Shown: positions 1 through 56,125 of the stretch, one piece after another
Numbering within the stretch: the stretch's first letter is position 1
Layout: each line of letters begins with the position of its first letter
Virus record (IMG/VR): IMGVR_UViG_3300020463_000027
Coordinates: 1-56,125 of that record
DNA length: 56,125 bases
Direction: 5' to 3' (one strand)
DNA from: a virus
Lineage: Duplodnaviria > Caudoviricetes
Program-made: the position numbers and the translations under genes
The notes under the pieces: generated by a model
What the model was told of the DNA's origin: nothing
The model's input: the letters and a program-made list of their open reading frames with translations, nothing else
Database searches by the model: none

Positions 1-26
1 GTATTGAGGCAATCCAGCTGACCTAG

Positions 27-102
27 TGTGCCAATTTAATTAGTGTCCACTATTTTCCCATATGCACTTCATAGGCAGTATAATATGTGTATAACAAACA
101 AA
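27..102 (+). promoter_or_regulatory. Early promoter cassette 1 (imperfect inverted repeat + sigma70-like -10 + CAAA leader)
   Basis: TGTGCCA-N10-TGTCCAC at 27-50, TATAAT at 79-84, ATAACAAACAAA at 91-102; the same layout occurs 4 times in 1-1100. Confidence 0.8.
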
Positions 103-115
103 TTTTTAAATCAAC

Positions 116-283
116 ATGTTCAACAGAGACTTAACACCAATCTACAACGGAAGAGTATTAGTCAACGATTCAGCAATGCAGGATCCAGCAGTCAAGGCAG
201 CATTGACAGAGATGTCAAAGAGAAACTTTGAACCGCAGGAGATCAACAGGTACGGAGTCTGGTACATCTCAGACAGACATTAA
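116..283 (+). CDS. Small early hypothetical protein, 55 aa (MFNRDLTPIYNGRVLVN...YGVWYISDRH)
   Basis: Translated by hand: ATG 116, TAA 281-283; lies directly behind promoter cassette 1; below the ORF-track size cutoff. Confidence 0.8.
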   Translation: MFNRDLTPIYNGRVLVNDSAMQDPAVKAALTEMSKRNFEPQEINRYGVWYISDRH

Positions 284-308
284 AAATGTACACTGAAGTC
301 AGCCGCCT

Positions 309-390
309 TGTGCCAATATTATTACTGGCACATTTCCTATTCCATTTTCCCATATCAGGGACTATAATATAATCATAACAAACAAACAAA
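309..390 (+). promoter_or_regulatory. Early promoter cassette 2
   Basis: Perfect inverted repeat TGTGCCA-N10-TGGCACA at 309-332, TATAAT at 363-368, ATAACAAACAAACAAA at 375-390. Confidence 0.85.
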
Positions 391-392
391 TC

Positions 393-641
393 ATGCAAAC
401 AGCAATCAATCTCACAGACACACCAAGGACAGAGTACAACGGTTGGGCAGACTGGACAACTTGGAACTGTGCATTGTGGATAGGTGGGGACGAAGGTCTT
501 TACAACGAAGCAAGATTCTCTAGTTCATATGGAGAGTTCGTCCAGACTATGCAGGAGTATGGCATGACCAAGACACCAGACGGAGCAACATGGGACGAAG
601 CAGACTTTGACGAAATGCAGGAAATGATGGACGATTTATAA
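393..641 (+). CDS. Small acidic early hypothetical protein, 82 aa (YNGWADWTTWNCALW motif)
   Basis: ORF directly behind cassette 2; the NGW-x-x-W-x-TW motif is typical of small phage hypothetical proteins. Confidence 0.85.
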   Translation: MQTAINLTDTPRTEYNGWADWTTWNCALWIGGDEGLYNEARFSSSYGEFVQTMQEYGMTKTPDGATWDEADFDEMQEMMDDL

Positions 642-703
642 ACTGTCACACAGTTTCCCTATTCTGTCAAAATAGGGACTATACTTAATATTATACAAAC
701 AAA
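627..703 (+). promoter_or_regulatory. Early promoter cassette 3
   Basis: ATGGACG-N10-TGTCACA at 627-650, inverted repeat TCCCTATT/AATAGGGA at 656-678, TATACT at 680-685, TATACAAACAAA at 692-703. Confidence 0.75.
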
Positions 704-710
704 TCAGATT

Positions 711-863
711 ATGTCATCACTAGTTAACGAATCAATTTTAGAAACACTCTTTGAGGAATGCTTAGAAGGAATAGAAAAAGCGGGTCTTGACTCTACCAGC
801 GAGGCAGCACATATAGTTGCAGAGATCAGAGCAAAGCAAATCTTTGAGGAGATGGCACAATGA
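711..863 (+). CDS. Small early hypothetical protein, 50 aa (MSSLVNESILETLFEE...FEEMAQ)
   Basis: Translated by hand; behind cassette 3; stop overlaps the next start (ATGA). Confidence 0.8.
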   Translation: MSSLVNESILETLFEECLEGIEKAGLDSTSEAAHIVAEIRAKQIFEEMAQ

Positions 864-1000
864 GAACATTAAACGTAACAGACGGACAACTTGAACTATT
901 ACAGGATCTAGTCATGTTCGCATATGAAATGGACGTCCCAGAGCAGAAAGGTTGGGACATTCAAACTTACGATAACCTTGTAGATGAGGTTATGAAGTGA
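860..1000 (+). CDS. Small early hypothetical protein, 46 aa (MRTLNVTDGQLELLQDLV...VDEVMK)
   Basis: Translated by hand; ATGA coupling with 711-863; GAGGAG upstream. Confidence 0.75.
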   Translation: MRTLNVTDGQLELLQDLVMFAYEMDVPEQKGWDIQTYDNLVDEVMK

Positions 1001-1092
1001 CAGTTGAATTAGTGTCACAATGACCCGTAATATTCACTGTAACAATCCACAATTCTACTTATTACCGACTATAATAAGTATATACAAACAAA
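996..1092 (+). promoter_or_regulatory. Early promoter cassette 4
   Basis: AGTGACA-N10-TGTCACA at 996-1019, extra half-site TGTAACA at 1038-1044, TATAAT at 1070-1075, TATACAAACAAA at 1081-1092. Confidence 0.75.
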
Positions 1093-1108
1093 TTTAACAA
1101 ACTAGATT

Positions 1109-1273
1109 ATGATTCAAAAATTCATTGAAGTCCCTAATACACTAATCAAGGAACCAGTTCCAATGGGTTCATTCGCATACGATATGCTATTCAGTATGGC
1201 GGAAGAGTACGGCAAGGCGGAACTTGTCTGGTATTCTCTTAACGGATCTCGCATTGTAGAGGGTTCTTACTAA
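1109..1273 (+). CDS. Small early hypothetical protein, 54 aa (MIQKFIEVPNT...SRIVEGSY)
   Basis: Translated by hand; behind cassette 4; TAATG coupling to the gene at 1273. Confidence 0.8.
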   Translation: MIQKFIEVPNTLIKEPVPMGSFAYDMLFSMAEEYGKAELVWYSLNGSRIVEGSY

Positions 1274-1464
1274 TGTCATTTTTCAAACACGTAGAACTTC
1301 ACAAATACGACCTAACAGACAAAGGCGTATCCGATGCATGCTATGACGAACTTTGCATAGATAACCCTTCACTTGAAGACGTACTCACAGCAGAACAAAT
1401 ACAAGTACTTGCTGATGACATGAGAGAAAAGTTCAAGGACTACATGAGACCTTTATTTGCTTAA
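1273..1464 (+). CDS. Small early hypothetical protein, 63 aa
   Basis: ORF track; start coupled to the upstream stop. Confidence 0.8.
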   Translation: MSFFKHVELHKYDLTDKGVSDACYDELCIDNPSLEDVLTAEQIQVLADDMREKFKDYMRPLFA

Positions 1465-1468
1465 CCCT

Positions 1469-1702
1469 ATGCCTGAGAATACATACATCTATGATGCAGT
1501 CTGGGAAGAATACAGACATGAGCACGGATACACAGAGGACGAAATGAATGAACACGTTATGTTCTCTGAAGACCGCAGTGTATATGATGAACTTGAAGAA
1601 CGTGTGAAGCATACCAAGTGGCAAGAGGCACAGCGTATGCACTGGATGCAAGGCGAAGCACCAGAGTTTAAGAGGAGAGTCCCCGAAGACTGTCCATTCT
1701 AG
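1469..1702 (+). CDS. Small acidic hypothetical protein, 77 aa (MPENTYIYDAVW...PEDCPF)
   Basis: ORF track 1457..1702; ATG at 1469 preferred over TTG at 1457. Confidence 0.7.
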   Translation: MPENTYIYDAVWEEYRHEHGYTEDEMNEHVMFSEDRSVYDELEERVKHTKWQEAQRMHWMQGEAPEFKRRVPEDCPF

Positions 1703-1948
1703 GTCATGGGCAATGCCAATAAGTCCCACCCTTGACCCGACCAGTCAACAGTGCACAGACCTGTAACTCTGATAAGCATGGAATTTGCTAGAGGGGATCG
1801 GTCAATCCCCTTGCCACCACACAAAACAAAGCGGGTCAGCAGATGTTCTTAAGTGACAGGTGCCTGACCCCAACCCCCACCCCTGACAGTGTTTGTAATG
1901 TTGGGGGTTTTTTAAGGGGTTGCCGAGCGATGGGACTCCTAACCCTTT
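1702..1948 (+). ncRNA. Candidate structured non-coding element (ncRNA or cis-acting DNA such as an origin); family not recognised
   Basis: GC-rich intergenic stretch with consecutive stems, e.g. GAGGGGAT/ATCCCCTT 1791-1812, GGGTCAG/CTGACCC 1833-1870, AACCCCCA/TGGGGGTT 1872-1909, AAGGGGTT/AACCCTTT 1914-1948. Confidence 0.45.
1872..1913 (+). terminator. Possible intrinsic terminator closing the early region
   Basis: 8-bp stem AACCCCCA/TGGGGGTT running into a T-tract (1908-1913); loop is long (22 nt). Confidence 0.45.
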
Positions 1949-1976
1949 CCTAACCTACAAAAGTATCCAAACGAGA

Positions 1977-1984
1977 GATAAATA
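1977..1984 (+). promoter_or_regulatory. T4-type late promoter (GATAAATA)
   Basis: Matches the NATAAATA late consensus upstream of the gene at 2044. Confidence 0.65.
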
Positions 1985-2043
1985 TAATTGAAAATGAAAT
2001 TTCAAAAACCCCAAAACCCAAAAAATTTTCCTGGTAAAAAATC

Positions 2044-2310
2044 ATGAAAAAAGTCGCACACCAATTCTTTGAAGACGACGGATTAGATTATGAAGACATG
2101 CTAAGTGACTTTGATAGTTTCTGTGACCAATTTGAAGATCGTGCATCTAACGCATATCATAAAGGAGACCAAAATAATGGAAGAGTTACTAAAGAAATTG
2201 AACGAGCAGGAACAGACGCTCCTATGGCTGTCAGAGAAGTTGAACAACTTGGAATCTCGGATGGAGAAATTGGGCAAACCATCATTGATGTATCACCGTC
2301 CGACATCTGA
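2044..2310 (+). CDS. Acidic hypothetical protein, 88 aa
   Basis: ATG behind the late promoter; 3' half overlaps the next gene in another frame. Confidence 0.65.
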   Translation: MKKVAHQFFEDDGLDYEDMLSDFDSFCDQFEDRASNAYHKGDQNNGRVTKEIERAGTDAPMAVREVEQLGISDGEIGQTIIDVSPSDI

Positions 2311-2404
2311 AGAATACGAGACAGTTGCCCAGACTCTTGATTACTTACATAATAACGTAGAAGGTTTGAAAACAGATTTACTTAAAGTTGCTAAGGCAGT
2401 ATAA
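2177..2404 (+). CDS. Coiled-coil hypothetical protein, 75 aa (MEELLKKLNEQE...VAKAV)
   Basis: AAAGGAG RBS at 2161-2167 before ATG 2177; heptad pattern; TAATG coupling to 2404. Confidence 0.75.
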   Translation: MEELLKKLNEQEQTLLWLSEKLNNLESRMEKLGKPSLMYHRPTSEEYETVAQTLDYLHNNVEGLKTDLLKVAKAV

Positions 2405-2904
2405 TGCAGATTATAGATAATGTTCTGTCTCAGAAAAGATTTGATGAACTGTATGAATCTATAACTGATCATGGTTTCCCATGGCATTTGCAAAATACTG
2501 GTGTGTCTATGGAAGGAGATGGTTCTTTTCAGTTTACACATCAATTTTGTGATCAGACAGGATGGAGAAGTCCTTTTGATTCATTAATGAAACCTATGTA
2601 CTATCGTCTTGGTGTGAATAAGTTATATCGTTGTAAGGTTAACTTAACTCTTAAGACTAAGAAGACTTATGAGTTTCTTCCTTTACATGAGGATATTAGT
2701 TTTATAGATGGTAGTATACCTTTTGATTATAACACTGCAATCTTTTATTTGAATACGAATAATGGATATACTTTGTTTGAGGATGGTACTAAGATTGATA
2801 GTGTTGCAAATAGGATGGTAACTTTTACTGGTCCTACACTACATACAGGTGCAACGCAAACTGATGAAAGATTTAGATTTGTATTAAATTTTAATTATTG
2901 GTAA
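2404..2904 (+). CDS. 2OG-Fe(II) oxygenase superfamily protein
   Basis: HxD (LHED), TAIFYLNTNNGYT, NRMVTF, distal His (LHTG), RFVLNFNY. Confidence 0.75.
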   Translation: MQIIDNVLSQKRFDELYESITDHGFPWHLQNTGVSMEGDGSFQFTHQFCDQTGWRSPFDSLMKPMYYRLGVNKLYRCKVNLTLKTKKTYEFLPLHEDISFIDGSIPFDYNTAIFYLNTNNGYTLFEDGTKIDSVANRMVTFTGPTLHTGATQTDERFRFVLNFNYW

Positions 2905-2905
2905 T

Positions 2906-3055
2906 ATGCTGATAAACGTAACCAAAGAAGAACTTGAAGTAATTGTACTGCAGTTATGGAAAAGTCGTAAGTCTGAAGAGAAAGTACGAGTGGTATACGA
3001 GAAGATGGAACCACTTCTAAATATTTGTAACTGTCAGGAAAAGAAAAATGCCTAA
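2906..3055 (+). CDS. Hypothetical protein, 49 aa (MLINVTKEELEVIVLQLWK...CNCQEKKNA)
   Basis: Translated by hand; fills the gap between 2904 and 3048; contains a CTAAATA late-promoter-like site at 3017-3023. Confidence 0.6.
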   Translation: MLINVTKEELEVIVLQLWKSRKSEEKVRVVYEKMEPLLNICNCQEKKNA

Positions 3056-3392
3056 TCTAGCAGCAGAGAATACATTTGATACTCAATCAGTAGATGGTAA
3101 CTGTACTTATCCTGCTACAGCATTGGGAGGTGCACCTACTATATCAGCAAACGTATTGATGAATGGTCAACCTTTACGATCATATGATAGTTCTAGTGTA
3201 GTATCACCAGTTCCTGGTGTATTGCCTTGTCCACCTGGTACTAGGGTGATCACTCCTACTGTTAACACGACAGTGTTTATCAATGGTAAGTTACCCGCAG
3301 TGCAAGGAGATAATGCATCATTGTTAGGTACACCAAGACCGTTGACAGGACCTTTCCAGCATGTTAATATAATGATAGGAAGTAACATATAA
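3048..3392 (+). CDS. gp5.4: PAAR-like baseplate spike tip protein (T4 gp5.4-like)
   Basis: TVFINGKLPAVQGD PAAR-type repeat, NVLMNG, about 110 aa, upstream of gp25. Confidence 0.75.
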   Translation: MPNLAAENTFDTQSVDGNCTYPATALGGAPTISANVLMNGQPLRSYDSSSVVSPVPGVLPCPPGTRVITPTVNTTVFINGKLPAVQGDNASLLGTPRPLTGPFQHVNIMIGSNI

Positions 3393-3395
3393 TAT

Positions 3396-3542
3396 ATGGC
3401 AAAAGCAAAAGGTGGATATGGTACTGCTGATACTATAGAAGCAACACCAAAGAAATCAAGACAAGGTACAGGATCACATACTAAGTATTCTGCGACTAGT
3501 AGAAATAAAGCAAAGAAGAGATCTAGAGGACAAGGTAAATAA
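3396..3542 (+). CDS. Small highly basic protein, 48 aa (MAKAKGG...KKSRQGTGSHTKYSATSRNKAKKRSRGQGK)
   Basis: Translated by hand; TAATG coupling to 3542; K/R/G-rich with an RGQG C-terminus of the kind seen after PAAR genes in T4-like marine phages. Confidence 0.8.
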   Translation: MAKAKGGYGTADTIEATPKKSRQGTGSHTKYSATSRNKAKKRSRGQGK

Positions 3543-4117
3543 TGCACAATTTCATCTGGGAAGGTGAGATAGACTTAGACATATGTGATAACCTCGTAGA
3601 GTTCTACGATACATGCACATACTTGACTAAGAAAAAATATGAGAGTAATCCTTTTAATGATGCTAAGGGTAATGGAAAGGATTCTCTTGACTTGCATTGT
3701 CATACTATGTTGGCAAAGAATGAGGAATGTTTGGATAATTATCTGAAGAAACTCATTCAGTGTGTAGACAAGTATTATCATGTATATCCACAGGCAGGAC
3801 AGATTGATTGTCATATCTCTCCTTTGTTTAATATACAAAGGTATGAGCCTGGTGGAGGTTATAAGGTATGGCATTTTGAGAGAGGTGCACAACGTGAGAA
3901 TCGTGAGAGGTATCTGGTCTGGATGACCTACCTCTCCGATAACCCCGACGGTGGAACCGAATGGATGTATCAGGATAAGTACATCTCTGCTGAGAAAGGT
4001 AAGACTGTTATCTGGCCAGCAGAATGGACACATACTCATAGAGGTGTGATAGATGATAATCTATCAAAAACCTTAATTACTGGTTGGATAGATATTGCGG
4101 GTGGTTTTGTTAACTAA
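3542..4117 (+). CDS. 2OG-Fe(II) oxygenase (prolyl-hydroxylase-like)
   Basis: IQRYEPGGGYKVWHFE, YLVWMTYL, GGTEW, KGKTVIWPAEWTHTHRG, KTLITGW. Confidence 0.85.
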   Translation: MHNFIWEGEIDLDICDNLVEFYDTCTYLTKKKYESNPFNDAKGNGKDSLDLHCHTMLAKNEECLDNYLKKLIQCVDKYYHVYPQAGQIDCHISPLFNIQRYEPGGGYKVWHFERGAQRENRERYLVWMTYLSDNPDGGTEWMYQDKYISAEKGKTVIWPAEWTHTHRGVIDDNLSKTLITGWIDIAGGFVN

Positions 4118-4698
4118 TGGATAGATTCATATACGAAACTAAGTTTACTAAAGATATCTGTGATGGTCTGATAGATTTTTACAATACATCAGATCAGTTT
4201 CAGAAACATGAAGGGCAGATTAGTAATCGTAAGGTAAATTCTAAGAATCAAAAAGAATCTTTGGATATGAGCATACCAATGCAGTATATTGACTTTGATA
4301 CTCGTTTAGAGAATTACTTCAGTTCTTTGCATCAGACGTTCATAACATACTTTGAGAAGTTTGAGCAATCTAGACTTCCTTGTAAGATGTCTGATGTCTT
4401 TAATATCCAATGGTATCCTAAAGGTGGTGGATACAAGATATGGCACTTTGAGAGGACGAACAATAAACATGCGTTGCGTAGACACCTTGTATGGATGACG
4501 TATCTTACGGATAATCCGAACGGTGGTACGGAGTTTTACTTTCAAGATCTCCACATCCCTGCGGAAAAGGGGAAGACAGTCATATGGCCAGCAGAGTGGA
4601 TGTATACACATAGAGGTCGTGTAGACAATGAAAACGAGAAGATGATTATCACAGGTTGGATGGAATTTATATCAGAAGGTATGGGTAAAAACACATGA
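4117..4698 (+). CDS. 2OG-Fe(II) oxygenase (prolyl-hydroxylase-like), paralogue of 3542-4117
   Basis: IQWYPKGGGYKIWHFE, HLVWMTYL, GGTEF, KGKTVIWPAEWMYTHRG, KMIITGW. Confidence 0.85.
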   Translation: MDRFIYETKFTKDICDGLIDFYNTSDQFQKHEGQISNRKVNSKNQKESLDMSIPMQYIDFDTRLENYFSSLHQTFITYFEKFEQSRLPCKMSDVFNIQWYPKGGGYKIWHFERTNNKHALRRHLVWMTYLTDNPNGGTEFYFQDLHIPAEKGKTVIWPAEWMYTHRGRVDNENEKMIITGWMEFISEGMGKNT

Positions 4699-5354
4699 AC
4701 TTAATTTGTAATCTCCCTGCTGAGAAAGTATGGGTACGAAAAGAATACTTAACTGACCATAAGAGTGGTCATGGTGAATTTGTAGAAGGTGTATGGGTTG
4801 CTGCAAAGAGTTTACCTGGTCGTGCGTTTTATTTTGAGACGTATCTACCTGAGTATGGTGCGTTGTATGATAAGTTACCTATAAGTGCCTTTCTCCGAGC
4901 ACCGAAAACACCGACGCCCGATATGAGTCTAGAGAATCTGCAATTTTGGAATTGTATGGACTATGGTGTGATGGCAATCAATAAAGGTTTCATATCTTCT
5001 ATGGATGCTGAAATACGAACAAGAGACCACGGGTTGATAAAAGGACAATATATATTTACAATTGATAACTATCATGCAGATATAAATGTGATAGATAATA
5101 ATGTAAGTGAAGTGCCACAAGAGCATAAGTCTCATAACTGTATACAACTAGAGAATGGGCAGTATGCACTGTATCCAAATAACAGGATGCGTCTGTATGA
5201 CCTCTCTATAACCCCACAAGAACCGAAAACACCTGACTTTAAGGTTTCTACCATAGAGTATCAAGTTGAGAATGGGACTGAATGGGGTAGACTAGGAGAT
5301 ACTGACGATTATTTCTGGGAAACACCTAAAGAAAAGGAGAACAATGGTAATTAA
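4695..5354 (+). CDS. Conserved T4-like marine phage hypothetical protein, 219 aa
   Basis: Long ORF with ATGA coupling; motifs WVRKEYL, GALYDKLPISAF, LQFWNC, YPNNR. Confidence 0.85.
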   Translation: MNLICNLPAEKVWVRKEYLTDHKSGHGEFVEGVWVAAKSLPGRAFYFETYLPEYGALYDKLPISAFLRAPKTPTPDMSLENLQFWNCMDYGVMAINKGFISSMDAEIRTRDHGLIKGQYIFTIDNYHADINVIDNNVSEVPQEHKSHNCIQLENGQYALYPNNRMRLYDLSITPQEPKTPDFKVSTIEYQVENGTEWGRLGDTDDYFWETPKEKENNGN

Positions 5355-5523
5355 AGTAGACAAATCTGAAGAATTTAAGAAGAGTGGTAAAAAACTCATC
5401 TCAGAGTACGATGCACAGGAATGGTTAGATAAAATTGAGAAGAATGACGAAAGAGAATTGTTTGAGATGAAGAGAAAGAAGGAATTCCTTGACGAGTGCA
5501 CTAAGTTTAGAAAAGATGGATAA
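5344..5523 (+). CDS. Charged hypothetical protein, 59 aa (MVIKVDKSEEFKKSGKKLISEY...)
   Basis: Translated by hand; AAGGAG RBS at 5334-5339; stop at 5521-5523. Confidence 0.75.
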   Translation: MVIKVDKSEEFKKSGKKLISEYDAQEWLDKIEKNDERELFEMKRKKEFLDECTKFRKDG

Positions 5524-5526
5524 ATA
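5519..5526 (+). promoter_or_regulatory. T4-type late promoter (GATAAATA)
   Basis: Immediately upstream of gp25. Confidence 0.7.
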
Positions 5527-5547
5527 ATAGCAGCCTATGCTGTCTAT

Positions 5548-5940
5548 ATGCCACAACAGTCAACATTTAAAGATTTGAGTGTAGTATTCAAAAAACATCC
5601 TGTCACTGATGATCTAGTCACAGTGAAGGATAAGGTTGCTATTGCCCAATCAATCTCTAATTTGTTGCAGACAAATTCTGGTGACCGACCATTCAAACCT
5701 GATTTAGGTTCTGGTATTCGTGAACTATTGTTTGAACAAGCAGACTGGGGTACTGCTGCTGCTATAAGTGGTCGTGTCAGAGAATGTCTTGTTAAATACG
5801 AACCTAGAATTAATGTATTGACCGTCAATGCAGATCCTGATTTTGATAACAATGGTTTTGACGTTTCAATAGAATATGAAATTCTTGGTAGAGACGATGG
5901 CAGAATAGTTGCTGATGTATTTCTAGAACGTACAAGATAA
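5548..5940 (+). CDS. gp25: Baseplate wedge subunit gp25 (gpW/gp25 family)
   Basis: FKDLS...HPVTDDL, SISNLLQT..GDRPF.P.LGS.IRELLFE, YEPRI; position before gp6. Confidence 0.92.
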   Translation: MPQQSTFKDLSVVFKKHPVTDDLVTVKDKVAIAQSISNLLQTNSGDRPFKPDLGSGIRELLFEQADWGTAAAISGRVRECLVKYEPRINVLTVNADPDFDNNGFDVSIEYEILGRDDGRIVADVFLERTR

Positions 5941-7736
5941 TGCCTTATACACAGGTTTCAAATTTAGACTTTAATCAAATCAAGACTTCTCTCAAAGAGT
6001 ATATGAGAGCTCAGTCAGATTTTACTGATTACGATTTTGAAGGGTCTACTCTTTCTGTACTTCTTGACACACTTGCCTATAATACTTACTACACAGCATT
6101 TAATACCAATATGGTAGTCAATGAGTTATTCATTGATTCAGCAACATTAAGAGACAACGTAGTAGCATTAGCAAAGCAATTAGGATATAGACCAAAGAGT
6201 GCAACATCACCTACAGCATATGTTTCATTTACTGTTACGTATACTAATGCAACAAATGATACAGAATTATTATTAAAGAAGGGAACTGGATTTACAGCAA
6301 CGTATGATAACAACATTTACAATTATGTTGTATTAGATGATGTAAAAGCACAAGTAGCAAATGGTGTTGCAACCTTTACAGATGTTGCTGTAAATGAAGG
6401 AACACAACTTACTAATACTTTTGTTATAAATTCAGCAAGCAAATCACAAAGATTTATTCTTGATAATCAAAACATAGACACTAATACAATTAGAGTTAAA
6501 GTATATCCTACTGGTGGATCGTTTAGTGAACCATATCTAATTGCAGATAACATACTAGGAGTTGATGGTACATCAAAAGTATTCTTCTTAGATGAAGTAG
6601 AAGACGAGAGATATGAGATATTAATGGGTGATGGTGTACTCGGTAAAAAATTAGAGAACAATGCAAGGATAGAAGTATCCTATTTGATAACATCAGGTCC
6701 TGAAAGTAATGGTGTAAGAACATTTGTATTTTCTGGTGTACTAGAGAATCCTAATAACATATCACCCACTTCTTTCTCAGTTACAATTAACTCTACTGTT
6801 GCAGCATCGGGCGGTGAAGAGATAGAAAGCACTGCTAAGATAAAATACACTGCTCCAAAAGCATATGGCACACAGGAGCGTGCAGTAACCTCAGAAGACT
6901 ATGAAGCAATTGTAAGAAAAGTATATCCAGCAACAAGTGACATTATCATATTTGGTGGAGAGGATCAAGTACCACCACAATATGGAAAAGTATTCATCGT
7001 ATTAAAACCAACTGATGCAAGTTACCTTACATCATTAACAAAAAACAAAATTGTCGCAGATCTTAAGAAATATGTTGTTGCATCTGTAGAACCACAGATT
7101 GTAGATCCTTCTATTCTATACGTTGAGATGAATAGTAAGATATACTACAACAGTCTAATTACAGATCAAACACCATCACAAATTAGAGATGATGTTATTG
7201 GTTCTATACAGTCTTATATTGATACAAGTGATACTGAAAAATTTAATGGTAAGTTTAGATATAGTAAGTTTGTAGGTGTAATTGATGATGCTGACAAGAG
7301 TATCAATTCTAATCTCACGAGTCTCACAATGAGAAAAGATTTTTATCCTTCTCTTAATTCTACCTTCTATTATGAGGTATGTTTTCAAAATGCCTTTGAT
7401 GAAGACTGTGATGATCCAGTCTTGTCATCTACTGGTTTTAGAGTAACTGAGTATCCTAATTTTGATGTCTATGTTGAGGACAGAAATAAGAAAATTGTCC
7501 TATATAGAGTAGATACCGTAACTGGTGAGAAGGTTGTTCTTGACAGTGATATTGGTGACATAGATTATGTAACAGGTGAGTTGAAGATGTATGCCTTAAC
7601 AATTATTAAAGGTAGTTTCTTTGACAATCGTATTTCATTAAGAGTAAAACCCCTATCAAACGATATCAAGGCAATGCGTGAAGTTTATCTTGATGTTGAT
7701 GTTGCAAATTCATCATTCACTGCGTATAAAGAGTAA
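5940..7736 (+). CDS. gp6: Baseplate wedge subunit gp6
   Basis: LDFNQIKTSLK...FTDYDFEGS, LAYNTYY, FIDSATLR..VV.LAKQLGY.PKS, QERAVT..DY, YGKVFI. Confidence 0.93.
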   Translation: MPYTQVSNLDFNQIKTSLKEYMRAQSDFTDYDFEGSTLSVLLDTLAYNTYYTAFNTNMVVNELFIDSATLRDNVVALAKQLGYRPKSATSPTAYVSFTVTYTNATNDTELLLKKGTGFTATYDNNIYNYVVLDDVKAQVANGVATFTDVAVNEGTQLTNTFVINSASKSQRFILDNQNIDTNTIRVKVYPTGGSFSEPYLIADNILGVDGTSKVFFLDEVEDERYEILMGDGVLGKKLENNARIEVSYLITSGPESNGVRTFVFSGVLENPNNISPTSFSVTINSTVAASGGEEIESTAKIKYTAPKAYGTQERAVTSEDYEAIVRKVYPATSDIIIFGGEDQVPPQYGKVFIVLKPTDASYLTSLTKNKIVADLKKYVVASVEPQIVDPSILYVEMNSKIYYNSLITDQTPSQIRDDVIGSIQSYIDTSDTEKFNGKFRYSKFVGVIDDADKSINSNLTSLTMRKDFYPSLNSTFYYEVCFQNAFDEDCDDPVLSSTGFRVTEYPNFDVYVEDRNKKIVLYRVDTVTGEKVVLDSDIGDIDYVTGELKMYALTIIKGSFFDNRISLRVKPLSNDIKAMREVYLDVDVANSSFTAYKE

Positions 7737-7739
7737 GAA

Positions 7740-10700
7740 ATGCCATCTGTAAAAACAAAAAGGATATCAACTCTAATTGAGTCACAACTTCCTGAGTTTA
7801 TTACTTCAGAGTATGAACTTTTCAGTAAGTTTATTCAGAAGTATTATGAACAACAGGAGGTACAAGGTGGTACATTAGATATTATTACTAATATTGAAAA
7901 ATATGCTGACATTGATTACTATGAACAAAACATACTTAGACAGTTTGATACTCTGGGCACTAGTATCTCTACTTCTGACGATACAATTGTATTGGAAGAT
8001 GCAACGAGTTTTCCAGAGAAAAACGGATACGTAAGAATAGATAACGAGATAATCTTCTATGAATCACGAACAGGAACAACTCTATCAGGAGCAATTAGAG
8101 GTGTTAGCGGTAACACAACTCTTGGTGATCTTTATAGCTCGTCAGAGTACACCAGCACAAATGCAGCATCACATAGCTCTGGTACGAAGGTTTTTAATGT
8201 AAGTAACCTTTTTCTATATTCTTTTATTAAAAGTTTTGAGAATCAATACTTAGGTTCTTTTCCTGAGAAATATCTTAAGGGTGAAGTTGATAAGAGAACC
8301 TTAATCAAGAATATACAAAAATTTTATAAAGCAAAAGGAACTAGTAGTTCTATTGAGTTTATATTTAATACTATTGTTGCTAAAGATCATACTAATAAAC
8401 CAGAAGTATATAAACCAAGAGATTTTACATATAAAGTATCTAATGCAGATTGGGTAAATGTATATGCAATAAAAGCAAAAGTTGTATCTGGTGATGTTAA
8501 GAGTTTAGTTGGAAAGAAGATAGTACAGACAGAGACTGAAGAATATGGATATGCAGATGCAACGGTAGATAACGTCTATGCCGATGGTACATCTGATGGT
8601 GAGCAAATTTATAATATTGTATTAGCACCAGAAACAGTCAATGGTGACTTTGGTGTCTCAACTAAGACTCGTCTTGAGACAACATTGACAGGAACTGCAA
8701 GTACAGGTGATAGGGTAAATGTTTTCTCTACAATAGGATGGGACAAAACAGGATCAATATTAATTGGAAGTGAGACAATTACATTTAGTTCTAAGACTGC
8801 TACTCAATTTATTATTGATAATAGAGTTGCTCAAAACGCAGTCATACACAGTGTTGAGGAGTCTGTATACAAACCTGTAACATTGGTAGGTAGTGGTGTC
8901 ACATTATTGACACTTGGAGTTGTATATAATGCACTACCAAAAGAAGGACAACCATTTTCTGATGTTGGTGATAAAATACAAATATCAAATCCTGGTTTTG
9001 AAACAGATGATTCTAAGATTGTAAATATAGGCACGAATCAGACTCGTTGGATTAAGAGTACATTTGGTGCTGTAAATGTTCCTACATTACCATCAGTTGT
9101 AACTTCATTAGATCAAGTTCCTACAGATGTATCTGGTATATTTGCAGATGATCAATATTATTACATTGCTAGCTCTAGTTTTCCATCACATAAGATTCTT
9201 GATGGAACTGCAGTTAATGAGGAAGTATTAGATCAAAAGTTATTAAAAATTATTAGAAAGGAAGCAACCAGAACTACAGAAACATATCCTATACCTAAAA
9301 CAGATATTGGTATTGGATTAAATGGTGTTCCCTTTTATTCTTACAAAGATCCAGAAAGTATTAGATTTGGTTTGTTGGAAGAAATTAGAGTTGATTTAAG
9401 AGGAACTGGATACATCAACCCTCCTTTTGTTCTAATTGATCAAGTTCCTAATAAAGCAAGAGCAGTTCTTGCAGGACAAGTTATAGAAAGTATAATCGTA
9501 GATACCACTGATATATTTCCTAGAACTCCTGATATTACAATTACATCAGGTCGTAATGCAGTTGTCAGTGCTGTTGTAACTGGTGGTAAGGTAACAAGTT
9601 TAACAATTGATAATCCTGGTGAATTTTATTCATCACCTCCACTCATTAATATTAGAGACAATGCTGGTAGAGGTAGGTTTGCTGAGTATGAATCAATAGT
9701 AAACACTGATGGACAGATAACAGGATTTAATAAGATAGGAGAAGGTAACTTCTATAATCAGAATACTGTAATAGTTGATGTGATTCCAATAGGTAATGGA
9801 GCAACTGGCACACCTCTTCTAAAAGAATGGAATTATAATAGATACAAAAAATTAGAAAGTAATTTAGATACAGAGAACGGATGTGTATTTGCAAACTATA
9901 ATAACGTCTTGGAATATGGTTATGGTTATGCTGCTAATCCAAAAGCACTTCGTGTTTCTCTAAATGATAATTTAAGTAATTCTGGAACAGAACCAGCATC
10001 TAAAACTCATTCTCCCATTATTGGATTCGCATATGATGGTAACCCCATATATGGTGCATTTGGATATCAAAATCCTCTAGATGTATCTTCTTCTATTATA
10101 AGAATGACGTCTAGTTACTCTATTAATGGAAGTCGTTCAAATGGTCCTTCGTTAACAACATACCCGATAGGATCTTTTGTTAATGATTACACATACACTC
10201 ACAAAAGTGGCACACTAGATCAGAACAATGGAAGATTTTGTATTACCCCAGAATTTCCGAAAGGAACTTATGCTTATTTCATTACTATTGATAGCAATCA
10301 AGTACCGCAGTACCCATACATTTTAGGAGAGAACTTCTACTCCTTGCCTGTTGATAGTAATTATAATTCTAATATTAGTCAGGATGATATTCCTAAGAAA
10401 TCAAAGAGACTTTATGAAGCAGGGATGCCTAGAAATGGAGAAGGGTTTACAGCAACAATATCTGACGTAAAACCAGGTACAGTTGATGCTATTAATGTGA
10501 TAGATACTTCCCCTAATTTTTCTATAAATTCTCAAATATATCTAAACAATAAAGGAACAGAAGGATCTGAGGCAGAAGCAATTGTTTCTTCTGTAAAAGG
10601 TAAGAGTGTAAATTACTTAGAATCAAAACAAACTAAAGTTGTTAAGTTAACAACAATACAATCTGCATATTTGTTTGCAGATGATACATTATCACAACCA

Positions 10701-13700
10701 TCATCTGGTGCATCTGGTACAATTGTTGGTACTGTTAGAAACGATAGTACAATTGTATTGAGAAATGTAAGTGGCACATTTGATAATACTGGAACATTTA
10801 GTGCTGCAATAAAAACATTTGATGTTTTACTAGACCAAAGAAGTTCTTATACTAAAGGTGCTACATTAAGTTTGACTGATGGTATCAATACACCTATTGC
10901 TACTGCTGAAGTATTAGAAGGAACATCCTCTCAAAACGTAGTCCAGATCAAGGTTCTCACTGGTACATGGGTTGTTGATGATACTTATTTTATACAATCT
11001 AATGATCTATTCAACACATCTGGAACTAGAATTGTAAGATTGACATCTTTGAGCGATGGTCTAGAACCATTTGAAGTTAATCAAAGTGTTGCTTTAATAG
11101 AGACTGCAGAAAATCATGGTCTTGGTATTGGCGATAAAATTACAATAGATATTAATCCTGATGATAGTACAACAACTAAAACTTATTATCTAAGAAAGAG
11201 ATTATATCAGGAAGCAATATTACTTGCTCCGTCAAGAAAAACAAATATTGATTTTACAGGAGTAGGAAGATATGAAATCCTCAATGGTGGTGCTGATTAC
11301 ACTAGCAACACTTACACTGGTGTTTCTCTTACAGGAGGATCTGGAAGTGGAGCAACTGCTACAATTGCTGTGTCTGGTGCTGGTGTAGTATCAAATGTTA
11401 CATTAGAGAATACTGGTGCTGGATATGCTAGAGGTGATTTATTATCAGTTGCTGACGAAGATCTAGTAAGGTCTGGTGCATCACAGTCTACATCAAGATT
11501 AACAATCTATGTTGGACATTCTGGTCTTGCTGCTGGTGGCACTAGTCTAGTTGTAGACAATGCAAATGGATTTGCTGAACAAGATTATGTGAAGATAGGA
11601 GATGAGATATTACAAATAACTTCTATTACTGATAGCACCTTTACTGTTATTAGAGGTCAACAGTCTACTTCAGATGTAGATCACTTTGATGGACAAGAAG
11701 TATCTTTATATCAAGCTAGATATAATTTTACATCTAACTTCCAAATTTTTTCTGGTGCAAATTCTGGTTATATTCAATCTTATGATTCTACAACACAAAA
11801 AATAGTAATAGTATATGACTATGGAACTTTATTATCAAATGCACAACAAGTAACTTTAAGTTCTAGTTTCTTTGACACTAGCACACCACAAAGACTAGTT
11901 GCTGTTAGTTCTGTTAGTTCTTCAATTAATAAGTTTGAATTCTCCGAAGATAATAGTACATTTGTACCTAATCCTAATATAGATCTACAAGAATTTTATA
12001 AGTATAAATTTGATACGTCTCATTCTAGTCTCACTGGGACTTACTTTGATATTAGTCCAAGTAATAATTTTAATCTAGTAACAATAGAAAAAACTGCATC
12101 TACAATATTACCTGGTAATGCAGGAGCATTTACAGATGTTAAGTTTGGATATGGTTATAGAGCTGGTAATACATATGAAACAAAAACAGGTACTGACTTT
12201 ACAAACTTCTATTACTTTGATAATAAAAATATTGTAAATGCTGGTAATGCGTATTTTAAAATTATAACAGATCCATTACAGTCAATAAGGACAGTAAATT
12301 ATGTTACACCAAATCGCTTTGTCTATGACATTCCAAGTGAACCTCTTTGGGATGGTTCTGGATCTATTTCTTACACAACTACTGGACAGTTTGCTATTGG
12401 AAAAATAAACACCGCAGATATTATTAACTTAGGAATAAATTATAAAAAAGTTCCTATAATTGTTGGTGCTGATCCTAACGAATCTTTTAGAGCAAGTGCT
12501 ACTGTATTATTTGATTCAGCAGCTGGTATTATAACTGGTGTAAACATTACAAATGAAGGATCTAACTATTCAAATCCTAAAGTTGTAATTACAAATGGTG
12601 ATGGTGTAGATGCAAGTTTTAATATTGTTGGAAGAGAGGGAAAAGTATTTTCTATTACTATAGAAAATGAAGGAAGAGGATACACATTTGCACCTGAGAT
12701 AATTATTGTAGAAGGTGACGTAGATGCATATGTTGATAGTGATAGTATTGGTGTTCCTAAGAGTATCAATATTATTAGAAATGGTGGAGCATTTCATTTA
12801 GATAAGACAGTAGCATCAACATTCACATCAAATTATGTTTTAAGTGTAAAACCAGTTAGTGGTTCTCTACCAACTTTTAGAAGAGGAGAAATAGTAGTAC
12901 AGAAAATTAATGACGTAGAGGTTGCTAGAGCAAGAGTATCAGAATGGAGAGATGGATCAAATCTTTTGAAAGTAGAAAATATAACTGGTATTCTTAGAGA
13001 AAATGTTTCTATAACAAGTATAATAAGAAGTGAAGTAACTGCTACTGTTACTCATATATTTGTAACTGTTTTTGATGAACAAATTTCTAGTTTCTATGAT
13101 AACTTAGGATTCTACCAATCAGATAAAGGGAAACTTGGCGTATCTAATCAAAAAATTACAGATAGTTTTTTCTATCAAGATTATTCATACGTTGTAAAAT
13201 CTAAAACATCTATTGAGCAATGGCGTGACTTAATTAAGTCTACAACACACCCTGCAGGATTTAAGTTATTTGGACAAGTAGATGTGGAAGCTACTGCAAG
13301 TTCTGAGATGCCAGTTGAAGTTCCAGAAGCATCTCACTTCAGTGTAATACAACTTTGGGATCCAAATAAAAATAGAATTACAGTTGAGAACTCTACTTAT
13401 GTTATTACTCAATCAGTACAGAAAGTTGAGAACCAAAGAATTCGTAAAGCATTTGGAACTGCTGCAACAAGTGAATTTAACTTCAATGAAGTTACTGCAT
13501 TTGAATTTACACTAAATGGATCTTTTGATGGTTATTATGATAATGATGGTAAGTTACAAGGAACTACATCATTCCAGATTTTAAAAGATGGAGTTGCATA
13601 TACACCAGCTTCTTCTAAAGGTTTGATAGTTACATTAGATGGTGTACTACAAGAACCTGATGTTGCATATACAATTTCTGGTGATTCAATTATATTCTCT

Positions 13701-16700
13701 GCTCCACCATTAGGAGATGGAACTAAAGCTGGTTCTTCTTACAAAGGTGTTAAGTTCTATGCAAAAGTATTTCAGTTTAAAGATGATCAATACAACACTA
13801 AACATCTAAGAAAAGTAAGAAACATATTCCAACGTGGTGGAACATGGATTGATGCTGCGAATCAAATAGAAAGAAATGTACAGTTTATTATTAACGAAAC
13901 TGTTGGATATGGTAAAGCAACATACTCATCATTAGATTGGAGTACAAAACAGGATGACTACGAATCAAATATTAGAGCATTATTAGATGCTTTCCAACAT
14001 GATCTTAGATTTGGTGGAAATGTAAAAACATTTGATTATACATCTATATTCAATTCAAGTAGTGACTACCTATACATTCAAAATAATAAAACAGAGTCTA
14101 TTGCTATATTTGAATATGCTAATAGATTAGCAAAATTAGCAATTAGAAATTGGGACTTTATTGATGTTGGAATTGCATATATTCAAGGACAGAAAGCAGT
14201 TACAGTTACAAGCACTAAGAATCTTGCTATTGGATTGTTTGTAAGTTCTGGTAAAGCATTCCCAGATGAAACTAAGATTGTATCTATTGACAGTGAGACT
14301 CAAGTAACACTAAACAATGCAGCACTAGCAAACTCTGGTGGTGGTGGTGGTGCACCAGCTGGTGTCACTCCTATAACTGGTACTGCTGCTGGTGGATCAT
14401 CTACAAACGCAACTAATACTGCTGCTGTTGCACCTGGCAATACATTTGATGTACCACCAGGTTCTACATTTATTGTACCTACATCATTCTCAGGAACTGA
14501 CCAAGCAAAATTTGGTTGGAGTGCATTAAACAATGGTATGTTCTATAAAGCAGGAGAGTTGATAGAGAAGAATACAACAGAAATTATTCAATTAGCATTG
14601 AATGCAACTCAAACTCAGTATCCAAACTTAGGTTGGGGTGGAGGTCCTGGCGTAGCACCATATTATCCTCTTCAAATGAGACCATTAGTAGAGGCATATG
14701 TTTATCATCTTAAGTTAGGTGGTAACTCTAAGATTGTAGATAATGCACAATTATATTACAGAGATTATGATTATCCTTATGGAGAGACATTATATTATGA
14801 TGCATCAACTTTAGGTTTACAGGGTAAAGGTATTACTGGAACTGTAGAATCAACACTTTACATAATGAATCAGGTCAAAATTGCTTGTATACAGGCAATG
14901 AGAAATCAGTTAAGTGTTACAGATCCTAATGTATTAGTTGACTCAAATTCTCCCACATGTGCAGAAGTAGAAAGTACACTTGAAACTTATCACAGTATTA
15001 ATGTTACTATTCTTGAAGAAGGTAGAAACTTAGTTGAGAAAACTGAGCAGAATAACAATAAAGTTGGTAACTGGACTAATTCTCGTACATATTCTAACTA
15101 TAATATTCTTGGAGATCCTTTAATTCCTGCACAGGAATGCACTACTGTAATTTCTGCAATGGATTCTTTACATGATAATTTAAGTGAGATAATAAATGAG
15201 AATTCAGTAACTAAATCTTTACCAGATTATATTGATGGTGAGACCACAGATTTTGAATTGTATTGGGATGATAATACTGAAGTAAATACAGAAGCAGATG
15301 AGAATCTATTCTTGAGTCTTAATGCTGTAATACAGAGACCTAAGTTTACAGAAAATTATCCATTATCAGATGCTTATTTCATAGACAGGACTGTAATTCC
15401 TAATGTTATCAAGTTTGATGTTCCTCCTATATGGGATCAAGACTTAGGTGCTAAGACTATTGGTGAACCAACTGCTGTAGAAAAAGTAACTGGTATAGGT
15501 GTTGGTAATTATAAGAGATTGACTATTGATAAAGACTTAGTTGACGGAGTTAGAAACGGACCTTTCTTAATTCTTGATGTAGAAGATCTTACTGTACAAA
15601 GTATAGAATCTGAAGACAATCTATATGTATTTTTAGATGGTGTATTACAGGTAAACGGAAAATCATATACTGTATCAGGTCCTAACATTACATTTTCTAC
15701 ATCTATCAAACCAGAGATGCAGATTGATATGAGATATCTCTATGGTAGAGATGTTGGACAGATATTGAACATATATGATTTTGCACCTGATACTTATTAT
15801 GCGACTGGTACATTCTCATTTGATACAGATGCGACAACCAAGACAAATCTATTGGGATACACTTGGATGGGAGATGCTCTTGGTGCACCTATTCATTTAT
15901 GGCAAGTCAGAGCAAATGGAACTTACAATGTTATTGGAGCATTGAGTAATGCATCATCAAGTGGTAACACAGTAACATTTGAAATTAGAGGTCAAAATGG
16001 ATCTGTAGAATCTGGATTAGATTTAGTATTTGCTCCTAAAGGTTATTATGATAGAACATTCACAATTCCAGATGCAGATATATCAAATGAGATATTGAAC
16101 TATAATGTAGATACTGATGGAAGAAAACTTCTAAAAGACGATAATGCTATCTGGGCAGGAACTAGCATTGGTAGGACATACAAACCACCATTTGTTTATC
16201 TTTCTAAAGACGATAAGATTAGAGTAGAAGGTGAAGAAGGATTTAGAAAAGTAAAAGAATTACCACAAACAGCAACCAGTAAAGATGGTAGACCATCAGA
16301 ACAGTTATCAGATGATATATTTGGTGCAGTCTCAATTGAGACTTATACTGGAATCACGAGAGGAGAAGGTCTATCAGTAGTTGCTACTGTTGAGAATGGT
16401 TCAGTTACAAAACTAACATGGAACCAAAGAAATTATGATCCTGTTACACAACCAACTGCATATCAATATTTTACACCTCCAGTATTAAAATTTATACCTA
16501 ATGATAGTACAGGTGGTGGTGCTAGAGCAAATGTACTAGTCAGCAAAGGTCAAGTAATAAGTGTTGATTTGATTGATGGTGGATCTGGATATACAGTTGC
16601 ACCAAAGGTAGTTACAACAAGAAGATTTGATATTCTTACTGAAAGAGATATTGGTGTATCCTTAATCAATATCGGATTCCAGACAAATATTACAACTGGT

Positions 16701-18875
16701 GGAATGACTGCTACATCAGTCATTAATGAAATTAGTGATGCTGGAGTAACTTCTGTAGAATCTAATTATGCATCTCTAAACATGGGAGAAAGTTTTGATC
16801 TTGCTGAAATTACTTTAGAGAGAGATTTAACTCCTGATGAGATAGAGGTATTCTCTATTGGTGGATCATTAGATCCAGAAAGAGATTTTCTAGAAATATT
16901 TACAAATAGACCTACTATTGCGAGTGAGGTTCAAGTATTTGATACTCATCAGCATAATGCTACTGTTGTATCTGCAGAGGTTCAAGATATTGTATCTCTC
17001 AATTCTATTTCTACTGTTTCTAAGGTAATCACAGCAACTACACAAATTGATATTCCTAACAATGCAATATCAAATATTAACTTCTTTGAGAATGCTGCAT
17101 TATTGGATCTTGACTTCTTTATTGGTGATGTTATTGCTTATATTGCTGACACTTCTAAGTTTGCTCCTATGGGTAAATTGATGATTGGTGATGAGATTGT
17201 ATATTATGAAAAGAAACTTAATGATAGATTCTACCAAATTATTAGAGGATATCAAGGAACAACAGAAAAAGATTGGGTTGCTGGAACATACCTCAGACAA
17301 ATTGAAGATGTAACAGTTATAGCTGCTGGATTACTACAGATTCAGTCTGAGAGTGATGTAAGCATGGTTAGTGCTTCTGCAGGGATTTCTGCATTAGAAA
17401 GAGTTGCACAAAGACAAATTGTTTCTGGTGATTTCTCTATAGCACAGAGAGAAACTCAAGTCACACTCATACCGCCTCCAACTGGTGCTATTGATCAATA
17501 TCAAGAAACAGTATTCTTAGTTGACCCAATTCCAACTAGATCTGGTAATACTACAGGTGGACATGATGGATCTGTAGATTTGATTGAAATTAATGGTGGA
17601 TATCATGTGGCAAGAAGATTGTCTACAGAAGTATTAATTGTTAACTCTGTATTTGGAAGAGACATACAGTATCAAGGAAATTATGTTGCTACAAACGTAG
17701 GTCATAATATAAGTCATTTTGATGGTATGTTTGAAGATGGATTTTCTGATGTTTCTGGAATTTCTATTGGTGATGTAGGTAGATACTTTGCTGATCTTAC
17801 AATAGGTGATTTCTCACGAAGAGGAGATTCTAGTTATCTTCTTTCTGGAACTAAGTTTAACTTAGCACCTCCATCAATACAAAATCCCGCACAAATTAGT
17901 CAGACTAGTGCAACTCCAATGCCATCTACAATTCAAGTTGCAACTACTACAGGATTCCCTGACTCAGGATATATTTTCCATAATACAAATGGAGTAATAG
18001 ATACTCAAGGTTATACATGGAATCAATACACATATGTTGATGGTATTCAAGATCTAGAAACTACTGCTGAGAAAAAGTTTGGAGCTAGATCTGTATTCCT
18101 TGATGAGAATGCAGGTACTGGAAATAATGGTAGTAAACTTTCTGCTGCTATCGGCACTGAGTTTGGAACAGGAGATTTTACAATTGACTTCTGGGCTAAG
18201 AAAGAGGTGGTTAATCAGGGAAACTCTAGTGCAGGATTATTAAACTATAGCTCTAATTTGTTACAAGGTGCATCTTGGAAAGTTTCATCTGGTTTTGGAA
18301 ATTGGTTCTTACCTACTTTTGGTTTCTCAATTTATTTGAATAGTGTATGGAGTTTTAATTTAACTAGTATAGTATTCTGGAATGGTGCAGATGATTCATA
18401 TACCAACTGCGGAAACTTGAGTATAAACTGGACTCATTTTGCAATTGTTCGTTCAAGTGGAACTATTAAAGTTTTTGTTGATGGTGTACAGAAAGCATCT
18501 AAACCTAATACTCAAGATTACAGTGTATCTGGTGCAGCTGCTGCTGGCAATGCATGGGGAACAGGTGCAAATGCTATGTTAAATATTGGTGATAATAACA
18601 TATCTACTGGTTTAGATACCTTTAATGGTTACATAGATGAAATTCACACAAGCAACATTGCTAGATATACATCTAATTTCACACCTCCTACTGTAAGGCA
18701 ACAACCTGATGCATATACCACATCATTTGATAATTTTGACTATCCCGTTGCATCTTATTCTGGTGTGATTAAGTACACTGGTAAAACTGCTAATACCTTT
18801 ACTGGTTGCACAGTACATAGTGGTAGTAATCAGATTGCGTCTGGATCTGAGATAATACCTACAACAATCGTATAA
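7740..18875 (+). CDS. gp7: Giant baseplate wedge initiator-like (gp7-like) multidomain virion protein, 3711 aa
   Basis: Between gp6 and gp8; IESQLPEFI, FYKAKGT..SI, DSFFYQDYSYVVKS...HPAGFKLFG; also YHYH-like, helical globin-like and C-terminal LamG modules. Confidence 0.8.
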   Translation: MPSVKTKRISTLIESQLPEFITSEYELFSKFIQKYYEQQEVQGGTLDIITNIEKYADIDYYEQNILRQFDTLGTSISTSDDTIVLEDATSFPEKNGYVRIDNEIIFYESRTGTTLSGAIRGVSGNTTLGDLYSSSEYTSTNAASHSSGTKVFNVSNLFLYSFIKSFENQYLGSFPEKYLKGEVDKRTLIKNIQKFYKAKGTSSSIEFIFNTIVAKDHTNKPEVYKPRDFTYKVSNADWVNVYAIKAKVVSGDVKSLVGKKIVQTETEEYGYADATVDNVYADGTSDGEQIYNIVLAPETVNGDFGVSTKTRLETTLTGTASTGDRVNVFSTIGWDKTGSILIGSETITFSSKTATQFIIDNRVAQNAVIHSVEESVYKPVTLVGSGVTLLTLGVVYNALPKEGQPFSDVGDKIQISNPGFETDDSKIVNIGTNQTRWIKSTFGAVNVPTLPSVVTSLDQVPTDVSGIFADDQYYYIASSSFPSHKILDGTAVNEEVLDQKLLKIIRKEATRTTETYPIPKTDIGIGLNGVPFYSYKDPESIRFGLLEEIRVDLRGTGYINPPFVLIDQVPNKARAVLAGQVIESIIVDTTDIFPRTPDITITSGRNAVVSAVVTGGKVTSLTIDNPGEFYSSPPLINIRDNAGRGRFAEYESIVNTDGQITGFNKIGEGNFYNQNTVIVDVIPIGNGATGTPLLKEWNYNRYKKLESNLDTENGCVFANYNNVLEYGYGYAANPKALRVSLNDNLSNSGTEPASKTHSPIIGFAYDGNPIYGAFGYQNPLDVSSSIIRMTSSYSINGSRSNGPSLTTYPIGSFVNDYTYTHKSGTLDQNNGRFCITPEFPKGTYAYFITIDSNQVPQYPYILGENFYSLPVDSNYNSNISQDDIPKKSKRLYEAGMPRNGEGFTATISDVKPGTVDAINVIDTSPNFSINSQIYLNNKGTEGSEAEAIVSSVKGKSVNYLESKQTKVVKLTTIQSAYLFADDTLSQPSSGASGTIVGTVRNDSTIVLRNVSGTFDNTGTFSAAIKTFDVLLDQRSSYTKGATLSLTDGINTPIATAEVLEGTSSQNVVQIKVLTGTWVVDDTYFIQSNDLFNTSGTRIVRLTSLSDGLEPFEVNQSVALIETAENHGLGIGDKITIDINPDDSTTTKTYYLRKRLYQEAILLAPSRKTNIDFTGVGRYEILNGGADYTSNTYTGVSLTGGSGSGATATIAVSGAGVVSNVTLENTGAGYARGDLLSVADEDLVRSGASQSTSRLTIYVGHSGLAAGGTSLVVDNANGFAEQDYVKIGDEILQITSITDSTFTVIRGQQSTSDVDHFDGQEVSLYQARYNFTSNFQIFSGANSGYIQSYDSTTQKIVIVYDYGTLLSNAQQVTLSSSFFDTSTPQRLVAVSSVSSSINKFEFSEDNSTFVPNPNIDLQEFYKYKFDTSHSSLTGTYFDISPSNNFNLVTIEKTASTILPGNAGAFTDVKFGYGYRAGNTYETKTGTDFTNFYYFDNKNIVNAGNAYFKIITDPLQSIRTVNYVTPNRFVYDIPSEPLWDGSGSISYTTTGQFAIGKINTADIINLGINYKKVPIIVGADPNESFRASATVLFDSAAGIITGVNITNEGSNYSNPKVVITNGDGVDASFNIVGREGKVFSITIENEGRGYTFAPEIIIVEGDVDAYVDSDSIGVPKSINIIRNGGAFHLDKTVASTFTSNYVLSVKPVSGSLPTFRRGEIVVQKINDVEVARARVSEWRDGSNLLKVENITGILRENVSITSIIRSEVTATVTHIFVTVFDEQISSFYDNLGFYQSDKGKLGVSNQKITDSFFYQDYSYVVKSKTSIEQWRDLIKSTTHPAGFKLFGQVDVEATASSEMPVEVPEASHFSVIQLWDPNKNRITVENSTYVITQSVQKVENQRIRKAFGTAATSEFNFNEVTAFEFTLNGSFDGYYDNDGKLQGTTSFQILKDGVAYTPASSKGLIVTLDGVLQEPDVAYTISGDSIIFSAPPLGDGTKAGSSYKGVKFYAKVFQFKDDQYNTKHLRKVRNIFQRGGTWIDAANQIERNVQFIINETVGYGKATYSSLDWSTKQDDYESNIRALLDAFQHDLRFGGNVKTFDYTSIFNSSSDYLYIQNNKTESIAIFEYANRLAKLAIRNWDFIDVGIAYIQGQKAVTVTSTKNLAIGLFVSSGKAFPDETKIVSIDSETQVTLNNAALANSGGGGGAPAGVTPITGTAAGGSSTNATNTAAVAPGNTFDVPPGSTFIVPTSFSGTDQAKFGWSALNNGMFYKAGELIEKNTTEIIQLALNATQTQYPNLGWGGGPGVAPYYPLQMRPLVEAYVYHLKLGGNSKIVDNAQLYYRDYDYPYGETLYYDASTLGLQGKGITGTVESTLYIMNQVKIACIQAMRNQLSVTDPNVLVDSNSPTCAEVESTLETYHSINVTILEEGRNLVEKTEQNNNKVGNWTNSRTYSNYNILGDPLIPAQECTTVISAMDSLHDNLSEIINENSVTKSLPDYIDGETTDFELYWDDNTEVNTEADENLFLSLNAVIQRPKFTENYPLSDAYFIDRTVIPNVIKFDVPPIWDQDLGAKTIGEPTAVEKVTGIGVGNYKRLTIDKDLVDGVRNGPFLILDVEDLTVQSIESEDNLYVFLDGVLQVNGKSYTVSGPNITFSTSIKPEMQIDMRYLYGRDVGQILNIYDFAPDTYYATGTFSFDTDATTKTNLLGYTWMGDALGAPIHLWQVRANGTYNVIGALSNASSSGNTVTFEIRGQNGSVESGLDLVFAPKGYYDRTFTIPDADISNEILNYNVDTDGRKLLKDDNAIWAGTSIGRTYKPPFVYLSKDDKIRVEGEEGFRKVKELPQTATSKDGRPSEQLSDDIFGAVSIETYTGITRGEGLSVVATVENGSVTKLTWNQRNYDPVTQPTAYQYFTPPVLKFIPNDSTGGGARANVLVSKGQVISVDLIDGGSGYTVAPKVVTTRRFDILTERDIGVSLINIGFQTNITTGGMTATSVINEISDAGVTSVESNYASLNMGESFDLAEITLERDLTPDEIEVFSIGGSLDPERDFLEIFTNRPTIASEVQVFDTHQHNATVVSAEVQDIVSLNSISTVSKVITATTQIDIPNNAISNINFFENAALLDLDFFIGDVIAYIADTSKFAPMGKLMIGDEIVYYEKKLNDRFYQIIRGYQGTTEKDWVAGTYLRQIEDVTVIAAGLLQIQSESDVSMVSASAGISALERVAQRQIVSGDFSIAQRETQVTLIPPPTGAIDQYQETVFLVDPIPTRSGNTTGGHDGSVDLIEINGGYHVARRLSTEVLIVNSVFGRDIQYQGNYVATNVGHNISHFDGMFEDGFSDVSGISIGDVGRYFADLTIGDFSRRGDSSYLLSGTKFNLAPPSIQNPAQISQTSATPMPSTIQVATTTGFPDSGYIFHNTNGVIDTQGYTWNQYTYVDGIQDLETTAEKKFGARSVFLDENAGTGNNGSKLSAAIGTEFGTGDFTIDFWAKKEVVNQGNSSAGLLNYSSNLLQGASWKVSSGFGNWFLPTFGFSIYLNSVWSFNLTSIVFWNGADDSYTNCGNLSINWTHFAIVRSSGTIKVFVDGVQKASKPNTQDYSVSGAAAAGNAWGTGANAMLNIGDNNISTGLDTFNGYIDEIHTSNIARYTSNFTPPTVRQQPDAYTTSFDNFDYPVASYSGVIKYTGKTANTFTGCTVHSGSNQIASGSEIIPTTIV

Positions 18876-18890
18876 ATAATCGTATAAATA
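18866..18890 (+). promoter_or_regulatory. Tandem late promoters (2 x TATAAATA) formed by a 12-bp tandem duplication
   Basis: AATCGTATAAAT twice at 18866-18889; TATAAATA at 18871-18878 and 18883-18890. Confidence 0.8.
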
Positions 18891-18929
18891 ACTCAGGCAC
18901 ACTTTTAATTTACGTCGGAACAGGAAACA

Positions 18930-20744
18930 ATGGCTGCTATTATATCTGATAAGTTTAGGATTTTCAATGCTAAACAATTTCTAGAATCACTTTCTGAGGG
19001 TGCAACGGACACCAGTGCAGATAGATCTAGGATGTACTTCTTCGTGGGAAGACCACAACCGTGGAAAGCATATTTAGAAATTTACGCAAAAAATGCAACT
19101 GCATTTAGTGTAGGGGATGAGGTCTATGTAGGGACATATGGATCTACGAGTTTCCGTGCCACTATTTCTAAAGTTTATGACAGTGCCCTTTTATTAACCG
19201 ACGTCTTTGGAAGTGCTGGTGTTAACTCTGCTCCTGCTCTAGGTTCTTCTCTTAAAGGTAGAACTGGAGGTTCTGGAGGTTCTGACACAGGTGCCACAGC
19301 TAAATCTGGAATTTATCGTTATGCTACAGAGGATGTTCCACCTCTACCACTTGATAACCAAGATGAGAAAGTTGCTTTATATGACGAGCTTATTGCAGCT
19401 AAGCGTATTACTAGTTCTTTTGCAAGAACAGTTATCCGTCGTTACAACTGGGATCTAGTTGCTAACCCTAAGTATGATATGTGGAAACCTGGTTACTCTG
19501 CTACACCTGGTGGCGGTGGTCAAATAGGTAGACAGACAGCAACTGGTGCTACATCTATTGCAGATGCTAAGTTCTATGTAATGAACTCTGCATACGAAGT
19601 ATTCAAGTGTCTTTATAATGGAGAGAATCCATCTAACACAACTGGACAGAACGCAACAGAGGAACCAACCGTAGCTGGTGGTAACTATGATTCTGCAACT
19701 GGTATTTACACAGAGACAACTGGTGCAGGATACATCTGGAAGTATATGTACACTATTCCTACTGATGATGTTCTTAAGTTCTTATCATCAGATTTCATGC
19801 CAATCGTTCTTCCTGCTAACGCTTCTAGAACAACTGTTACTGGATTGGCAACTGATGGAGCAGTTGATGTTGCTCTTATTGAAGACGCTGGAAGTGGACT
19901 TCCTGCATCACAAACTCTATACACAAGTATTAAAGGTGACGGATCAAACGGTATTGTAAAATTTGTTACAAACGGTTCTGGTACTATCACATCTGCTGAG
20001 ATTCAAGCTCGTGGATCAGGTTACACATATGCTAACGTATTGTTTGCTAATGGTAATCTATTTTCTAATGCAGGACTATCATCTGCTGTAACAACTGGTG
20101 CATCTGCTGTTGGATCTATTAAACTAATTCTTCCACCAGAGGGTGGACATGGTTCTGATCATGAAACAGAACTTAATGGTAAGCGTGTTATGACAAATAT
20201 CCGTCTTACATATTCAGAAGGATCTGGAGACTTCCCTGTAGATAACGATTTCCGTCGTATTGGTATCATTGCTGATCCATTTAACTGGGGAACAACAACA
20301 TTCTCAACTGCTGACACTTTATCTGGATTGAAAGCAATTAAGATTACTGGTGCTAGTGCTGATTACACTGTTGATGAAAAAATACAACAGACTGTAACTG
20401 GTGGTACTGCATATGGTACAGTTGTATCATGGACATTAGATAGTGGTTCTACAACTGCTGGTGTTCTTAAGTATATCCAAACAAATGACCAACATACTGA
20501 CCAAGGTGTTGTTAGAGCATTTGAATCAAATGGTTCTAATGCAATTACTGGTGAAGAGTCAACTGCATCTGGTAATGTTTCAACAAGTTATGGTAGTGCA
20601 TTATTAGGAGTTACATTCTCTAGTGGTCTTGCTGCTCCAGAAGTTGAAAATAACTCAGGTGATGTTATCTATGTTGAAAACAGAAGACTAATTACTCGTG
20701 CACCTGATCAGATAGAAGATATCAAGTTAGTAATTGAATTCTAA
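18930..20744 (+). CDS. gp8: Baseplate wedge subunit gp8
   Basis: MAAIISDKFRIFNA, YFFVGRPQPW, VFKCLYN, GYIWKYMYTI, NDFRRIGII.DP, SGDVIYVENR..ITRA.DQ.EDIKLVIEF. Confidence 0.9.
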   Translation: MAAIISDKFRIFNAKQFLESLSEGATDTSADRSRMYFFVGRPQPWKAYLEIYAKNATAFSVGDEVYVGTYGSTSFRATISKVYDSALLLTDVFGSAGVNSAPALGSSLKGRTGGSGGSDTGATAKSGIYRYATEDVPPLPLDNQDEKVALYDELIAAKRITSSFARTVIRRYNWDLVANPKYDMWKPGYSATPGGGGQIGRQTATGATSIADAKFYVMNSAYEVFKCLYNGENPSNTTGQNATEEPTVAGGNYDSATGIYTETTGAGYIWKYMYTIPTDDVLKFLSSDFMPIVLPANASRTTVTGLATDGAVDVALIEDAGSGLPASQTLYTSIKGDGSNGIVKFVTNGSGTITSAEIQARGSGYTYANVLFANGNLFSNAGLSSAVTTGASAVGSIKLILPPEGGHGSDHETELNGKRVMTNIRLTYSEGSGDFPVDNDFRRIGIIADPFNWGTTTFSTADTLSGLKAIKITGASADYTVDEKIQQTVTGGTAYGTVVSWTLDSGSTTAGVLKYIQTNDQHTDQGVVRAFESNGSNAITGEESTASGNVSTSYGSALLGVTFSSGLAAPEVENNSGDVIYVENRRLITRAPDQIEDIKLVIEF

Positions 20745-20759
20745 TATTGGAAAACTTCG

Positions 20760-20766
20760 CTAAATA
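20760..20766 (+). promoter_or_regulatory. Late promoter (CTAAATA)
   Basis: Intergenic, upstream of 20801. Confidence 0.6.
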
Positions 20767-20800
20767 ATATGACGAGAACTAGATATATTGGCGGAGTACA

Positions 20801-23800
20801 ATGCCTCAAAAGACGAATCTTAATGTAAGCCCATACTACGAAGATTTTGATGCGAATAAGAATTTTTATAAAATTCTATTTCGTCCAGGATTTTCTATAC
20901 AAGGCAGAGAATTAACACAAGTACAATCTATTCTTCAGAATCAGGTTGAAAGTTTTGGTAAATATGCTTTCAAACAGGGAGAGTTGGTAATACCTGGTGA
21001 AGTAGGATTAAATACAAAATTAGATTATGTAAAATTATCCTCAGTATCTGAGGTTGCAGTATCAGAAGGAAATGATATTGTTTACAAAAAATATGATATC
21101 TCTCAGTTGATTGGGCAACAACTACAGGGATTAACTTCTGGTGTTAAGGGTTCTATTCTTGCAACTAAGTTATCAACAGAAACATCTGCAGATACATTAT
21201 TTGTTAATTACATTAATAGTGGTTCGTCTAATACTGAGACTACTTTTAGACAAGGTGAGACTCTAGAAGTTATTGATGGTGTGAATACTCCTTTACTCGT
21301 TGTTGGTACTGATGGAAGTGTACTTCCCACTAGTATTTCTGTTACTAATCCTGATACTGGAGAAGTAACATCTTTAGAAAGTCCTGCAATGGGATTTGGT
21401 TCTGCTGTTAAAGTAGAAGAGGGTATATATTTTGTTAATGGATATTTTGTGAGGAATGAAGAAGAACTTTTAGTTATTGATGAGTATTACAACAAACCAT
21501 CTGCAAAAGTAGGTTTTGTAATTAAAGAAGAAATTGTAACTCCAGAAGAAGATGCATCTCTATATGATAATTCAATAGGTTCTGCAAACTATACTGCACC
21601 TGGTGCAAATAGATTAAAGATATCTCTTTCATTAAAAGAATTTGCACTTGGTGCGATTACTGATAAAAATTTCATACAACTCCTTACTGTATCTAGAGGA
21701 CTTGTACAGAGTAAAGTATCTACTACAGATTTTAGTGTATTAGAACAAACTCTTGCTCGTAGAACATTTGACGAGTCTGGTGATTATGTTGTAGAAAACT
21801 TTGATATTGATGTAAGAGAGTTAGCACAAAAAGATGGTAACAGAGGTATTTTTGGTGCTGATGAATTTGGATTATATAACGGATATACTGCTGGTGATGC
21901 ATCTAGAAAGATGATTGCTAGTATTGGACCTGGCAAGGCATATATTAAAGGTTATGAGATTGTCAATAAAGAGACTAAGTATCTTGAGATTAATAAAGCA
22001 AGAGAAAGTCTTTCTACTGACAATGTAACTTTAAAATCAAGAGGTCTGCCAACATATAATATTACTAATGTATACGGTAGTGTTCCTTTAAACAAAGAAG
22101 GATCTGATCTCACTGCATATCCAGACGTATTTTTGTACAACACATTTAATGATGGTTCTATTGGATTAAATAACACAGAGTTAAGTACAGATCACAGACA
22201 AACTATAGATAGAAGAGGAAAGACATTCTCATCTGATGATGGTGTTAAAACTATCACTATTCAAGTTTCAAGTGCTACAACATTAATTGGTGCAGTTACA
22301 GATACTACATTCCAAACACAATTTGGAACTTTATATTATATTAAAACTAGATCTGATGGCGGTTCACCTACAGCAATTGGTTCTTTCAAAACATTATCTT
22401 TTGCCACTACTAACAAACCACTTGTTAATTCATCAGAGTCTGTTCAGTATCTAGAAGTTACAATATTTGGTGCTAAAGATGAATTGGAACTATTGTTACT
22501 AGAGTATGATTTATCAGACGATGAATTTAAAAGAAAGATTTTTTTAACACAGAGTGCTGCACAAGCAAACTCTGGTGATGAGTTTGGATTTATTGTTGAT
22601 TACTCTGATACTATCACACCTGTAATTGGTAAATCAAAACCTAGTAATTTTACAGTAAAAGAACGAGGTAGTGGATTTAATCCAGATTCTGACGTAGTAT
22701 TATCAAAGGGACGTTTAGCAGCAGGAACAACTACTTACAATTCAACTTTTGGATATTCTTATTTTGATCCTCAGTTCTTTACTAAAATTATTTTACAGAA
22801 TACTCCTACAGGAACAAATGCATTTGATGAAGGTAGTTATGTATTTGGTATCAATAGTAAAGCGTATGGTGTTGTAGAGGGTTCATCAACTGGTAATTAT
22901 TCTACTGGTAAAATATTATTTGTAAAGACATTATCAGGTAAGTTTTTGTCAGGTGAGACAATACAAGATGAGGGAGGAAACACTGTAAGAATTGCACAAG
23001 ACAATACGATATCCCATTTTGTTGTTCAAAATAGGGGATTGGGATATGCAGATGGTGCTACTTTATTAATTAATGGACTGGAGTATGATAGTTCTAAAAT
23101 TTCATTATCTAGAACAAATGATGGAAAAATTTATAAGGCAGCAATAACAAATAGATCTGCTGTAAGTATTGAGTATGCTCAACCTCCTGCTATAACAGTT
23201 CAAAATCCAGCAAGTGCTGGTGCACCTAATGCAGCTGCATCTGTTGTACCTTGTTTATTCAGAAATACAGTCACTACATACACACCACAAAATGTTAAAT
23301 CTATTGGTTGTTCATATGGTGCTGGAAATGAGAATGTATTTACAGCAGACGTTGTTGTAGATAGTCAAAAGTATTCTGAAATTAAAACTGTAACTGACTA
23401 TACATTCTTTGGTGCAAAAGGATCTAACTTTATTGAATCTACAAGTTTCAGTGCAAATGCTTCTACTGTTGTACAACAAGGAGACTTAGTACAATTTTCT
23501 GATGATAGTAATAATCTTGTTAGAGCAGTTGTACAGTATGCAACAGAACAACAAGGATCATATAAATCTAGAATCTACTTAGATACAGCTTTACCAGGTG
23601 CAGTTACTAATGCTAGTATTGTAAGATTACGTCCAAAGGTGGACAATTCTACAAGTGGCACACTACTATACACAACTGGTAGTAAGCAAGTATCTCAAAT
23701 ATCTGCTGGTGGAGATGATACTAAGATTAAGTATTACTTCCGTAGAGATTTTGTAACTACAGCATCTAGTTCTGGTGGTACAATTACATTTGCTGCACAA

Positions 23801-26800
23801 TTACCGTTTGGTACTCAAAGATTTGCTGCATATCGTGAAGAGAACTTTATAATCACAATACTAGATCCTGGTGATGCACCTGATATTACAAAAGGTGATA
23901 TAATTTATGTTGAGTCTGATGATGTAGAAATTACTTCAGCTACCGATACTGCTAGTGGTTTAACATCTGGTAGTATTAGTTTACAATTACCATTAAATTA
24001 TTTTGGAACTATTGCAACTAATGGTGCTTTTCCTAAACTTAAGTTGACAGCAACACTAGAGGTATCTAATGCAAAACCAAGACTTAAGACTGCAATCAAG
24101 AACAAGAGAATTACAGTCACATCTGCTGGTGATCGCATAGTTCCATTAAGAGGAACTGATTACGATAGTGAGGCAGTAGAAATACTATCATATTCAGATG
24201 CTTACAAATTAAGATATGTATACGAAGGAACATCATCACAACCTCCTGAGATTGATACTGCTGGTAATCTAATTTCTGGTACTGATGTAACATCTAGATA
24301 TACATTTGATAATGGACAAAGAGATACAATATATGATGTTTCTAGAATAGTTTTGAAACCAGGTTTTGAAGAAACTACAGGTCAACTTGTTATTGCATTT
24401 GATTACTTTGAACATTCACAAGGTGACTTTGTTACTATAGACAGTTACTTACATGATGCTGGAGTTCCAGAAGATGAAATTCCAGACTTTAATTCTTCTG
24501 TATTAGGAATAGTAGAACTTAAAAATGTAATTGATTTTAGACCAAAAGTAGATAGCACTGCTATTATACCAGGTTTCTTGAACAAATCATTATTAGAAGT
24601 TACAGATAGTCCTTTTGCTGGTGCTGGTGCTGTAGTTTCTAGTACTCCTGCTCCTGATACAAACTTAGAATACACATTCTCATTCAGTCAGAAACAATAT
24701 CTAGATCGTATTGATGGAATATTTTTAGATAAGAAAGGTAAGTTTATAGTTAAAGAAGGTAACTCATCTCTTAACCCAACTAAACCAGATCCAATAGAAG
24801 ATGCAGTTCCATTATTCTATGCATACGTTCCTGCATTTACAAAGACAAGTAAAGATGTAAGACTTACTCCTGTAGATAATCGTCGTTATACAATGCGTGA
24901 CATTGGTAAGTTAGAAAAACGTATTGAAAGATTAGAATACTACACCACACTTAGTATACTAGAACAGCAAGCACTTAATATGCAAGTTAAGGATGAGATA
25001 GGTCTTGATAGATTTAAGTCTGGTTTCTTTGTTGATAATTTTGAGGCACATAAGGTTGGTAATCTTAGATCTCTTGATTATAAGTGTGCTGTAGATCCAC
25101 AACAATCAGTATTACGTCCACAATCTAAGGAAGATTCTATTCATCTTGTAGAAGTTAACACTAGAAATGATCAGAGAGCAGTTTCTGGATATAAGAAATC
25201 AGGACATATGATCACATTGCCATATCAATCATTATCTTTATTGGGAAATGACTTTGCTTCTTCTACATTAAATCCAAATCCATTTGTTGTATTACAATAT
25301 GTTGGTGATAGTCATGTATCTCCGTCAATAGATCAGTGGTATGATTCAAGTATAGAACCAGTTGTTGTAGATACAAATACAGATCTATTCAATATATTTT
25401 TAGCAAAGGAAAATGTAAAAGAAAGTTTCTCTAGTATTCATAACTCATTTATTGTAAACTGGGTGGGTGCTTCATCATCATTTACAAGTATCAATTCTTT
25501 AGGTGGTGTAAACTCACAGATTGCTAATACATCTGTACAAACTGCATCTGTTGGTAGTACATCCAACATCAGTCCACAGAATAATGAAGTTGGAAAAGGT
25601 GTACAAACTAAAACTGTTAATGGTAATTTAGTGTCAACATCATTATCACTATTTGCTAGGAGTGTTCCTATCAAATTTAATGTTGGTAGAATGAAACCAA
25701 ATACAAAAATTTATGTATTCTTGGAAGGTAGAGATATTAGTCGTTGGGTTAATCCTGATCTTAGATATACAGGTATCGCAGGAAACTCATTATCAGCATT
25801 TAACGGTACTGTAACAACTGATGAATATGGTAATGCTAGTGGTCTAATAGTTCTTCCATCTGGATATCCACCAGCTGAAAATGCTGTTTGGGGAGGAGAT
25901 ATTGATAGTTTATCTTATGACACAGATTCTGAGCAAATAACACTGACTACAGGAACTCTAACATTTAGATTTACATCCAGTTCTACTAATCAAGCAAAAG
26001 AAGAAGTAGATTCTTACACAGAAGTCAAGTATTATGCAACAGGTATTCTTCCACAGAATCCAGATAGTATCATCTCTACTAAACCAGCAATATTTAAATC
26101 AAATGAAGGTGTACAGTTAATAGAGAGTAATACTGATAATCCTGTAAGACCTAATCCTCTTGCACAAACATTCAAGGTTGAAAACTTTGATGGTGGTGTA
26201 TTTGTAACAGGATTAGATTTGTTCTTTAGTAAAAAGAGTACAAATATACCAATTAAAACTTACATTACAAATGTAAATGCTGAAAAACCAGGTAAGAGTA
26301 TCGTACCTGGTAGTGAAAAAACATTATCACCTAATACATTCATAAGATGTTTTGCTAGTGGTAATATGTCAATACTCAAAGGTGAGACTGTAACTGGTAA
26401 TTCTTCTGCTGCATCTGGTCCTATACTTCAAGTATTTGATAAGAACAATGTAGAATTAGTTGCTTCAGCAACTGGTAGATATAGTCTTACTAATGAGCAA
26501 GTATATACGGTTGTTATCAGTAATCATAATGGTAGATCTTTTACACCTAATGAAGGATTGACAATTCCATCTGTAACTCTTGCAAACGCAACTAATGGCA
26601 CAGATTTTATTTTAACAATTGCAAAAGATAGTGGTAAACTTTCTGATTTGAGAATTACAAATCCTGGTCTTAATTATGATAGTGCAATTCTAACAATAGA
26701 GAGTCCACAATTACCAGGTGGATCTACTGCTACAGCAAGTATAGAAGTTTCTGGTGGTCAGATTTATAATGCTGAGGTATCACTATCTGGATTTGGATAT

Positions 26801-28900
26801 ACAGAAGCACCATCAGTTGTCGTGAAAGGCGTTGGAAATGGTGCTGGAGGATGTGAAATACAAACCTTTATAGAAATAGATACACCAGCAGTTAGAATGG
26901 GTGTGGCGGTTGATACAGAGGGTGTGACAAACTCTACTATACCAACAAACTTTATGTTTGATTATCCAGTTTATTTACAAAATGATACTGAATATGCTCT
27001 TGTAGTAGAAACTGATTCTATTGATTATAAATTATGGTCATCTAAATTAGGAGAGACCGATATATCAACAAGTACGGTCATCACAACTCAACCTTCTTTA
27101 GGTTCGGTTTACCGATCACAAAATACTGAAAGTTGGACTGAAGATATATTTGAAGATCTTAAATTTACTTTATATCGTGCAGAGTTTGATATTGCTAGAC
27201 CAGCAGAATTACTACTTAAAAATGGTAGTACAGGATATGAGTTATTAGATGGACATCCATTTGAAACTAATGCAAGTGCAAATACAAATTCTACTTCTAA
27301 ATTATTTAAAAATAATAACTCTATATTAAAAGTAAATCATAGAGATCATGGATTTGAAGATAGTGGTAAATCATATGTGTTCTATAAGAATGCACTAGAA
27401 ACTGGTGGTATTACACAGTCAATTTTAAATAACAGACTATTCCAAGTAAGTAATTCTGGTATTGATTCATATAATATTATTTCTAGCTCTCAAGCTGCTG
27501 GTAATGCTATCGGTGGTGGAGATGTTGTTTATGCTTCTTACAATAGAAAATTTGAAACACTATATCCACAAATTCATTACTTAACATTTACTGGAACCAA
27601 ATTAGATACATCAGTCAAAACAACAGATGTTGTTCCTGTTGATTCAACAACAACAAATTATAACTCTTATTCACAATCAGATTATGAGAAAACATTCTTA
27701 AATGAACCACACTACTTTACTAATCAAAAATTTGTCGCATCTAGAATAAATGAAACTTTAAATAGTTTGACAGAATCTTTGGCATATAAAATGTCACTGT
27801 CGTCTACTAAGTCTTATTTGAGTCCAATAATAGACTTGTCAAGTGCTACTGTTAAAACATCTTCTAATAGAATAGAAAATGCTACAGGTCAGGAAGGTAG
27901 ATATGGTAGAAAGGATCAGATTATAAAATTCTATCCAGTTTATACACTCCAACTTGCTGGTAATGGTGGTACTCAGATACAAGCAGATCAATCAATAGTT
28001 GGATCTACAACTAAAACAACTGGAACTATTGCAAGAGTAAATGGAAATGTAGTTTATGTAAGAGTAAAGACAAGTCAATTCTTCCAAAAAGGAGAGACTG
28101 TGACTCTTGGAAATCAATCTACTTTAACAGGTGTAACTGTTGATTCTAATCCATCACAAATATTCTTTAGTATAGATCAAGCATCAACTATTGTTGCAAG
28201 AAATCCATCTATTATATTAGAGACATATGATAATATTATCACTGGTAAAACTACCATATGGAATAGTCAAACTCAACAGTTGACATTAAAGGTTGATGTT
28301 CAACCAATAAATGATGATTTTACTGGTAGAATAATTGATAATGTATTATACAATAGGAACTCTGTGACAACAGATCAAATTGCTGATATATTCCGTGTGG
28401 GTGATTTTGTTAAATATCCTACTCAAACAGATGAAGAAGCATCATATTTGGAAGTTGGTTCTGTAACATATGAAAGCGGTATTAACTTTGTTTCTGAAGA
28501 TACATCTAAAAACAGTTCTTCTATTGCTAAGTATGTAACTAAAGAAGTTTCAATACAAAGTCCTGCATCTGCTATTGATGTACATCTCTTAGTAAATGTT
28601 AAAGATATAAGTAATCTACAAGTTCTTTATAGATTCAAAAAAGCATCTAGTCAAGAGAACTTTGAGGATATTGATTGGGAGTATTTTAATGAAGATGGAA
28701 CACCTGATTCATTTGAGATTGCAACAAGTGAAAATTCAATATCTAGTATTGTAGAAAAACAATCATCATATCAAGACTTAAAATATAGTGTTGCTGATCT
28801 ACCAGAATTTTCATCATTTGCAGTTAAAGTTATCATGCGTGGTGTTGATCCATCGTTTGTACCTAAGATTCAAGACATAAGAGCAGTAGCCTCATTCTAA
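20801..28900 (+). CDS. Large virion structural protein, DUF4815/VrlC-like, 2699 aa
   Basis: MPQKTNLNVSPYYEDFD..KNFYKILFRPG..IQGRELTQ.QSILQNQ, RRYTMRDIGKLEKRI..LEYYT.LS.LE, DRFKSGFFVDNF, PLAQTF, VPKIQDIRAVA. Confidence 0.85.
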   Translation: MPQKTNLNVSPYYEDFDANKNFYKILFRPGFSIQGRELTQVQSILQNQVESFGKYAFKQGELVIPGEVGLNTKLDYVKLSSVSEVAVSEGNDIVYKKYDISQLIGQQLQGLTSGVKGSILATKLSTETSADTLFVNYINSGSSNTETTFRQGETLEVIDGVNTPLLVVGTDGSVLPTSISVTNPDTGEVTSLESPAMGFGSAVKVEEGIYFVNGYFVRNEEELLVIDEYYNKPSAKVGFVIKEEIVTPEEDASLYDNSIGSANYTAPGANRLKISLSLKEFALGAITDKNFIQLLTVSRGLVQSKVSTTDFSVLEQTLARRTFDESGDYVVENFDIDVRELAQKDGNRGIFGADEFGLYNGYTAGDASRKMIASIGPGKAYIKGYEIVNKETKYLEINKARESLSTDNVTLKSRGLPTYNITNVYGSVPLNKEGSDLTAYPDVFLYNTFNDGSIGLNNTELSTDHRQTIDRRGKTFSSDDGVKTITIQVSSATTLIGAVTDTTFQTQFGTLYYIKTRSDGGSPTAIGSFKTLSFATTNKPLVNSSESVQYLEVTIFGAKDELELLLLEYDLSDDEFKRKIFLTQSAAQANSGDEFGFIVDYSDTITPVIGKSKPSNFTVKERGSGFNPDSDVVLSKGRLAAGTTTYNSTFGYSYFDPQFFTKIILQNTPTGTNAFDEGSYVFGINSKAYGVVEGSSTGNYSTGKILFVKTLSGKFLSGETIQDEGGNTVRIAQDNTISHFVVQNRGLGYADGATLLINGLEYDSSKISLSRTNDGKIYKAAITNRSAVSIEYAQPPAITVQNPASAGAPNAAASVVPCLFRNTVTTYTPQNVKSIGCSYGAGNENVFTADVVVDSQKYSEIKTVTDYTFFGAKGSNFIESTSFSANASTVVQQGDLVQFSDDSNNLVRAVVQYATEQQGSYKSRIYLDTALPGAVTNASIVRLRPKVDNSTSGTLLYTTGSKQVSQISAGGDDTKIKYYFRRDFVTTASSSGGTITFAAQLPFGTQRFAAYREENFIITILDPGDAPDITKGDIIYVESDDVEITSATDTASGLTSGSISLQLPLNYFGTIATNGAFPKLKLTATLEVSNAKPRLKTAIKNKRITVTSAGDRIVPLRGTDYDSEAVEILSYSDAYKLRYVYEGTSSQPPEIDTAGNLISGTDVTSRYTFDNGQRDTIYDVSRIVLKPGFEETTGQLVIAFDYFEHSQGDFVTIDSYLHDAGVPEDEIPDFNSSVLGIVELKNVIDFRPKVDSTAIIPGFLNKSLLEVTDSPFAGAGAVVSSTPAPDTNLEYTFSFSQKQYLDRIDGIFLDKKGKFIVKEGNSSLNPTKPDPIEDAVPLFYAYVPAFTKTSKDVRLTPVDNRRYTMRDIGKLEKRIERLEYYTTLSILEQQALNMQVKDEIGLDRFKSGFFVDNFEAHKVGNLRSLDYKCAVDPQQSVLRPQSKEDSIHLVEVNTRNDQRAVSGYKKSGHMITLPYQSLSLLGNDFASSTLNPNPFVVLQYVGDSHVSPSIDQWYDSSIEPVVVDTNTDLFNIFLAKENVKESFSSIHNSFIVNWVGASSSFTSINSLGGVNSQIANTSVQTASVGSTSNISPQNNEVGKGVQTKTVNGNLVSTSLSLFARSVPIKFNVGRMKPNTKIYVFLEGRDISRWVNPDLRYTGIAGNSLSAFNGTVTTDEYGNASGLIVLPSGYPPAENAVWGGDIDSLSYDTDSEQITLTTGTLTFRFTSSSTNQAKEEVDSYTEVKYYATGILPQNPDSIISTKPAIFKSNEGVQLIESNTDNPVRPNPLAQTFKVENFDGGVFVTGLDLFFSKKSTNIPIKTYITNVNAEKPGKSIVPGSEKTLSPNTFIRCFASGNMSILKGETVTGNSSAASGPILQVFDKNNVELVASATGRYSLTNEQVYTVVISNHNGRSFTPNEGLTIPSVTLANATNGTDFILTIAKDSGKLSDLRITNPGLNYDSAILTIESPQLPGGSTATASIEVSGGQIYNAEVSLSGFGYTEAPSVVVKGVGNGAGGCEIQTFIEIDTPAVRMGVAVDTEGVTNSTIPTNFMFDYPVYLQNDTEYALVVETDSIDYKLWSSKLGETDISTSTVITTQPSLGSVYRSQNTESWTEDIFEDLKFTLYRAEFDIARPAELLLKNGSTGYELLDGHPFETNASANTNSTSKLFKNNNSILKVNHRDHGFEDSGKSYVFYKNALETGGITQSILNNRLFQVSNSGIDSYNIISSSQAAGNAIGGGDVVYASYNRKFETLYPQIHYLTFTGTKLDTSVKTTDVVPVDSTTTNYNSYSQSDYEKTFLNEPHYFTNQKFVASRINETLNSLTESLAYKMSLSSTKSYLSPIIDLSSATVKTSSNRIENATGQEGRYGRKDQIIKFYPVYTLQLAGNGGTQIQADQSIVGSTTKTTGTIARVNGNVVYVRVKTSQFFQKGETVTLGNQSTLTGVTVDSNPSQIFFSIDQASTIVARNPSIILETYDNIITGKTTIWNSQTQQLTLKVDVQPINDDFTGRIIDNVLYNRNSVTTDQIADIFRVGDFVKYPTQTDEEASYLEVGSVTYESGINFVSEDTSKNSSSIAKYVTKEVSIQSPASAIDVHLLVNVKDISNLQVLYRFKKASSQENFEDIDWEYFNEDGTPDSFEIATSENSISSIVEKQSSYQDLKYSVADLPEFSSFAVKVIMRGVDPSFVPKIQDIRAVASF

Positions 28901-28909
28901 TTTCCGCAT

Positions 28910-29116
28910 ATGGATTATCTGAAGGTTGAAGGACATGATGGTCTTGTAAGAGACCAAAACACAGGTGCCATCTTGAATTTGGATGATTCTGCTATAGAGG
29001 CAAGAAGAAAGTCAAAACATCTAGGTTCCGCATTAGATGACATAAATATGTTGAAGAATGAAGTATCTGAACTTAAGTCCTTACTAAGAGAGTTAATCAA
29101 AAATGCCAGCAGTTAA
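28910..29116 (+). CDS. Small virion-associated protein, 68 aa
   Basis: KVEGH.GLVRD..TGAILN plus C-terminal coiled coil; typical follower of the DUF4815 gene; internal CATAAATA at 29041-29048. Confidence 0.75.
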   Translation: MDYLKVEGHDGLVRDQNTGAILNLDDSAIEARRKSKHLGSALDDINMLKNEVSELKSLLRELIKNASS

Positions 29117-32100
29117 TGTCGCTAAGACGGATACCTTTGAGACTCAAAGGGTAAAAATAAATGAGATAGGTCAGTCCATATTTAATGTCACGGCTGGTGG
29201 TACTGATTTGTCTACTGGTAATTTGAGACTAGGTGATGGAACTAGACAATCTCCATCACTAGCTTTTACTTCTGATAATAAGTTAGGTATATACAAAGCA
29301 GATACAACAACACTTGGTTTTGTTGCATTAGAAAAGAAATTAATTGATATATCTGCAACAGACGTAAAATATTATAAAGATCTTATTATTCAGCAGAAAA
29401 AATTAGAAGATACTGGTCTTTTCATACAAGACGTTGGTCAGAATTATGATGCTGGTAGTTATACAGAAGTTCCTGTATTAGGTGGAACTGGTGATAATGC
29501 TTTACTTGATATTATAGTTGTTGACTATTCTGGATCAATTACCCAACAAGGTAAAAACTATACACCTGGTACTAACTTTAGTGGAATAGCATTAACTAGT
29601 AGTGGATCTGGAACAGGAGCAACTGCAAACTTTGAAATTCCTTCACTAGAAGGTTCAATAACAAATGCTGGTTCTGCATATGCACCTGATGTTTATAGTA
29701 ATGTTCCTCTCACAGGAGGTAATGGTAGCGGTGCAGAAGCAGAGATTACAATTACTGGTACTACAACTCTTCCAACAACTGTACAATCAGGTGGTTCTGG
29801 ATATGTAGATGGCACATATTCATCTATAGCATTTTATAATACTCCAACAACAACCTATACAGTAACAGTAATTGGAGGTCCTGGCACATATCAATATGTG
29901 ATTGATGGTGTTACAACACCAACTTTAAATTTAATTGCTGGTAATACGTATCGTTTTGATTTATCAGATTCTAGTAACAATACACACCCAATATATTTTC
30001 ATGGTGCTGGTGATGAATTAAACAACTTAGATACATCAAGTTATAAACAAGTTCCAGTAGGTGTAGAAGGAACTGCAGGAGCATTTACAGATTTAATTAT
30101 ATTTCCTAGTGCTGGTAACTCTGGTGTAGGTAGTGTTGGATATGCTTGTTCTAACCACTCAGGAATGGGTGGAACTATTAACCACACAACTGGATCACAA
30201 GGTGTATTTGGTAGAGATGCTTTTGGTGATGTTACTGTTTCTGGTGGTGCGGTAACAGATGTTTCAGTTACTACTTCTGGTACTGGATACAAACAAGGAG
30301 ATACATTTCAATCTGTAGCTATAGATCTTGGTGGAACTGGTTCTGGTTTTGTAGGTCTAGTTGGAACTCCAGTATTTACAGGTGCTGTGACTAATGTCAC
30401 TATCACTGCACAAGGACAAAACTATGAAGGTGGAGATATATTATCTGCAGCAGATGCAAATTTAGGAAATGGAGGAGGATCAGGATTTCAATATACTATT
30501 GGAGTAACGCCAGGTTTAATTTCTGAGTTTGAGTTTGCTACTTATGGAACTGGTCATCAGGTAGGTGATGTATTATCATTACCTGGTCAAACCAGTAATG
30601 TTAGTTGTTACATACCAGGTACTTTGAATGGTGTTCCAACAACTATTGGTACAGGAAATACATTTACAGTTCCTGATGGTACTAGATTAGAAGTTGGTAT
30701 GTCTTGCTTTGCTGAGGCAGGAAGCACTGGTGATCTTGGTCAAGGCATTACTATAACAGCAATAAATGGAAACGTAATCACAGTATCTCAATCTCCTGTT
30801 ACTGCTGGTGCTGCTACTATAACATTTACATCTGTTGATCCTTTAAATGTTCAATTATCAACTACACTAGGACTCTCAGCTGGAGATGTAATTGTAGTTA
30901 CATCTGGTGATGCAATTCTAAGTTCAAATACAACAATCAGTTCAGTTGATGCTAATAACAATATCATAACTCTATCTGGACAAGCAACAGAACCAGGTCA
31001 AGCAGTATTGCAATTTACTCCAGTATTTGGTATTGGTACACAAACATTCCAATATACAATTTCTAGATTAGGATCTATTGATTCAGCAGTTATTTCTGGA
31101 ACTAATGCTGGAAATGGATATTCAGAAAACGACGTTCTTACAGTTGATTCTACAAACTTAGTTGCTGCAGAAACTAAAGTTGTAACATATAAAAAGATTC
31201 AAACTCTTACATTTACTGGAACTGTTGCTGCTGGAACCTTTACAACATCACAAACATTAAATCTTCCAGATGGAACTATAGTTACTTTTATTCCTACAGG
31301 ATCAACAATTGTAGGACAAGCAAATGCAGATTATGGTGTAGTATCATCTACTGGTGGAAATGGTAGTGGAGCAACATTCAGTGTAACTAGAGATGCACAG
31401 GGTGTTTCTGCAGTTCAAGTGTCAGATGGTGGTTTTAATTATGAGGTTAATGATAGTTTAACTATTGTTGGTACTGATGTAGGTGGAACTTCTCCTGCAG
31501 ATGATATTACTATTCAAGTTGATAGTCTTACAGATTTTGATGACTATACTATTCTTCAAATAAATGAAAGTGGTGGCAATACAACAAATGTTATTATTGA
31601 AATAAATGATGTACAAACTGGATTTGCTGCCTCCAATACAATCAATAGGTCTGGTGGTGCAGGAAGTTATACAATTAATACATCTGTTGATGCTGATATA
31701 TTTTTAATAGATGACGTTTTCACTCCTAGTTTAACTCTTTATGTTGGTAGTACATATAGATTTGATCTAAATGATGGATCATTAGCATCAGATACTTTTG
31801 CTTTGAGTGCATTTGAAGGTGGACAATATGCACCTTCATTAGTACAGAATGTAGTGTCTTCAGTTCTTACTACAAGTAAAGTCCTTAGTGTAGCATCTAC
31901 TACTGGCATCGTAGCTGGAATGGAAGTGTTAGGAACTGGTGTTGGTAATCTTAATGCAATTACAAGAGTTGTAAGTGTAGACTCAGGTGCTAACACTGTT
32001 ACTATAGATGAATTTCCGCTAAGTGATGGTACCATAACTCTAACATTTCAAGGTGCAGAATATACAACTGGTGTTACTAGGGAAGCATCTGCTTTAGAAA

Positions 32101-34205
32101 TAAAAGTAGGATCTACTACACCAACTCTTTATTATTACTCTAAAGAACAAGCAGGATTAGGTGGATCTTCATCTATAACAATAGACGCTAATAACCCAAA
32201 AGTATTTGGTACTGGATTTAGTATTACAGTTCAATCAATTGCATCCACAGATATAATCATTGCTGATATTGATACAGGAATTTTATCTGCTGTAACTTTT
32301 TCTGGAACAGACTTTAGTGTTTCTAGTGGTGAAGTTACAGGAGTATTAACTGCACCAAGCATTACTGGTGGAATTGCTACTTTAGAACAAATAAATTCTA
32401 CAGCAAATTTAACTAGCACTGCAGTCAATATTGTAAACAATGGTAATTTCTTTATAGGATCTACACCACAAACAAATGTATTAGATGTTGTAGGAAATAC
32501 AGGAGCATTAACAACAAGTGGATTTGTTAAAACTTTAGACAAATTTAACAGTAATGATCAGATTGAGATTGAAGATAATGACATTAAATCTCTTTCTGGT
32601 TTTGATATTCTTATTACTCCAGCAGCAACAAGGGTTGCAAAAATAAATGCAACATCTGCTATCATTATTCCAGCTGGTGATAGTAATGCTAGACCATCTG
32701 CTGCTGTAGTGGAAAATGGTGCAATTAGATTTAACACAGACAGTGGACAGTATGAAGGATATAGTGCTTCAACAACTTCATGGTCATCACTAGGTGGTGT
32801 TAGAGACTTAGATGGTAACACATTCATTTCTGCTGAAGAAACTGTTGGTGCAAACGATAATAAATTATGGTTCTATAATGATGGTGACAATACAATCAGA
32901 GTTACACCAAATCATTTAGAATTTATTCAAATGAAGAAGGTGCGTTCTCTTAATACAGCAGCACCAACTTACACTGAATGGGCAGCAAACACTCCTGTAA
33001 CAGCAGGAACTTACGTTAAGTATAGAAACAACGTATTTGAAGTTACAGTCTCTGGAACGACAGCAACGTCAGGTAGTGAACCAACTGATATATCTGGTAC
33101 TCCATTTACAAACGGATCTGCAACACTACAGTATAATACCAGTGCTGTTGGATTATTAACATTTGAAGAATGTTCTGATATACAAATAGGACCTCTTGGT
33201 GATGTACCATTAACAATCAGTGGTGATCTAAGATTTCAGAACAATGAGATTACATCACTTATCAATGATATTGACATTAGACCTAATGCTGGTAAGAAAA
33301 TTGTATGTGATATAGACACAAGTTTAGTTGTTCCTTCTGGAACTACAGCACAGAGAGGATCTGCTGCTCAAGGATCTATCAGATATAATACTACAACTTT
33401 AACTTACGAAGGTTATGACGGAACTAACTGGGGTTCTCTTGGTGGTGTTAAAGACGTAGATCAGAATACTTATATCATTCCAGAATTATCTGCTGGATCT
33501 AACGAAAATATATTGTATTTCTATAACGATGGAAACAATACAATGCAGTTAACAACAACTGCGTTAGATTTCTTTGCTGTAGATACTATTAGATCTATCA
33601 CATCACAAGAGTTTGAAATTACTGCACAATTGATGACATTCAATAGTGCTGAAACAACTCTTGATAATACTGCTACTGATACAACATTCTTACATACCAG
33701 TAAGCAATACTTTGATCTAGGTCTTTCAGCTGGATTAAATGTTGATCCTGTTCTAAGACTTGACAATCAAGGTGATGTGTTCTTAAACGTAGGTTTTGGA
33801 ACTGGTGTATATGATGGAGTTAAAATATTTGATGGTGACTTGAAAGAGTTTGAACTTGCTGATGTTAAAATTTTATCTGAGAAAGTAGCATTGGTAAAAG
33901 GAACAGTAAATAATGGAGGGTCAAACATCTATGAACTTGCTACTCAAAATGGAGCAAAGGTTGTTATGGTTGCTGAAAACACAACTAACAATAATAAAGA
34001 ATTCTTTGAGTTTGGTGTTATAGATAATGGAACTGATATATTTCATACAGAATATGGAAATGTCAGGACTGGAGAACAATTAATTGTTCCTGTATTTGAA
34101 AAGACAGCAAGTGGATTTGCAAGAGTGAACTTTACAATAGGTTCTTCTGTCACAACAGCACATAATGTTGTAGTAACTATCGTATCCAACATCAATAAGA
34201 AATAA
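29103..34205 (+). CDS. Virion structural/fibre-like protein, 1700 aa, with cupredoxin-like and CBM-like modules
   Basis: MPAVNVAKTDTFETQRVKIN start; Gly/Thr-rich GxGY repeats; two G.IR(Y/F)NT...YEGY...W.SLGGV.D.D modules; H...CSNHSGM motif. Confidence 0.8.
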   Translation: MPAVNVAKTDTFETQRVKINEIGQSIFNVTAGGTDLSTGNLRLGDGTRQSPSLAFTSDNKLGIYKADTTTLGFVALEKKLIDISATDVKYYKDLIIQQKKLEDTGLFIQDVGQNYDAGSYTEVPVLGGTGDNALLDIIVVDYSGSITQQGKNYTPGTNFSGIALTSSGSGTGATANFEIPSLEGSITNAGSAYAPDVYSNVPLTGGNGSGAEAEITITGTTTLPTTVQSGGSGYVDGTYSSIAFYNTPTTTYTVTVIGGPGTYQYVIDGVTTPTLNLIAGNTYRFDLSDSSNNTHPIYFHGAGDELNNLDTSSYKQVPVGVEGTAGAFTDLIIFPSAGNSGVGSVGYACSNHSGMGGTINHTTGSQGVFGRDAFGDVTVSGGAVTDVSVTTSGTGYKQGDTFQSVAIDLGGTGSGFVGLVGTPVFTGAVTNVTITAQGQNYEGGDILSAADANLGNGGGSGFQYTIGVTPGLISEFEFATYGTGHQVGDVLSLPGQTSNVSCYIPGTLNGVPTTIGTGNTFTVPDGTRLEVGMSCFAEAGSTGDLGQGITITAINGNVITVSQSPVTAGAATITFTSVDPLNVQLSTTLGLSAGDVIVVTSGDAILSSNTTISSVDANNNIITLSGQATEPGQAVLQFTPVFGIGTQTFQYTISRLGSIDSAVISGTNAGNGYSENDVLTVDSTNLVAAETKVVTYKKIQTLTFTGTVAAGTFTTSQTLNLPDGTIVTFIPTGSTIVGQANADYGVVSSTGGNGSGATFSVTRDAQGVSAVQVSDGGFNYEVNDSLTIVGTDVGGTSPADDITIQVDSLTDFDDYTILQINESGGNTTNVIIEINDVQTGFAASNTINRSGGAGSYTINTSVDADIFLIDDVFTPSLTLYVGSTYRFDLNDGSLASDTFALSAFEGGQYAPSLVQNVVSSVLTTSKVLSVASTTGIVAGMEVLGTGVGNLNAITRVVSVDSGANTVTIDEFPLSDGTITLTFQGAEYTTGVTREASALEIKVGSTTPTLYYYSKEQAGLGGSSSITIDANNPKVFGTGFSITVQSIASTDIIIADIDTGILSAVTFSGTDFSVSSGEVTGVLTAPSITGGIATLEQINSTANLTSTAVNIVNNGNFFIGSTPQTNVLDVVGNTGALTTSGFVKTLDKFNSNDQIEIEDNDIKSLSGFDILITPAATRVAKINATSAIIIPAGDSNARPSAAVVENGAIRFNTDSGQYEGYSASTTSWSSLGGVRDLDGNTFISAEETVGANDNKLWFYNDGDNTIRVTPNHLEFIQMKKVRSLNTAAPTYTEWAANTPVTAGTYVKYRNNVFEVTVSGTTATSGSEPTDISGTPFTNGSATLQYNTSAVGLLTFEECSDIQIGPLGDVPLTISGDLRFQNNEITSLINDIDIRPNAGKKIVCDIDTSLVVPSGTTAQRGSAAQGSIRYNTTTLTYEGYDGTNWGSLGGVKDVDQNTYIIPELSAGSNENILYFYNDGNNTMQLTTTALDFFAVDTIRSITSQEFEITAQLMTFNSAETTLDNTATDTTFLHTSKQYFDLGLSAGLNVDPVLRLDNQGDVFLNVGFGTGVYDGVKIFDGDLKEFELADVKILSEKVALVKGTVNNGGSNIYELATQNGAKVVMVAENTTNNNKEFFEFGVIDNGTDIFHTEYGNVRTGEQLIVPVFEKTASGFARVNFTIGSSVTTAHNVVVTIVSNINKK

Positions 34206-34207
34206 AA

Positions 34208-34708
34208 ATGGCAACAACAATAGAAAAATTTGATTCCATGGGTGGATTTGCTGTAGGTAAAACTGTAGTTGTAGATGAACTAAGGAATGCAAAAGATCTT
34301 AATACTTTAGAGGTAAAAAATAGTAATTACACAGATAGTAGTTCTGTTAGTTATATCTTGCGTGGATTAAATACATCCACTCTTGACTTAGATGGCGTAG
34401 GTACACAAATTCCTATTACCAATAGCACTATGAATTTTATTACAGGTCATATTATGGCAGTCAATGATGTAGGAACTGTGTATTCTACAAAGTTTGAAAC
34501 ATCATTATATTGTGATAGTGTTGGTAACACAACTGTACAGTCTAGTTTTCAAACAGTTATTAAAGACGATGTTCCATCAGGAGAAACTTGGTCTGTTGAA
34601 CCAGTAGGAGCATCAAACAGGTTTAGTTATACAACAACTAGAGCTGGTACAACATCTACAATCAAATGGGTTTCTTATACCCAAGTTGTTAGCATTGCTT
34701 GGTCTTGA
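34208..34708 (+). CDS. Virion structural protein, 166 aa
   Basis: Beta-rich ORF between two fibre genes. Confidence 0.7.
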   Translation: MATTIEKFDSMGGFAVGKTVVVDELRNAKDLNTLEVKNSNYTDSSSVSYILRGLNTSTLDLDGVGTQIPITNSTMNFITGHIMAVNDVGTVYSTKFETSLYCDSVGNTTVQSSFQTVIKDDVPSGETWSVEPVGASNRFSYTTTRAGTTSTIKWVSYTQVVSIAWS

Positions 34709-34710
34709 TG

Positions 34711-34717
34711 CTAAATA
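34711..34717 (+). promoter_or_regulatory. Late promoter (CTAAATA)
   Basis: Intergenic, upstream of 34755. Confidence 0.6.
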
Positions 34718-34754
34718 TATCATAGGAAAAAATGTCTAGGGATACTGCAGCACC

Positions 34755-37700
34755 ATGAGTTTTCATATTAATTCCGATAAAGAGAAAATAAGGGGAGTCA
34801 ACCCCAAACTTATCGGTGATAATGAAGTTACTATTCGCTCTGGCACGGGGTCAGGAGAGAAGGAGATTCTGCGTGCTCAGTTAGATTCTCAAACAAACTT
34901 ACCTCGTGTTGGTATTAATAGAACTGGACAGAGAGTTAACAATATTACTATTGATACTGCTGGTTCTGGATACACTGTAAACCCAACTGTAACAATTGGT
35001 GCTCCTAATGTTGCTGGTGGTATTCAAGCACTTGCTTCTGCTTTTATCTTTAATGGTAAAGTTGTTTCTATTGCTGTTAATGAACCAGGTAGTGGATATA
35101 CAACTGCTCCTGCTATAAGTATCACAGAAGGTGGTGGTGCTGGTGCTACTGCTACTGCTGTTCTTGATACTGTAGATTTTGAACTTGACATCAACGGTGC
35201 GATTAGAACTTCAACTTCTATCATTTCTGACACTGCGAGAATTCTAAACCTTGACATTGACAACTTTGTTACTCCTAACGCAGCATTTAGAGCACCTAAT
35301 TTAAAAACATATGCTAATAACACAGGAACACCTTGGTCTCCTAATGTTATTATACGAAAAGATCAATACAGGTACTTCGGTGCCAACATGTATCAGGCAC
35401 TGAATACTGGACAGACTGCAGCATCTGCACCTGAGCATACAGATGGAACAGTATTAAATGGTGAAGTAGAGTTTAAACATATTGGTTTCCGTGTGGTTGA
35501 TCCTACAGAATATCAATATAATACCTCACCCGAATCAGGAGAATTTCCAAGATCTATCACACCTCTACTTGGTGACAGATCAGATAAGATTGCAACTACA
35601 GAATACGTACTTAATCTAGCAACGAATGATGTTGGTGGTCGTGTTTATGTTTCGCAACAGATTGGTTCTGACCTTAACGATGGTAGATCTGCTGTAAACC
35701 CAGTAAGAACTATTAAGAAAGCAGCACAGGAAGCATGGAAAACACCTGGTGTTAAAGAAACTATTATTGTATCTGGTGGTGATTATGTAGAAGACAACCC
35801 AATATCTCTACCTCCAGATTGTTCAGTTGTTGGTGATAACTTAAGATTGGTTCTTATCAGACCTCAGAATCCTAACAAACACATCATGAAGTTCGGTGAT
35901 AAGAACTACGTGATTGGTGTTACATACCGTGACCAAATTGATTCTAATGGTGACCCTGTTGCTACTTGGGACTTTGCTATGGTCTTTGACGATAAGCAAA
36001 GAGTCATAATTGATAAAGAAGCAAACGGTGATTTTGGAACACAGTTTGAAGTAGGACATCAGATATTCGGACCTCAACAGTTCCGTGTTGTTTATCAACA
36101 AAACACTGGTCTATCAGGTCTAATAAGTGGATTAAAAGTAAAAGGTGTTAACACTGGTTCTAGAGCAAAAATTTCTAATGTTACATTTGCCGAAACTACG
36201 GGAGCAAGTGCATATGTCAATGGTACAGTTGATGTTGACTTAATCAGTGGTTCATTTGTTGCTGGTGAAAGATTTGAGTATATAACATCTGTTAGTCCTG
36301 GTTCAAATACAGGAATGACTGTAACGCAGCAGCAAGGTGTTAACACATTAAGACTTACATCAGATCCTACAGGCACAATTCCTGGCGGTACAACTGTACA
36401 GTTAGTAGCTACTCCTTCAACTGGTAATTCATTTACTGGATTTTATGAGATAGAAAGTATTGATTCTACTCAATCAGCAAGTAATATTTGGGATGTTAAA
36501 TTCTTCCCATTATTATCAGCTCCAGAGTGGAGTGGTACTGGCATTGGTGGAACCTATACAATTAATGCTGCAACACCTGTTGTTGAAACATTTGACACAT
36601 CAACAATTAAATCAATCAGAGCTGAGGGTGAAGTTGTATCTGTTGACGAAGATTATACTACAACTCTTCCTGTTTCTAGAATTGACTTCTCATTACAGGG
36701 TGATCCTAGTATTGCAACAGGTGGTTTCCAAAGTCCACAGTTTGGTAACGCAGAAGATCTTGGTGGTATTATATTCTACACGAACGCATTAGTTGGTAGA
36801 ACAAATACACATGAGTTTAAAGATGGTCAAGAAATTGAAATTAGTGGTTTATCAACATCTAATCCAGACTTATCCGTTCTTATGGGTAAGCAAAGAATTT
36901 ATAAAGTCTTAGAAGATGCTGATGGTCGTTGCAGAAGATTTGTAATTCCTAAAAAATTACCATCACTTACTCAATCTAACTACGATCCTGGTCAATTTGC
37001 ACAAGTAAAAAACCACTCAAAAGTAGTTCTATTATCATTACTTAACTCTCCAAACACTTTTCCATTAACATCTCCTGTAGAAAGAAGATTCCAAGATGCT
37101 TGTGTATTCCTTCGTAATAACAGGGAATTTATTGCGGATGAAGTTGTAGGAATAATTAATAATCAGTTTGCTAGAAATTACTATTCTGTATATAATATTT
37201 CTGGAAGTTCTTTTGACATATATCTTGGACAGACAACATCAACACATACGTATGTGTCTGGTGGTACAGTAACATTTGGTGGTACAGCATATAACGTATC
37301 TGGTTTCCTTTATGATAACATAGTAACTGGTGTTGCTACTGTAACAACAACATCTCCTGTTGCTAACTTAGGAGAAGATCAAACAATTAAACTTGAGAAT
37401 GTATTATTAGAATGTGATTCTGGTCAAAAATTATATCCTTCATATAGTTCTCCTGACTCAACATCTTCTATTAGTGATGGTGATGAGCAATGTCGTCAGG
37501 ATGTTAATCACTTTATCAATGCTCTTGTAAGAGATTTAGAATTTGGTTCTAACTTCAATATTATTGATGCAGCAAGCAAATATGTTATTAGTGATGATAT
37601 TGCATATATCAAAGATGAAATTATATACAATGTTCGTGCTATTGAATATGCTAGACAATTAGCAATTTTAGCAATGAGAAATTGGAGGACTGATACTGGT

Positions 37701-40700
37701 ACTACCAATGATCCAATATACGTTCCAAAATATTCCAGTGTACCAAGATACTTTGATGACACTGTAATTACATCTACAGCTTTATTAAATGCAGATGGTA
37801 GTGCTAACAATACTGGTTTTGCTTGCAATGATGTAAGAGCTGCAATTGATACTCTTTCTTTCCTTTGGGTTGATGTTATTACAAAAAATCAGAGTGGTAC
37901 ATATCTTGATGCTGCATACTTAATTTCTAGAAACAAACATCTAATTGCAGACCAAGCATTGTTAGATGCTGAAGCAAACTATCCACTATTAAATCTATCT
38001 GATCTTAATGAGAGAAAATGTCGTAGAGATATAAGATTAATTCTAGATGGTTTAGTAAAAGATTTAGTATTTGGTGGTAACGAAGGTGTAGTAAATGCTG
38101 CAGAATTATACTTTACAGGAACAGCATTAACAGGAGTTCCAGAAGCACAAAGACCAGCAACAATATTTGCAGTCAATAGAGCAAAGTATTACGCACAAGA
38201 ATGTATGCGTAACTGGACTGATGGTAATATTCTAGAAACAACTCCAAACACTGCAACATACGATGCACAGACTGGTGCTTTAACTGTAACAATACCTGAT
38301 CCTATTATTACTCCAACTACTGGAGATAGAGTTGCGTTTAAAGAAGATGCTTTAAATTGGTCTTGTAACTACAACGGAACAACAGCAAACCATGCAGGTC
38401 CTTCACAAACTGATCCTACTTATGGAAAGAGTCATGAGATCACAAACGTAACATCTTCTGGTGGTAGTACAACAATTAGTTGTAATGTAGGAAATGCTGG
38501 TGCTGGTGCATCATCTCCACACTCATTTGTAAGTGCTATAACAGATGCTACAATCTTAATTTACAATCCAACACCAATGTCTTCGGATATTCCGAAGTTT
38601 GAAGATTGGAATATTCTTATTGATCCACAAGCATCTGCTGCAAGTTCAGTATTTACTCCAACAGACGCTAGTTATAATGCAGCAAATGGTAGGTTAGAAT
38701 TAACACTAGGTGCTGGTCACGGTGTTACTACATCAGATACAGTTCGTATTACTCCAGATTCATTAGTAATGACTTGTGGTATGGATGCGAATGCTACTGA
38801 GCATAGTTATCCACAATCGGGTCATCCAGCATATGGTAATTACGTTAATGTTGAGTCAACAACTACAGGTACAATCACAGTTGATGTTGGGACACCTGGT
38901 ACAAACAAAAACTTCACACCAACTGACGCTACATATGATCCTGCAACTGGATTATTAGAACTCACAATTGGCACTGGTCATGGAATTGATATAGATGAGG
39001 GGTTAGTAATTAATCAAGATTCATTGACATTTACATGTACAATGGATGGCAACCAAAGTCAGAAAACATACCCAAGATTTGGAAAAGATTATTGGAATGG
39101 AAGGTCTCTTCCAACTGTAGCAGTATCAGACACTACTGTCACAGTCAATATAGGTACTTCTCCTGCAAATAAATTATTGACTGCTGTAACAGGCACGACA
39201 TATAATCCTAATACTGGAGATTTAGTTTTACAAGTAGGACAGCATGGTATTGGAGTAGGAAGAAATATTGTATTAGAAGATGGTGCTGTCACATTTACAT
39301 GTGATCAGGATAGTAATGGCACAACACATCCATATCCTCGTTCTACTGACCCTGCATCTGGAGCATCTCTAGCAATAACTGCTGTTGGAACTACATCACA
39401 TACAGCAACTGATGCACCATATAACGCACTTAATGGTGACATAGTATTTACTATTACAAACCATGGATTTGAGGTTGGTGATTACATCAAGATTGATGAT
39501 AATGCATTGACATATACATGTGTTCTTGATGGTAATACTGCACAGAAAACATATCCTCGTACTAATTATGATAGAGCAAGTGGAAAATGGTTACAAATAA
39601 CAAGTAAAACTCAAAATACATTTGTAATTAATGTTGGTACATCACCATATACTGGTACACATAGTTTTGTAAGTGCTGCTGCTGGAGGAATTAAGAGACA
39701 AGATGGAACATTAACAGTTAATGTTGGAACCTCTTCTAACACAACCACTCATACATTTACTACTGGTCTTGCAAATGGTGTTAAGTTCTTACCACAATCT
39801 ACACATACATTTGTAAGTGCTAACTCCAATGCAATTTCACATACTCCAGGATCTACTCACACATTTGTAAGATCTGCTAATTCATCAATCTCAATCTATG
39901 CTGCAGGAGCAAATACCTTATGTTCTGGTGTTAATAATACAATCAATACCCTCATGGATCTTCTTGAGGATATTCTAGATGGAACTATTGCACCAGGTGC
40001 TACAACAACTAACAATGGAACATTATATGATACTGCACAGATAATTTCATATCCAGATAATTTCATCTATGATCAAAATAATAATAGATTAGCAATTCGT
40101 GGTATCTTTGATGATTATCCAATCATTGAAGCATCTCCATATACACAGAACGCATCTGTTATATCCTTCTTAGGAGGTGGTGGTGCTCTAGTTGATGGAT
40201 CTAAAGTTAAACAACCCAACTGCCCATTTCCTGGTCTTGAATTAGATGGATCTGCATCCTTCCCTAATCAGGGTAAGTCAATGGTTGCATCTGCATTCAC
40301 GATTGTTTCCTTTGGTGGTACTGGTTACAAAGTCATCAACGATGGTTATACACAGTTAGTTTCTGTGTTCGTTATTTTCTGTGCTGATGGTGTTCTTGCT
40401 GAGTCAGGTGGTTATTGTTCTATCACCAACTCTGCTACAAACTTTGGTATCTTTGCATTAAGAGGTGTTGGATATAGAGCAGAATGCTATTCATTTGACC
40501 AAGGTACAGTTAGTAACGTATCTGCTACACCTACTGGTAGAACGATACTTACAGTTAGTGGATTAGGAAGAGAACCACTTGAGCATTATGTTGTTAAGAT
40601 TGATGGATATACAAATACCAATACAGACATAGAATACTTTGTTGATGTTGTTGCTGGCGTTACTGTAGGTCCTCCTTTCTCTGCACAGTTAACCATTGAT

Positions 40701-43700
40701 GATGGTACTGGTGGTTCAATGAACCTAACTGAGACTGCTACTGGTAATCCTGTATCTACAAGTGCTCTCTCAGGTAAAGTAATTAAATTACATAGACCAT
40801 CTATCGTTAACTCATCATCACACACTTGGGAATTTGCTGGATCAGGTACTAACTACCTAGCACTACCTGAGAACGGTGGTACTAAGACAGAAGCATACGA
40901 ACAAGTTTCTGAACAGTATGGTCGTGTATACGTCTCTGGTACTGACGAACTTGGAGACTTTAAGGTTGGTACATTTGCTAACATTGAAAACAGAACTGGT
41001 GCGATTACCTTTACTGGTACGGTTACAATCTCTGAAGTTGAATTCTTAAAACTAAAAGGTGGTGACGTTGTTGTTACTGGTTTTGATGCATCTAACACAT
41101 TAGGTGGTGCTAACTCTAGTGACTCTAAACTACCTACACAGAAAGCGGTTAGAGATTACATCACTAACTCTTTAGGACCTTACATCAACAAACCATACTC
41201 TACTAACGCAGTTCCTAGAGCACTGGTTGAATTGACTGACTCTGGTAAGATATCTATTGACCAGATTCCTGCTCTAAGACCTTTCCAAGTCTTTACAGTT
41301 GCTGATCAAGCAGAAAGAACATCTCTAGAAGGTGCACTTGCTGGTGATATCGCAATCCAACAAGATACATCTACATCGTTCATCTTGAACAATGACAACG
41401 ATAGTTTATTCTTATCATTTGCAGTAGATTCTGGATTAGCATTTACAATAGGTGACGTATTCACAGGAAGTCTAACAACAGGAAGAATACAAGCAACAGA
41501 ATATAGACAAGGTGTTCTTTATCAGATCAACGTATCAAATGGTGGTTCTGGATATACGGTTGCTCCTACTATAACAATCAGTGGTGGTAATCCATCAGCT
41601 GGTGCAGTAGCTGCACAAGCATCTTGTACAATTGCAAATGGAACAGTTGTTACTGTTACTATCAATAGTTTCGGTGGATACATAGGTGGTTTAGGATATA
41701 CTACACAACCCACAATCTCATTTGCTGCTCCTCCAGGTGCTGGTGTACAAGCACAGGGTACTGGTTTAATTGAAAGTAGACTCTATGGTAATATTGTTAA
41801 TAATGTCAAGATAGAAGATACTGATACTATTGATGATAGTACAACACCAAGTGCAAATACAGTCAATCTTACTAGAGTTATTAACACATCATCATTTGAT
41901 AATAACAACTGGGTATCTCTATCATCTAACCAGATTGCTGCATCAGATATTACATCAGGTGTTATTGAAACAGATAGATTAGCAACAGGTGGTGCTGCGA
42001 ACTCATTCACATTCTTAAGAGGTGATCAGAACTTTGCATTAGCAGTTCAGTCAGTCAAGGGTGCAGAGAGTAGATACTTTGCTAAATTAGCAGCACAGTG
42101 TAGTAGTGGATCATCACAAATGATCTTTACAACTAACTCTGATGTTCTTATAGGACATGAAGTTAAGAATACTATCAGTGGAATACAAAATAACACAAAC
42201 ATTAATGGTGTTGTTACTGCTGCTGGTCTAACAACTATCTCTTTAAATAACCCAGTCAACGCAACAATTCCTTTAGGAACTATCATTGAGTTTGAGCGTG
42301 GTGCATCCCCATTGACATTTGAATCTACCTTTACTCAAGGTGGATTTGTTGATGATGTTATCGTCGCAAACGGAGGATCAGGGTTTACAAATGGACAGTA
42401 TTTTGATATTCCTCTTACTGGTGGTTCGGGAACGGGATTAAAATGTAACATTGTTGTTGCTGGTAACGTAGTTACAGAATTAACAGTAACAGATGGTGGT
42501 AGTGGATATAGTGCTGACTTTACTGTAACATCAAATCCAACTCAGATTGGTTCTGGTTCTAGTCTTGTTTTAGGAGCAAAAGTTTCTACAGTTAACAGAC
42601 AGTATGCAAACGTATCTCTTGATGTTAACAGAGTTACAGATCTTACTATCTCTGCTGACCTTTATGGAACAATTGGTGTTGGAAGATATAAAAAATCACA
42701 ATTTAATATTGGAACATCTGGAAATGGATCTATAGAACTTAAGACTGGTGCTGATAGTGGACTAGATGCTGACTTACTTGATGGTGTACAAGGTTCTTTC
42801 TACTTAGACGCTAGTAATCTAAATCAAGGTTTTCTTTCTAAGGATAGAATGTCTGGAATTTATGACATTGATGTTTCTGGTCAGTCTGGTAATACAATTA
42901 GACTTCTTACTGGTACTAACTTACCATCTTCAGATCCTGCACCAAACAACTTTGCTTCTGGTATTGTTTCAAACACTGTATTCAATAGTGCAGTTGGATT
43001 AAATGATGGTGGTACTAGAACTCAGATTCTTACATTAAGACAAGGTGGTGCTGGTTTTGATACTGGATTTGGTGGTGTAAGACAACTTGCATTTACAGAT
43101 AATGATAACTTCTATATTCGTGGATCTGGAACTGGTGTATCATCATTTGGATCTTGGGGTAAGGTTTGGACATCACTTAACGATGGTGTAGATTCTGATC
43201 TAGATGCTGACAGATTAGACAATAGACAAGGTGACTGGTATCAGAACGCACTTAATATTAACTATGGAACTCTTTCAACAGAAAGATTGCCATCATGGAT
43301 TGAAGCAACTAGAGTTAGAGATTCTCTTACAGTCAAGTCTTACTTAGGAGATCCTAAGTATAAGATTTATTTCTCAGGACTTATTCTAGATACATCTGCA
43401 ACTGGCGTATTTGCACCAGGTAATCCAATCAACCTATACAACTCTAACGCACAGGGTGTTGGTAGCTTTACAATTGATAATGTTGTAACGAATGATGATA
43501 CTTCTGATAACTTTAATGATTATACAATCATTATTGGTAGACTTACATCTGGTAATTTTGTTGGTGCTATAACTGCTGGTACTGCATCAAATAGAGTTGC
43601 ATTTGATGACTTCTCTATTGAAGATGGTAACACAGTTGATGTTGGTAAATTAGAAAGTTCTGGTGGAACTGCATTATTAAAACTGGGTAGAATTGATGGA

Positions 43701-45137
43701 CAATCATCAAGTCCTGCAATTTACTTTAGATCATCACAAACAGTTCCTGCTAGTGCTGATGGACATAGAACAGCATCTATCACTGCATCTGGTGGTAACG
43801 CAACTGCAAACTCAGGAACATTAGAAGTATCTGTTGCTAATGCTGATGGTCTTACAATCAACGGTCAGAAGATATGGAACGAAGGTAATGTAATATTCAG
43901 AAATTTAAACGTAGCAGACTCTGCTGTTCTTCGTGATTCATCTGGTAACTTCTCTGCTGGTACAATCACTGCATCACTATCAGGTGCAGCATCAGCAAAC
44001 GTATTGAAGACTGGTGACACTATGACTGGAACCCTAACCATTACAGGTGCTGGTTCTAACTTTAATGTATCTGGTAATGCACAAGTTTCTGGAACAACTA
44101 CTCTTACTAATGACCTTGCAGTAGACACTGATACATTATTCGTTGACATATCAACAGACAGAGTTGGTATTAATGCTGGTGTTAACCCATCAGCAACATT
44201 ACATGTTAAAGGTGATGATGGTATATTCATTCACACACTTACTAATGCTGTTGGTGCTAAGATTAAATTTAGTGATAATGCACCAACACCTGGTCAAAAT
44301 GGTACAATTGAATACAAACATGCTGACAGTAGTTCACCAAACTCTGAGTATGGTGAAGGATTTACAATATCTGGTGATCAACCAGAACTATATCTTCGTG
44401 TTGTTGGTGATATTATTGCATCTAGAAAATTAGGTATCAATATAAATCGTGAACCAGATTACACACTTGAGGTTGATGGCGATGCATTAATCAATGCAAC
44501 ACTTAATATTGATAACAACAATGATAATGGTGGTGCAAGAATAAACTTCCGTGGTGCTTCATCCTATAGAAACTTTGTAGTTAGTAATCAGGTAGTAGGT
44601 AATGATCTATTCACAATCCAAGCATCTACTAATAATGGTGGAACAACTTGGAATAGTACACCAGCATTTACAATTAATGGTAGTACAAATAGAGTTGCTA
44701 TCAACACAACTAACACATCTGGTACTGATCCCTCTAATAATCAGAACAGAAATTATCAACTAAATATACAAGGAGACGTTAACTTTAACGGAACTCTTTA
44801 CCAAAACAATGCTGAGTTTGTTACTTCTCGTTGGACAGAATCACCTAACGGAGCTGATATTTACAGACCATCTAAAGTTGGTGTTGGATTCTCAAGTGCA
44901 AAGAATCCAGACGAAGCATTAGAGGTTGAAGGTAACATTGAAGTTAGTGGAACACTCAAAGCAAATGGTGATAGTATGTGGATTGACACCTATGGTGTTA
45001 TGAAAGCAAACAGAAACACTGTTTCTGAAAACATTACAATCCCAACTAACATTAACTGTGGTAGTTTCGGACCTCTTGAAATTACTAACGGTACAACAAT
45101 TACAATATCAAACGGGGCAGCCTGGAGCATAATCTAA
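34755..45137 (+). CDS. Giant tail fibre/spike-like protein, 3460 aa
   Basis: KIATTEYV, GLDADLLDG and DLDADRLD fibre motifs, VLKTGDTMTG, RVGIN repeats, split pectin-lyase-like beta-helix, phycobiliprotein-like helical domains, C-terminal GPLEI..G.TITI..GA.W.I. Confidence 0.85.
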   Translation: MSFHINSDKEKIRGVNPKLIGDNEVTIRSGTGSGEKEILRAQLDSQTNLPRVGINRTGQRVNNITIDTAGSGYTVNPTVTIGAPNVAGGIQALASAFIFNGKVVSIAVNEPGSGYTTAPAISITEGGGAGATATAVLDTVDFELDINGAIRTSTSIISDTARILNLDIDNFVTPNAAFRAPNLKTYANNTGTPWSPNVIIRKDQYRYFGANMYQALNTGQTAASAPEHTDGTVLNGEVEFKHIGFRVVDPTEYQYNTSPESGEFPRSITPLLGDRSDKIATTEYVLNLATNDVGGRVYVSQQIGSDLNDGRSAVNPVRTIKKAAQEAWKTPGVKETIIVSGGDYVEDNPISLPPDCSVVGDNLRLVLIRPQNPNKHIMKFGDKNYVIGVTYRDQIDSNGDPVATWDFAMVFDDKQRVIIDKEANGDFGTQFEVGHQIFGPQQFRVVYQQNTGLSGLISGLKVKGVNTGSRAKISNVTFAETTGASAYVNGTVDVDLISGSFVAGERFEYITSVSPGSNTGMTVTQQQGVNTLRLTSDPTGTIPGGTTVQLVATPSTGNSFTGFYEIESIDSTQSASNIWDVKFFPLLSAPEWSGTGIGGTYTINAATPVVETFDTSTIKSIRAEGEVVSVDEDYTTTLPVSRIDFSLQGDPSIATGGFQSPQFGNAEDLGGIIFYTNALVGRTNTHEFKDGQEIEISGLSTSNPDLSVLMGKQRIYKVLEDADGRCRRFVIPKKLPSLTQSNYDPGQFAQVKNHSKVVLLSLLNSPNTFPLTSPVERRFQDACVFLRNNREFIADEVVGIINNQFARNYYSVYNISGSSFDIYLGQTTSTHTYVSGGTVTFGGTAYNVSGFLYDNIVTGVATVTTTSPVANLGEDQTIKLENVLLECDSGQKLYPSYSSPDSTSSISDGDEQCRQDVNHFINALVRDLEFGSNFNIIDAASKYVISDDIAYIKDEIIYNVRAIEYARQLAILAMRNWRTDTGTTNDPIYVPKYSSVPRYFDDTVITSTALLNADGSANNTGFACNDVRAAIDTLSFLWVDVITKNQSGTYLDAAYLISRNKHLIADQALLDAEANYPLLNLSDLNERKCRRDIRLILDGLVKDLVFGGNEGVVNAAELYFTGTALTGVPEAQRPATIFAVNRAKYYAQECMRNWTDGNILETTPNTATYDAQTGALTVTIPDPIITPTTGDRVAFKEDALNWSCNYNGTTANHAGPSQTDPTYGKSHEITNVTSSGGSTTISCNVGNAGAGASSPHSFVSAITDATILIYNPTPMSSDIPKFEDWNILIDPQASAASSVFTPTDASYNAANGRLELTLGAGHGVTTSDTVRITPDSLVMTCGMDANATEHSYPQSGHPAYGNYVNVESTTTGTITVDVGTPGTNKNFTPTDATYDPATGLLELTIGTGHGIDIDEGLVINQDSLTFTCTMDGNQSQKTYPRFGKDYWNGRSLPTVAVSDTTVTVNIGTSPANKLLTAVTGTTYNPNTGDLVLQVGQHGIGVGRNIVLEDGAVTFTCDQDSNGTTHPYPRSTDPASGASLAITAVGTTSHTATDAPYNALNGDIVFTITNHGFEVGDYIKIDDNALTYTCVLDGNTAQKTYPRTNYDRASGKWLQITSKTQNTFVINVGTSPYTGTHSFVSAAAGGIKRQDGTLTVNVGTSSNTTTHTFTTGLANGVKFLPQSTHTFVSANSNAISHTPGSTHTFVRSANSSISIYAAGANTLCSGVNNTINTLMDLLEDILDGTIAPGATTTNNGTLYDTAQIISYPDNFIYDQNNNRLAIRGIFDDYPIIEASPYTQNASVISFLGGGGALVDGSKVKQPNCPFPGLELDGSASFPNQGKSMVASAFTIVSFGGTGYKVINDGYTQLVSVFVIFCADGVLAESGGYCSITNSATNFGIFALRGVGYRAECYSFDQGTVSNVSATPTGRTILTVSGLGREPLEHYVVKIDGYTNTNTDIEYFVDVVAGVTVGPPFSAQLTIDDGTGGSMNLTETATGNPVSTSALSGKVIKLHRPSIVNSSSHTWEFAGSGTNYLALPENGGTKTEAYEQVSEQYGRVYVSGTDELGDFKVGTFANIENRTGAITFTGTVTISEVEFLKLKGGDVVVTGFDASNTLGGANSSDSKLPTQKAVRDYITNSLGPYINKPYSTNAVPRALVELTDSGKISIDQIPALRPFQVFTVADQAERTSLEGALAGDIAIQQDTSTSFILNNDNDSLFLSFAVDSGLAFTIGDVFTGSLTTGRIQATEYRQGVLYQINVSNGGSGYTVAPTITISGGNPSAGAVAAQASCTIANGTVVTVTINSFGGYIGGLGYTTQPTISFAAPPGAGVQAQGTGLIESRLYGNIVNNVKIEDTDTIDDSTTPSANTVNLTRVINTSSFDNNNWVSLSSNQIAASDITSGVIETDRLATGGAANSFTFLRGDQNFALAVQSVKGAESRYFAKLAAQCSSGSSQMIFTTNSDVLIGHEVKNTISGIQNNTNINGVVTAAGLTTISLNNPVNATIPLGTIIEFERGASPLTFESTFTQGGFVDDVIVANGGSGFTNGQYFDIPLTGGSGTGLKCNIVVAGNVVTELTVTDGGSGYSADFTVTSNPTQIGSGSSLVLGAKVSTVNRQYANVSLDVNRVTDLTISADLYGTIGVGRYKKSQFNIGTSGNGSIELKTGADSGLDADLLDGVQGSFYLDASNLNQGFLSKDRMSGIYDIDVSGQSGNTIRLLTGTNLPSSDPAPNNFASGIVSNTVFNSAVGLNDGGTRTQILTLRQGGAGFDTGFGGVRQLAFTDNDNFYIRGSGTGVSSFGSWGKVWTSLNDGVDSDLDADRLDNRQGDWYQNALNINYGTLSTERLPSWIEATRVRDSLTVKSYLGDPKYKIYFSGLILDTSATGVFAPGNPINLYNSNAQGVGSFTIDNVVTNDDTSDNFNDYTIIIGRLTSGNFVGAITAGTASNRVAFDDFSIEDGNTVDVGKLESSGGTALLKLGRIDGQSSSPAIYFRSSQTVPASADGHRTASITASGGNATANSGTLEVSVANADGLTINGQKIWNEGNVIFRNLNVADSAVLRDSSGNFSAGTITASLSGAASANVLKTGDTMTGTLTITGAGSNFNVSGNAQVSGTTTLTNDLAVDTDTLFVDISTDRVGINAGVNPSATLHVKGDDGIFIHTLTNAVGAKIKFSDNAPTPGQNGTIEYKHADSSSPNSEYGEGFTISGDQPELYLRVVGDIIASRKLGININREPDYTLEVDGDALINATLNIDNNNDNGGARINFRGASSYRNFVVSNQVVGNDLFTIQASTNNGGTTWNSTPAFTINGSTNRVAINTTNTSGTDPSNNQNRNYQLNIQGDVNFNGTLYQNNAEFVTSRWTESPNGADIYRPSKVGVGFSSAKNPDEALEVEGNIEVSGTLKANGDSMWIDTYGVMKANRNTVSENITIPTNINCGSFGPLEITNGTTITISNGAAWSII

Positions 45138-45138
45138 C

Positions 45139-45993
45139 ATGAGCACACTACAAGTCAGAAATATTCAAGGACTTTCTAATTTTAGTAATGAAGTCACTCT
45201 CCCTAGTGGTCACTCACTAGTTATAGATGGTAGTTTAAGAGTTCCAACATGGAATAATACAACCCAACCTAGTAGTCCTTCTACTGGATTAATTGGGTAT
45301 AATACAGAAGAAGAAGCATTAGAAATTTATAATGGTACAGAATGGCAGTCTGCTGGTTCTGCTAAGTTGGATGGTTCTTCTCCAGATAAAGCATCTACAT
45401 CAGGACTGCAATTAGTAACAGATAATCCTACTTTAACTAGTGGTTTATATTGGATTAAATCTTCTAGTATGCCTAATGCATTACAAATGTATGTTGATAC
45501 ATCATATGATGGTGGTGGATATGACTTTTATGCTACAAAAGGATCAGGTCCTAGTGTAAGTTATATTACAGACACCCATGCAGGAGTTTCTTTAGGATTA
45601 GAGATGTGGGAAGGGAGATCTAGAAACTGTTGGTTAGCAGCAACTAATGCAGTAAACTCATTAGACTCAGGAAATTTTAACAGTTATTGGGAAGGAGTAG
45701 GGCATGTATACAAACCAAATGGTGGCGGTAACTACACTGGTTGTATCATGAGAAGTTCTTATTATGGTGGAAATAATTGTGCTGACTGGAGAGTAAAGAG
45801 TGGTAACAAATGGTGGATTAGAGATAGTACTCACTCAGAACCTAACGGTGACTATAGTGGTAACGGATTTCAAAGAATTTATAGTGGTAGTAGACCAAGC
45901 GTAGGAAGTGTATCAACTAGTATGGGATTTAACGATGGTGGTGCATATTCTATAGGAAATTATTATTTACTTTCCACAAACGCAAAAACGTGA
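45139..45993 (+). CDS. Putative receptor-binding/fibre-tip protein with fibrinogen-like domain, 284 aa
   Basis: MSTLQV start; GLIGYNTEEEALEIYNGTEW fibre module; DGSSPDKA; SGLYWI...QMYVD...GGGY. Confidence 0.65.
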   Translation: MSTLQVRNIQGLSNFSNEVTLPSGHSLVIDGSLRVPTWNNTTQPSSPSTGLIGYNTEEEALEIYNGTEWQSAGSAKLDGSSPDKASTSGLQLVTDNPTLTSGLYWIKSSSMPNALQMYVDTSYDGGGYDFYATKGSGPSVSYITDTHAGVSLGLEMWEGRSRNCWLAATNAVNSLDSGNFNSYWEGVGHVYKPNGGGNYTGCIMRSSYYGGNNCADWRVKSGNKWWIRDSTHSEPNGDYSGNGFQRIYSGSRPSVGSVSTSMGFNDGGAYSIGNYYLLSTNAKT

Positions 45994-45999
45994 TATAAT
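45991..45999 (+). promoter_or_regulatory. Extended -10 sigma70-type promoter (TGaTATAAT)
   Basis: TGnTATAAT 21 nt upstream of ATG 46021. Confidence 0.55.
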
Positions 46000-46020
46000 A
46001 TAATTGAGTATAATTTTTTT

Positions 46021-46167
46021 ATGAAAGCTTACATAATTTACATCATCATAGGTATATTCTTCCTAACATTAATCAAAGGAACACTTAAGATTGATAGGAG
46101 TGAACGAAACCAAAGACTGTACAATGAACTATGTCAGATAGATAAAGATTATTGTGTAGAAGAATGA
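46021..46167 (+). CDS. Small single-pass membrane protein, 48 aa (MKAYIIYIIIGIFFLTLIKG...CQIDKDYCVEE)
   Basis: Translated by hand; hydrophobic N-terminal helix; ATGA coupling to 46164. Confidence 0.7.
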   Translation: MKAYIIYIIIGIFFLTLIKGTLKIDRSERNQRLYNELCQIDKDYCVEE

Positions 46168-46778
46168 ATCTAATTTTTGATTCTGAGCATGTCAAAGTTT
46201 ATGATGATGTGCTTCCAGAAGAGGATTTTGGGATGTTGTTTGAATGGTTTAATATAATACCCTTTATGAACATTCAAAAAACTGAGGGTGTATGGAATCA
46301 TGTTTGGAGTCCTGATGCAAAAGTATTAAAGGGACAACCAATATATTTTCCAGCAGGAAGAGTTCCTCCTCTTGATGGTATTGATAAATCTTTAATATCA
46401 ATTATAGAAAAAATTAATTCTATAATTAATGAAGGTAGAGTTACCATGACTCCATATTACTACATGCCAGAATCTGGACTAAATTGGCATAATGATCGTG
46501 CTCATCAAAAAGCATTTACTTTTTATTGTCACAAAAGTTGGTCACCAGAATGGGGTGGAGAGTTTCAAACGCTTGATTTGAAAGGTGAGGATAGGAAAAT
46601 AGTTTGGAAAATTTTTGACAATAAAGAATTATTTGATGCTATGATTGATAGAGGCATAGGACAATTCTTTCACCCTAAACCAAATAGATTAATTGTGAAC
46701 TCTGGTATAATGCATAAAATTAATACAACTAGCAAAGATAGTAGTGCTAGACTATCGTTACAAGGATTTATTGCTTAA
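46164..46778 (+). CDS. 2OG-Fe(II) oxygenase (prolyl 4-hydroxylase-like)
   Basis: LNWHND, AFTFY....W..EWGGE, PKPNRLIV, MHKI, RLSLQGF; ATG 46164 preferred over TTG 46152. Confidence 0.85.
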   Translation: MNLIFDSEHVKVYDDVLPEEDFGMLFEWFNIIPFMNIQKTEGVWNHVWSPDAKVLKGQPIYFPAGRVPPLDGIDKSLISIIEKINSIINEGRVTMTPYYYMPESGLNWHNDRAHQKAFTFYCHKSWSPEWGGEFQTLDLKGEDRKIVWKIFDNKELFDAMIDRGIGQFFHPKPNRLIVNSGIMHKINTTSKDSSARLSLQGFIA

Positions 46779-46780
46779 TT

Positions 46781-47470
46781 ATGGAACATCAAATAATTGA
46801 ATTTTTTCCACAAGTTTGTGGAGTATACACATATCCAGAAGATAAAATTGTAAATATTAAATTAGTATGTCAAAAAATTAGAGATACTATAAAACCAGGC
46901 GATGAAAATTATAATCAGAATGCATTATGTGGTGATCTATTTCATTATTATAATGAATCTAACACAAACATATACGATTTTCATCCAGAGCTAGAAGATC
47001 ATAGAAAATGGGTTACTGAATGTGCTACTCATTTTTTTACTGAAGTTCATAACTATGTTCTATCAGATGAAAATGAATTATTGATGACTGATGCTTGGAT
47101 GAATTATTGTTTAGAGAGAGGACAGCAAACAGAACATAATCATCACAATTCGTTGATATCAGGAACATATTATGTTAACATGATAGATTGGGTTCATGCA
47201 CCTATTCAATTTATGAAGAGAGAACCAGAGTGTCATCCCTATATCGCTCACGCAAAAGACTGGGACTCCCCTAATAAATATAGTAGGTATGTTGAAGACA
47301 TTAGACCTAAAGAAGGAGATCTTCTACTTTGGAAGTCTCATTTATTACATGGTTATAATGGTAATCTCAACATGTGGGCAGATAGAACATCTATCTCCAT
47401 GAACTTTATGCCTAGGATACTAGACAATGGTAAATACTCATTTGTAATTAACAATAGAAACGATGGATAA
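46781..47470 (+). CDS. Putative 2OG-Fe(II) oxygenase, TIGR02466-like
   Basis: AWMNY, HNHHNSLISGTYYV, PKEGDLLLWKSHLLHG, RTSISMN. Confidence 0.8.
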   Translation: MEHQIIEFFPQVCGVYTYPEDKIVNIKLVCQKIRDTIKPGDENYNQNALCGDLFHYYNESNTNIYDFHPELEDHRKWVTECATHFFTEVHNYVLSDENELLMTDAWMNYCLERGQQTEHNHHNSLISGTYYVNMIDWVHAPIQFMKREPECHPYIAHAKDWDSPNKYSRYVEDIRPKEGDLLLWKSHLLHGYNGNLNMWADRTSISMNFMPRILDNGKYSFVINNRNDG

Positions 47471-47750
47471 ATTTCCCAGAAAACGATCTGCCTTCAGAGT
47501 ATGGATAGAAGGTCGCAATAAAGAACTGCAAAATTACATTGCAAACAGAAAAATTAATTATCCAGAAATTGGAGAACAATTAGATGCCATATGGCATGAC
47601 ATTGATGATGGCATCTTACCTGGTAAAGAAGGAAGATTCTATAGAATACTGGCAGATAACAAAAGAAGATACAAATCTCCTAAGTGGGATGTGGATGAAT
47701 TTATAAAATATGATTTTTCTAAGGAACAGTTTGACGAAGACTTAGACTAA
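47463..47750 (+). CDS. Hypothetical protein, 95 aa; possible fibre-assembly helper
   Basis: R...YPEIGEQLDAIWHDID motif resembles small proteins found beside phage tail-fibre genes. Confidence 0.6.
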   Translation: MDKFPRKRSAFRVWIEGRNKELQNYIANRKINYPEIGEQLDAIWHDIDDGILPGKEGRFYRILADNKRRYKSPKWDVDEFIKYDFSKEQFDEDLD

Positions 47751-47753
47751 ATA
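47747..47753 (+). promoter_or_regulatory. Late promoter (CTAAATA)
   Basis: Upstream of AAAGGAG RBS and ATG 47778. Confidence 0.6.
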
Positions 47754-47777
47754 AGAAAAGGAGTCTAGTGTAAAAGA

Positions 47778-49145
47778 ATGGCGTCAACATTAAGAACTGA
47801 TAATATATCAACTCTGTCTGGAACAGGAGCAGTAAATATTGCACAGAGTGTTGGCATTCAAGGCAACATAGATTTTACTGGAAACTTGTTACAGAATGGA
47901 CAACCATTTGTTACTTTACCAGAACAATCTATAGAAACCATGGGTGCTACACTAGCATCTGATGGTATCACAGCATACTGGGCACATCCAAATACATTTG
48001 AAAATAATGCTGGTAGTACAAATATGCCACCAGGTGATGCAGATACAGGTGGTATAAACTTACAGAACCCAGTAACACCAGCTAACGGTTATCTACCTTT
48101 TGATGGAACTGGTAATTGGTATGACTATCAAGGAAATACTTATTCAATAAACGTAGGATCAGAATTTAAGTATAGAAGTATTTTTACACATGGGTTCTTG
48201 ATGGGTGGATATAGAGGAGCAAACCCATGGAGAACTGTTAACCAAACATTCCATGCTACAGACGTTACTATATGTCGTGGAGACCAATTAGATAGAGCAG
48301 CAACCTATGTTGATGGAAACTTTGGAGATTATAACGGATATGTTTATGGTGGTAACAACAGTTGGGGAGGAAACTCTGCACATACTTCTTCTATAAACTT
48401 ACACACAGGAACAGGGAGAACAGCTGGATCTTCACCATCTTATAACACAACTGATAACTATAGTACCACACCTGACACTATTGGTGTTGGTTGGGACTTA
48501 TATGGTTCTGTTAACGATTCTGGTGCTACATCAGGTCAGACTGTACAAAGAGGTTATGTTACAGGTGGTGGTGACCAAGGAAGTAGTTCTTGGGGTAGAA
48601 TGAACTTCTCATCAGAACTAATGTCTAGAGTTGGTGGAGGACATACATCTGACTTCTGTTCTGCCACTGAAGGAGAACTTAGAGGATATTCTTATTCTGA
48701 CACAGGTAACTCTAGATATATTGAGTTTGCATCTGAATCAACTGGAAACTGGAGTACATCTAATATTACTGGTGATGGTTGGAAAAAATCTTTATCTACA
48801 AAATGGAATATTGGTTATCATGGTAACGGTAATAATGTTCAGCAGCAATGGATGAAGTTTACACATAACTCTGGAGCATTTATATCAACCTTCAATCAGA
48901 TTGACGTTGATTCTGGTGAAGAGAATATGGAAATGGGTCAAGACTGGGGATACATGATGGGTAACTACTCAGGTGGTGGTGGATCTGGTAATGCTCGTCA
49001 GAACAATAGATGTATGAAAATATTCCATGCTAATGATAGTATGACTATGATGGGATATAAAACAGAACCAAAAGGACACCAAGGTCAATCATCAGGAGCA
49101 TGTGTCACAGCAGCATTTACTGTAACTGCTACAAGATATCAGTAA
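47778..49145 (+). CDS. Virion structural protein with predicted six-bladed Kelch-like beta-propeller, 455 aa
   Basis: MASTLRTDNI...GNIDFTGNLLQNG fibre-type N-terminus; six G(Y/F) repeats (HGFLMGG, NGYVYGG, RGYVTGG, RGYSYS, IGYHGN, WGYMMGN). Confidence 0.6.
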   Translation: MASTLRTDNISTLSGTGAVNIAQSVGIQGNIDFTGNLLQNGQPFVTLPEQSIETMGATLASDGITAYWAHPNTFENNAGSTNMPPGDADTGGINLQNPVTPANGYLPFDGTGNWYDYQGNTYSINVGSEFKYRSIFTHGFLMGGYRGANPWRTVNQTFHATDVTICRGDQLDRAATYVDGNFGDYNGYVYGGNNSWGGNSAHTSSINLHTGTGRTAGSSPSYNTTDNYSTTPDTIGVGWDLYGSVNDSGATSGQTVQRGYVTGGGDQGSSSWGRMNFSSELMSRVGGGHTSDFCSATEGELRGYSYSDTGNSRYIEFASESTGNWSTSNITGDGWKKSLSTKWNIGYHGNGNNVQQQWMKFTHNSGAFISTFNQIDVDSGEENMEMGQDWGYMMGNYSGGGGSGNARQNNRCMKIFHANDSMTMMGYKTEPKGHQGQSSGACVTAAFTVTATRYQ

Positions 49146-49146
49146 T

Positions 49147-50082
49147 ATGAAAAAGAAACTTAATTTTATAGAAGAAAAAGCATTTGAGGTAGAATGGACT
49201 TCTAAGATACCATCACATATGGTATTGGATGAGGACATGCTACGTCCAGAATATGAACCATCACATCCACTTGAAATAGAAGTTAGAAAGTTTATTAAAG
49301 ATAAAGAAGACATACAGAAGGGATATATTATTATGGGTCTATGTGAAGAGGACCTTCGTTCTATGGAATTGAGACCACATGATACAACATATCATAATTG
49401 TTATAATTTTTATAACATATCAATTGTTAAAATGAAACGTGATGTATTTGAAACACTAAAATCTGGTCTTAAAAGATATATTGAATTTACTGAAAGAGAA
49501 CTACATGATGGTGTAAACTATGCTGGTGAAGTAAGACAATACTCAAAAGATTATATTGCTTCTATGGATGAGAGAGGACAAGTTCAATGGAATAAAGGTA
49601 AAGTTCCAATGAACTCTAAAAAAATTATTAATGCACTGTCTTGGATGAGAAAGTTGGCAATCTTAGTTATTGAAAGAGAATTTGAATTGAGATTTAAAAA
49701 CTTTAAAAATTGCCATGATGTAGAAAGTGAGTCATGGACATATCAATTACCAGAAGCAAGAGCATATAAAAACAGTTCAGATGCAGAAACACCTTTCTTA
49801 GATATACTTGCAATGACTAGAGGTATGAGAAAAGAGATATTGGTTGACAAAGTATTAGAAAAACATAATGAATATGTAAGAGCATACGCAGCACTCTTAG
49901 GTAAATATCATGCTATTCGTTCACAATTCAAACTTGCGGACAATATGTGGGACATGAATATCCTCTGGGAAGACTACCTAAATATAGGTATGCCACGAGT
50001 TCAAGCAACTAAGTTAGGACGAGTGGATGACAACATGAACAGATTGAACGGTGAAGTCGCATATGGAACATTCGGATTCTAG
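49147..50082 (+). CDS. Hypothetical protein with tail-fibre-assembly-like C-terminal domain, 311 aa
   Basis: E..SW..Q..EARAY....A.TPFLD.LA..RG.....LV.KVL.K motif, recalled from proteins encoded next to tail fibres. Confidence 0.6.
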   Translation: MKKKLNFIEEKAFEVEWTSKIPSHMVLDEDMLRPEYEPSHPLEIEVRKFIKDKEDIQKGYIIMGLCEEDLRSMELRPHDTTYHNCYNFYNISIVKMKRDVFETLKSGLKRYIEFTERELHDGVNYAGEVRQYSKDYIASMDERGQVQWNKGKVPMNSKKIINALSWMRKLAILVIEREFELRFKNFKNCHDVESESWTYQLPEARAYKNSSDAETPFLDILAMTRGMRKEILVDKVLEKHNEYVRAYAALLGKYHAIRSQFKLADNMWDMNILWEDYLNIGMPRVQATKLGRVDDNMNRLNGEVAYGTFGF

Positions 50083-50917
50083 TATTGATTTAAGATCTAA
50101 ATTATCAAATTCTGATATTATAGATGCTGCAGTAAATTTGGAAATGGGACAGACAATGTATCAGAATGATACTTTTGTTGTTGGTTCTCAGATTACTCCA
50201 TACAAAAAAGTTCAACAAGCATTGTTGGAACTAGAAGCAAGACAACATGGGTATGTTGAATTACAGTACAAACATAAGTTATGTACAAACTCAAGAAAAA
50301 AATTAGAACGTGAGTTAGAAAAAGAAAAGAATAGACCTGACTCAGATGAATTGGAAGTAGAGAGAATAGAAATAGAATGGGACAAAGCAAAGTACGACGA
50401 GTCTTTGTTTGAGAAAAAGTATCTTACATATGAGAGAGAAATATCTGAGTTCTGTGATATGGTTCGCAACCACATGGACGATAAGAAAAGTATAGAATAT
50501 TATCGTATAACACAAGAAGACGAGGATAGACAGTATTGGATTACTAGAATGGCAAAACAAGCTGCAGTTGACGTACACAACTGTGGTAGGATTGGAAGTG
50601 GTAATTTAGATTCTATTTTAAATATGCCAGCAGAAGATCAGTTAACTGCTATACAAGGTGCTGTAGAACATGCTACAATGTTAACAGCAGGAGTAGAAAA
50701 AATGGCACAGCAATTGTTGCCAGAAGTTAGAAAAGTGATTGAAGGATCATTTCAAAATTATTCCGTTCCTAAACTTATGGCAGAGATATCTAAAGATATT
50801 GAACCTAAAAAACTTAAAAGTCCTATGACTCTTGAATTGAAAAGTCCTGTTGAAAAACAGATTTTAACAACCTTACCTAATGACAAGATCCGTCTTCAGT
50901 CTCCCAATAAATCCTAA
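50063..50917 (+). CDS. Coiled-coil hypothetical protein, about 284 aa
   Basis: FVVGSQITPYKK.QQALLEL, long E/K coiled coil, YWITRMAKQAA.D....GRIG.GN.DSI..M; ATG 50063 preferred over GTG 50051. Confidence 0.75.
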   Translation: MEHSDSSIDLRSKLSNSDIIDAAVNLEMGQTMYQNDTFVVGSQITPYKKVQQALLELEARQHGYVELQYKHKLCTNSRKKLERELEKEKNRPDSDELEVERIEIEWDKAKYDESLFEKKYLTYEREISEFCDMVRNHMDDKKSIEYYRITQEDEDRQYWITRMAKQAAVDVHNCGRIGSGNLDSILNMPAEDQLTAIQGAVEHATMLTAGVEKMAQQLLPEVRKVIEGSFQNYSVPKLMAEISKDIEPKKLKSPMTLELKSPVEKQILTTLPNDKIRLQSPNKS

Positions 50918-52607
50918 ACTTGATAAACAGTTTACGGATGGAATGTTTATTCCATGGTTGACAAAATATAAAGTTTACATTAAAGACTTGTACTTTACAT
51001 GTAGAATGCCACCCTTCACTCAAGATGCGATGGGTGATGTTTTTGCTGGAGATATATCTCAGTTAGTTTTTAACTCTTTAGTAATATCAAGAGAGACAGA
51101 GATACCTATCTCAGCAACATTCAATAACATATATGTTAGACCTGATCAAGAAGGATTGGATTTATTCATTCATAATTTCAGACAAATATATGAAAATTAT
51201 AATGTTCGTATTGCTACGATACCACACACTACATGGGTATCGTCTGGTCAAATTCAGTCAGCATTTCCTGACTTAAAAATTAAGAATACTATACTGAGGA
51301 ATGTTTGTAAGGCAAACGATATCGTAAATCTTGCTAAGTCTGGCTTTCATTATATCAACTTAGATAGAGATATGATGCGTGATAAGACTGGATTACTAGA
51401 GATAAAAAAAGCAAAGGAATACTGCGAGAAAATTGGCAAACCAGTAGAGATTTCATTACTAGCAAACGAGGGTTGTTGGGGTGGTTGTACAATTATGGAT
51501 GAACATTATCATTTTAATAGTACGAGACAAGGTAAGTCTCCACAGTTCTTTATGGATCCTATCAGTACAAACTCTTGTTCTAAATGGGATATAGAAGATC
51601 CTTCTTCTGCATTGAAAGCAGCAAACTTACCTCCATGGAGAGAAGATTGGGAAGAGTTCCTTGACCTTGGCATAGATGTATTCAAGATGCATGGTAGGGA
51701 AAATATGATGAGACTTAAAGAGTCTATGGATATTATAGAGAGATGGGCAAAAGAAGATGAACTTCTATTCCCTGAGTTTGATGAGTATATGGATGACTTA
51801 AAAGTAAAGGATGCTCCGATAAACTTGTGGAGGGAAAAGATTAAAACATGTAAGTTTGACTGTTGGGATTGTAATTATTGTGAGTCTGTTGTAGAGTCAC
51901 ATCTTAAGAAAAAAGGAGAGACATTTGATGTAGAAGAATATACACAAAGGTGTATGGATGCTATTGATAATGCATCATCATTCAAATCTAATTTCGTATC
52001 AGATGGGTATGAAGTTCGTGGAATTACATCAGATAGAGTTAGACATTTTTTAAATAATCTCTGTTCTTATGATGACTCAGTATATCTTGAACTAGGAACA
52101 TTGATGGGCAGTACTTTTTTTGCTGCTACTATGGGTAATGATATAGAAAATATCGGTGTTGATAATTATTCAGAACCAGAATGCAAACCATTGACTAATA
52201 ATATTCAATGGAATGAAGTAGGTAATACTTTTGAAGAGTTTAAAAGATACTTTGATAAGTATGAAAATGGAAAATCAACATTTATAAAATCTGATATACT
52301 TGATTTAAAGGAAAAAGATTTTGAAGGTAAGAAACCAAATGTGGTATTCTATGATGCTAACCATGATTATGTTCAACAACTTAATTGTTTGAATCATATT
52401 GCACCTTTCTTAGCAGACAAATTTATTCTTATAATAGATGACGCTAACTTTGATGGGGTAATTGAATCGGCAATACAATTTGTCAAAGATAATAATTATG
52501 ATCTGTATTTTGAGAGAAAAATTCTTAGTGCGATCATAGAAAATCCAACACATTGGTGGAATGGTTTATTTGTAATGGTATTGGAGAAACCTAATGAAAG
52601 TAATTGA
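50880..52607 (+). CDS. Fusion of U32-family (peptidase U32-like Fe-S TIM barrel) domain and class I SAM methyltransferase (Methyltransf_24-like)
   Basis: INLDRD, LLANEGCWGGC, NSCSKW, DVFKMHGR, CKFDCWDCNYC; C-terminal YLELGTLMGST, VVFYDANH, ILIIDD, WWNG. Confidence 0.75.
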   Translation: MTRSVFSLPINPKLDKQFTDGMFIPWLTKYKVYIKDLYFTCRMPPFTQDAMGDVFAGDISQLVFNSLVISRETEIPISATFNNIYVRPDQEGLDLFIHNFRQIYENYNVRIATIPHTTWVSSGQIQSAFPDLKIKNTILRNVCKANDIVNLAKSGFHYINLDRDMMRDKTGLLEIKKAKEYCEKIGKPVEISLLANEGCWGGCTIMDEHYHFNSTRQGKSPQFFMDPISTNSCSKWDIEDPSSALKAANLPPWREDWEEFLDLGIDVFKMHGRENMMRLKESMDIIERWAKEDELLFPEFDEYMDDLKVKDAPINLWREKIKTCKFDCWDCNYCESVVESHLKKKGETFDVEEYTQRCMDAIDNASSFKSNFVSDGYEVRGITSDRVRHFLNNLCSYDDSVYLELGTLMGSTFFAATMGNDIENIGVDNYSEPECKPLTNNIQWNEVGNTFEEFKRYFDKYENGKSTFIKSDILDLKEKDFEGKKPNVVFYDANHDYVQQLNCLNHIAPFLADKFILIIDDANFDGVIESAIQFVKDNNYDLYFERKILSAIIENPTHWWNGLFVMVLEKPNESN

Positions 52608-53304
52608 TAGAAAACTTTTTTCTGTAGCACACCCATCTAGTTGGGAAGTAGAGCAAAAACACATAGGAAAACATAAAAATAGACTAGTAATAGTCAGAGA
52701 TTTTTTTCAATATCCTGATGAGTTAAAAGCATATGCACAATCCATAGATTATGTTTCCACATATCAAGGAGAGGTTACAAATCTACCAGGTTTCATTCAT
52801 TATATGAGCATACATAAGAAAGCTTTGTATGAACCAATGAAGTATGTGGCAACAAAATACTTTGAAGGTAGTGGTGAGATAATGAGATTTCCTGATGAGA
52901 CTAGGTTTGGATTTCAGATATATGATATGAAAGAGAAGTGTAGATATCAAAGTTTATTTCCACATACAGATGAAGTTAGGTATGCTGGTGTCTTGTCTTT
53001 CAATACAGAAGACGAATATGATGGTGATGATAATGGCACATCATTCTTTAGAAGTGAAGAGACAGGAGAAGAGACTACATTGTATGATAAAAACTATAGA
53101 GCAAAAAGATTATTAAATCCTGTACAGGCAATGGTAAACTTTGATCCATCTCAGGTAAAGCATAAAGAATGGACAAGGTATCATATAGAACCACATGAAT
53201 TTAACAAATTAATCATGTATGAGGGTAACCTTTGGCATTCAATTCATTTCCAACAAAAAAAGTGGAACGCAAATAGAATGACTTTTAATGCTTTTATACG
53301 ATAA
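52594..53304 (+). CDS. 2OG-Fe(II) oxygenase-like protein (DUF6445-like)
   Basis: VIVRDFF..PD, PHTD, YAGVLSFN, GTSFFR, FNKLIMYEG.LWHS, RMTFNAF. Confidence 0.75.
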   Translation: MKVIDRKLFSVAHPSSWEVEQKHIGKHKNRLVIVRDFFQYPDELKAYAQSIDYVSTYQGEVTNLPGFIHYMSIHKKALYEPMKYVATKYFEGSGEIMRFPDETRFGFQIYDMKEKCRYQSLFPHTDEVRYAGVLSFNTEDEYDGDDNGTSFFRSEETGEETTLYDKNYRAKRLLNPVQAMVNFDPSQVKHKEWTRYHIEPHEFNKLIMYEGNLWHSIHFQQKKWNANRMTFNAFIR

Positions 53305-53307
53305 ATA
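53300..53307 (+). promoter_or_regulatory. Late promoter (GATAAATA)
   Basis: Overlaps the stop of 52594-53304, upstream of 53334. Confidence 0.65.
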
Positions 53308-53333
53308 CATAAGACAGATACTACCTAGACAAC

Positions 53334-54572
53334 ATGGGTATAATAAATGTAAATCAAGTTAGTGCTCAACAGGGAATAAAATTTCAAGGTTTTGCAAATG
53401 AAAACGCTTACCCAACAAATTTGGGAACAAGTGATGCTGGTTTTTTAATATACGATACTGCTTTAGCAGCATTAGTTATTTGGGATGGTGCAAACTGGAG
53501 TCAAATAAAAATGAAAGGTGCTGTCAATGATGGTACAGAATCATCTAAAGCAAACGGTTCTGCTATGATGATACTTGTAGATATTATAGCAGCTGGTGGA
53601 AGTTTGCAAGATGTCAGAGCATTGGAAGGACCTCTGTGGTTAAATCCTGCTTTATTTGGTGGAAGTAATGCAAGTGCAGCACCATTTCAAGTATGGTGTG
53701 ATATGACTACACAGGGTGGTGGGTGGACGTTATCTATTAAGTATGATAGACAACAAGTGGAATCTACCAACTGGAATGTTTATTCTTTAGAAGATAAGGG
53801 TGGTAGAGAATATTATAATAATCTAGGACTTGATACACTAGATGCAAATGGTCAAGTGTATGAAACTTTAAATATGAGAGATTTAATTAATTGTAATAAA
53901 GCTCTCGGTAATGGTTATGCTGGAAGATGGATGATGCACTGTTGCACAGATGCTGGATCTGGAATTGGAAGATTGGAATATACTGCAAATAATTTTAGCA
54001 CTGCTAATCAAGCATCAGAGAGTAGAACTGCAGGATCATCTACATCATTATCACATTCACCAATGTTTTCTCAATTTCATAAAAATGTTATTGAAGATCC
54101 TAATAGATTGTGGGATACAGATGGAGCTCAAGTAACAAACTCCAATAGTGCTAGTGTATCAACTTATCAAGATTATCAAGTTCCTAGTGATATTACTACA
54201 TATGGTGGAGGTAACTTTTATAAGTTAGGTGATGATGCAACAAATCCTTCAGAAGATTTTATTATGACCAATGCATCTTATATACCTAATAGTAGTGATA
54301 CTAATGGTAGAGTTCTAAGACAAGACCATTTAGATGGCAACTATATGTTCTCTGTTGGTAATAGAGAAGGTGGTGTATATTGTTCTGGAACTAATAACAC
54401 AAACTTGCGGGGTCACCAATCTCCTGCATTTAACTGGGGATTTCATTCAAAGGACAACACTCAGCAAACTTATGGTTATGGTTCTAATACTACCATAGGC
54501 ACACACTGTAATGCTAATAGTGGTGGTGCCTATAGACCAGGTAAAAGAATGAATTACATGTTTACAAGATAA
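53334..54572 (+). CDS. Putative receptor-binding/fibre-tip protein with fibrinogen-like domain, 412 aa
   Basis: GFLIYDT....LVIWDGANW module, DGTESSKA, PFQVWCDMTTQGGGWTL. Confidence 0.7.
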   Translation: MGIINVNQVSAQQGIKFQGFANENAYPTNLGTSDAGFLIYDTALAALVIWDGANWSQIKMKGAVNDGTESSKANGSAMMILVDIIAAGGSLQDVRALEGPLWLNPALFGGSNASAAPFQVWCDMTTQGGGWTLSIKYDRQQVESTNWNVYSLEDKGGREYYNNLGLDTLDANGQVYETLNMRDLINCNKALGNGYAGRWMMHCCTDAGSGIGRLEYTANNFSTANQASESRTAGSSTSLSHSPMFSQFHKNVIEDPNRLWDTDGAQVTNSNSASVSTYQDYQVPSDITTYGGGNFYKLGDDATNPSEDFIMTNASYIPNSSDTNGRVLRQDHLDGNYMFSVGNREGGVYCSGTNNTNLRGHQSPAFNWGFHSKDNTQQTYGYGSNTTIGTHCNANSGGAYRPGKRMNYMFTR

Positions 54573-54576
54573 TAAT

Positions 54577-55464
54577 ATGAGTCAAATTAATGCAGGAAAA
54601 TTTATTGCTAGTACGGGAGTAGAATTTCCTAGTTACACCAATAATAATAAACCAACAAACCTTGGTACAGGAGCAACAATATACAATTCTGATACTGAGA
54701 AATTGGAAACTTGGAATGGATCTGAATGGATGGTTATCGGTGGTGGATCTGAACCAGATGGATCTACTCAAGATAAAGCAGCAATTAGTGCTGCATCAAT
54801 TTTAGCAATAAATCCTGGAGCACCAGATGGTGTCTATTGGATTAACTTACCTACCGTTGGTGCTAAACAAGTATATTGTGCTATGAATTCAAACCATCTT
54901 GGAGGTGGTGGATGGATGTTAGCATGGAAGTGCACTAGAGGATCTACATTTCCCTATGATTCAAACTACTGGACTACAGCAAATGTATACAATGAAACGT
55001 CTGGATTAAATCTTAATGATGGCGATCATAAAAATCATGCATTTAATTATTATGTTGCAAGCACTCTAGCAGCAGTGTTTCCTGATTTAAACAATGGTGG
55101 ACAGTCAAGTGTACCATATAATGGTTGGACATGGAAACAAAGTGGAGTTGGACAAACTGCATTAACTAGGTTACAAAATAATCAACAGTTATCTAGTAAT
55201 CCTCGTGGAGAAAGTAGCATGTCTGGATCAGGTTGGTCTAATCAAAATGGATATCAGTGGTATGGATTTAATTATACAGGTAACAATAGTAACAGAGTTC
55301 GTTGGGGATTTGGTTGGAATAATGAAAACAGTCAAAACTCAAATGATGTTACTAGTGGTATAGCACCTGTAAGATCTGGAAATAGTGCAGGGGATCATAT
55401 CTATTGTTGTCAAGGAACTACTGGTGTAAATAGATCAGTAAGAGCTGAGATTTGGGTACAATGA
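54577..55464 (+). CDS. Putative receptor-binding/fibre-tip protein with fibrinogen-like domain, 295 aa
   Basis: GATIYNSDTEKLETWNGSEW module, DGSTQDKA, DGVYWI...QVYCAM....GGGGWML. Confidence 0.7.
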   Translation: MSQINAGKFIASTGVEFPSYTNNNKPTNLGTGATIYNSDTEKLETWNGSEWMVIGGGSEPDGSTQDKAAISAASILAINPGAPDGVYWINLPTVGAKQVYCAMNSNHLGGGGWMLAWKCTRGSTFPYDSNYWTTANVYNETSGLNLNDGDHKNHAFNYYVASTLAAVFPDLNNGGQSSVPYNGWTWKQSGVGQTALTRLQNNQQLSSNPRGESSMSGSGWSNQNGYQWYGFNYTGNNSNRVRWGFGWNNENSQNSNDVTSGIAPVRSGNSAGDHIYCCQGTTGVNRSVRAEIWVQ

Positions 55465-55835
55465 AACTGACACCAGAAGAGTATTTAAAAGTACTTCATA
55501 GAAGAAATGAAATAAAACTTACACCAGAAGAAGTTAAGTATGTAAAAGAAGAAAGATTAAAAGAACATACTGAGTGGAGTACATATTTACATTACCTTGT
55601 AAAAATATCACATCAGACTAACAATGTTGTTGCTGGTGCTGACATAGCAAAAAAAGTATTGATTGCTGGAAAGTCATTGAAAGTGGGAGATATTGATATT
55701 GGTCAATTTGAAAGAATGACATTATCATATGATGTAAAACAATATCCTGAGATAGGATACATTGTTAGACAGATAATAGAAGCATACAAAAACCCAGTTA
55801 TAGTCTCTCCAGTTACCGATATTCCACCCTTATAA
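55461..55835 (+). CDS. Hypothetical protein, 124 aa
   Basis: ATGA coupling at 55461 preferred over TTG 55452. Confidence 0.65.
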   Translation: MKLTPEEYLKVLHRRNEIKLTPEEVKYVKEERLKEHTEWSTYLHYLVKISHQTNNVVAGADIAKKVLIAGKSLKVGDIDIGQFERMTLSYDVKQYPEIGYIVRQIIEAYKNPVIVSPVTDIPPL

Positions 55836-55838
55836 ATA
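55831..55838 (+). promoter_or_regulatory. Late promoter (TATAAATA)
   Basis: Perfect T4 late consensus upstream of 55863. Confidence 0.7.
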
Positions 55839-55862
55839 TAAGAAACATTCACTTTGATAATT

Positions 55863-56063
55863 ATGGATCCTACTAAATTAAAATCAAATTTTGAGGAGCA
55901 AATTTCTAAAACAGAAACTCAAATAAAAGAATTAGAAGACAGTTTAAAGAAAGCAACAGAATATAAAATTAAACTCATGGGAGGACTTGAAACACTTGGT
56001 CTGTTAGAGCAAGAAGAAGCACCAGCAGCAGACGCATCTCCAGCAAGTATTGAACCTTCCTAA
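55863..56063 (+). CDS. Small coiled-coil protein, 66 aa (MDPTKLKSNFEEQI...EYKIKLMGGLETL)
   Basis: ATG 55863; heptad pattern; precedes the neck gene. Confidence 0.75.
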   Translation: MDPTKLKSNFEEQISKTETQIKELEDSLKKATEYKIKLMGGLETLGLLEQEEAPAADASPASIEPS

Positions 56064-56066
56064 ATA
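56060..56066 (+). promoter_or_regulatory. Late promoter (CTAAATA)
   Basis: Upstream of ATG 56091. Confidence 0.6.
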
Positions 56067-56090
56067 GGAACGAAGGGATTATAGTATCTA

Positions 56091-56125
56091 ATGGCATCGC
56101 CCGCAAGTAAAACTGATCTGATTAC
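56091..56125 (+). CDS. gp13: 5' end of neck protein gp13 (truncated by window edge)
   Basis: MASPASKTDLI resembles cyanophage gp13 N-termini; T4-like gene order; only 11 full codons visible. Confidence 0.55.
   Translation, partial: MASPASKTDLI

What the first reader, a model, noticed from the sequence alone, without database searches (positions are those of the whole stretch)
37086..39980. Phycobiliprotein-like domains with intact bilin-attachment-type cysteines inside a phage tail fibre: a candidate virion biliprotein system
Seen: domain B (37902-38216) reads YLDAAYLISRNKHLIADQALLDAEANYPLL...ERKCRRDIRLILDGLVKDLVFGGN (Cys1089, codon 38019). Domain A reads RFQDACVFLRNNREFIADEVV [insert] EQCRQDVNHFINALVRDLEFGSN (Cys913, codon 37491). 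Each has a closing helix that starts with Cys: FACNDVRAAIDTL (37824) and TLCSGVNNTINTLMD (39921). Established (reference motifs from memory): phycocyanin alpha has [21 protein letters not shown] around bilin-binding Cys84; beta has RLDAVNRITSNASTIVSNAA......P.L before it and GDCSALASEI...FD at the second site near Cys155. Domain B matches K-C-x-R-D-I-x3-L-x6-L-x2-G-G with identical spacing, including the Arg/Asp that contact the bilin, and also LDA...I..N...I...A......P.L. Cyanophages are known to carry bilin genes (ho1, pebS, pcyA) and CpeT-like lyases with unclear targets, and some show light-dependent adsorption. Inference: fibres may be covalently chromophorylated, giving pigmented, light-sensing or photoprotected virions and a substrate for phage lyases. 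Alternatively the fold is purely structural. No bilin genes are visible in this window.
Basis: partly seen in the sequence, partly recalled or inferred. Interest (0 to 1): 0.9.

Follow-up and report, generated by a model that had tools for sequence, protein, structure and literature searches.

The report
Phycobiliprotein-like domains in phage tail fibre
A giant tail-fibre protein of an uncultured cyanophage contains two domains that fold like the pigment-carrying antenna proteins of cyanobacteria and keep their pigment-attachment residues, so virus particles may carry bile pigments, which would explain why some phages make such pigments; pigment binding itself is untested.

Summary
All six quoted peptides and four Cys codons lie where stated, in a 3460-aa tail-fibre ORF (34755-45137, +) of a T4-like cyanomyovirus fragment.

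The two domains are copies of a ~150-aa all-helical module. It occurs up to 34 times in tandem in giant phage proteins.

- **Sequence:** a 132-member profile hits only phycocyanin alpha chains in the whole PDB, 20 of 20 hits, best E 0.009. The module Cys aligns on Cys84. hhalign against CpcA gives 91%.
- **Fold:** AlphaFold models of an ortholog's module and of the window's own domain A give phycobiliproteins as top matches (Z 15.0 and 14.6).
- **Threshold:** Pfam PF00502 is reached only below its cut-off.

So the fold and probable homology are supported. Bilin binding is inferred, not shown.

- **For bilin binding:** five of five near-complete psbA-less phage genomes with module arrays encode haem oxygenase plus a bilin reductase. 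All five closest cultured relatives encode a CpeT lyase.
- **Against an obligate link:** module-bearing cyanophages mostly lack reductases, one reductase-bearing pelagiphage lacks modules, and Cys-less copies exist.

Earlier AI notes of this scan report the same thing in eight other genomes. I found no paper describing it.

The parts
34755..45137 (+). ORF for the 3460-aa tail-fibre-type virion protein that holds both modules
   Evidence: PHROG phrog_5342 'tail fiber protein' E = 0. Orthologs in cultured Synechococcus phages are annotated tail fibre / hypothetical / neck protein.
37077..37169 (+). Domain A, first long helix (residues 775-805; counterpart of phycobiliprotein helices A/B)
   Evidence: Helix 11-41 of model m54da8ad03556; family HMM positions 7-46.
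37170..37478 (+). Beta-rich domain of about 100 residues inserted in the loop before the Cys helix of domain A (residues 806-908; invariant Cys887)
   Evidence: Strands 45-130 of the model. It resembles phage tail-tip / baseplate domains at Z about 7. C123 of the alignment is invariant in 16 of 16 rows.
37479..37880 (+). Domain A core: CxQD helix (Cys913, codon 37491), two further helices, a loop, and the closing helix led by Cys1024 (codon 37824); residues 909-1042
   Evidence: Helices 145-166, 170-177, 189-210 and 258-278. VIA-align aligns model 1-279 to phycoerythrin beta 5aqd_M, Z 14.6, rmsd 3.1 A over 160 residues. C149, D152 and C260 are invariant in 16 of 16 orthologs.
37893..38213 (+). 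Domain B core: helix A/B, CxRD helix (Cys1089 codon 38019, Arg1091, Asp1092), GGN turn and two further helices; residues 1047-1153
   Evidence: Family HMM positions 1-133, 136.5 bits. Helices 284-311, 319-342, 346-356 and 366-388. C325, R327 and D328 are invariant in 16 of 16 rows. Cys aligned on CpcA Cys84.
38214..39914 (+). Insert of about 565 residues made of beta-rich repeats, between the fourth helix and the closing helix of domain B (residues 1154-1720)
   Evidence: The sequence shows about five units of about 88 aa; phrog_1276. The insert is absent from orthologs L020 and L022-L025, where the closing helix follows directly. In L004, L008, L009, L015-L017 and L026-L030 the same repeats sit inside domain A instead.
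39915..39989 (+). Closing helix of domain B, led by Cys1723 (codon 39921); residues 1721-1745
   Evidence: Orthologs keep 'C-x-x-V-x-x-x-I-x-T' at this place. It corresponds to helix 138-162 of the ortholog model.
13836..14159 (+). Degenerate copy of the module without Cys/Arg/Asp in the neighbouring 3711-aa virion protein (ORF 7740-18875)
   Evidence: Family HMM 55.5 bits, positions 8-117. Weak PF00502 match of 13 bits on its first helix.
14532..14930 (+). Second, weaker degenerate copy without the CxRD motif in the same 3711-aa protein
   Evidence: Family HMM 10.7 bits, domain E 0.0016.

Best explanation
The window is a 56-kb fragment (29% complete) of an uncultured T4-like cyanomyovirus. 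Its 3460-aa tail-fibre protein contains two copies of a ~150-residue all-helical module. The module is a divergent member of the phycobiliprotein / bilin-binding-globin superfamily: the globin core without the N-terminal X-Y hairpin. SHOWN: each copy is split by an inserted beta domain, domain A in the loop before the Cys helix and domain B in the loop before the last helix. The same module builds tandem arrays of up to 34 copies in giant virion proteins of other phages. Domain B keeps the C-x-R-D triad that in phycobiliproteins carries the bilin. Domain A has the CxQD variant reported for photoglobins. INFERRED: the modules bind a linear tetrapyrrole covalently at Cys1089 and possibly at Cys913. 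The second Cys in front of the closing helix (Cys1024, Cys1723) may be a further site served by the phage's T-type lyase CpeT. In cyanophages the infected cell would supply the bilin. In psbA-less phages with arrays the phage's own haem oxygenase plus bilin reductase would supply it, with attachment probably autocatalytic as in BBAGs. What the pigment does on the fibre is open: stabilising cofactor, photoprotection, or light sensing for adsorption.
For: Sequence. Profile A3 (132 module instances) against 177,635 distinct PDB sequences gives 20 hits at E<=10. All 20 are phycocyanin alpha chains, best E 0.0092, with the Cys on Cys84. hhalign of A3 against 27 CpcA gives probability 91.2%, E 9.9e-7, over 57 columns. 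PF00502 gives sub-threshold matches inside array ORFs that span profile positions 41-150, and matches 12 of 132 members at E<=10.

Fold. The ortholog module model has pLDDT 88.9. In Foldseek the listed rows are phycobiliproteins, probability 1.00, TM up to 0.63. In VIA-align over 48,161 chains the top 8 are all of the phycobiliprotein family, Z 15.0 to 11.9, ahead of other globins. The window's own model puts domain A on phycoerythrin beta (Z 14.6), the ApcE bilin domain (Z 13.1) and allophycocyanin (Z 12.8).

Conservation. Cys is kept in 98%, Arg in 96% and Asp in 99% of 1557 distinct instances at about 25% overall identity. The motif is invariant in 16 of 16 orthologs. Cys-less copies in the same phage show that the fold does not need the triad.

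Context. Among 50,697 cultured phage records the module is found only in cyanophage or marine-virus records: 349, 193 and 229 records in three searches. Reductase (FDBR) homologs occur in only 23 of those records. Yet 4 of 4 complete psbA-less genomes with arrays encode adjacent haem oxygenase and FDBR. In a lineage-matched set of 20 records all 3 FDBR-positive ones are module-positive and 0 of 10 module-negative ones have FDBR. The near-complete pair in that set is G089 (module and FDBR present) and G090 (both absent). CpeT is present in 5 of 5 closest cultured relatives.

Literature (passages read). CXRD binds the bilin, BBAGs self-attach bilins, and photoglobins carry CXQD (PMC10151467). 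The purpose of phage hemO-pcyX/A cassettes in phages of non-cyanobacteria is open (PMC11480375).
Against: No chromophore evidence of any kind exists. The tools gave no model coordinates, so a pocket could not be examined.

The sequence statistics are marginal. PF00502 never reaches its 22.2-bit cut-off (best 18.8 bits). The PDB E-value is only 0.009, and the 20 hits are one family. hhalign against CpcB gives 2.5%. FAM195, presumably noise, is matched by more members (17 of 132) than PF00502.

The conservation figures come from instances collected with an HMM that itself carries the motif, so they are biased upwards.

The window's own model is only moderate (pLDDT 68.8), and Foldseek gave no hit at E<=1e-3 for it.

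The link to bilin genes is not obligatory. 0 of 49 fragmentary module-bearing records had an FDBR, including 0 of 10 that are 40-64% complete. 0 of 5 cultured relatives have FDBR or haem oxygenase. Pelagibacter phage Mosig has haem oxygenase and FDBR but no module. Only 7 of 34 FDBR-bearing records showed modules.

The hosts of the psbA-less phages are unknown, so the co-occurrence could reflect shared lineage or habitat. The window itself holds no bilin gene.
Confidence: 0.55

Rival explanations
1. Purely structural globin-fold bead. The module descends from a phycobiliprotein or bilin-binding globin but now serves only as a rigid helical spacer that builds fibres and carries inserted beta domains. 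The CxRD residues are kept for folding or inter-module packing, and no pigment is bound.
For: The module forms long tandem arrays of up to 34 copies in 6382 aa, as structural repeats do. It tolerates large inserts at two different loops. Cys-less copies exist in the same phage. Most module-bearing cyanophages have no bilin synthesis genes. From recall: I know of no report of coloured phage particles.
Against: Near-invariance of exactly the three bilin-contacting residues at about 25% overall identity, while degenerate copies fold without them. A lone conserved Cys in an extracellular protein is unusual for a purely structural role. Module arrays co-occur with haem oxygenase plus FDBR in 5 of 5 near-complete psbA-less genomes, against 23 of 50,697 cultured phage records with an FDBR.
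Confidence: 0.3
2. The pocket is used for something other than a covalently bound bilin. Options are non-covalent biliverdin or haem as in other globins, a metal ion held by the conserved Asp, Asp, Asn and Tyr residues, or a redox or disulphide role for the Cys pair in the fibre-type modules.
For: The fold is shared with haem globins, B12/biliverdin photocobilins and sensor globins, Z 8-11.6. The family has invariant residues of its own that CpcA lacks: Asp64, Tyr80 and Asn70 in profile numbering. BBAG-2 proteins bind biliverdin without CXRD (PMC10151467, passages). Fibre-type modules have a second conserved Cys.
Against: The phycobiliprotein family stands at the top of both fold searches, and the sequence hits are specific to CpcA. 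The FDBR in the co-occurring cassette argues for a reduced bilin rather than haem or biliverdin.
Confidence: 0.1
3. Convergence or model bias. The module is an unrelated helical bundle. The CxRD helix resembles CpcA by chance, and AlphaFold drew it towards a fold that it has memorised.
For: E-values are marginal and PF00502 is never reached at its threshold.
Against: Three independent kinds of evidence agree: HMMER against the PDB, hhalign, and a template-free fold. The sequence alignment is colinear with the structural one: the module starts at chain residue 32-39. Sub-threshold PF00502 matches span about 100 profile positions, not only the motif. The phycobiliprotein family outranks all other globins in two separate models.
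Confidence: 0.05

Closest known systems
Light-harvesting phycobiliproteins (Pfam PF00502; C-phycocyanin alpha by sequence, phycoerythrin beta / allophycocyanin by fold)
   Same: The globin-like helix order is the same. The C-x-R-D helix has its Cys on Cys84/82 and is followed by a Gly-Gly turn. The fold match is Z 15.0, rmsd 2.4 A over 145 residues.
   Different: The module has no X-Y hairpin: models align from chain residue about 32 onwards. It does not reach the Pfam cut-off. It is embedded once to 34 times in giant virion proteins rather than being a free 160-180-aa subunit. It has invariant residues of its own. It carries large beta inserts in two loops. No bilin has been shown.
ApcE (core-membrane linker) bilin-binding domain
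   Same: It is a phycobiliprotein-type domain inside a very large multidomain protein. It is among the top fold matches (4xxi_A, Z 13.5 and 13.1). From recall: its domain is interrupted by a loop insert and attaches its bilin without a lyase.
   Different: ApcE has one such domain and sits in the phycobilisome core. Its attachment Cys is at another position (recalled, not tested here).
BBAGs, bilin biosynthesis-associated globins (Rockwell, Martin and Lagarias 2023, PMC10151467; passages read)
   Same: They are phycobiliprotein paralogs outside the light-harvesting antenna. Some carry CXRD. They are defined by genomic association with haem oxygenase and FDBR and attach bilins by themselves. 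The array-bearing psbA-less phages likewise encode haem oxygenase and FDBR and no CpeT or CpeS lyase.
   Different: BBAGs are small cellular proteins clustered with the biosynthesis genes. Here the globins are parts of virion proteins far from the cassette. I had no BBAG sequence at hand, so the relationship was not tested.
Photoglobins / photocobilins (globin-B12 photoreceptors)
   Same: Globin fold match, Z 11.5 and 11.2. The CXQD motif reported for photoglobins is what domain A carries (C913-R-Q-D916).
   Different: No B12-binding domain is found here. The match is weaker than to phycobiliproteins.

Membership tests
Phycobiliproteins (Pfam PF00502) | Globin-like all-alpha fold with helices A, B, E, F, G, H in this order | tested here: met
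   Ortholog module: helices 2-29, 37-60, 64-74, 84-105 and 138-162, pLDDT 88.9. VIA Z 15.0 / 14.0 / 13.5 to phycoerythrin beta, allophycocyanin and ApcE. Window domain A: Z 14.6.
Phycobiliproteins (Pfam PF00502) | Score at or above the curated Pfam gathering threshold (22.2 bits) | tested here: not met
   0 families for the whole protein at E<=1. No PF00502 match for domains A or B at E<=10. The best sub-threshold match in relatives is 18.8 bits. 12 of 132 members match at E<=10.
Phycobiliproteins (Pfam PF00502) | Profile-level sequence relationship to a bona fide subunit | tested here: met
   hhalign against CpcA: 91.2%, E 9.9e-7, 57 columns. hmmsearch against the PDB: 20 of 20 hits are phycocyanin alpha. 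Against CpcB only 2.5%.
Phycobiliproteins (Pfam PF00502) | CXRD motif with the Cys at the position of Cys84/82 | tested here: met
   Domain B has C1089-R-R1091-D1092, aligned on Cys84/Arg86/Asp87. Domain A has CxQD instead.
Phycobiliproteins (Pfam PF00502) | N-terminal X-Y helix hairpin that forms the alpha-beta monomer | tested here: not met
   Module residue 1 aligns with chain residues 32-34 and with CpcA residues 36-39. In arrays one module follows the next directly.
Phycobiliproteins (Pfam PF00502) | Covalently bound bilin | not testable with these tools
   This needs expression with bilin synthesis genes, or mass spectrometry of virions.
BBAGs (bilin biosynthesis-associated globins) | Genomic association with haem oxygenase and an FDBR | tested here: inconclusive
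   Met in 5 of 5 near-complete psbA-less array phages (G001-G004, G089), though the genes are not adjacent to the globin genes. Not met in 5 of 5 cultured relatives of the window. The window itself is a 29% fragment.
BBAGs (bilin biosynthesis-associated globins) | Phylogenetic placement with BBAG-1/-3 rather than with light-harvesting phycobiliproteins | not tested

The most novel reading that the evidence does not exclude
Phage particles are biliproteins. The globin modules on fibres and baseplate proteins carry covalently bound bilins and act as a virion-borne photoreceptor or light-dependent switch for adsorption. On this reading the phage genes for haem oxygenase, bilin reductases (PcyA/PcyX/PebS) and the CpeT lyase exist mainly to mature the virion, not to support host photosynthesis. 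This would include phages that infect non-photosynthetic bacteria.
Probability: 0.2. Interest if true: 0.95.

Novelty: new variant of a known kind. Interest (0 to 1): 0.85.

Why it matters
Phycobiliproteins and their relatives are known as cellular pigment carriers. A copy of that fold built into tail fibres, repeated up to 34 times and keeping the pigment-binding triad, is unexpected.

It offers a concrete acceptor for two old puzzles. One is why phages, including some thought to infect non-photosynthetic hosts, carry haem oxygenase and bilin reductase cassettes; PMC11480375 states that their purpose is open. The other is what the phage CpeT lyase acts on.

Both become testable with standard co-expression and virion mass spectrometry. 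If pigment is bound, virions could absorb or sense light, which bears on light-dependent adsorption of cyanophages (recalled). The module would also be a new compact biliprotein scaffold.

Tried and rejected
**My first reading.** I first took the module for an ordinary helical fibre repeat, not a phycobiliprotein (logged:20). I gave this up.

**Searches that returned nothing useful**
- Single-sequence phmmer of residues 763-1232 against the PDB: 0 hits at E<=10.
- Pfam on the whole protein: 0 families.
- ESM Atlas: only unnamed viral clusters, recognition below the useful level.
A narrower alignment A5 found 5 loci, all in metagenome- or single-cell-derived assemblies labelled as heterotrophs, none in cyanobacteria. 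These contigs may be mis-binned phage DNA, so they do not settle the host.
- The search for homologous proteins for proteins of 80-307 aa: a family of 286-305-aa single-module proteins, but no phycobiliprotein among the 120 listed of 278. No bridging sequences were seen.
- CpeT (0 of 5) and CpeS (0 of 8) in the array-bearing psbA-less records.

**Structure jobs**
- The fold of the whole 1006-residue span (A2) failed on the machine. I replaced it with residues 765-1201, so the docking of domain B's closing helix after the 565-residue insert was not modelled in the window itself.
- Foldseek on the window model gave no hit at E<=1e-3. Phycobiliprotein beta chains appear at E 0.03-0.2 with probability 1.00, among low-probability global rows.

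**Host inference**
- G001's capsid protein is 70-78% identical to those of jumbo phages of Sinorhizobium, Vibrio and Pseudomonas.
- G002's is about 54% identical to those of a Flavobacterium phage and a Microcystis phage.
- G058's is 63-71% identical to those of phages of Stenotrophomonas, Methylophilales and Pelagibacter, and 63% to a Synechococcus phage.
- These are suggestive of non-cyanobacterial hosts but not decisive.

**Literature**
- The paper on phage CpeT (PMC5336146) is not held. What I say about it is recall.
- Searches listed no paper describing phycobiliprotein- or BBAG-like domains in phage virion proteins. In one search the terms 'phycocyanin-like', 'phycobiliprotein-like' and 'globin-like' had 0 occurrences in the 15 listed papers. 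The library lacks most subscription journals. I opened no supplements.

Full report
**1. The observation**

The finding lies in one ORF, 34755-45137 on the + strand, which encodes 3460 residues. The window is the whole of a 56,125-base viral record estimated at 29% complete. It holds a run of + strand baseplate and giant virion-protein genes. PHROGs files the ORF as a tail fibre protein (phrog_5342, E = 0). Pfam finds nothing at E<=1.

**2. The two domains are copies of a widespread module**

- Domain B (136 aa) used as a tblastn query against 50,697 cultured phage records hits 349 records. By first word of the name: 278 Synechococcus, 56 Cyanophage, 14 Prochlorococcus, 1 Marine. Up to 6 places occur per genome, in genes annotated as tail fibre, baseplate wedge or structural protein.
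- phmmer against 1.84 billion representative proteins gives 738 hits at E<=1e-3. The top hits are giant proteins with many copies, up to 34 stretches in 6382 aa.
- The copies follow each other every 140-170 residues.
- In 1557 distinct instances the Cys is kept in 98%, the Arg in 96% and the Asp in 99%. Further near-invariant positions are Asn21, Asp64, Asn70, Tyr80 and Thr97 in profile numbering. These instances were collected with an HMM that carries the motif, so the figures lean upwards.
- In a separate count, 1008 of 1054 array modules had CxRD, 3 had CxQD or CxKD, and 43 had none.
- The window holds two more, degenerate copies without the triad in the 3711-aa neighbour protein.
In orthologs L020 and L022-L025 it follows domain B directly. 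In another group of orthologs the large beta-repeat insert sits in domain A instead of domain B.

**3. Relation to phycobiliproteins by sequence**

A single sequence finds nothing in the PDB. I built profile A3 from 132 instances, all given by DNA reference.

- Against 177,635 distinct PDB sequences, A3 finds 20 sequences at E<=10, and all 20 are phycocyanin alpha chains. The best is E 0.0092, 19.4 bits.
- The alignment covers profile positions 3-60 against CpcA residues 36-104. It puts the family Cys on Cys84, the Arg on Arg86, the Asp on Asp87 and GGN on GGT.
- I fetched 27 CpcA and 24 CpcB sequences from metagenome loci.
  - hhalign of A3 against CpcA: probability 91.2%, E 9.9e-7, 57 columns.
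  - hhalign of A3 against CpcB: 2.5%, 22 columns.
- Pfam PF00502 is never reached at its 22.2-bit cut-off.
  - 12 of 132 members match at E<=10, best 2.4e-4. A presumably spurious family, FAM195, matches 17.
  - Six-frame searches give five sub-threshold matches inside array ORFs, spanning profile positions 41-150, with a best score of 18.8 bits.
- The sequence evidence is therefore specific but marginal.

**4. Fold**

The ortholog's uninterrupted domain B (175 aa) with A3 as its alignment gives a confident model: pLDDT 88.9, pTM 0.87, no templates.

- Foldseek against the PDB lists phycobiliprotein chains throughout its top ranks. Best is phycoerythrin beta 5aqd_M, E 3.4e-4. Probability is 1.00 and TM reaches 0.63 over 160-171 columns. 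Two hits are at E<=1e-3.
- VIA-align against 48,161 representative chains ranks eight members of the phycobiliprotein family first:
  - phycoerythrin beta, Z 15.0, rmsd 2.4 A over 145 residues;
  - allophycocyanin, Z 14.0;
  - the ApcE bilin domain, Z 13.5.
- Other globin-like proteins follow at Z 11.6-8, and haemoglobins at Z 6-8.
- The model starts at chain residue 32-34, so the module is the globin core without the X-Y hairpin.

The window's own residues 765-1201 with 15 orthologs give a moderate model: pLDDT 68.8.

- Its domain A, taken across the 100-residue beta insert and including the closing helix, again matches phycoerythrin beta (Z 14.6, rmsd 3.1 A over 160), ApcE (13.1) and allophycocyanin (12.8). 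The top seven are all of this family.
- Foldseek on this larger model is weaker: no hit at E<=1e-3, with phycobiliprotein beta chains at E 0.03-0.2.
- In the viral structure library the module matches only cyanophage and uncultured-phage tail and structural proteins. None is named as a phycobiliprotein relative.

**5. Does it bind a bilin?**

Nothing here shows it. The case rests on four points.

- (a) The triad kept is the one that binds the chromophore. Passages of PMC10151467 state that the Cys forms the covalent link and that the other two residues hydrogen-bond the bilin. They also state that CXRD occurs in BBAG-1 and BBAG-3, that BBAGs attach bilins without lyases, and that photoglobins carry CXQD, which is the variant in domain A.
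- (b) Copies without the triad exist, so the fold does not need it.
- (c) Context in phages without psbA.
  - I picked the five largest array-bearing viral records without regard to bilin genes. Four are at least 97% complete. None of the five has psbA/psbD or CpeT.
  - All four complete ones encode an overlapping or adjacent haem oxygenase and ferredoxin-dependent bilin reductase (FDBR), both above the Pfam cut-offs.
  - FDBR homologs occur in only 23 of 50,697 cultured phage records: 22 cyanophages and Pelagibacter phage Mosig.
  - Among 20 records sharing G001's capsid type (79-95% identity), 10 have modules and 3 have an FDBR. All 3 are module-positive, and 0 of 10 module-negative records have one.
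  - The two near-complete records in that set are G089 (modules and FDBR) and G090 (neither).
- (d) Context in the window's own clade. All five closest cultured relatives, complete genomes that carry the orthologous fibre, encode CpeT (E about 1e-40). None encodes FDBR or haem oxygenase.
  - A review counts CpeT in 31 of 153 cyanophage genomes and states that T-type lyases serve Cys153 of the beta subunit (PMC10452541, passages).
  - The Cys that leads the closing helix is common in fibre-type modules (7 of 23) and rare in arrays (22 of 1054). This fits a lyase-served second site in the CpeT-bearing clade, but it is inference only.

**6. Results that weaken the link**

- 0 of 49 fragmentary module-bearing records had an FDBR, including 0 of 10 that are 40-64% complete.
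- Only 7 of 34 FDBR-bearing records had modules. Among those at least 67% complete it was 4 of 6.
- Mosig has ferrochelatase, haem oxygenase and FDBR but no module.
- The hosts of the psbA-less phages are unknown. Capsid similarity points to relatives of phages of Proteobacteria or Bacteroidota. The only prokaryote-assembly hits are in bins labelled as heterotrophs. Yet by tblastn their module proteins match only cyanophages among cultured phages.

**7. Comparison with what is known, and novelty**

The module works like a phycobiliprotein or BBAG-type bilin-binding globin. It meets the fold, motif and profile criteria. It fails the Pfam threshold and lacks the X-Y hairpin. So I file it as a new variant within the bilin-binding globin superfamily, not as a phycobiliprotein proper.

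The nearest architectural precedent is the ApcE domain, a phycobiliprotein-type domain inside a giant protein.

PMC11480375 (passages) says that the purpose of phage hemO-pcyX/A cassettes in phages proposed to infect alphaproteobacteria is open, and names interaction with a BBAG as one possibility. Phage-encoded virion globins would be a concrete candidate.

My literature searches listed no paper that describes such domains in phage particles.

After I had reached this reading, a look-up showed that earlier AI notes of this scan report the same kind of domain in eight other genomes. These are not independent evidence.

**8. Verdict**

- Observation: confirmed.
- Phycobiliprotein-like fold and probable homology: about 0.9.
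- Covalent bilin on the fibre: about 0.55.
- A light-sensing role: about 0.2.

Noticed in passing
window 13836-14159 and 14532-14930 (ORF 7740-18875, +): Two degenerate copies of the same module that lack the Cys/Arg/Asp triad, in the neighbouring 3711-aa virion protein. One carries a weak PF00502 match on its first helix.
   Followed up: partly
window 37170-37478: The beta domain inserted into domain A resembles tail-tip / baseplate domains of other phages (8gtc_P, 8rk3_g, 8vjh_D, 8iyk_J; Z about 6-7 over 66-79 residues). It holds a Cys (C887) that is invariant in 16 of 16 orthologs.
   Followed up: no
window 38214-39914: About five repeats of about 88 residues ('FTPTDATY..TG.L.LT.G.HG ... 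L.FTC..D......YPR'), each with one Cys, fill the insert in domain B (phrog_1276). In some orthologs the same repeats are inserted in domain A instead.
   Followed up: partly
L046:4210-5136, L079:11836-12753 and the like; G055:C1:12288-12749; G059:C1:18670-19143: A separate ORF of about 290-310 aa with a single module lies directly downstream of many giant array genes. A large family of 286-305-aa single-module proteins exists in metagenomes.
   Followed up: no
L100-L103 (G001:31500-34500, G002:242500-245500, G003:77500-80500, G004:122800-125800): The haem oxygenase (170-175 aa) and bilin reductase (213-248 aa) ORFs overlap by a few codons in all four complete genomes. Neighbours include ClpS and HSP20 in G001 and thymidylate synthase in G002, plus several ORFs of 150-180 aa with no Pfam match.
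   Followed up: partly
L187-L191 (genome contigs): The only prokaryote-assembly contigs with array-type modules belong to bins labelled Gammaproteobacteria (CCP3-SC1AL1), Crocinitomicaceae and Rhodobacteraceae (three contigs with very different coverage). They are probably phage contigs binned with, or infecting, heterotrophs.
   Followed up: no
L104 (Pelagibacter phage Mosig, MT647606.1 35653-44279): Ferrochelatase, four 2OG-Fe(II) oxygenases, haem oxygenase and a bilin reductase lie in a row next to the neck genes. No globin module was found in this genome, so its bilin acceptor, if any, is something else.
   Followed up: partly

Follow-up and report, generated by a model that had tools for sequence, protein, structure and literature searches.

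A four-gene accessory module of T4-like cyanophages links a predicted Kelch-like propeller protein and two helical proteins to a predicted U32-like barrel-methyltransferase fusion

We describe a late-expressed accessory block of a T4-like cyanophage (Kyanoviridae), with the late class taken from its orthologues in cyanophage P-HM2. The four genes of the block (g1 to g4) probably make up an undescribed maturation system. Our leading reading, to which we assign a probability of about 0.4, is that g2 to g4 mature the propeller protein g1 by hydroxylation followed by O-methylation. The genes lie, with a fifth gene (g5) behind them, in a 56,125-nt stretch of an IMG/VR virus record (the window, meaning the whole stretch of DNA analysed), as follows.

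47747..47753, + strand: late-promoter-like motif CTAAATA, 31 nt 5' of the g1 ATG
47778-49145, + strand: g1, 455 aa
49147-50082, + strand: g2, 311 aa, beginning one base past g1
50063-50917, + strand: g3, 284 aa counted from the ATG, with a GTG at 50051 as alternative start
50880-52607, + strand: g4, 575 aa
50880..51914, + strand: g4 N-domain (residues 1-345), predicted divergent U32-superfamily TIM barrel
51996..52607, + strand: g4 C-domain (residues ~373-575), predicted class I SAM-dependent methyltransferase of the cation-dependent O-methyltransferase type
52594-53304, + strand: g5, 236 aa, DUF6445 protein
53300..53307, + strand: late-promoter-like motif GATAAATA, within the end of g5; the next gene (53334) begins 34 nt on

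A first-pass annotation of this DNA had described five tightly packed or overlapping genes bounded by late promoters. The packing was confirmed, with all five genes on the plus strand and either one base apart or overlapping (g2/g3 by 20 nt, g3/g4 by 38 nt, and g4/g5 by 14 nt); the stop/start overlap at these three junctions is consistent with co-translation. The promoters were upheld in part, as late-promoter-like motifs are present at 47747 and 53300, but both deviate from the T4 octamer TATAAATA, of which the window has only 3 exact copies, fewer than the 8.3 expected by chance. The case for promoters rests on motif position, not on motif count; in 38 of the 51 related loci with sufficient DNA 5' of g1, an [ACT]TAAATA word lies 29-45 nt ahead of that gene's start. 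PHM2_098 to PHM2_101 of P-HM2, the orthologues of g1 to g4 (PHM2_098 being that of g1), are all classed as Late in both light and dark (PMC5082946, supplementary file 6). These expression data concern the P-HM2 orthologues only, not the phage of this window.

Phage records (50,697) were searched with tblastn, giving g1 in 123 records and g3 and g4 in 126 each (for both, 123 cyanophage and 3 Ralstonia phage records). The split by organism name was alike for g1, g3, and g4 (77/38/8), and the module was found in fewer records than a baseplate gp6 control ("Synechococcus" records, 77 versus 374; "Cyanophage" records, 38 versus 61), so we regard the module as accessory and its genes as gained and lost together. 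Cultured phages that carry it include P-HM2, P-SSM4, Syn19, Syn33, S-RIM2, and S-ShM2. Among the 50 IMG/VR loci that extend 3.6 kb or further upstream of g4, 45 have the gene order g1<g2<g3<g4, and the remaining 5 differ only in having no detectable g2. Fixed co-occurrence across phages, which had been named earlier as a check on the five-gene unit, therefore holds for g1 to g4 and fails for g5, found in only 9 phage records (versus 123-126 for g1, g3, and g4) and adjoining g4 in 26 of the 64 loci with sufficient downstream DNA. Because g5 assorts independently, the unit is one of four genes, and the proposal of five was abandoned.

The C-terminal ~330 residues of g1 are predicted to form a six-bladed Kelch-like beta-propeller. 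Residues ~120-450 were modelled with pLDDT ~85-93 (confidence was low for the N-terminal ~120 aa), and Foldseek matched the model to six-bladed Kelch domains, including those of Keap1/KLHL proteins (TM 0.75-0.82; rmsd, 3.2-3.5; E ~1e-10), in agreement with the six propeller repeats first read from the sequence. The protein shares its fold with these Kelch propellers but matched no Pfam family at E<=0.1, the Kelch motif included, and forms a family of its own (PHROG 1417), always alongside g2, g3, and g4. Its neighbours in BFVD include phage "virion structural" and Kelch-like proteins, among them proteins of jumbo phages. We read g1 as a fibre-type protein that would be located in the virion. 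For T4-GC 351-354, the "Existence of Proteomic Data?" column of the Sullivan 2010 table is blank; the virion analysis of that study was of S-SM1, which the same table gives without any T4-GC 351-354 gene. Public records label g1 "sericin 1 precursor-like protein."

The g2 (PHROG 1604) and g3 (PHROG 1409) products are two helical partner proteins outside known families. In g2 (alignment of 23 sequences), E193 is invariant, and conservation is at least 90% for W197, Q200, and the C-terminal Phe (F311); its C-terminal part was scored as HI1402_helical-like (0.90) by an Atlas feature search, a lead only. The label "fibre-assembly-like" previously attached to g2 drew support from no test and was dropped. 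The g3 product had been called a coiled-coil protein, and its helical, coiled-coil-like character stands, but its Pfam matches of coiled-coil type were weak only. Two g3 motifs, YW..R..KQ and G....GN, are sharply conserved.

The g4 product had been read as a U32/methyltransferase fusion, which was substantiated for the U32 part at the level of fold and profile but not by Pfam. Its N-domain is predicted, from fold and profile-level homology only, to be a very divergent U32-superfamily TIM barrel. The model (pLDDT 91.3) was searched against 48,161 chains, and PDB 5d88 (U32 peptidase Mk0906) came first (Z 17.3; rmsd, 3.2; 229/247 residues aligned) and was the sole barrel among the top 50 matches (all Z >= 12.5). 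Alignment of 16 g4 N-domains to 25 canonical U32 open reading frames with hhalign gave 93.9% probability (E 1.6e-7, 206 columns), in which C199 and C203 coincide with the cysteine pair of the U32 signature and KMHGR aligns with KIEGR, with C233 one column off the fourth cluster cysteine and the third cysteine without counterpart. Pfam U32 (PF01136) matched neither g4 of the window (E<=0.1) nor any of 32 g4 family members (E<=0.01), and the window's record, searched in all six frames, returned 0 matches, with controls matched in 8 of 14 genomes. The domain thus shares with U32 proteins (UbiU/UbiV, TrhP, RlhA, and Mk0906) the TIM barrel and, in register, the K-x-x-G-R motif and a pair of signature cysteines, but differs from them in cysteine spacing (C-x3-C versus C-x6-C), in the missing third cluster cysteine and Pfam match, in an added C-x3-C-x2-C-x2-C tail, in its fusion to a methyltransferase, and in its linkage to the propeller and to both helical partners. 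Seven cysteines are invariant, three in the barrel (C199, C203, and C233) and four in the C-terminal tail (C324-x3-C328-x2-C331-x2-C334); we infer Fe-S binding by the domain, and the four tail cysteines could give an Fe-S ligand or hold a second metal.

The C-domain of g4 is best read as a COMT/TrmR-type cation-dependent class I O-methyltransferase, presumably active as such. Residues 403-521 matched Pfam PF13578 (Methyltransf_24; 28.8 bits against a cut-off of 26.3), and the structure neighbours were TomG, MeT1, TrmR, COMT, SafC, and CCoAOMT (Z 14-16.3), with the TrmR structures (5zw3 and 8k1f) at Z 15.7-15.9 and 13.7 and sugar and tRNA methyltransferases tied in Z with the O-methyltransferases. 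In common with the cation-dependent O-methyltransferases (COMT, CCoAOMT, SafC, TomG, MycF, and MeT1; Methyltransf_24 and Methyltransf_3), the domain has the same predicted fold and a putative glycine-rich SAM loop; D492, D520, D521, and N523, together with E404, G406, G410, and D428, are invariant in the 21 sequences aligned. The acidic residues presumably correspond to the COMT metal ligands, and H495 would occupy the position of the catalytic Lys of these enzymes.

The propeller, g2, g3, and the U32-like barrel recur elsewhere, in shifted order and in places with the methyltransferase as a separate gene. In the viral contigs L110-L113, tandem propeller genes (2-3 where the contig extends; L112 starts past them) precede, in this order, g3, g2, a radical SAM gene, a barrel gene on its own, and an unfused methyltransferase gene; in L112 and L113, a DUF401-like permease comes next. 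L117 has a propeller, g3, g2, a barrel, and a separate methyltransferase, and L118 has g3, g2, and a barrel-methyltransferase fusion. On a Leptospirales chromosome, the C-terminal ~285 aa of a 1523-aa LamG/DUF6519 protein matched the g1 profile (i-E 4.9e-11), which does not include the Leptospirales sequence; its gene is followed by a g3-like gene, a g2-like gene, a barrel, and a permease, within ordinary housekeeping genes. The set is represented less completely in Ralstonia phage RP12, which has g3-like ORF140 (reached by the g3 profile at E 2.7e-29) together with a barrel gene (ORF139) and a permease gene (ORF138). Among the structural neighbours of g1 is an RP12 protein of 292 aa (E 5e-12; TM 0.73), and ORF142, two genes 5' of ORF140, is 292 aa long. 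The permease is 36-38% identical across its contexts (Leptospirales, RP12, L112/L113, and L062). Among the cyanophage-like loci fetched, it was found only in L062 and the radical SAM gene in none, and the window gave no match to either.

For maturation of g1, the propeller protein would be the substrate, and g4 would supply both the hydroxylase and the O-methylase activity. An aromatic C-H would first be hydroxylated by the U32-like domain through O2-independent, prephenate-type chemistry; the methyltransferase would cap the new hydroxyl to give a methoxy group, and the matured propeller would finally become the tip of a fibre on the particle. UbiU/UbiV, TrhP, and RlhA are U32 Fe-S proteins needed for O2-independent hydroxylation, and prephenate-type chemistry is a proposal for U32 proteins. 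The substrates of all U32 proteins with an assigned role are RNA or ubiquinone precursors, with direct hydroxylase activity yet undemonstrated even there (PMC10990095), which counts against g1 as substrate. An O2-labile Fe-S enzyme would also be odd within an oxygen-evolving host, and the recurrent permease and radical SAM gene suit a small-molecule pathway at least equally well. The more specific form of the idea, in which a protein-acting U32 branch works with two helical adaptors to hydroxylate an aromatic side chain of the propeller without O2 and the fused methyltransferase converts that hydroxyl to a methoxy group, we consider rather unlikely; if true, it would be a new post-translational modification, common to receptor-binding fibres of oceanic phages and giant bacterial surface proteins.

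As in systems that mature peptides or protein cofactors (radical SAM and tailoring enzymes with a transporter), a substrate-like gene adjoins genes for redox and methyl-transfer enzymes, and radical SAM and permease genes are added in distant versions of the module; in the module, however, no short precursor peptide, leader-recognition domain, or known maturase family was detected. The likeness is one of organisation only.

A small-molecule pathway is a rather unlikely alternative; here a methoxylated aromatic or a cofactor, bound or used by the propeller, would be made or imported by the barrel and methyltransferase (with or without the radical SAM enzyme) and the permease. The DUF401-like permease comes after the barrel at the Leptospirales locus and in RP12, L112/L113, and L062, the radical SAM gene is present in L110-L113, and the methyltransferase neighbours COMT, CCoAOMT, SafC, and TomG methylate small catechols; UbiU/UbiV are U32 proteins acting on a quinone precursor (PMC10990095). 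However, the window and all fetched cyanophage-like loci but L062 would have to do without the permease, and all of them without the radical SAM gene, and such a pathway offers no obvious role for g2 and g3, which are conserved as much as the barrel.

That g4 instead modifies nucleic acid, acting on phage or host RNA like TrhP plus TrmR (U34 to ho5U to mo5U) or like RlhA (ho5C in 23S rRNA) and adjoining a fibre gene merely by position, seems unlikely to us. The two enzyme types are those of Gram-positive tRNA modification, where a protein of U32 type and a Mg-dependent, COMT-like O-methyltransferase hydroxylate and then O-methylate, and TrmR structures rank with the closest neighbours of the g4 C-domain. 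In Bacillus, the genes of the U32 pair and of TrmR occur together. TrhP and RlhA are U32 proteins tied to RNA hydroxylation (PMC10990095; see also PMC6599085 and PMC5727448). The TrmR Z scores, however, are tied with those of many non-RNA O-methyltransferases, g4 has no sequence-level match to TrmR and no identified RNA-binding feature, and, unlike TrhP and TrmR, it joins both enzyme types in one polypeptide, expressed late, in the fibre region of a phage. Late expression alongside structural genes (in the P-HM2 orthologues) also speaks against a role on RNA, as do the tie to the propeller, g2, and g3, which persists across phages and on a bacterial chromosome, and the occurrence of the module in only some one in four cyanomyovirus records (counted by name).

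The U32 family was originally named as peptidases, and a non-redox role has been weighed, with the barrel as a peptidase, chaperone, or virion component in fibre processing or assembly, g2 and g3 as assembly factors, and the cysteines binding structural zinc. Late timing and fibre linkage suit assembly factors, and the only PDB sequence match of the C-terminal Cys4 cluster was a zinc finger (non-significant, E 0.69); we nonetheless judge such a role improbable, as it leaves unexplained the constant pairing with an O-methyltransferase (fused in cyanophages and separate in L110-L113 and L117), and as conserved g4 cysteines align with U32 Fe-S ligands (exactly so for C199 and C203). Chance adjacency within the variable fibre region of cyanomyoviruses, with no functional unit at all, is disfavoured as highly improbable, since the four parts recur reordered and split or fused in unrelated viruses and a bacterial chromosome, although the region is mosaic (nearest relatives S-WAM2, S-B43, and S-RSM4 for the baseplate gene versus S-CAM4 for the module) and the presence of g5 and other oxygenase genes varies.

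Outside the conserved core, g5 is an optional, clade-specific add-on that is predicted to be 2OG/Fe(II)-oxygenase-like. The HxD...H motif noted for it at the outset proved robust, with H124-x-D126...H215, the expected iron triad, invariant in an alignment of 14 sequences and R228, matching the distal Arg expected to hold 2-oxoglutarate, present in at least 90%. Its profile gave 0 matches to PDB sequences, and hhalign comparison with the two other oxygenase-like proteins of the window was not significant; in Pfam, it matched DUF6445 alone (50.7 bits). A homologue of g5 in phage Sf-FS3 is annotated as a prolyl 4-hydroxylase.

Positions 47778 to 53304 of the window are filled by five plus-strand open reading frames, the first two separated by 1 nt and the following pairs overlapping by 20, 38, and 14 nt: a propeller protein (g1), two helical proteins (g2 and g3), a barrel fused to a methyltransferase (g4), and an oxygenase-like protein (g5). 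The source phage is a T4-like cyanomyovirus, and the window also carries baseplate wedge genes and numerous 2OG-oxygenase-like genes. The closest isolates for the region are Synechococcus phages S-CAM4 and ACG-2014j (~78% nucleotide identity, 42% of the query), and S-CAM4 has the same gene order. Features of the window:

7740-18875, 20801-28900, 29103-34205, and 34755-45137, plus strand: four giant fibre-type open reading frames (3711, 2699, 1700, and 3460 aa), upstream of the module
45139-45993, 53334-54572, and 54577-55464: three paralogous virion-type proteins with a common N-terminal segment of ~100-140 aa
3542-4117, 4117-4698, 46152-46778, 46781-47470, and 52594-53304: at least five 2OG/Fe(II)-oxygenase-like genes
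18871-18890: TATAAATA octamer in two exact copies, spaced 12 nt apart and lying 47 and 59 nt ahead of a baseplate wedge gene (18930)
47747: CTAAATA motif, 31 nt upstream of g1
53300: GATAAATA motif, with the next gene 34 nt downstream
50880-51030: conserved g4 N-terminus, lying ahead of the annotated starts of public orthologues (9001-9141 and 12466-12591 in the related loci L001 and L002)

Relatives of the giant open reading frame at 34755-45137 directly precede g1 in many related contigs. The segment common to the virion-type paralogues was found by BLASTP, two of the pairs matching at E 3e-9 to 6e-14 and the remaining pair at 0.004, and the 412-aa paralogue has a weak fibrinogen C-domain match (19 bits, below cut-off). 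PHROG labels 46152-46778 and 2404-2904 "DNA endonuclease V"; 46152-46778 matches Pfam 2OG-FeII_Oxy_3 at 24.6 bits, under the 27-bit cut-off, and the label is probably misleading.

Co-occurrence was assessed with tblastn over 50,697 phage records. Both g4 and g3 were found in 126 (123 cyanophage and 3 Ralstonia, the Ralstonia g4 matches being barrel only), g1 in 123, g5 in 9, and g2 in 122, of which 111 were cyanophage-named and the remainder were brief matches in prophages of Helicobacter, whose gene context was uninformative, and in a Pasteurella phage. The organism-name split was the same for g1, g3, and g4 (77/38/8), so that, judged by names rather than full accession lists, their record sets appear identical. 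Because a baseplate control gene occurs in 374 "Synechococcus" and 61 "Cyanophage" records, against the 77/38/8 split, the module (the conserved g1-g4 core) is accessory; by name counts, its carriers make up about a quarter of cyanomyovirus isolate records. Genes PHM2_098 to PHM2_101 of the cultured cyanophage P-HM2 share T4-GC numbers 351-354 with genes of P-SSM4. A supplementary table of Sullivan et al. 2010 gives T4-GC 351, 353, and 354 as common to 5 of 16 cyanophage genomes, 352 in four of those five, and 351 in one additional genome; the table's proteomics column is blank for all four numbers.

In IMG/VR, 542 stretches were confirmed by tblastn, and gene context was read in the best 80 of 542, those closest to the window. 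Within these 80, the methyltransferase is in line with the barrel at 76 loci, and the order g1<g2<g3<g4 holds at 45 of the 50 with enough upstream DNA (g3 at most 400 nt from g4 in 42, farther in 3), the other five differing only in having no detectable g2. Where the same 80 have enough downstream DNA (64 loci), g5 adjoins g4 in 26 and is set farther downstream in 9; in 13 the gene beside g4 is another 2OG-oxygenase-like one, and 20 have neither. The first-pass annotation had proposed a five-gene cassette and fixed co-occurrence as its check; the check was passed by g1 to g4 but not by g5.

Distant contexts were read from few loci (L084, L110-L113, L117, L118, and the Ralstonia jumbo phage RP12). 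In L110-L113, where the barrel is 44% identical, tandem propeller paralogues (two or three where the contig extends that far; L112 starts downstream of them) come first, then g3 and g2, then a radical SAM gene, a barrel standing alone, and Methyltransf_24 as a separate gene; L112 and L113 continue with a gene of 290 aa and one for a DUF401-like membrane protein. L117 has a propeller, g3, g2, the barrel, and a separate methyltransferase; L118 has g3, g2, and a barrel-methyltransferase fusion. On the chromosome of a Leptospirales MAG, a 1523-aa protein with DUF6519, DUF2341, and Laminin_G_3 matches the g1 profile in its C-terminal stretch (i-E 4.9e-11), and g3-like, g2-like, and barrel genes come after its own gene, then DUF401-like and patatin genes. 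The 19 kb upstream of that locus hold ordinary cellular genes and no phage genes, and canonical U32 had no match in the MAG genome. RP12 carries a row of g3-like ORF140, barrel ORF139, and DUF401-like ORF138; no g2-like gene was detected there by profile comparison. Judging by its length and shared short motifs, RP12 ORF142 (292 aa) is probably the RP12 propeller of that length seen as a BFVD neighbour of g1; its hhalign match to the g1 profile is weak (4.1% probability, E 0.01). The DUF401/TIGR00529-like permease family lies after the barrel and is 36 to 38% identical across the bacterium, the Ralstonia jumbo phage, and marine viral contigs; one cyanophage-like contig, L062, has it too. Such genes are found at:

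L113, 8655-9662
L112, 4291-5292
L084, 10978-12180
L003, 7338-8378
L062, 4703-5710

Beside the module in L112, the minus strand (5817-10579) carries genes for a glycosyltransferase of family 2, a UDP-galactopyranose mutase, and two nucleotide-sugar epimerases, and therefore a viral glycan pathway next to a fibre module.

Because the module parts stay together despite reordering, fission/fusion, and a move between phage and bacterial chromosome, we regard them as a functional unit. It is built on a constant set of g1-type propeller, g2, g3, and barrel. Every marine viral version has the methyltransferase, and other components come and go (the radical SAM gene, the permease, and the 2OG oxygenases).

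For g1 (PHROG 1417; "sericin 1 precursor-like" in public records), a Pfam search returned no family. Its model (43 sequences) had a mean pLDDT of 73.7; residues ~120-450 reach ~85-93, and the first 120 are poorly defined. Foldseek matched the confident part to six-bladed Kelch domains, Keap1, KLHL12, and designed six-bladed proteins among them (TM 0.75-0.82 by target, rmsd 3.2-3.5, E ~1e-10), which confirms the six propeller repeats called from sequence. Neighbours among viral models were jumbo-phage Kelch-like and "virion structural" proteins and the 292-aa RP12 protein. In some clades, g1 orthologues begin with an N-terminal segment resembling the neighbouring virion-protein paralogues, a segment undetectable in this window's g1. 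Overall, g1 is likely a virion fibre.

The sole Pfam match of g4 was Methyltransf_24 (residues 403-521). Its first 350 residues define a family with 237 representative clusters (E<=1e-3), occurring stand-alone (~340-380 aa), fused (~560-580 aa), and in longer forms; Pfam U32 matched 0 of 32 members tested. Seven cysteines (C199, C203, C233, C324, C328, C331, and C334) are invariant in 63 barrel sequences. The full-length model (pLDDT 91.3, pTM 0.80) was searched, independently of Foldseek, against 48,161 representative chains; U32 peptidase Mk0906 (5d88) ranked first (Z 17.3, rmsd 3.2, 229/247 residues, model residues 1-279), the remaining top-50 entries were all methyltransferases, and no second barrel reached Z 12.5. 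Against 25 canonical U32 open reading frames from a genome search for PF01136, the barrel profile aligned with 93.9% probability (hhalign, E 1.6e-7, 206 columns), placing C199 and C203 on both U32 signature cysteines, KMHGR on KIEGR, and C233 one column off the last cluster cysteine. The earlier call of a U32 Fe-S/SAM-methyltransferase fusion thus stands at superfamily level but not as Pfam U32 membership. The C-domain has the fold of cation-dependent O-methyltransferases (TomG, MeT1, TrmR, COMT, SafC, CCoAOMT, and MycF; Z 14-16.3, tied within ~2 units), with the glycine-rich loop and D492, D520, D521, and N523 invariant.

Other likenesses of g4 were set aside: PRMT5/pyruvate kinase from whole-model Foldseek (rmsd 22-25 Å, a barrel-plus-Rossmann two-domain artefact), a YopJ-type label (NCBIfam scores of 18.7 and 14.1 bits where the cut-offs are 275 and 610, taken as chance), and a generic PHROG "DNA methyltransferase" label on the C-domain (E 1.7e-6). 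PDB searches gave 0 matches for the g4 sequence, a non-significant zinc finger alone for the barrel profile (E 0.69), and no significant match for the methyltransferase profile. Annotated g4 orthologues (S-CAM4 gp161 and P-SSM4_035) start ~40-50 codons downstream of the conserved N-terminus, where F6, S7, and P9 are almost invariant and the model places a strand; the public proteins are probably truncated.

No known family was found for g2 (PHROG 1604) or g3 (PHROG 1409) in Pfam/NCBIfam, PDB profile searches of both gave no significant match, and an Atlas search with g3 gave no usable match; nothing supported the description of g2 as fibre-assembly-like. In g2 (49147-50082), every aligned sequence has E193, and >=90% have W197, Q200, and a C-terminal Phe; the protein ends aromatic-x-Phe after a variable stretch (last Phe in >=90% of 23 aligned sequences), an end that may be a tail for docking or a segment that is modified. 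Conserved motifs of g3 are YW..R..KQ..D and G....GN. The Pfam match of g5 is DUF6445; its HxD...H, noted in the first-pass annotation, is invariant and accompanied by a near-invariant Arg, hence our oxygenase-like assignment. The PHROG "minor coat protein" label for g5 is without support, the HxD...H features indicating an oxygenase, and its profile had no significant match in the PDB.

The window has fewer exact T4 octamers than chance predicts (3 observed, 8.3 expected), so the promoter argument is positional: in 38 of 51 related loci, a [ACT]TAAATA word precedes the start of g1 by 29 to 45 nt, with variable flanks, and similar words lie 29 to 44 nt ahead of several other gene starts in the window. 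A further CTAAATA within g2 (49978-49984), located 85 nt ahead of the g3 ATG, may have arisen by chance or act as a second start point. In supplementary file 6 of PMC5082946, PHM2_098 to PHM2_101 are all four classed Late in light and dark infections, which gives experimental support, from orthologues in another phage, for late expression of the module.

Known U32 proteins are associated with hydroxylation, O2-independent and prephenate-dependent, of ubiquinone precursors and RNA, their direct hydroxylase activity being described as still undemonstrated (PMC10990095). The g4 domain pair suggests hydroxylation followed by O-methylation. We tentatively propose, at a probability of about 0.4, that g2 to g4 mature the propeller protein itself. 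A small-molecule product used by the propeller is somewhat unlikely, kept alive by the permease and the radical SAM gene. An RNA target of the enzymes is unlikely, with late expression and linkage counting against it, and a non-redox assembly or peptidase role is quite improbable. That the genes are not a unit is very unlikely given their persistence together.

How the U32 family works chemically is still under study. Should the enzymes tailor the propeller, the superfamily would gain its first protein substrate and the phage host-recognition organ a new chemical decoration. With the isolate carriers counted above and hundreds of uncultured marine contigs (542 stretches) having the module, this would bear on adsorption and host range in those marine phototroph-phage systems that are most abundant. 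Even with an RNA or small-molecule target, the barrel family, which has no Pfam model, would be a clear, testable, unannotated branch. Among the papers listed by literature searches, none described the module, dealt with DUF401 function, or reported virion proteomics of a carrier phage, and no paper joined cyanophages with peptidase U32; experiments are feasible because cultured carriers exist. Elsewhere in the window, a 219-aa protein at 4695-5354 matches PHROG 3704, labelled "ferredoxin" (E 1.3e-115), and could be an electron carrier.
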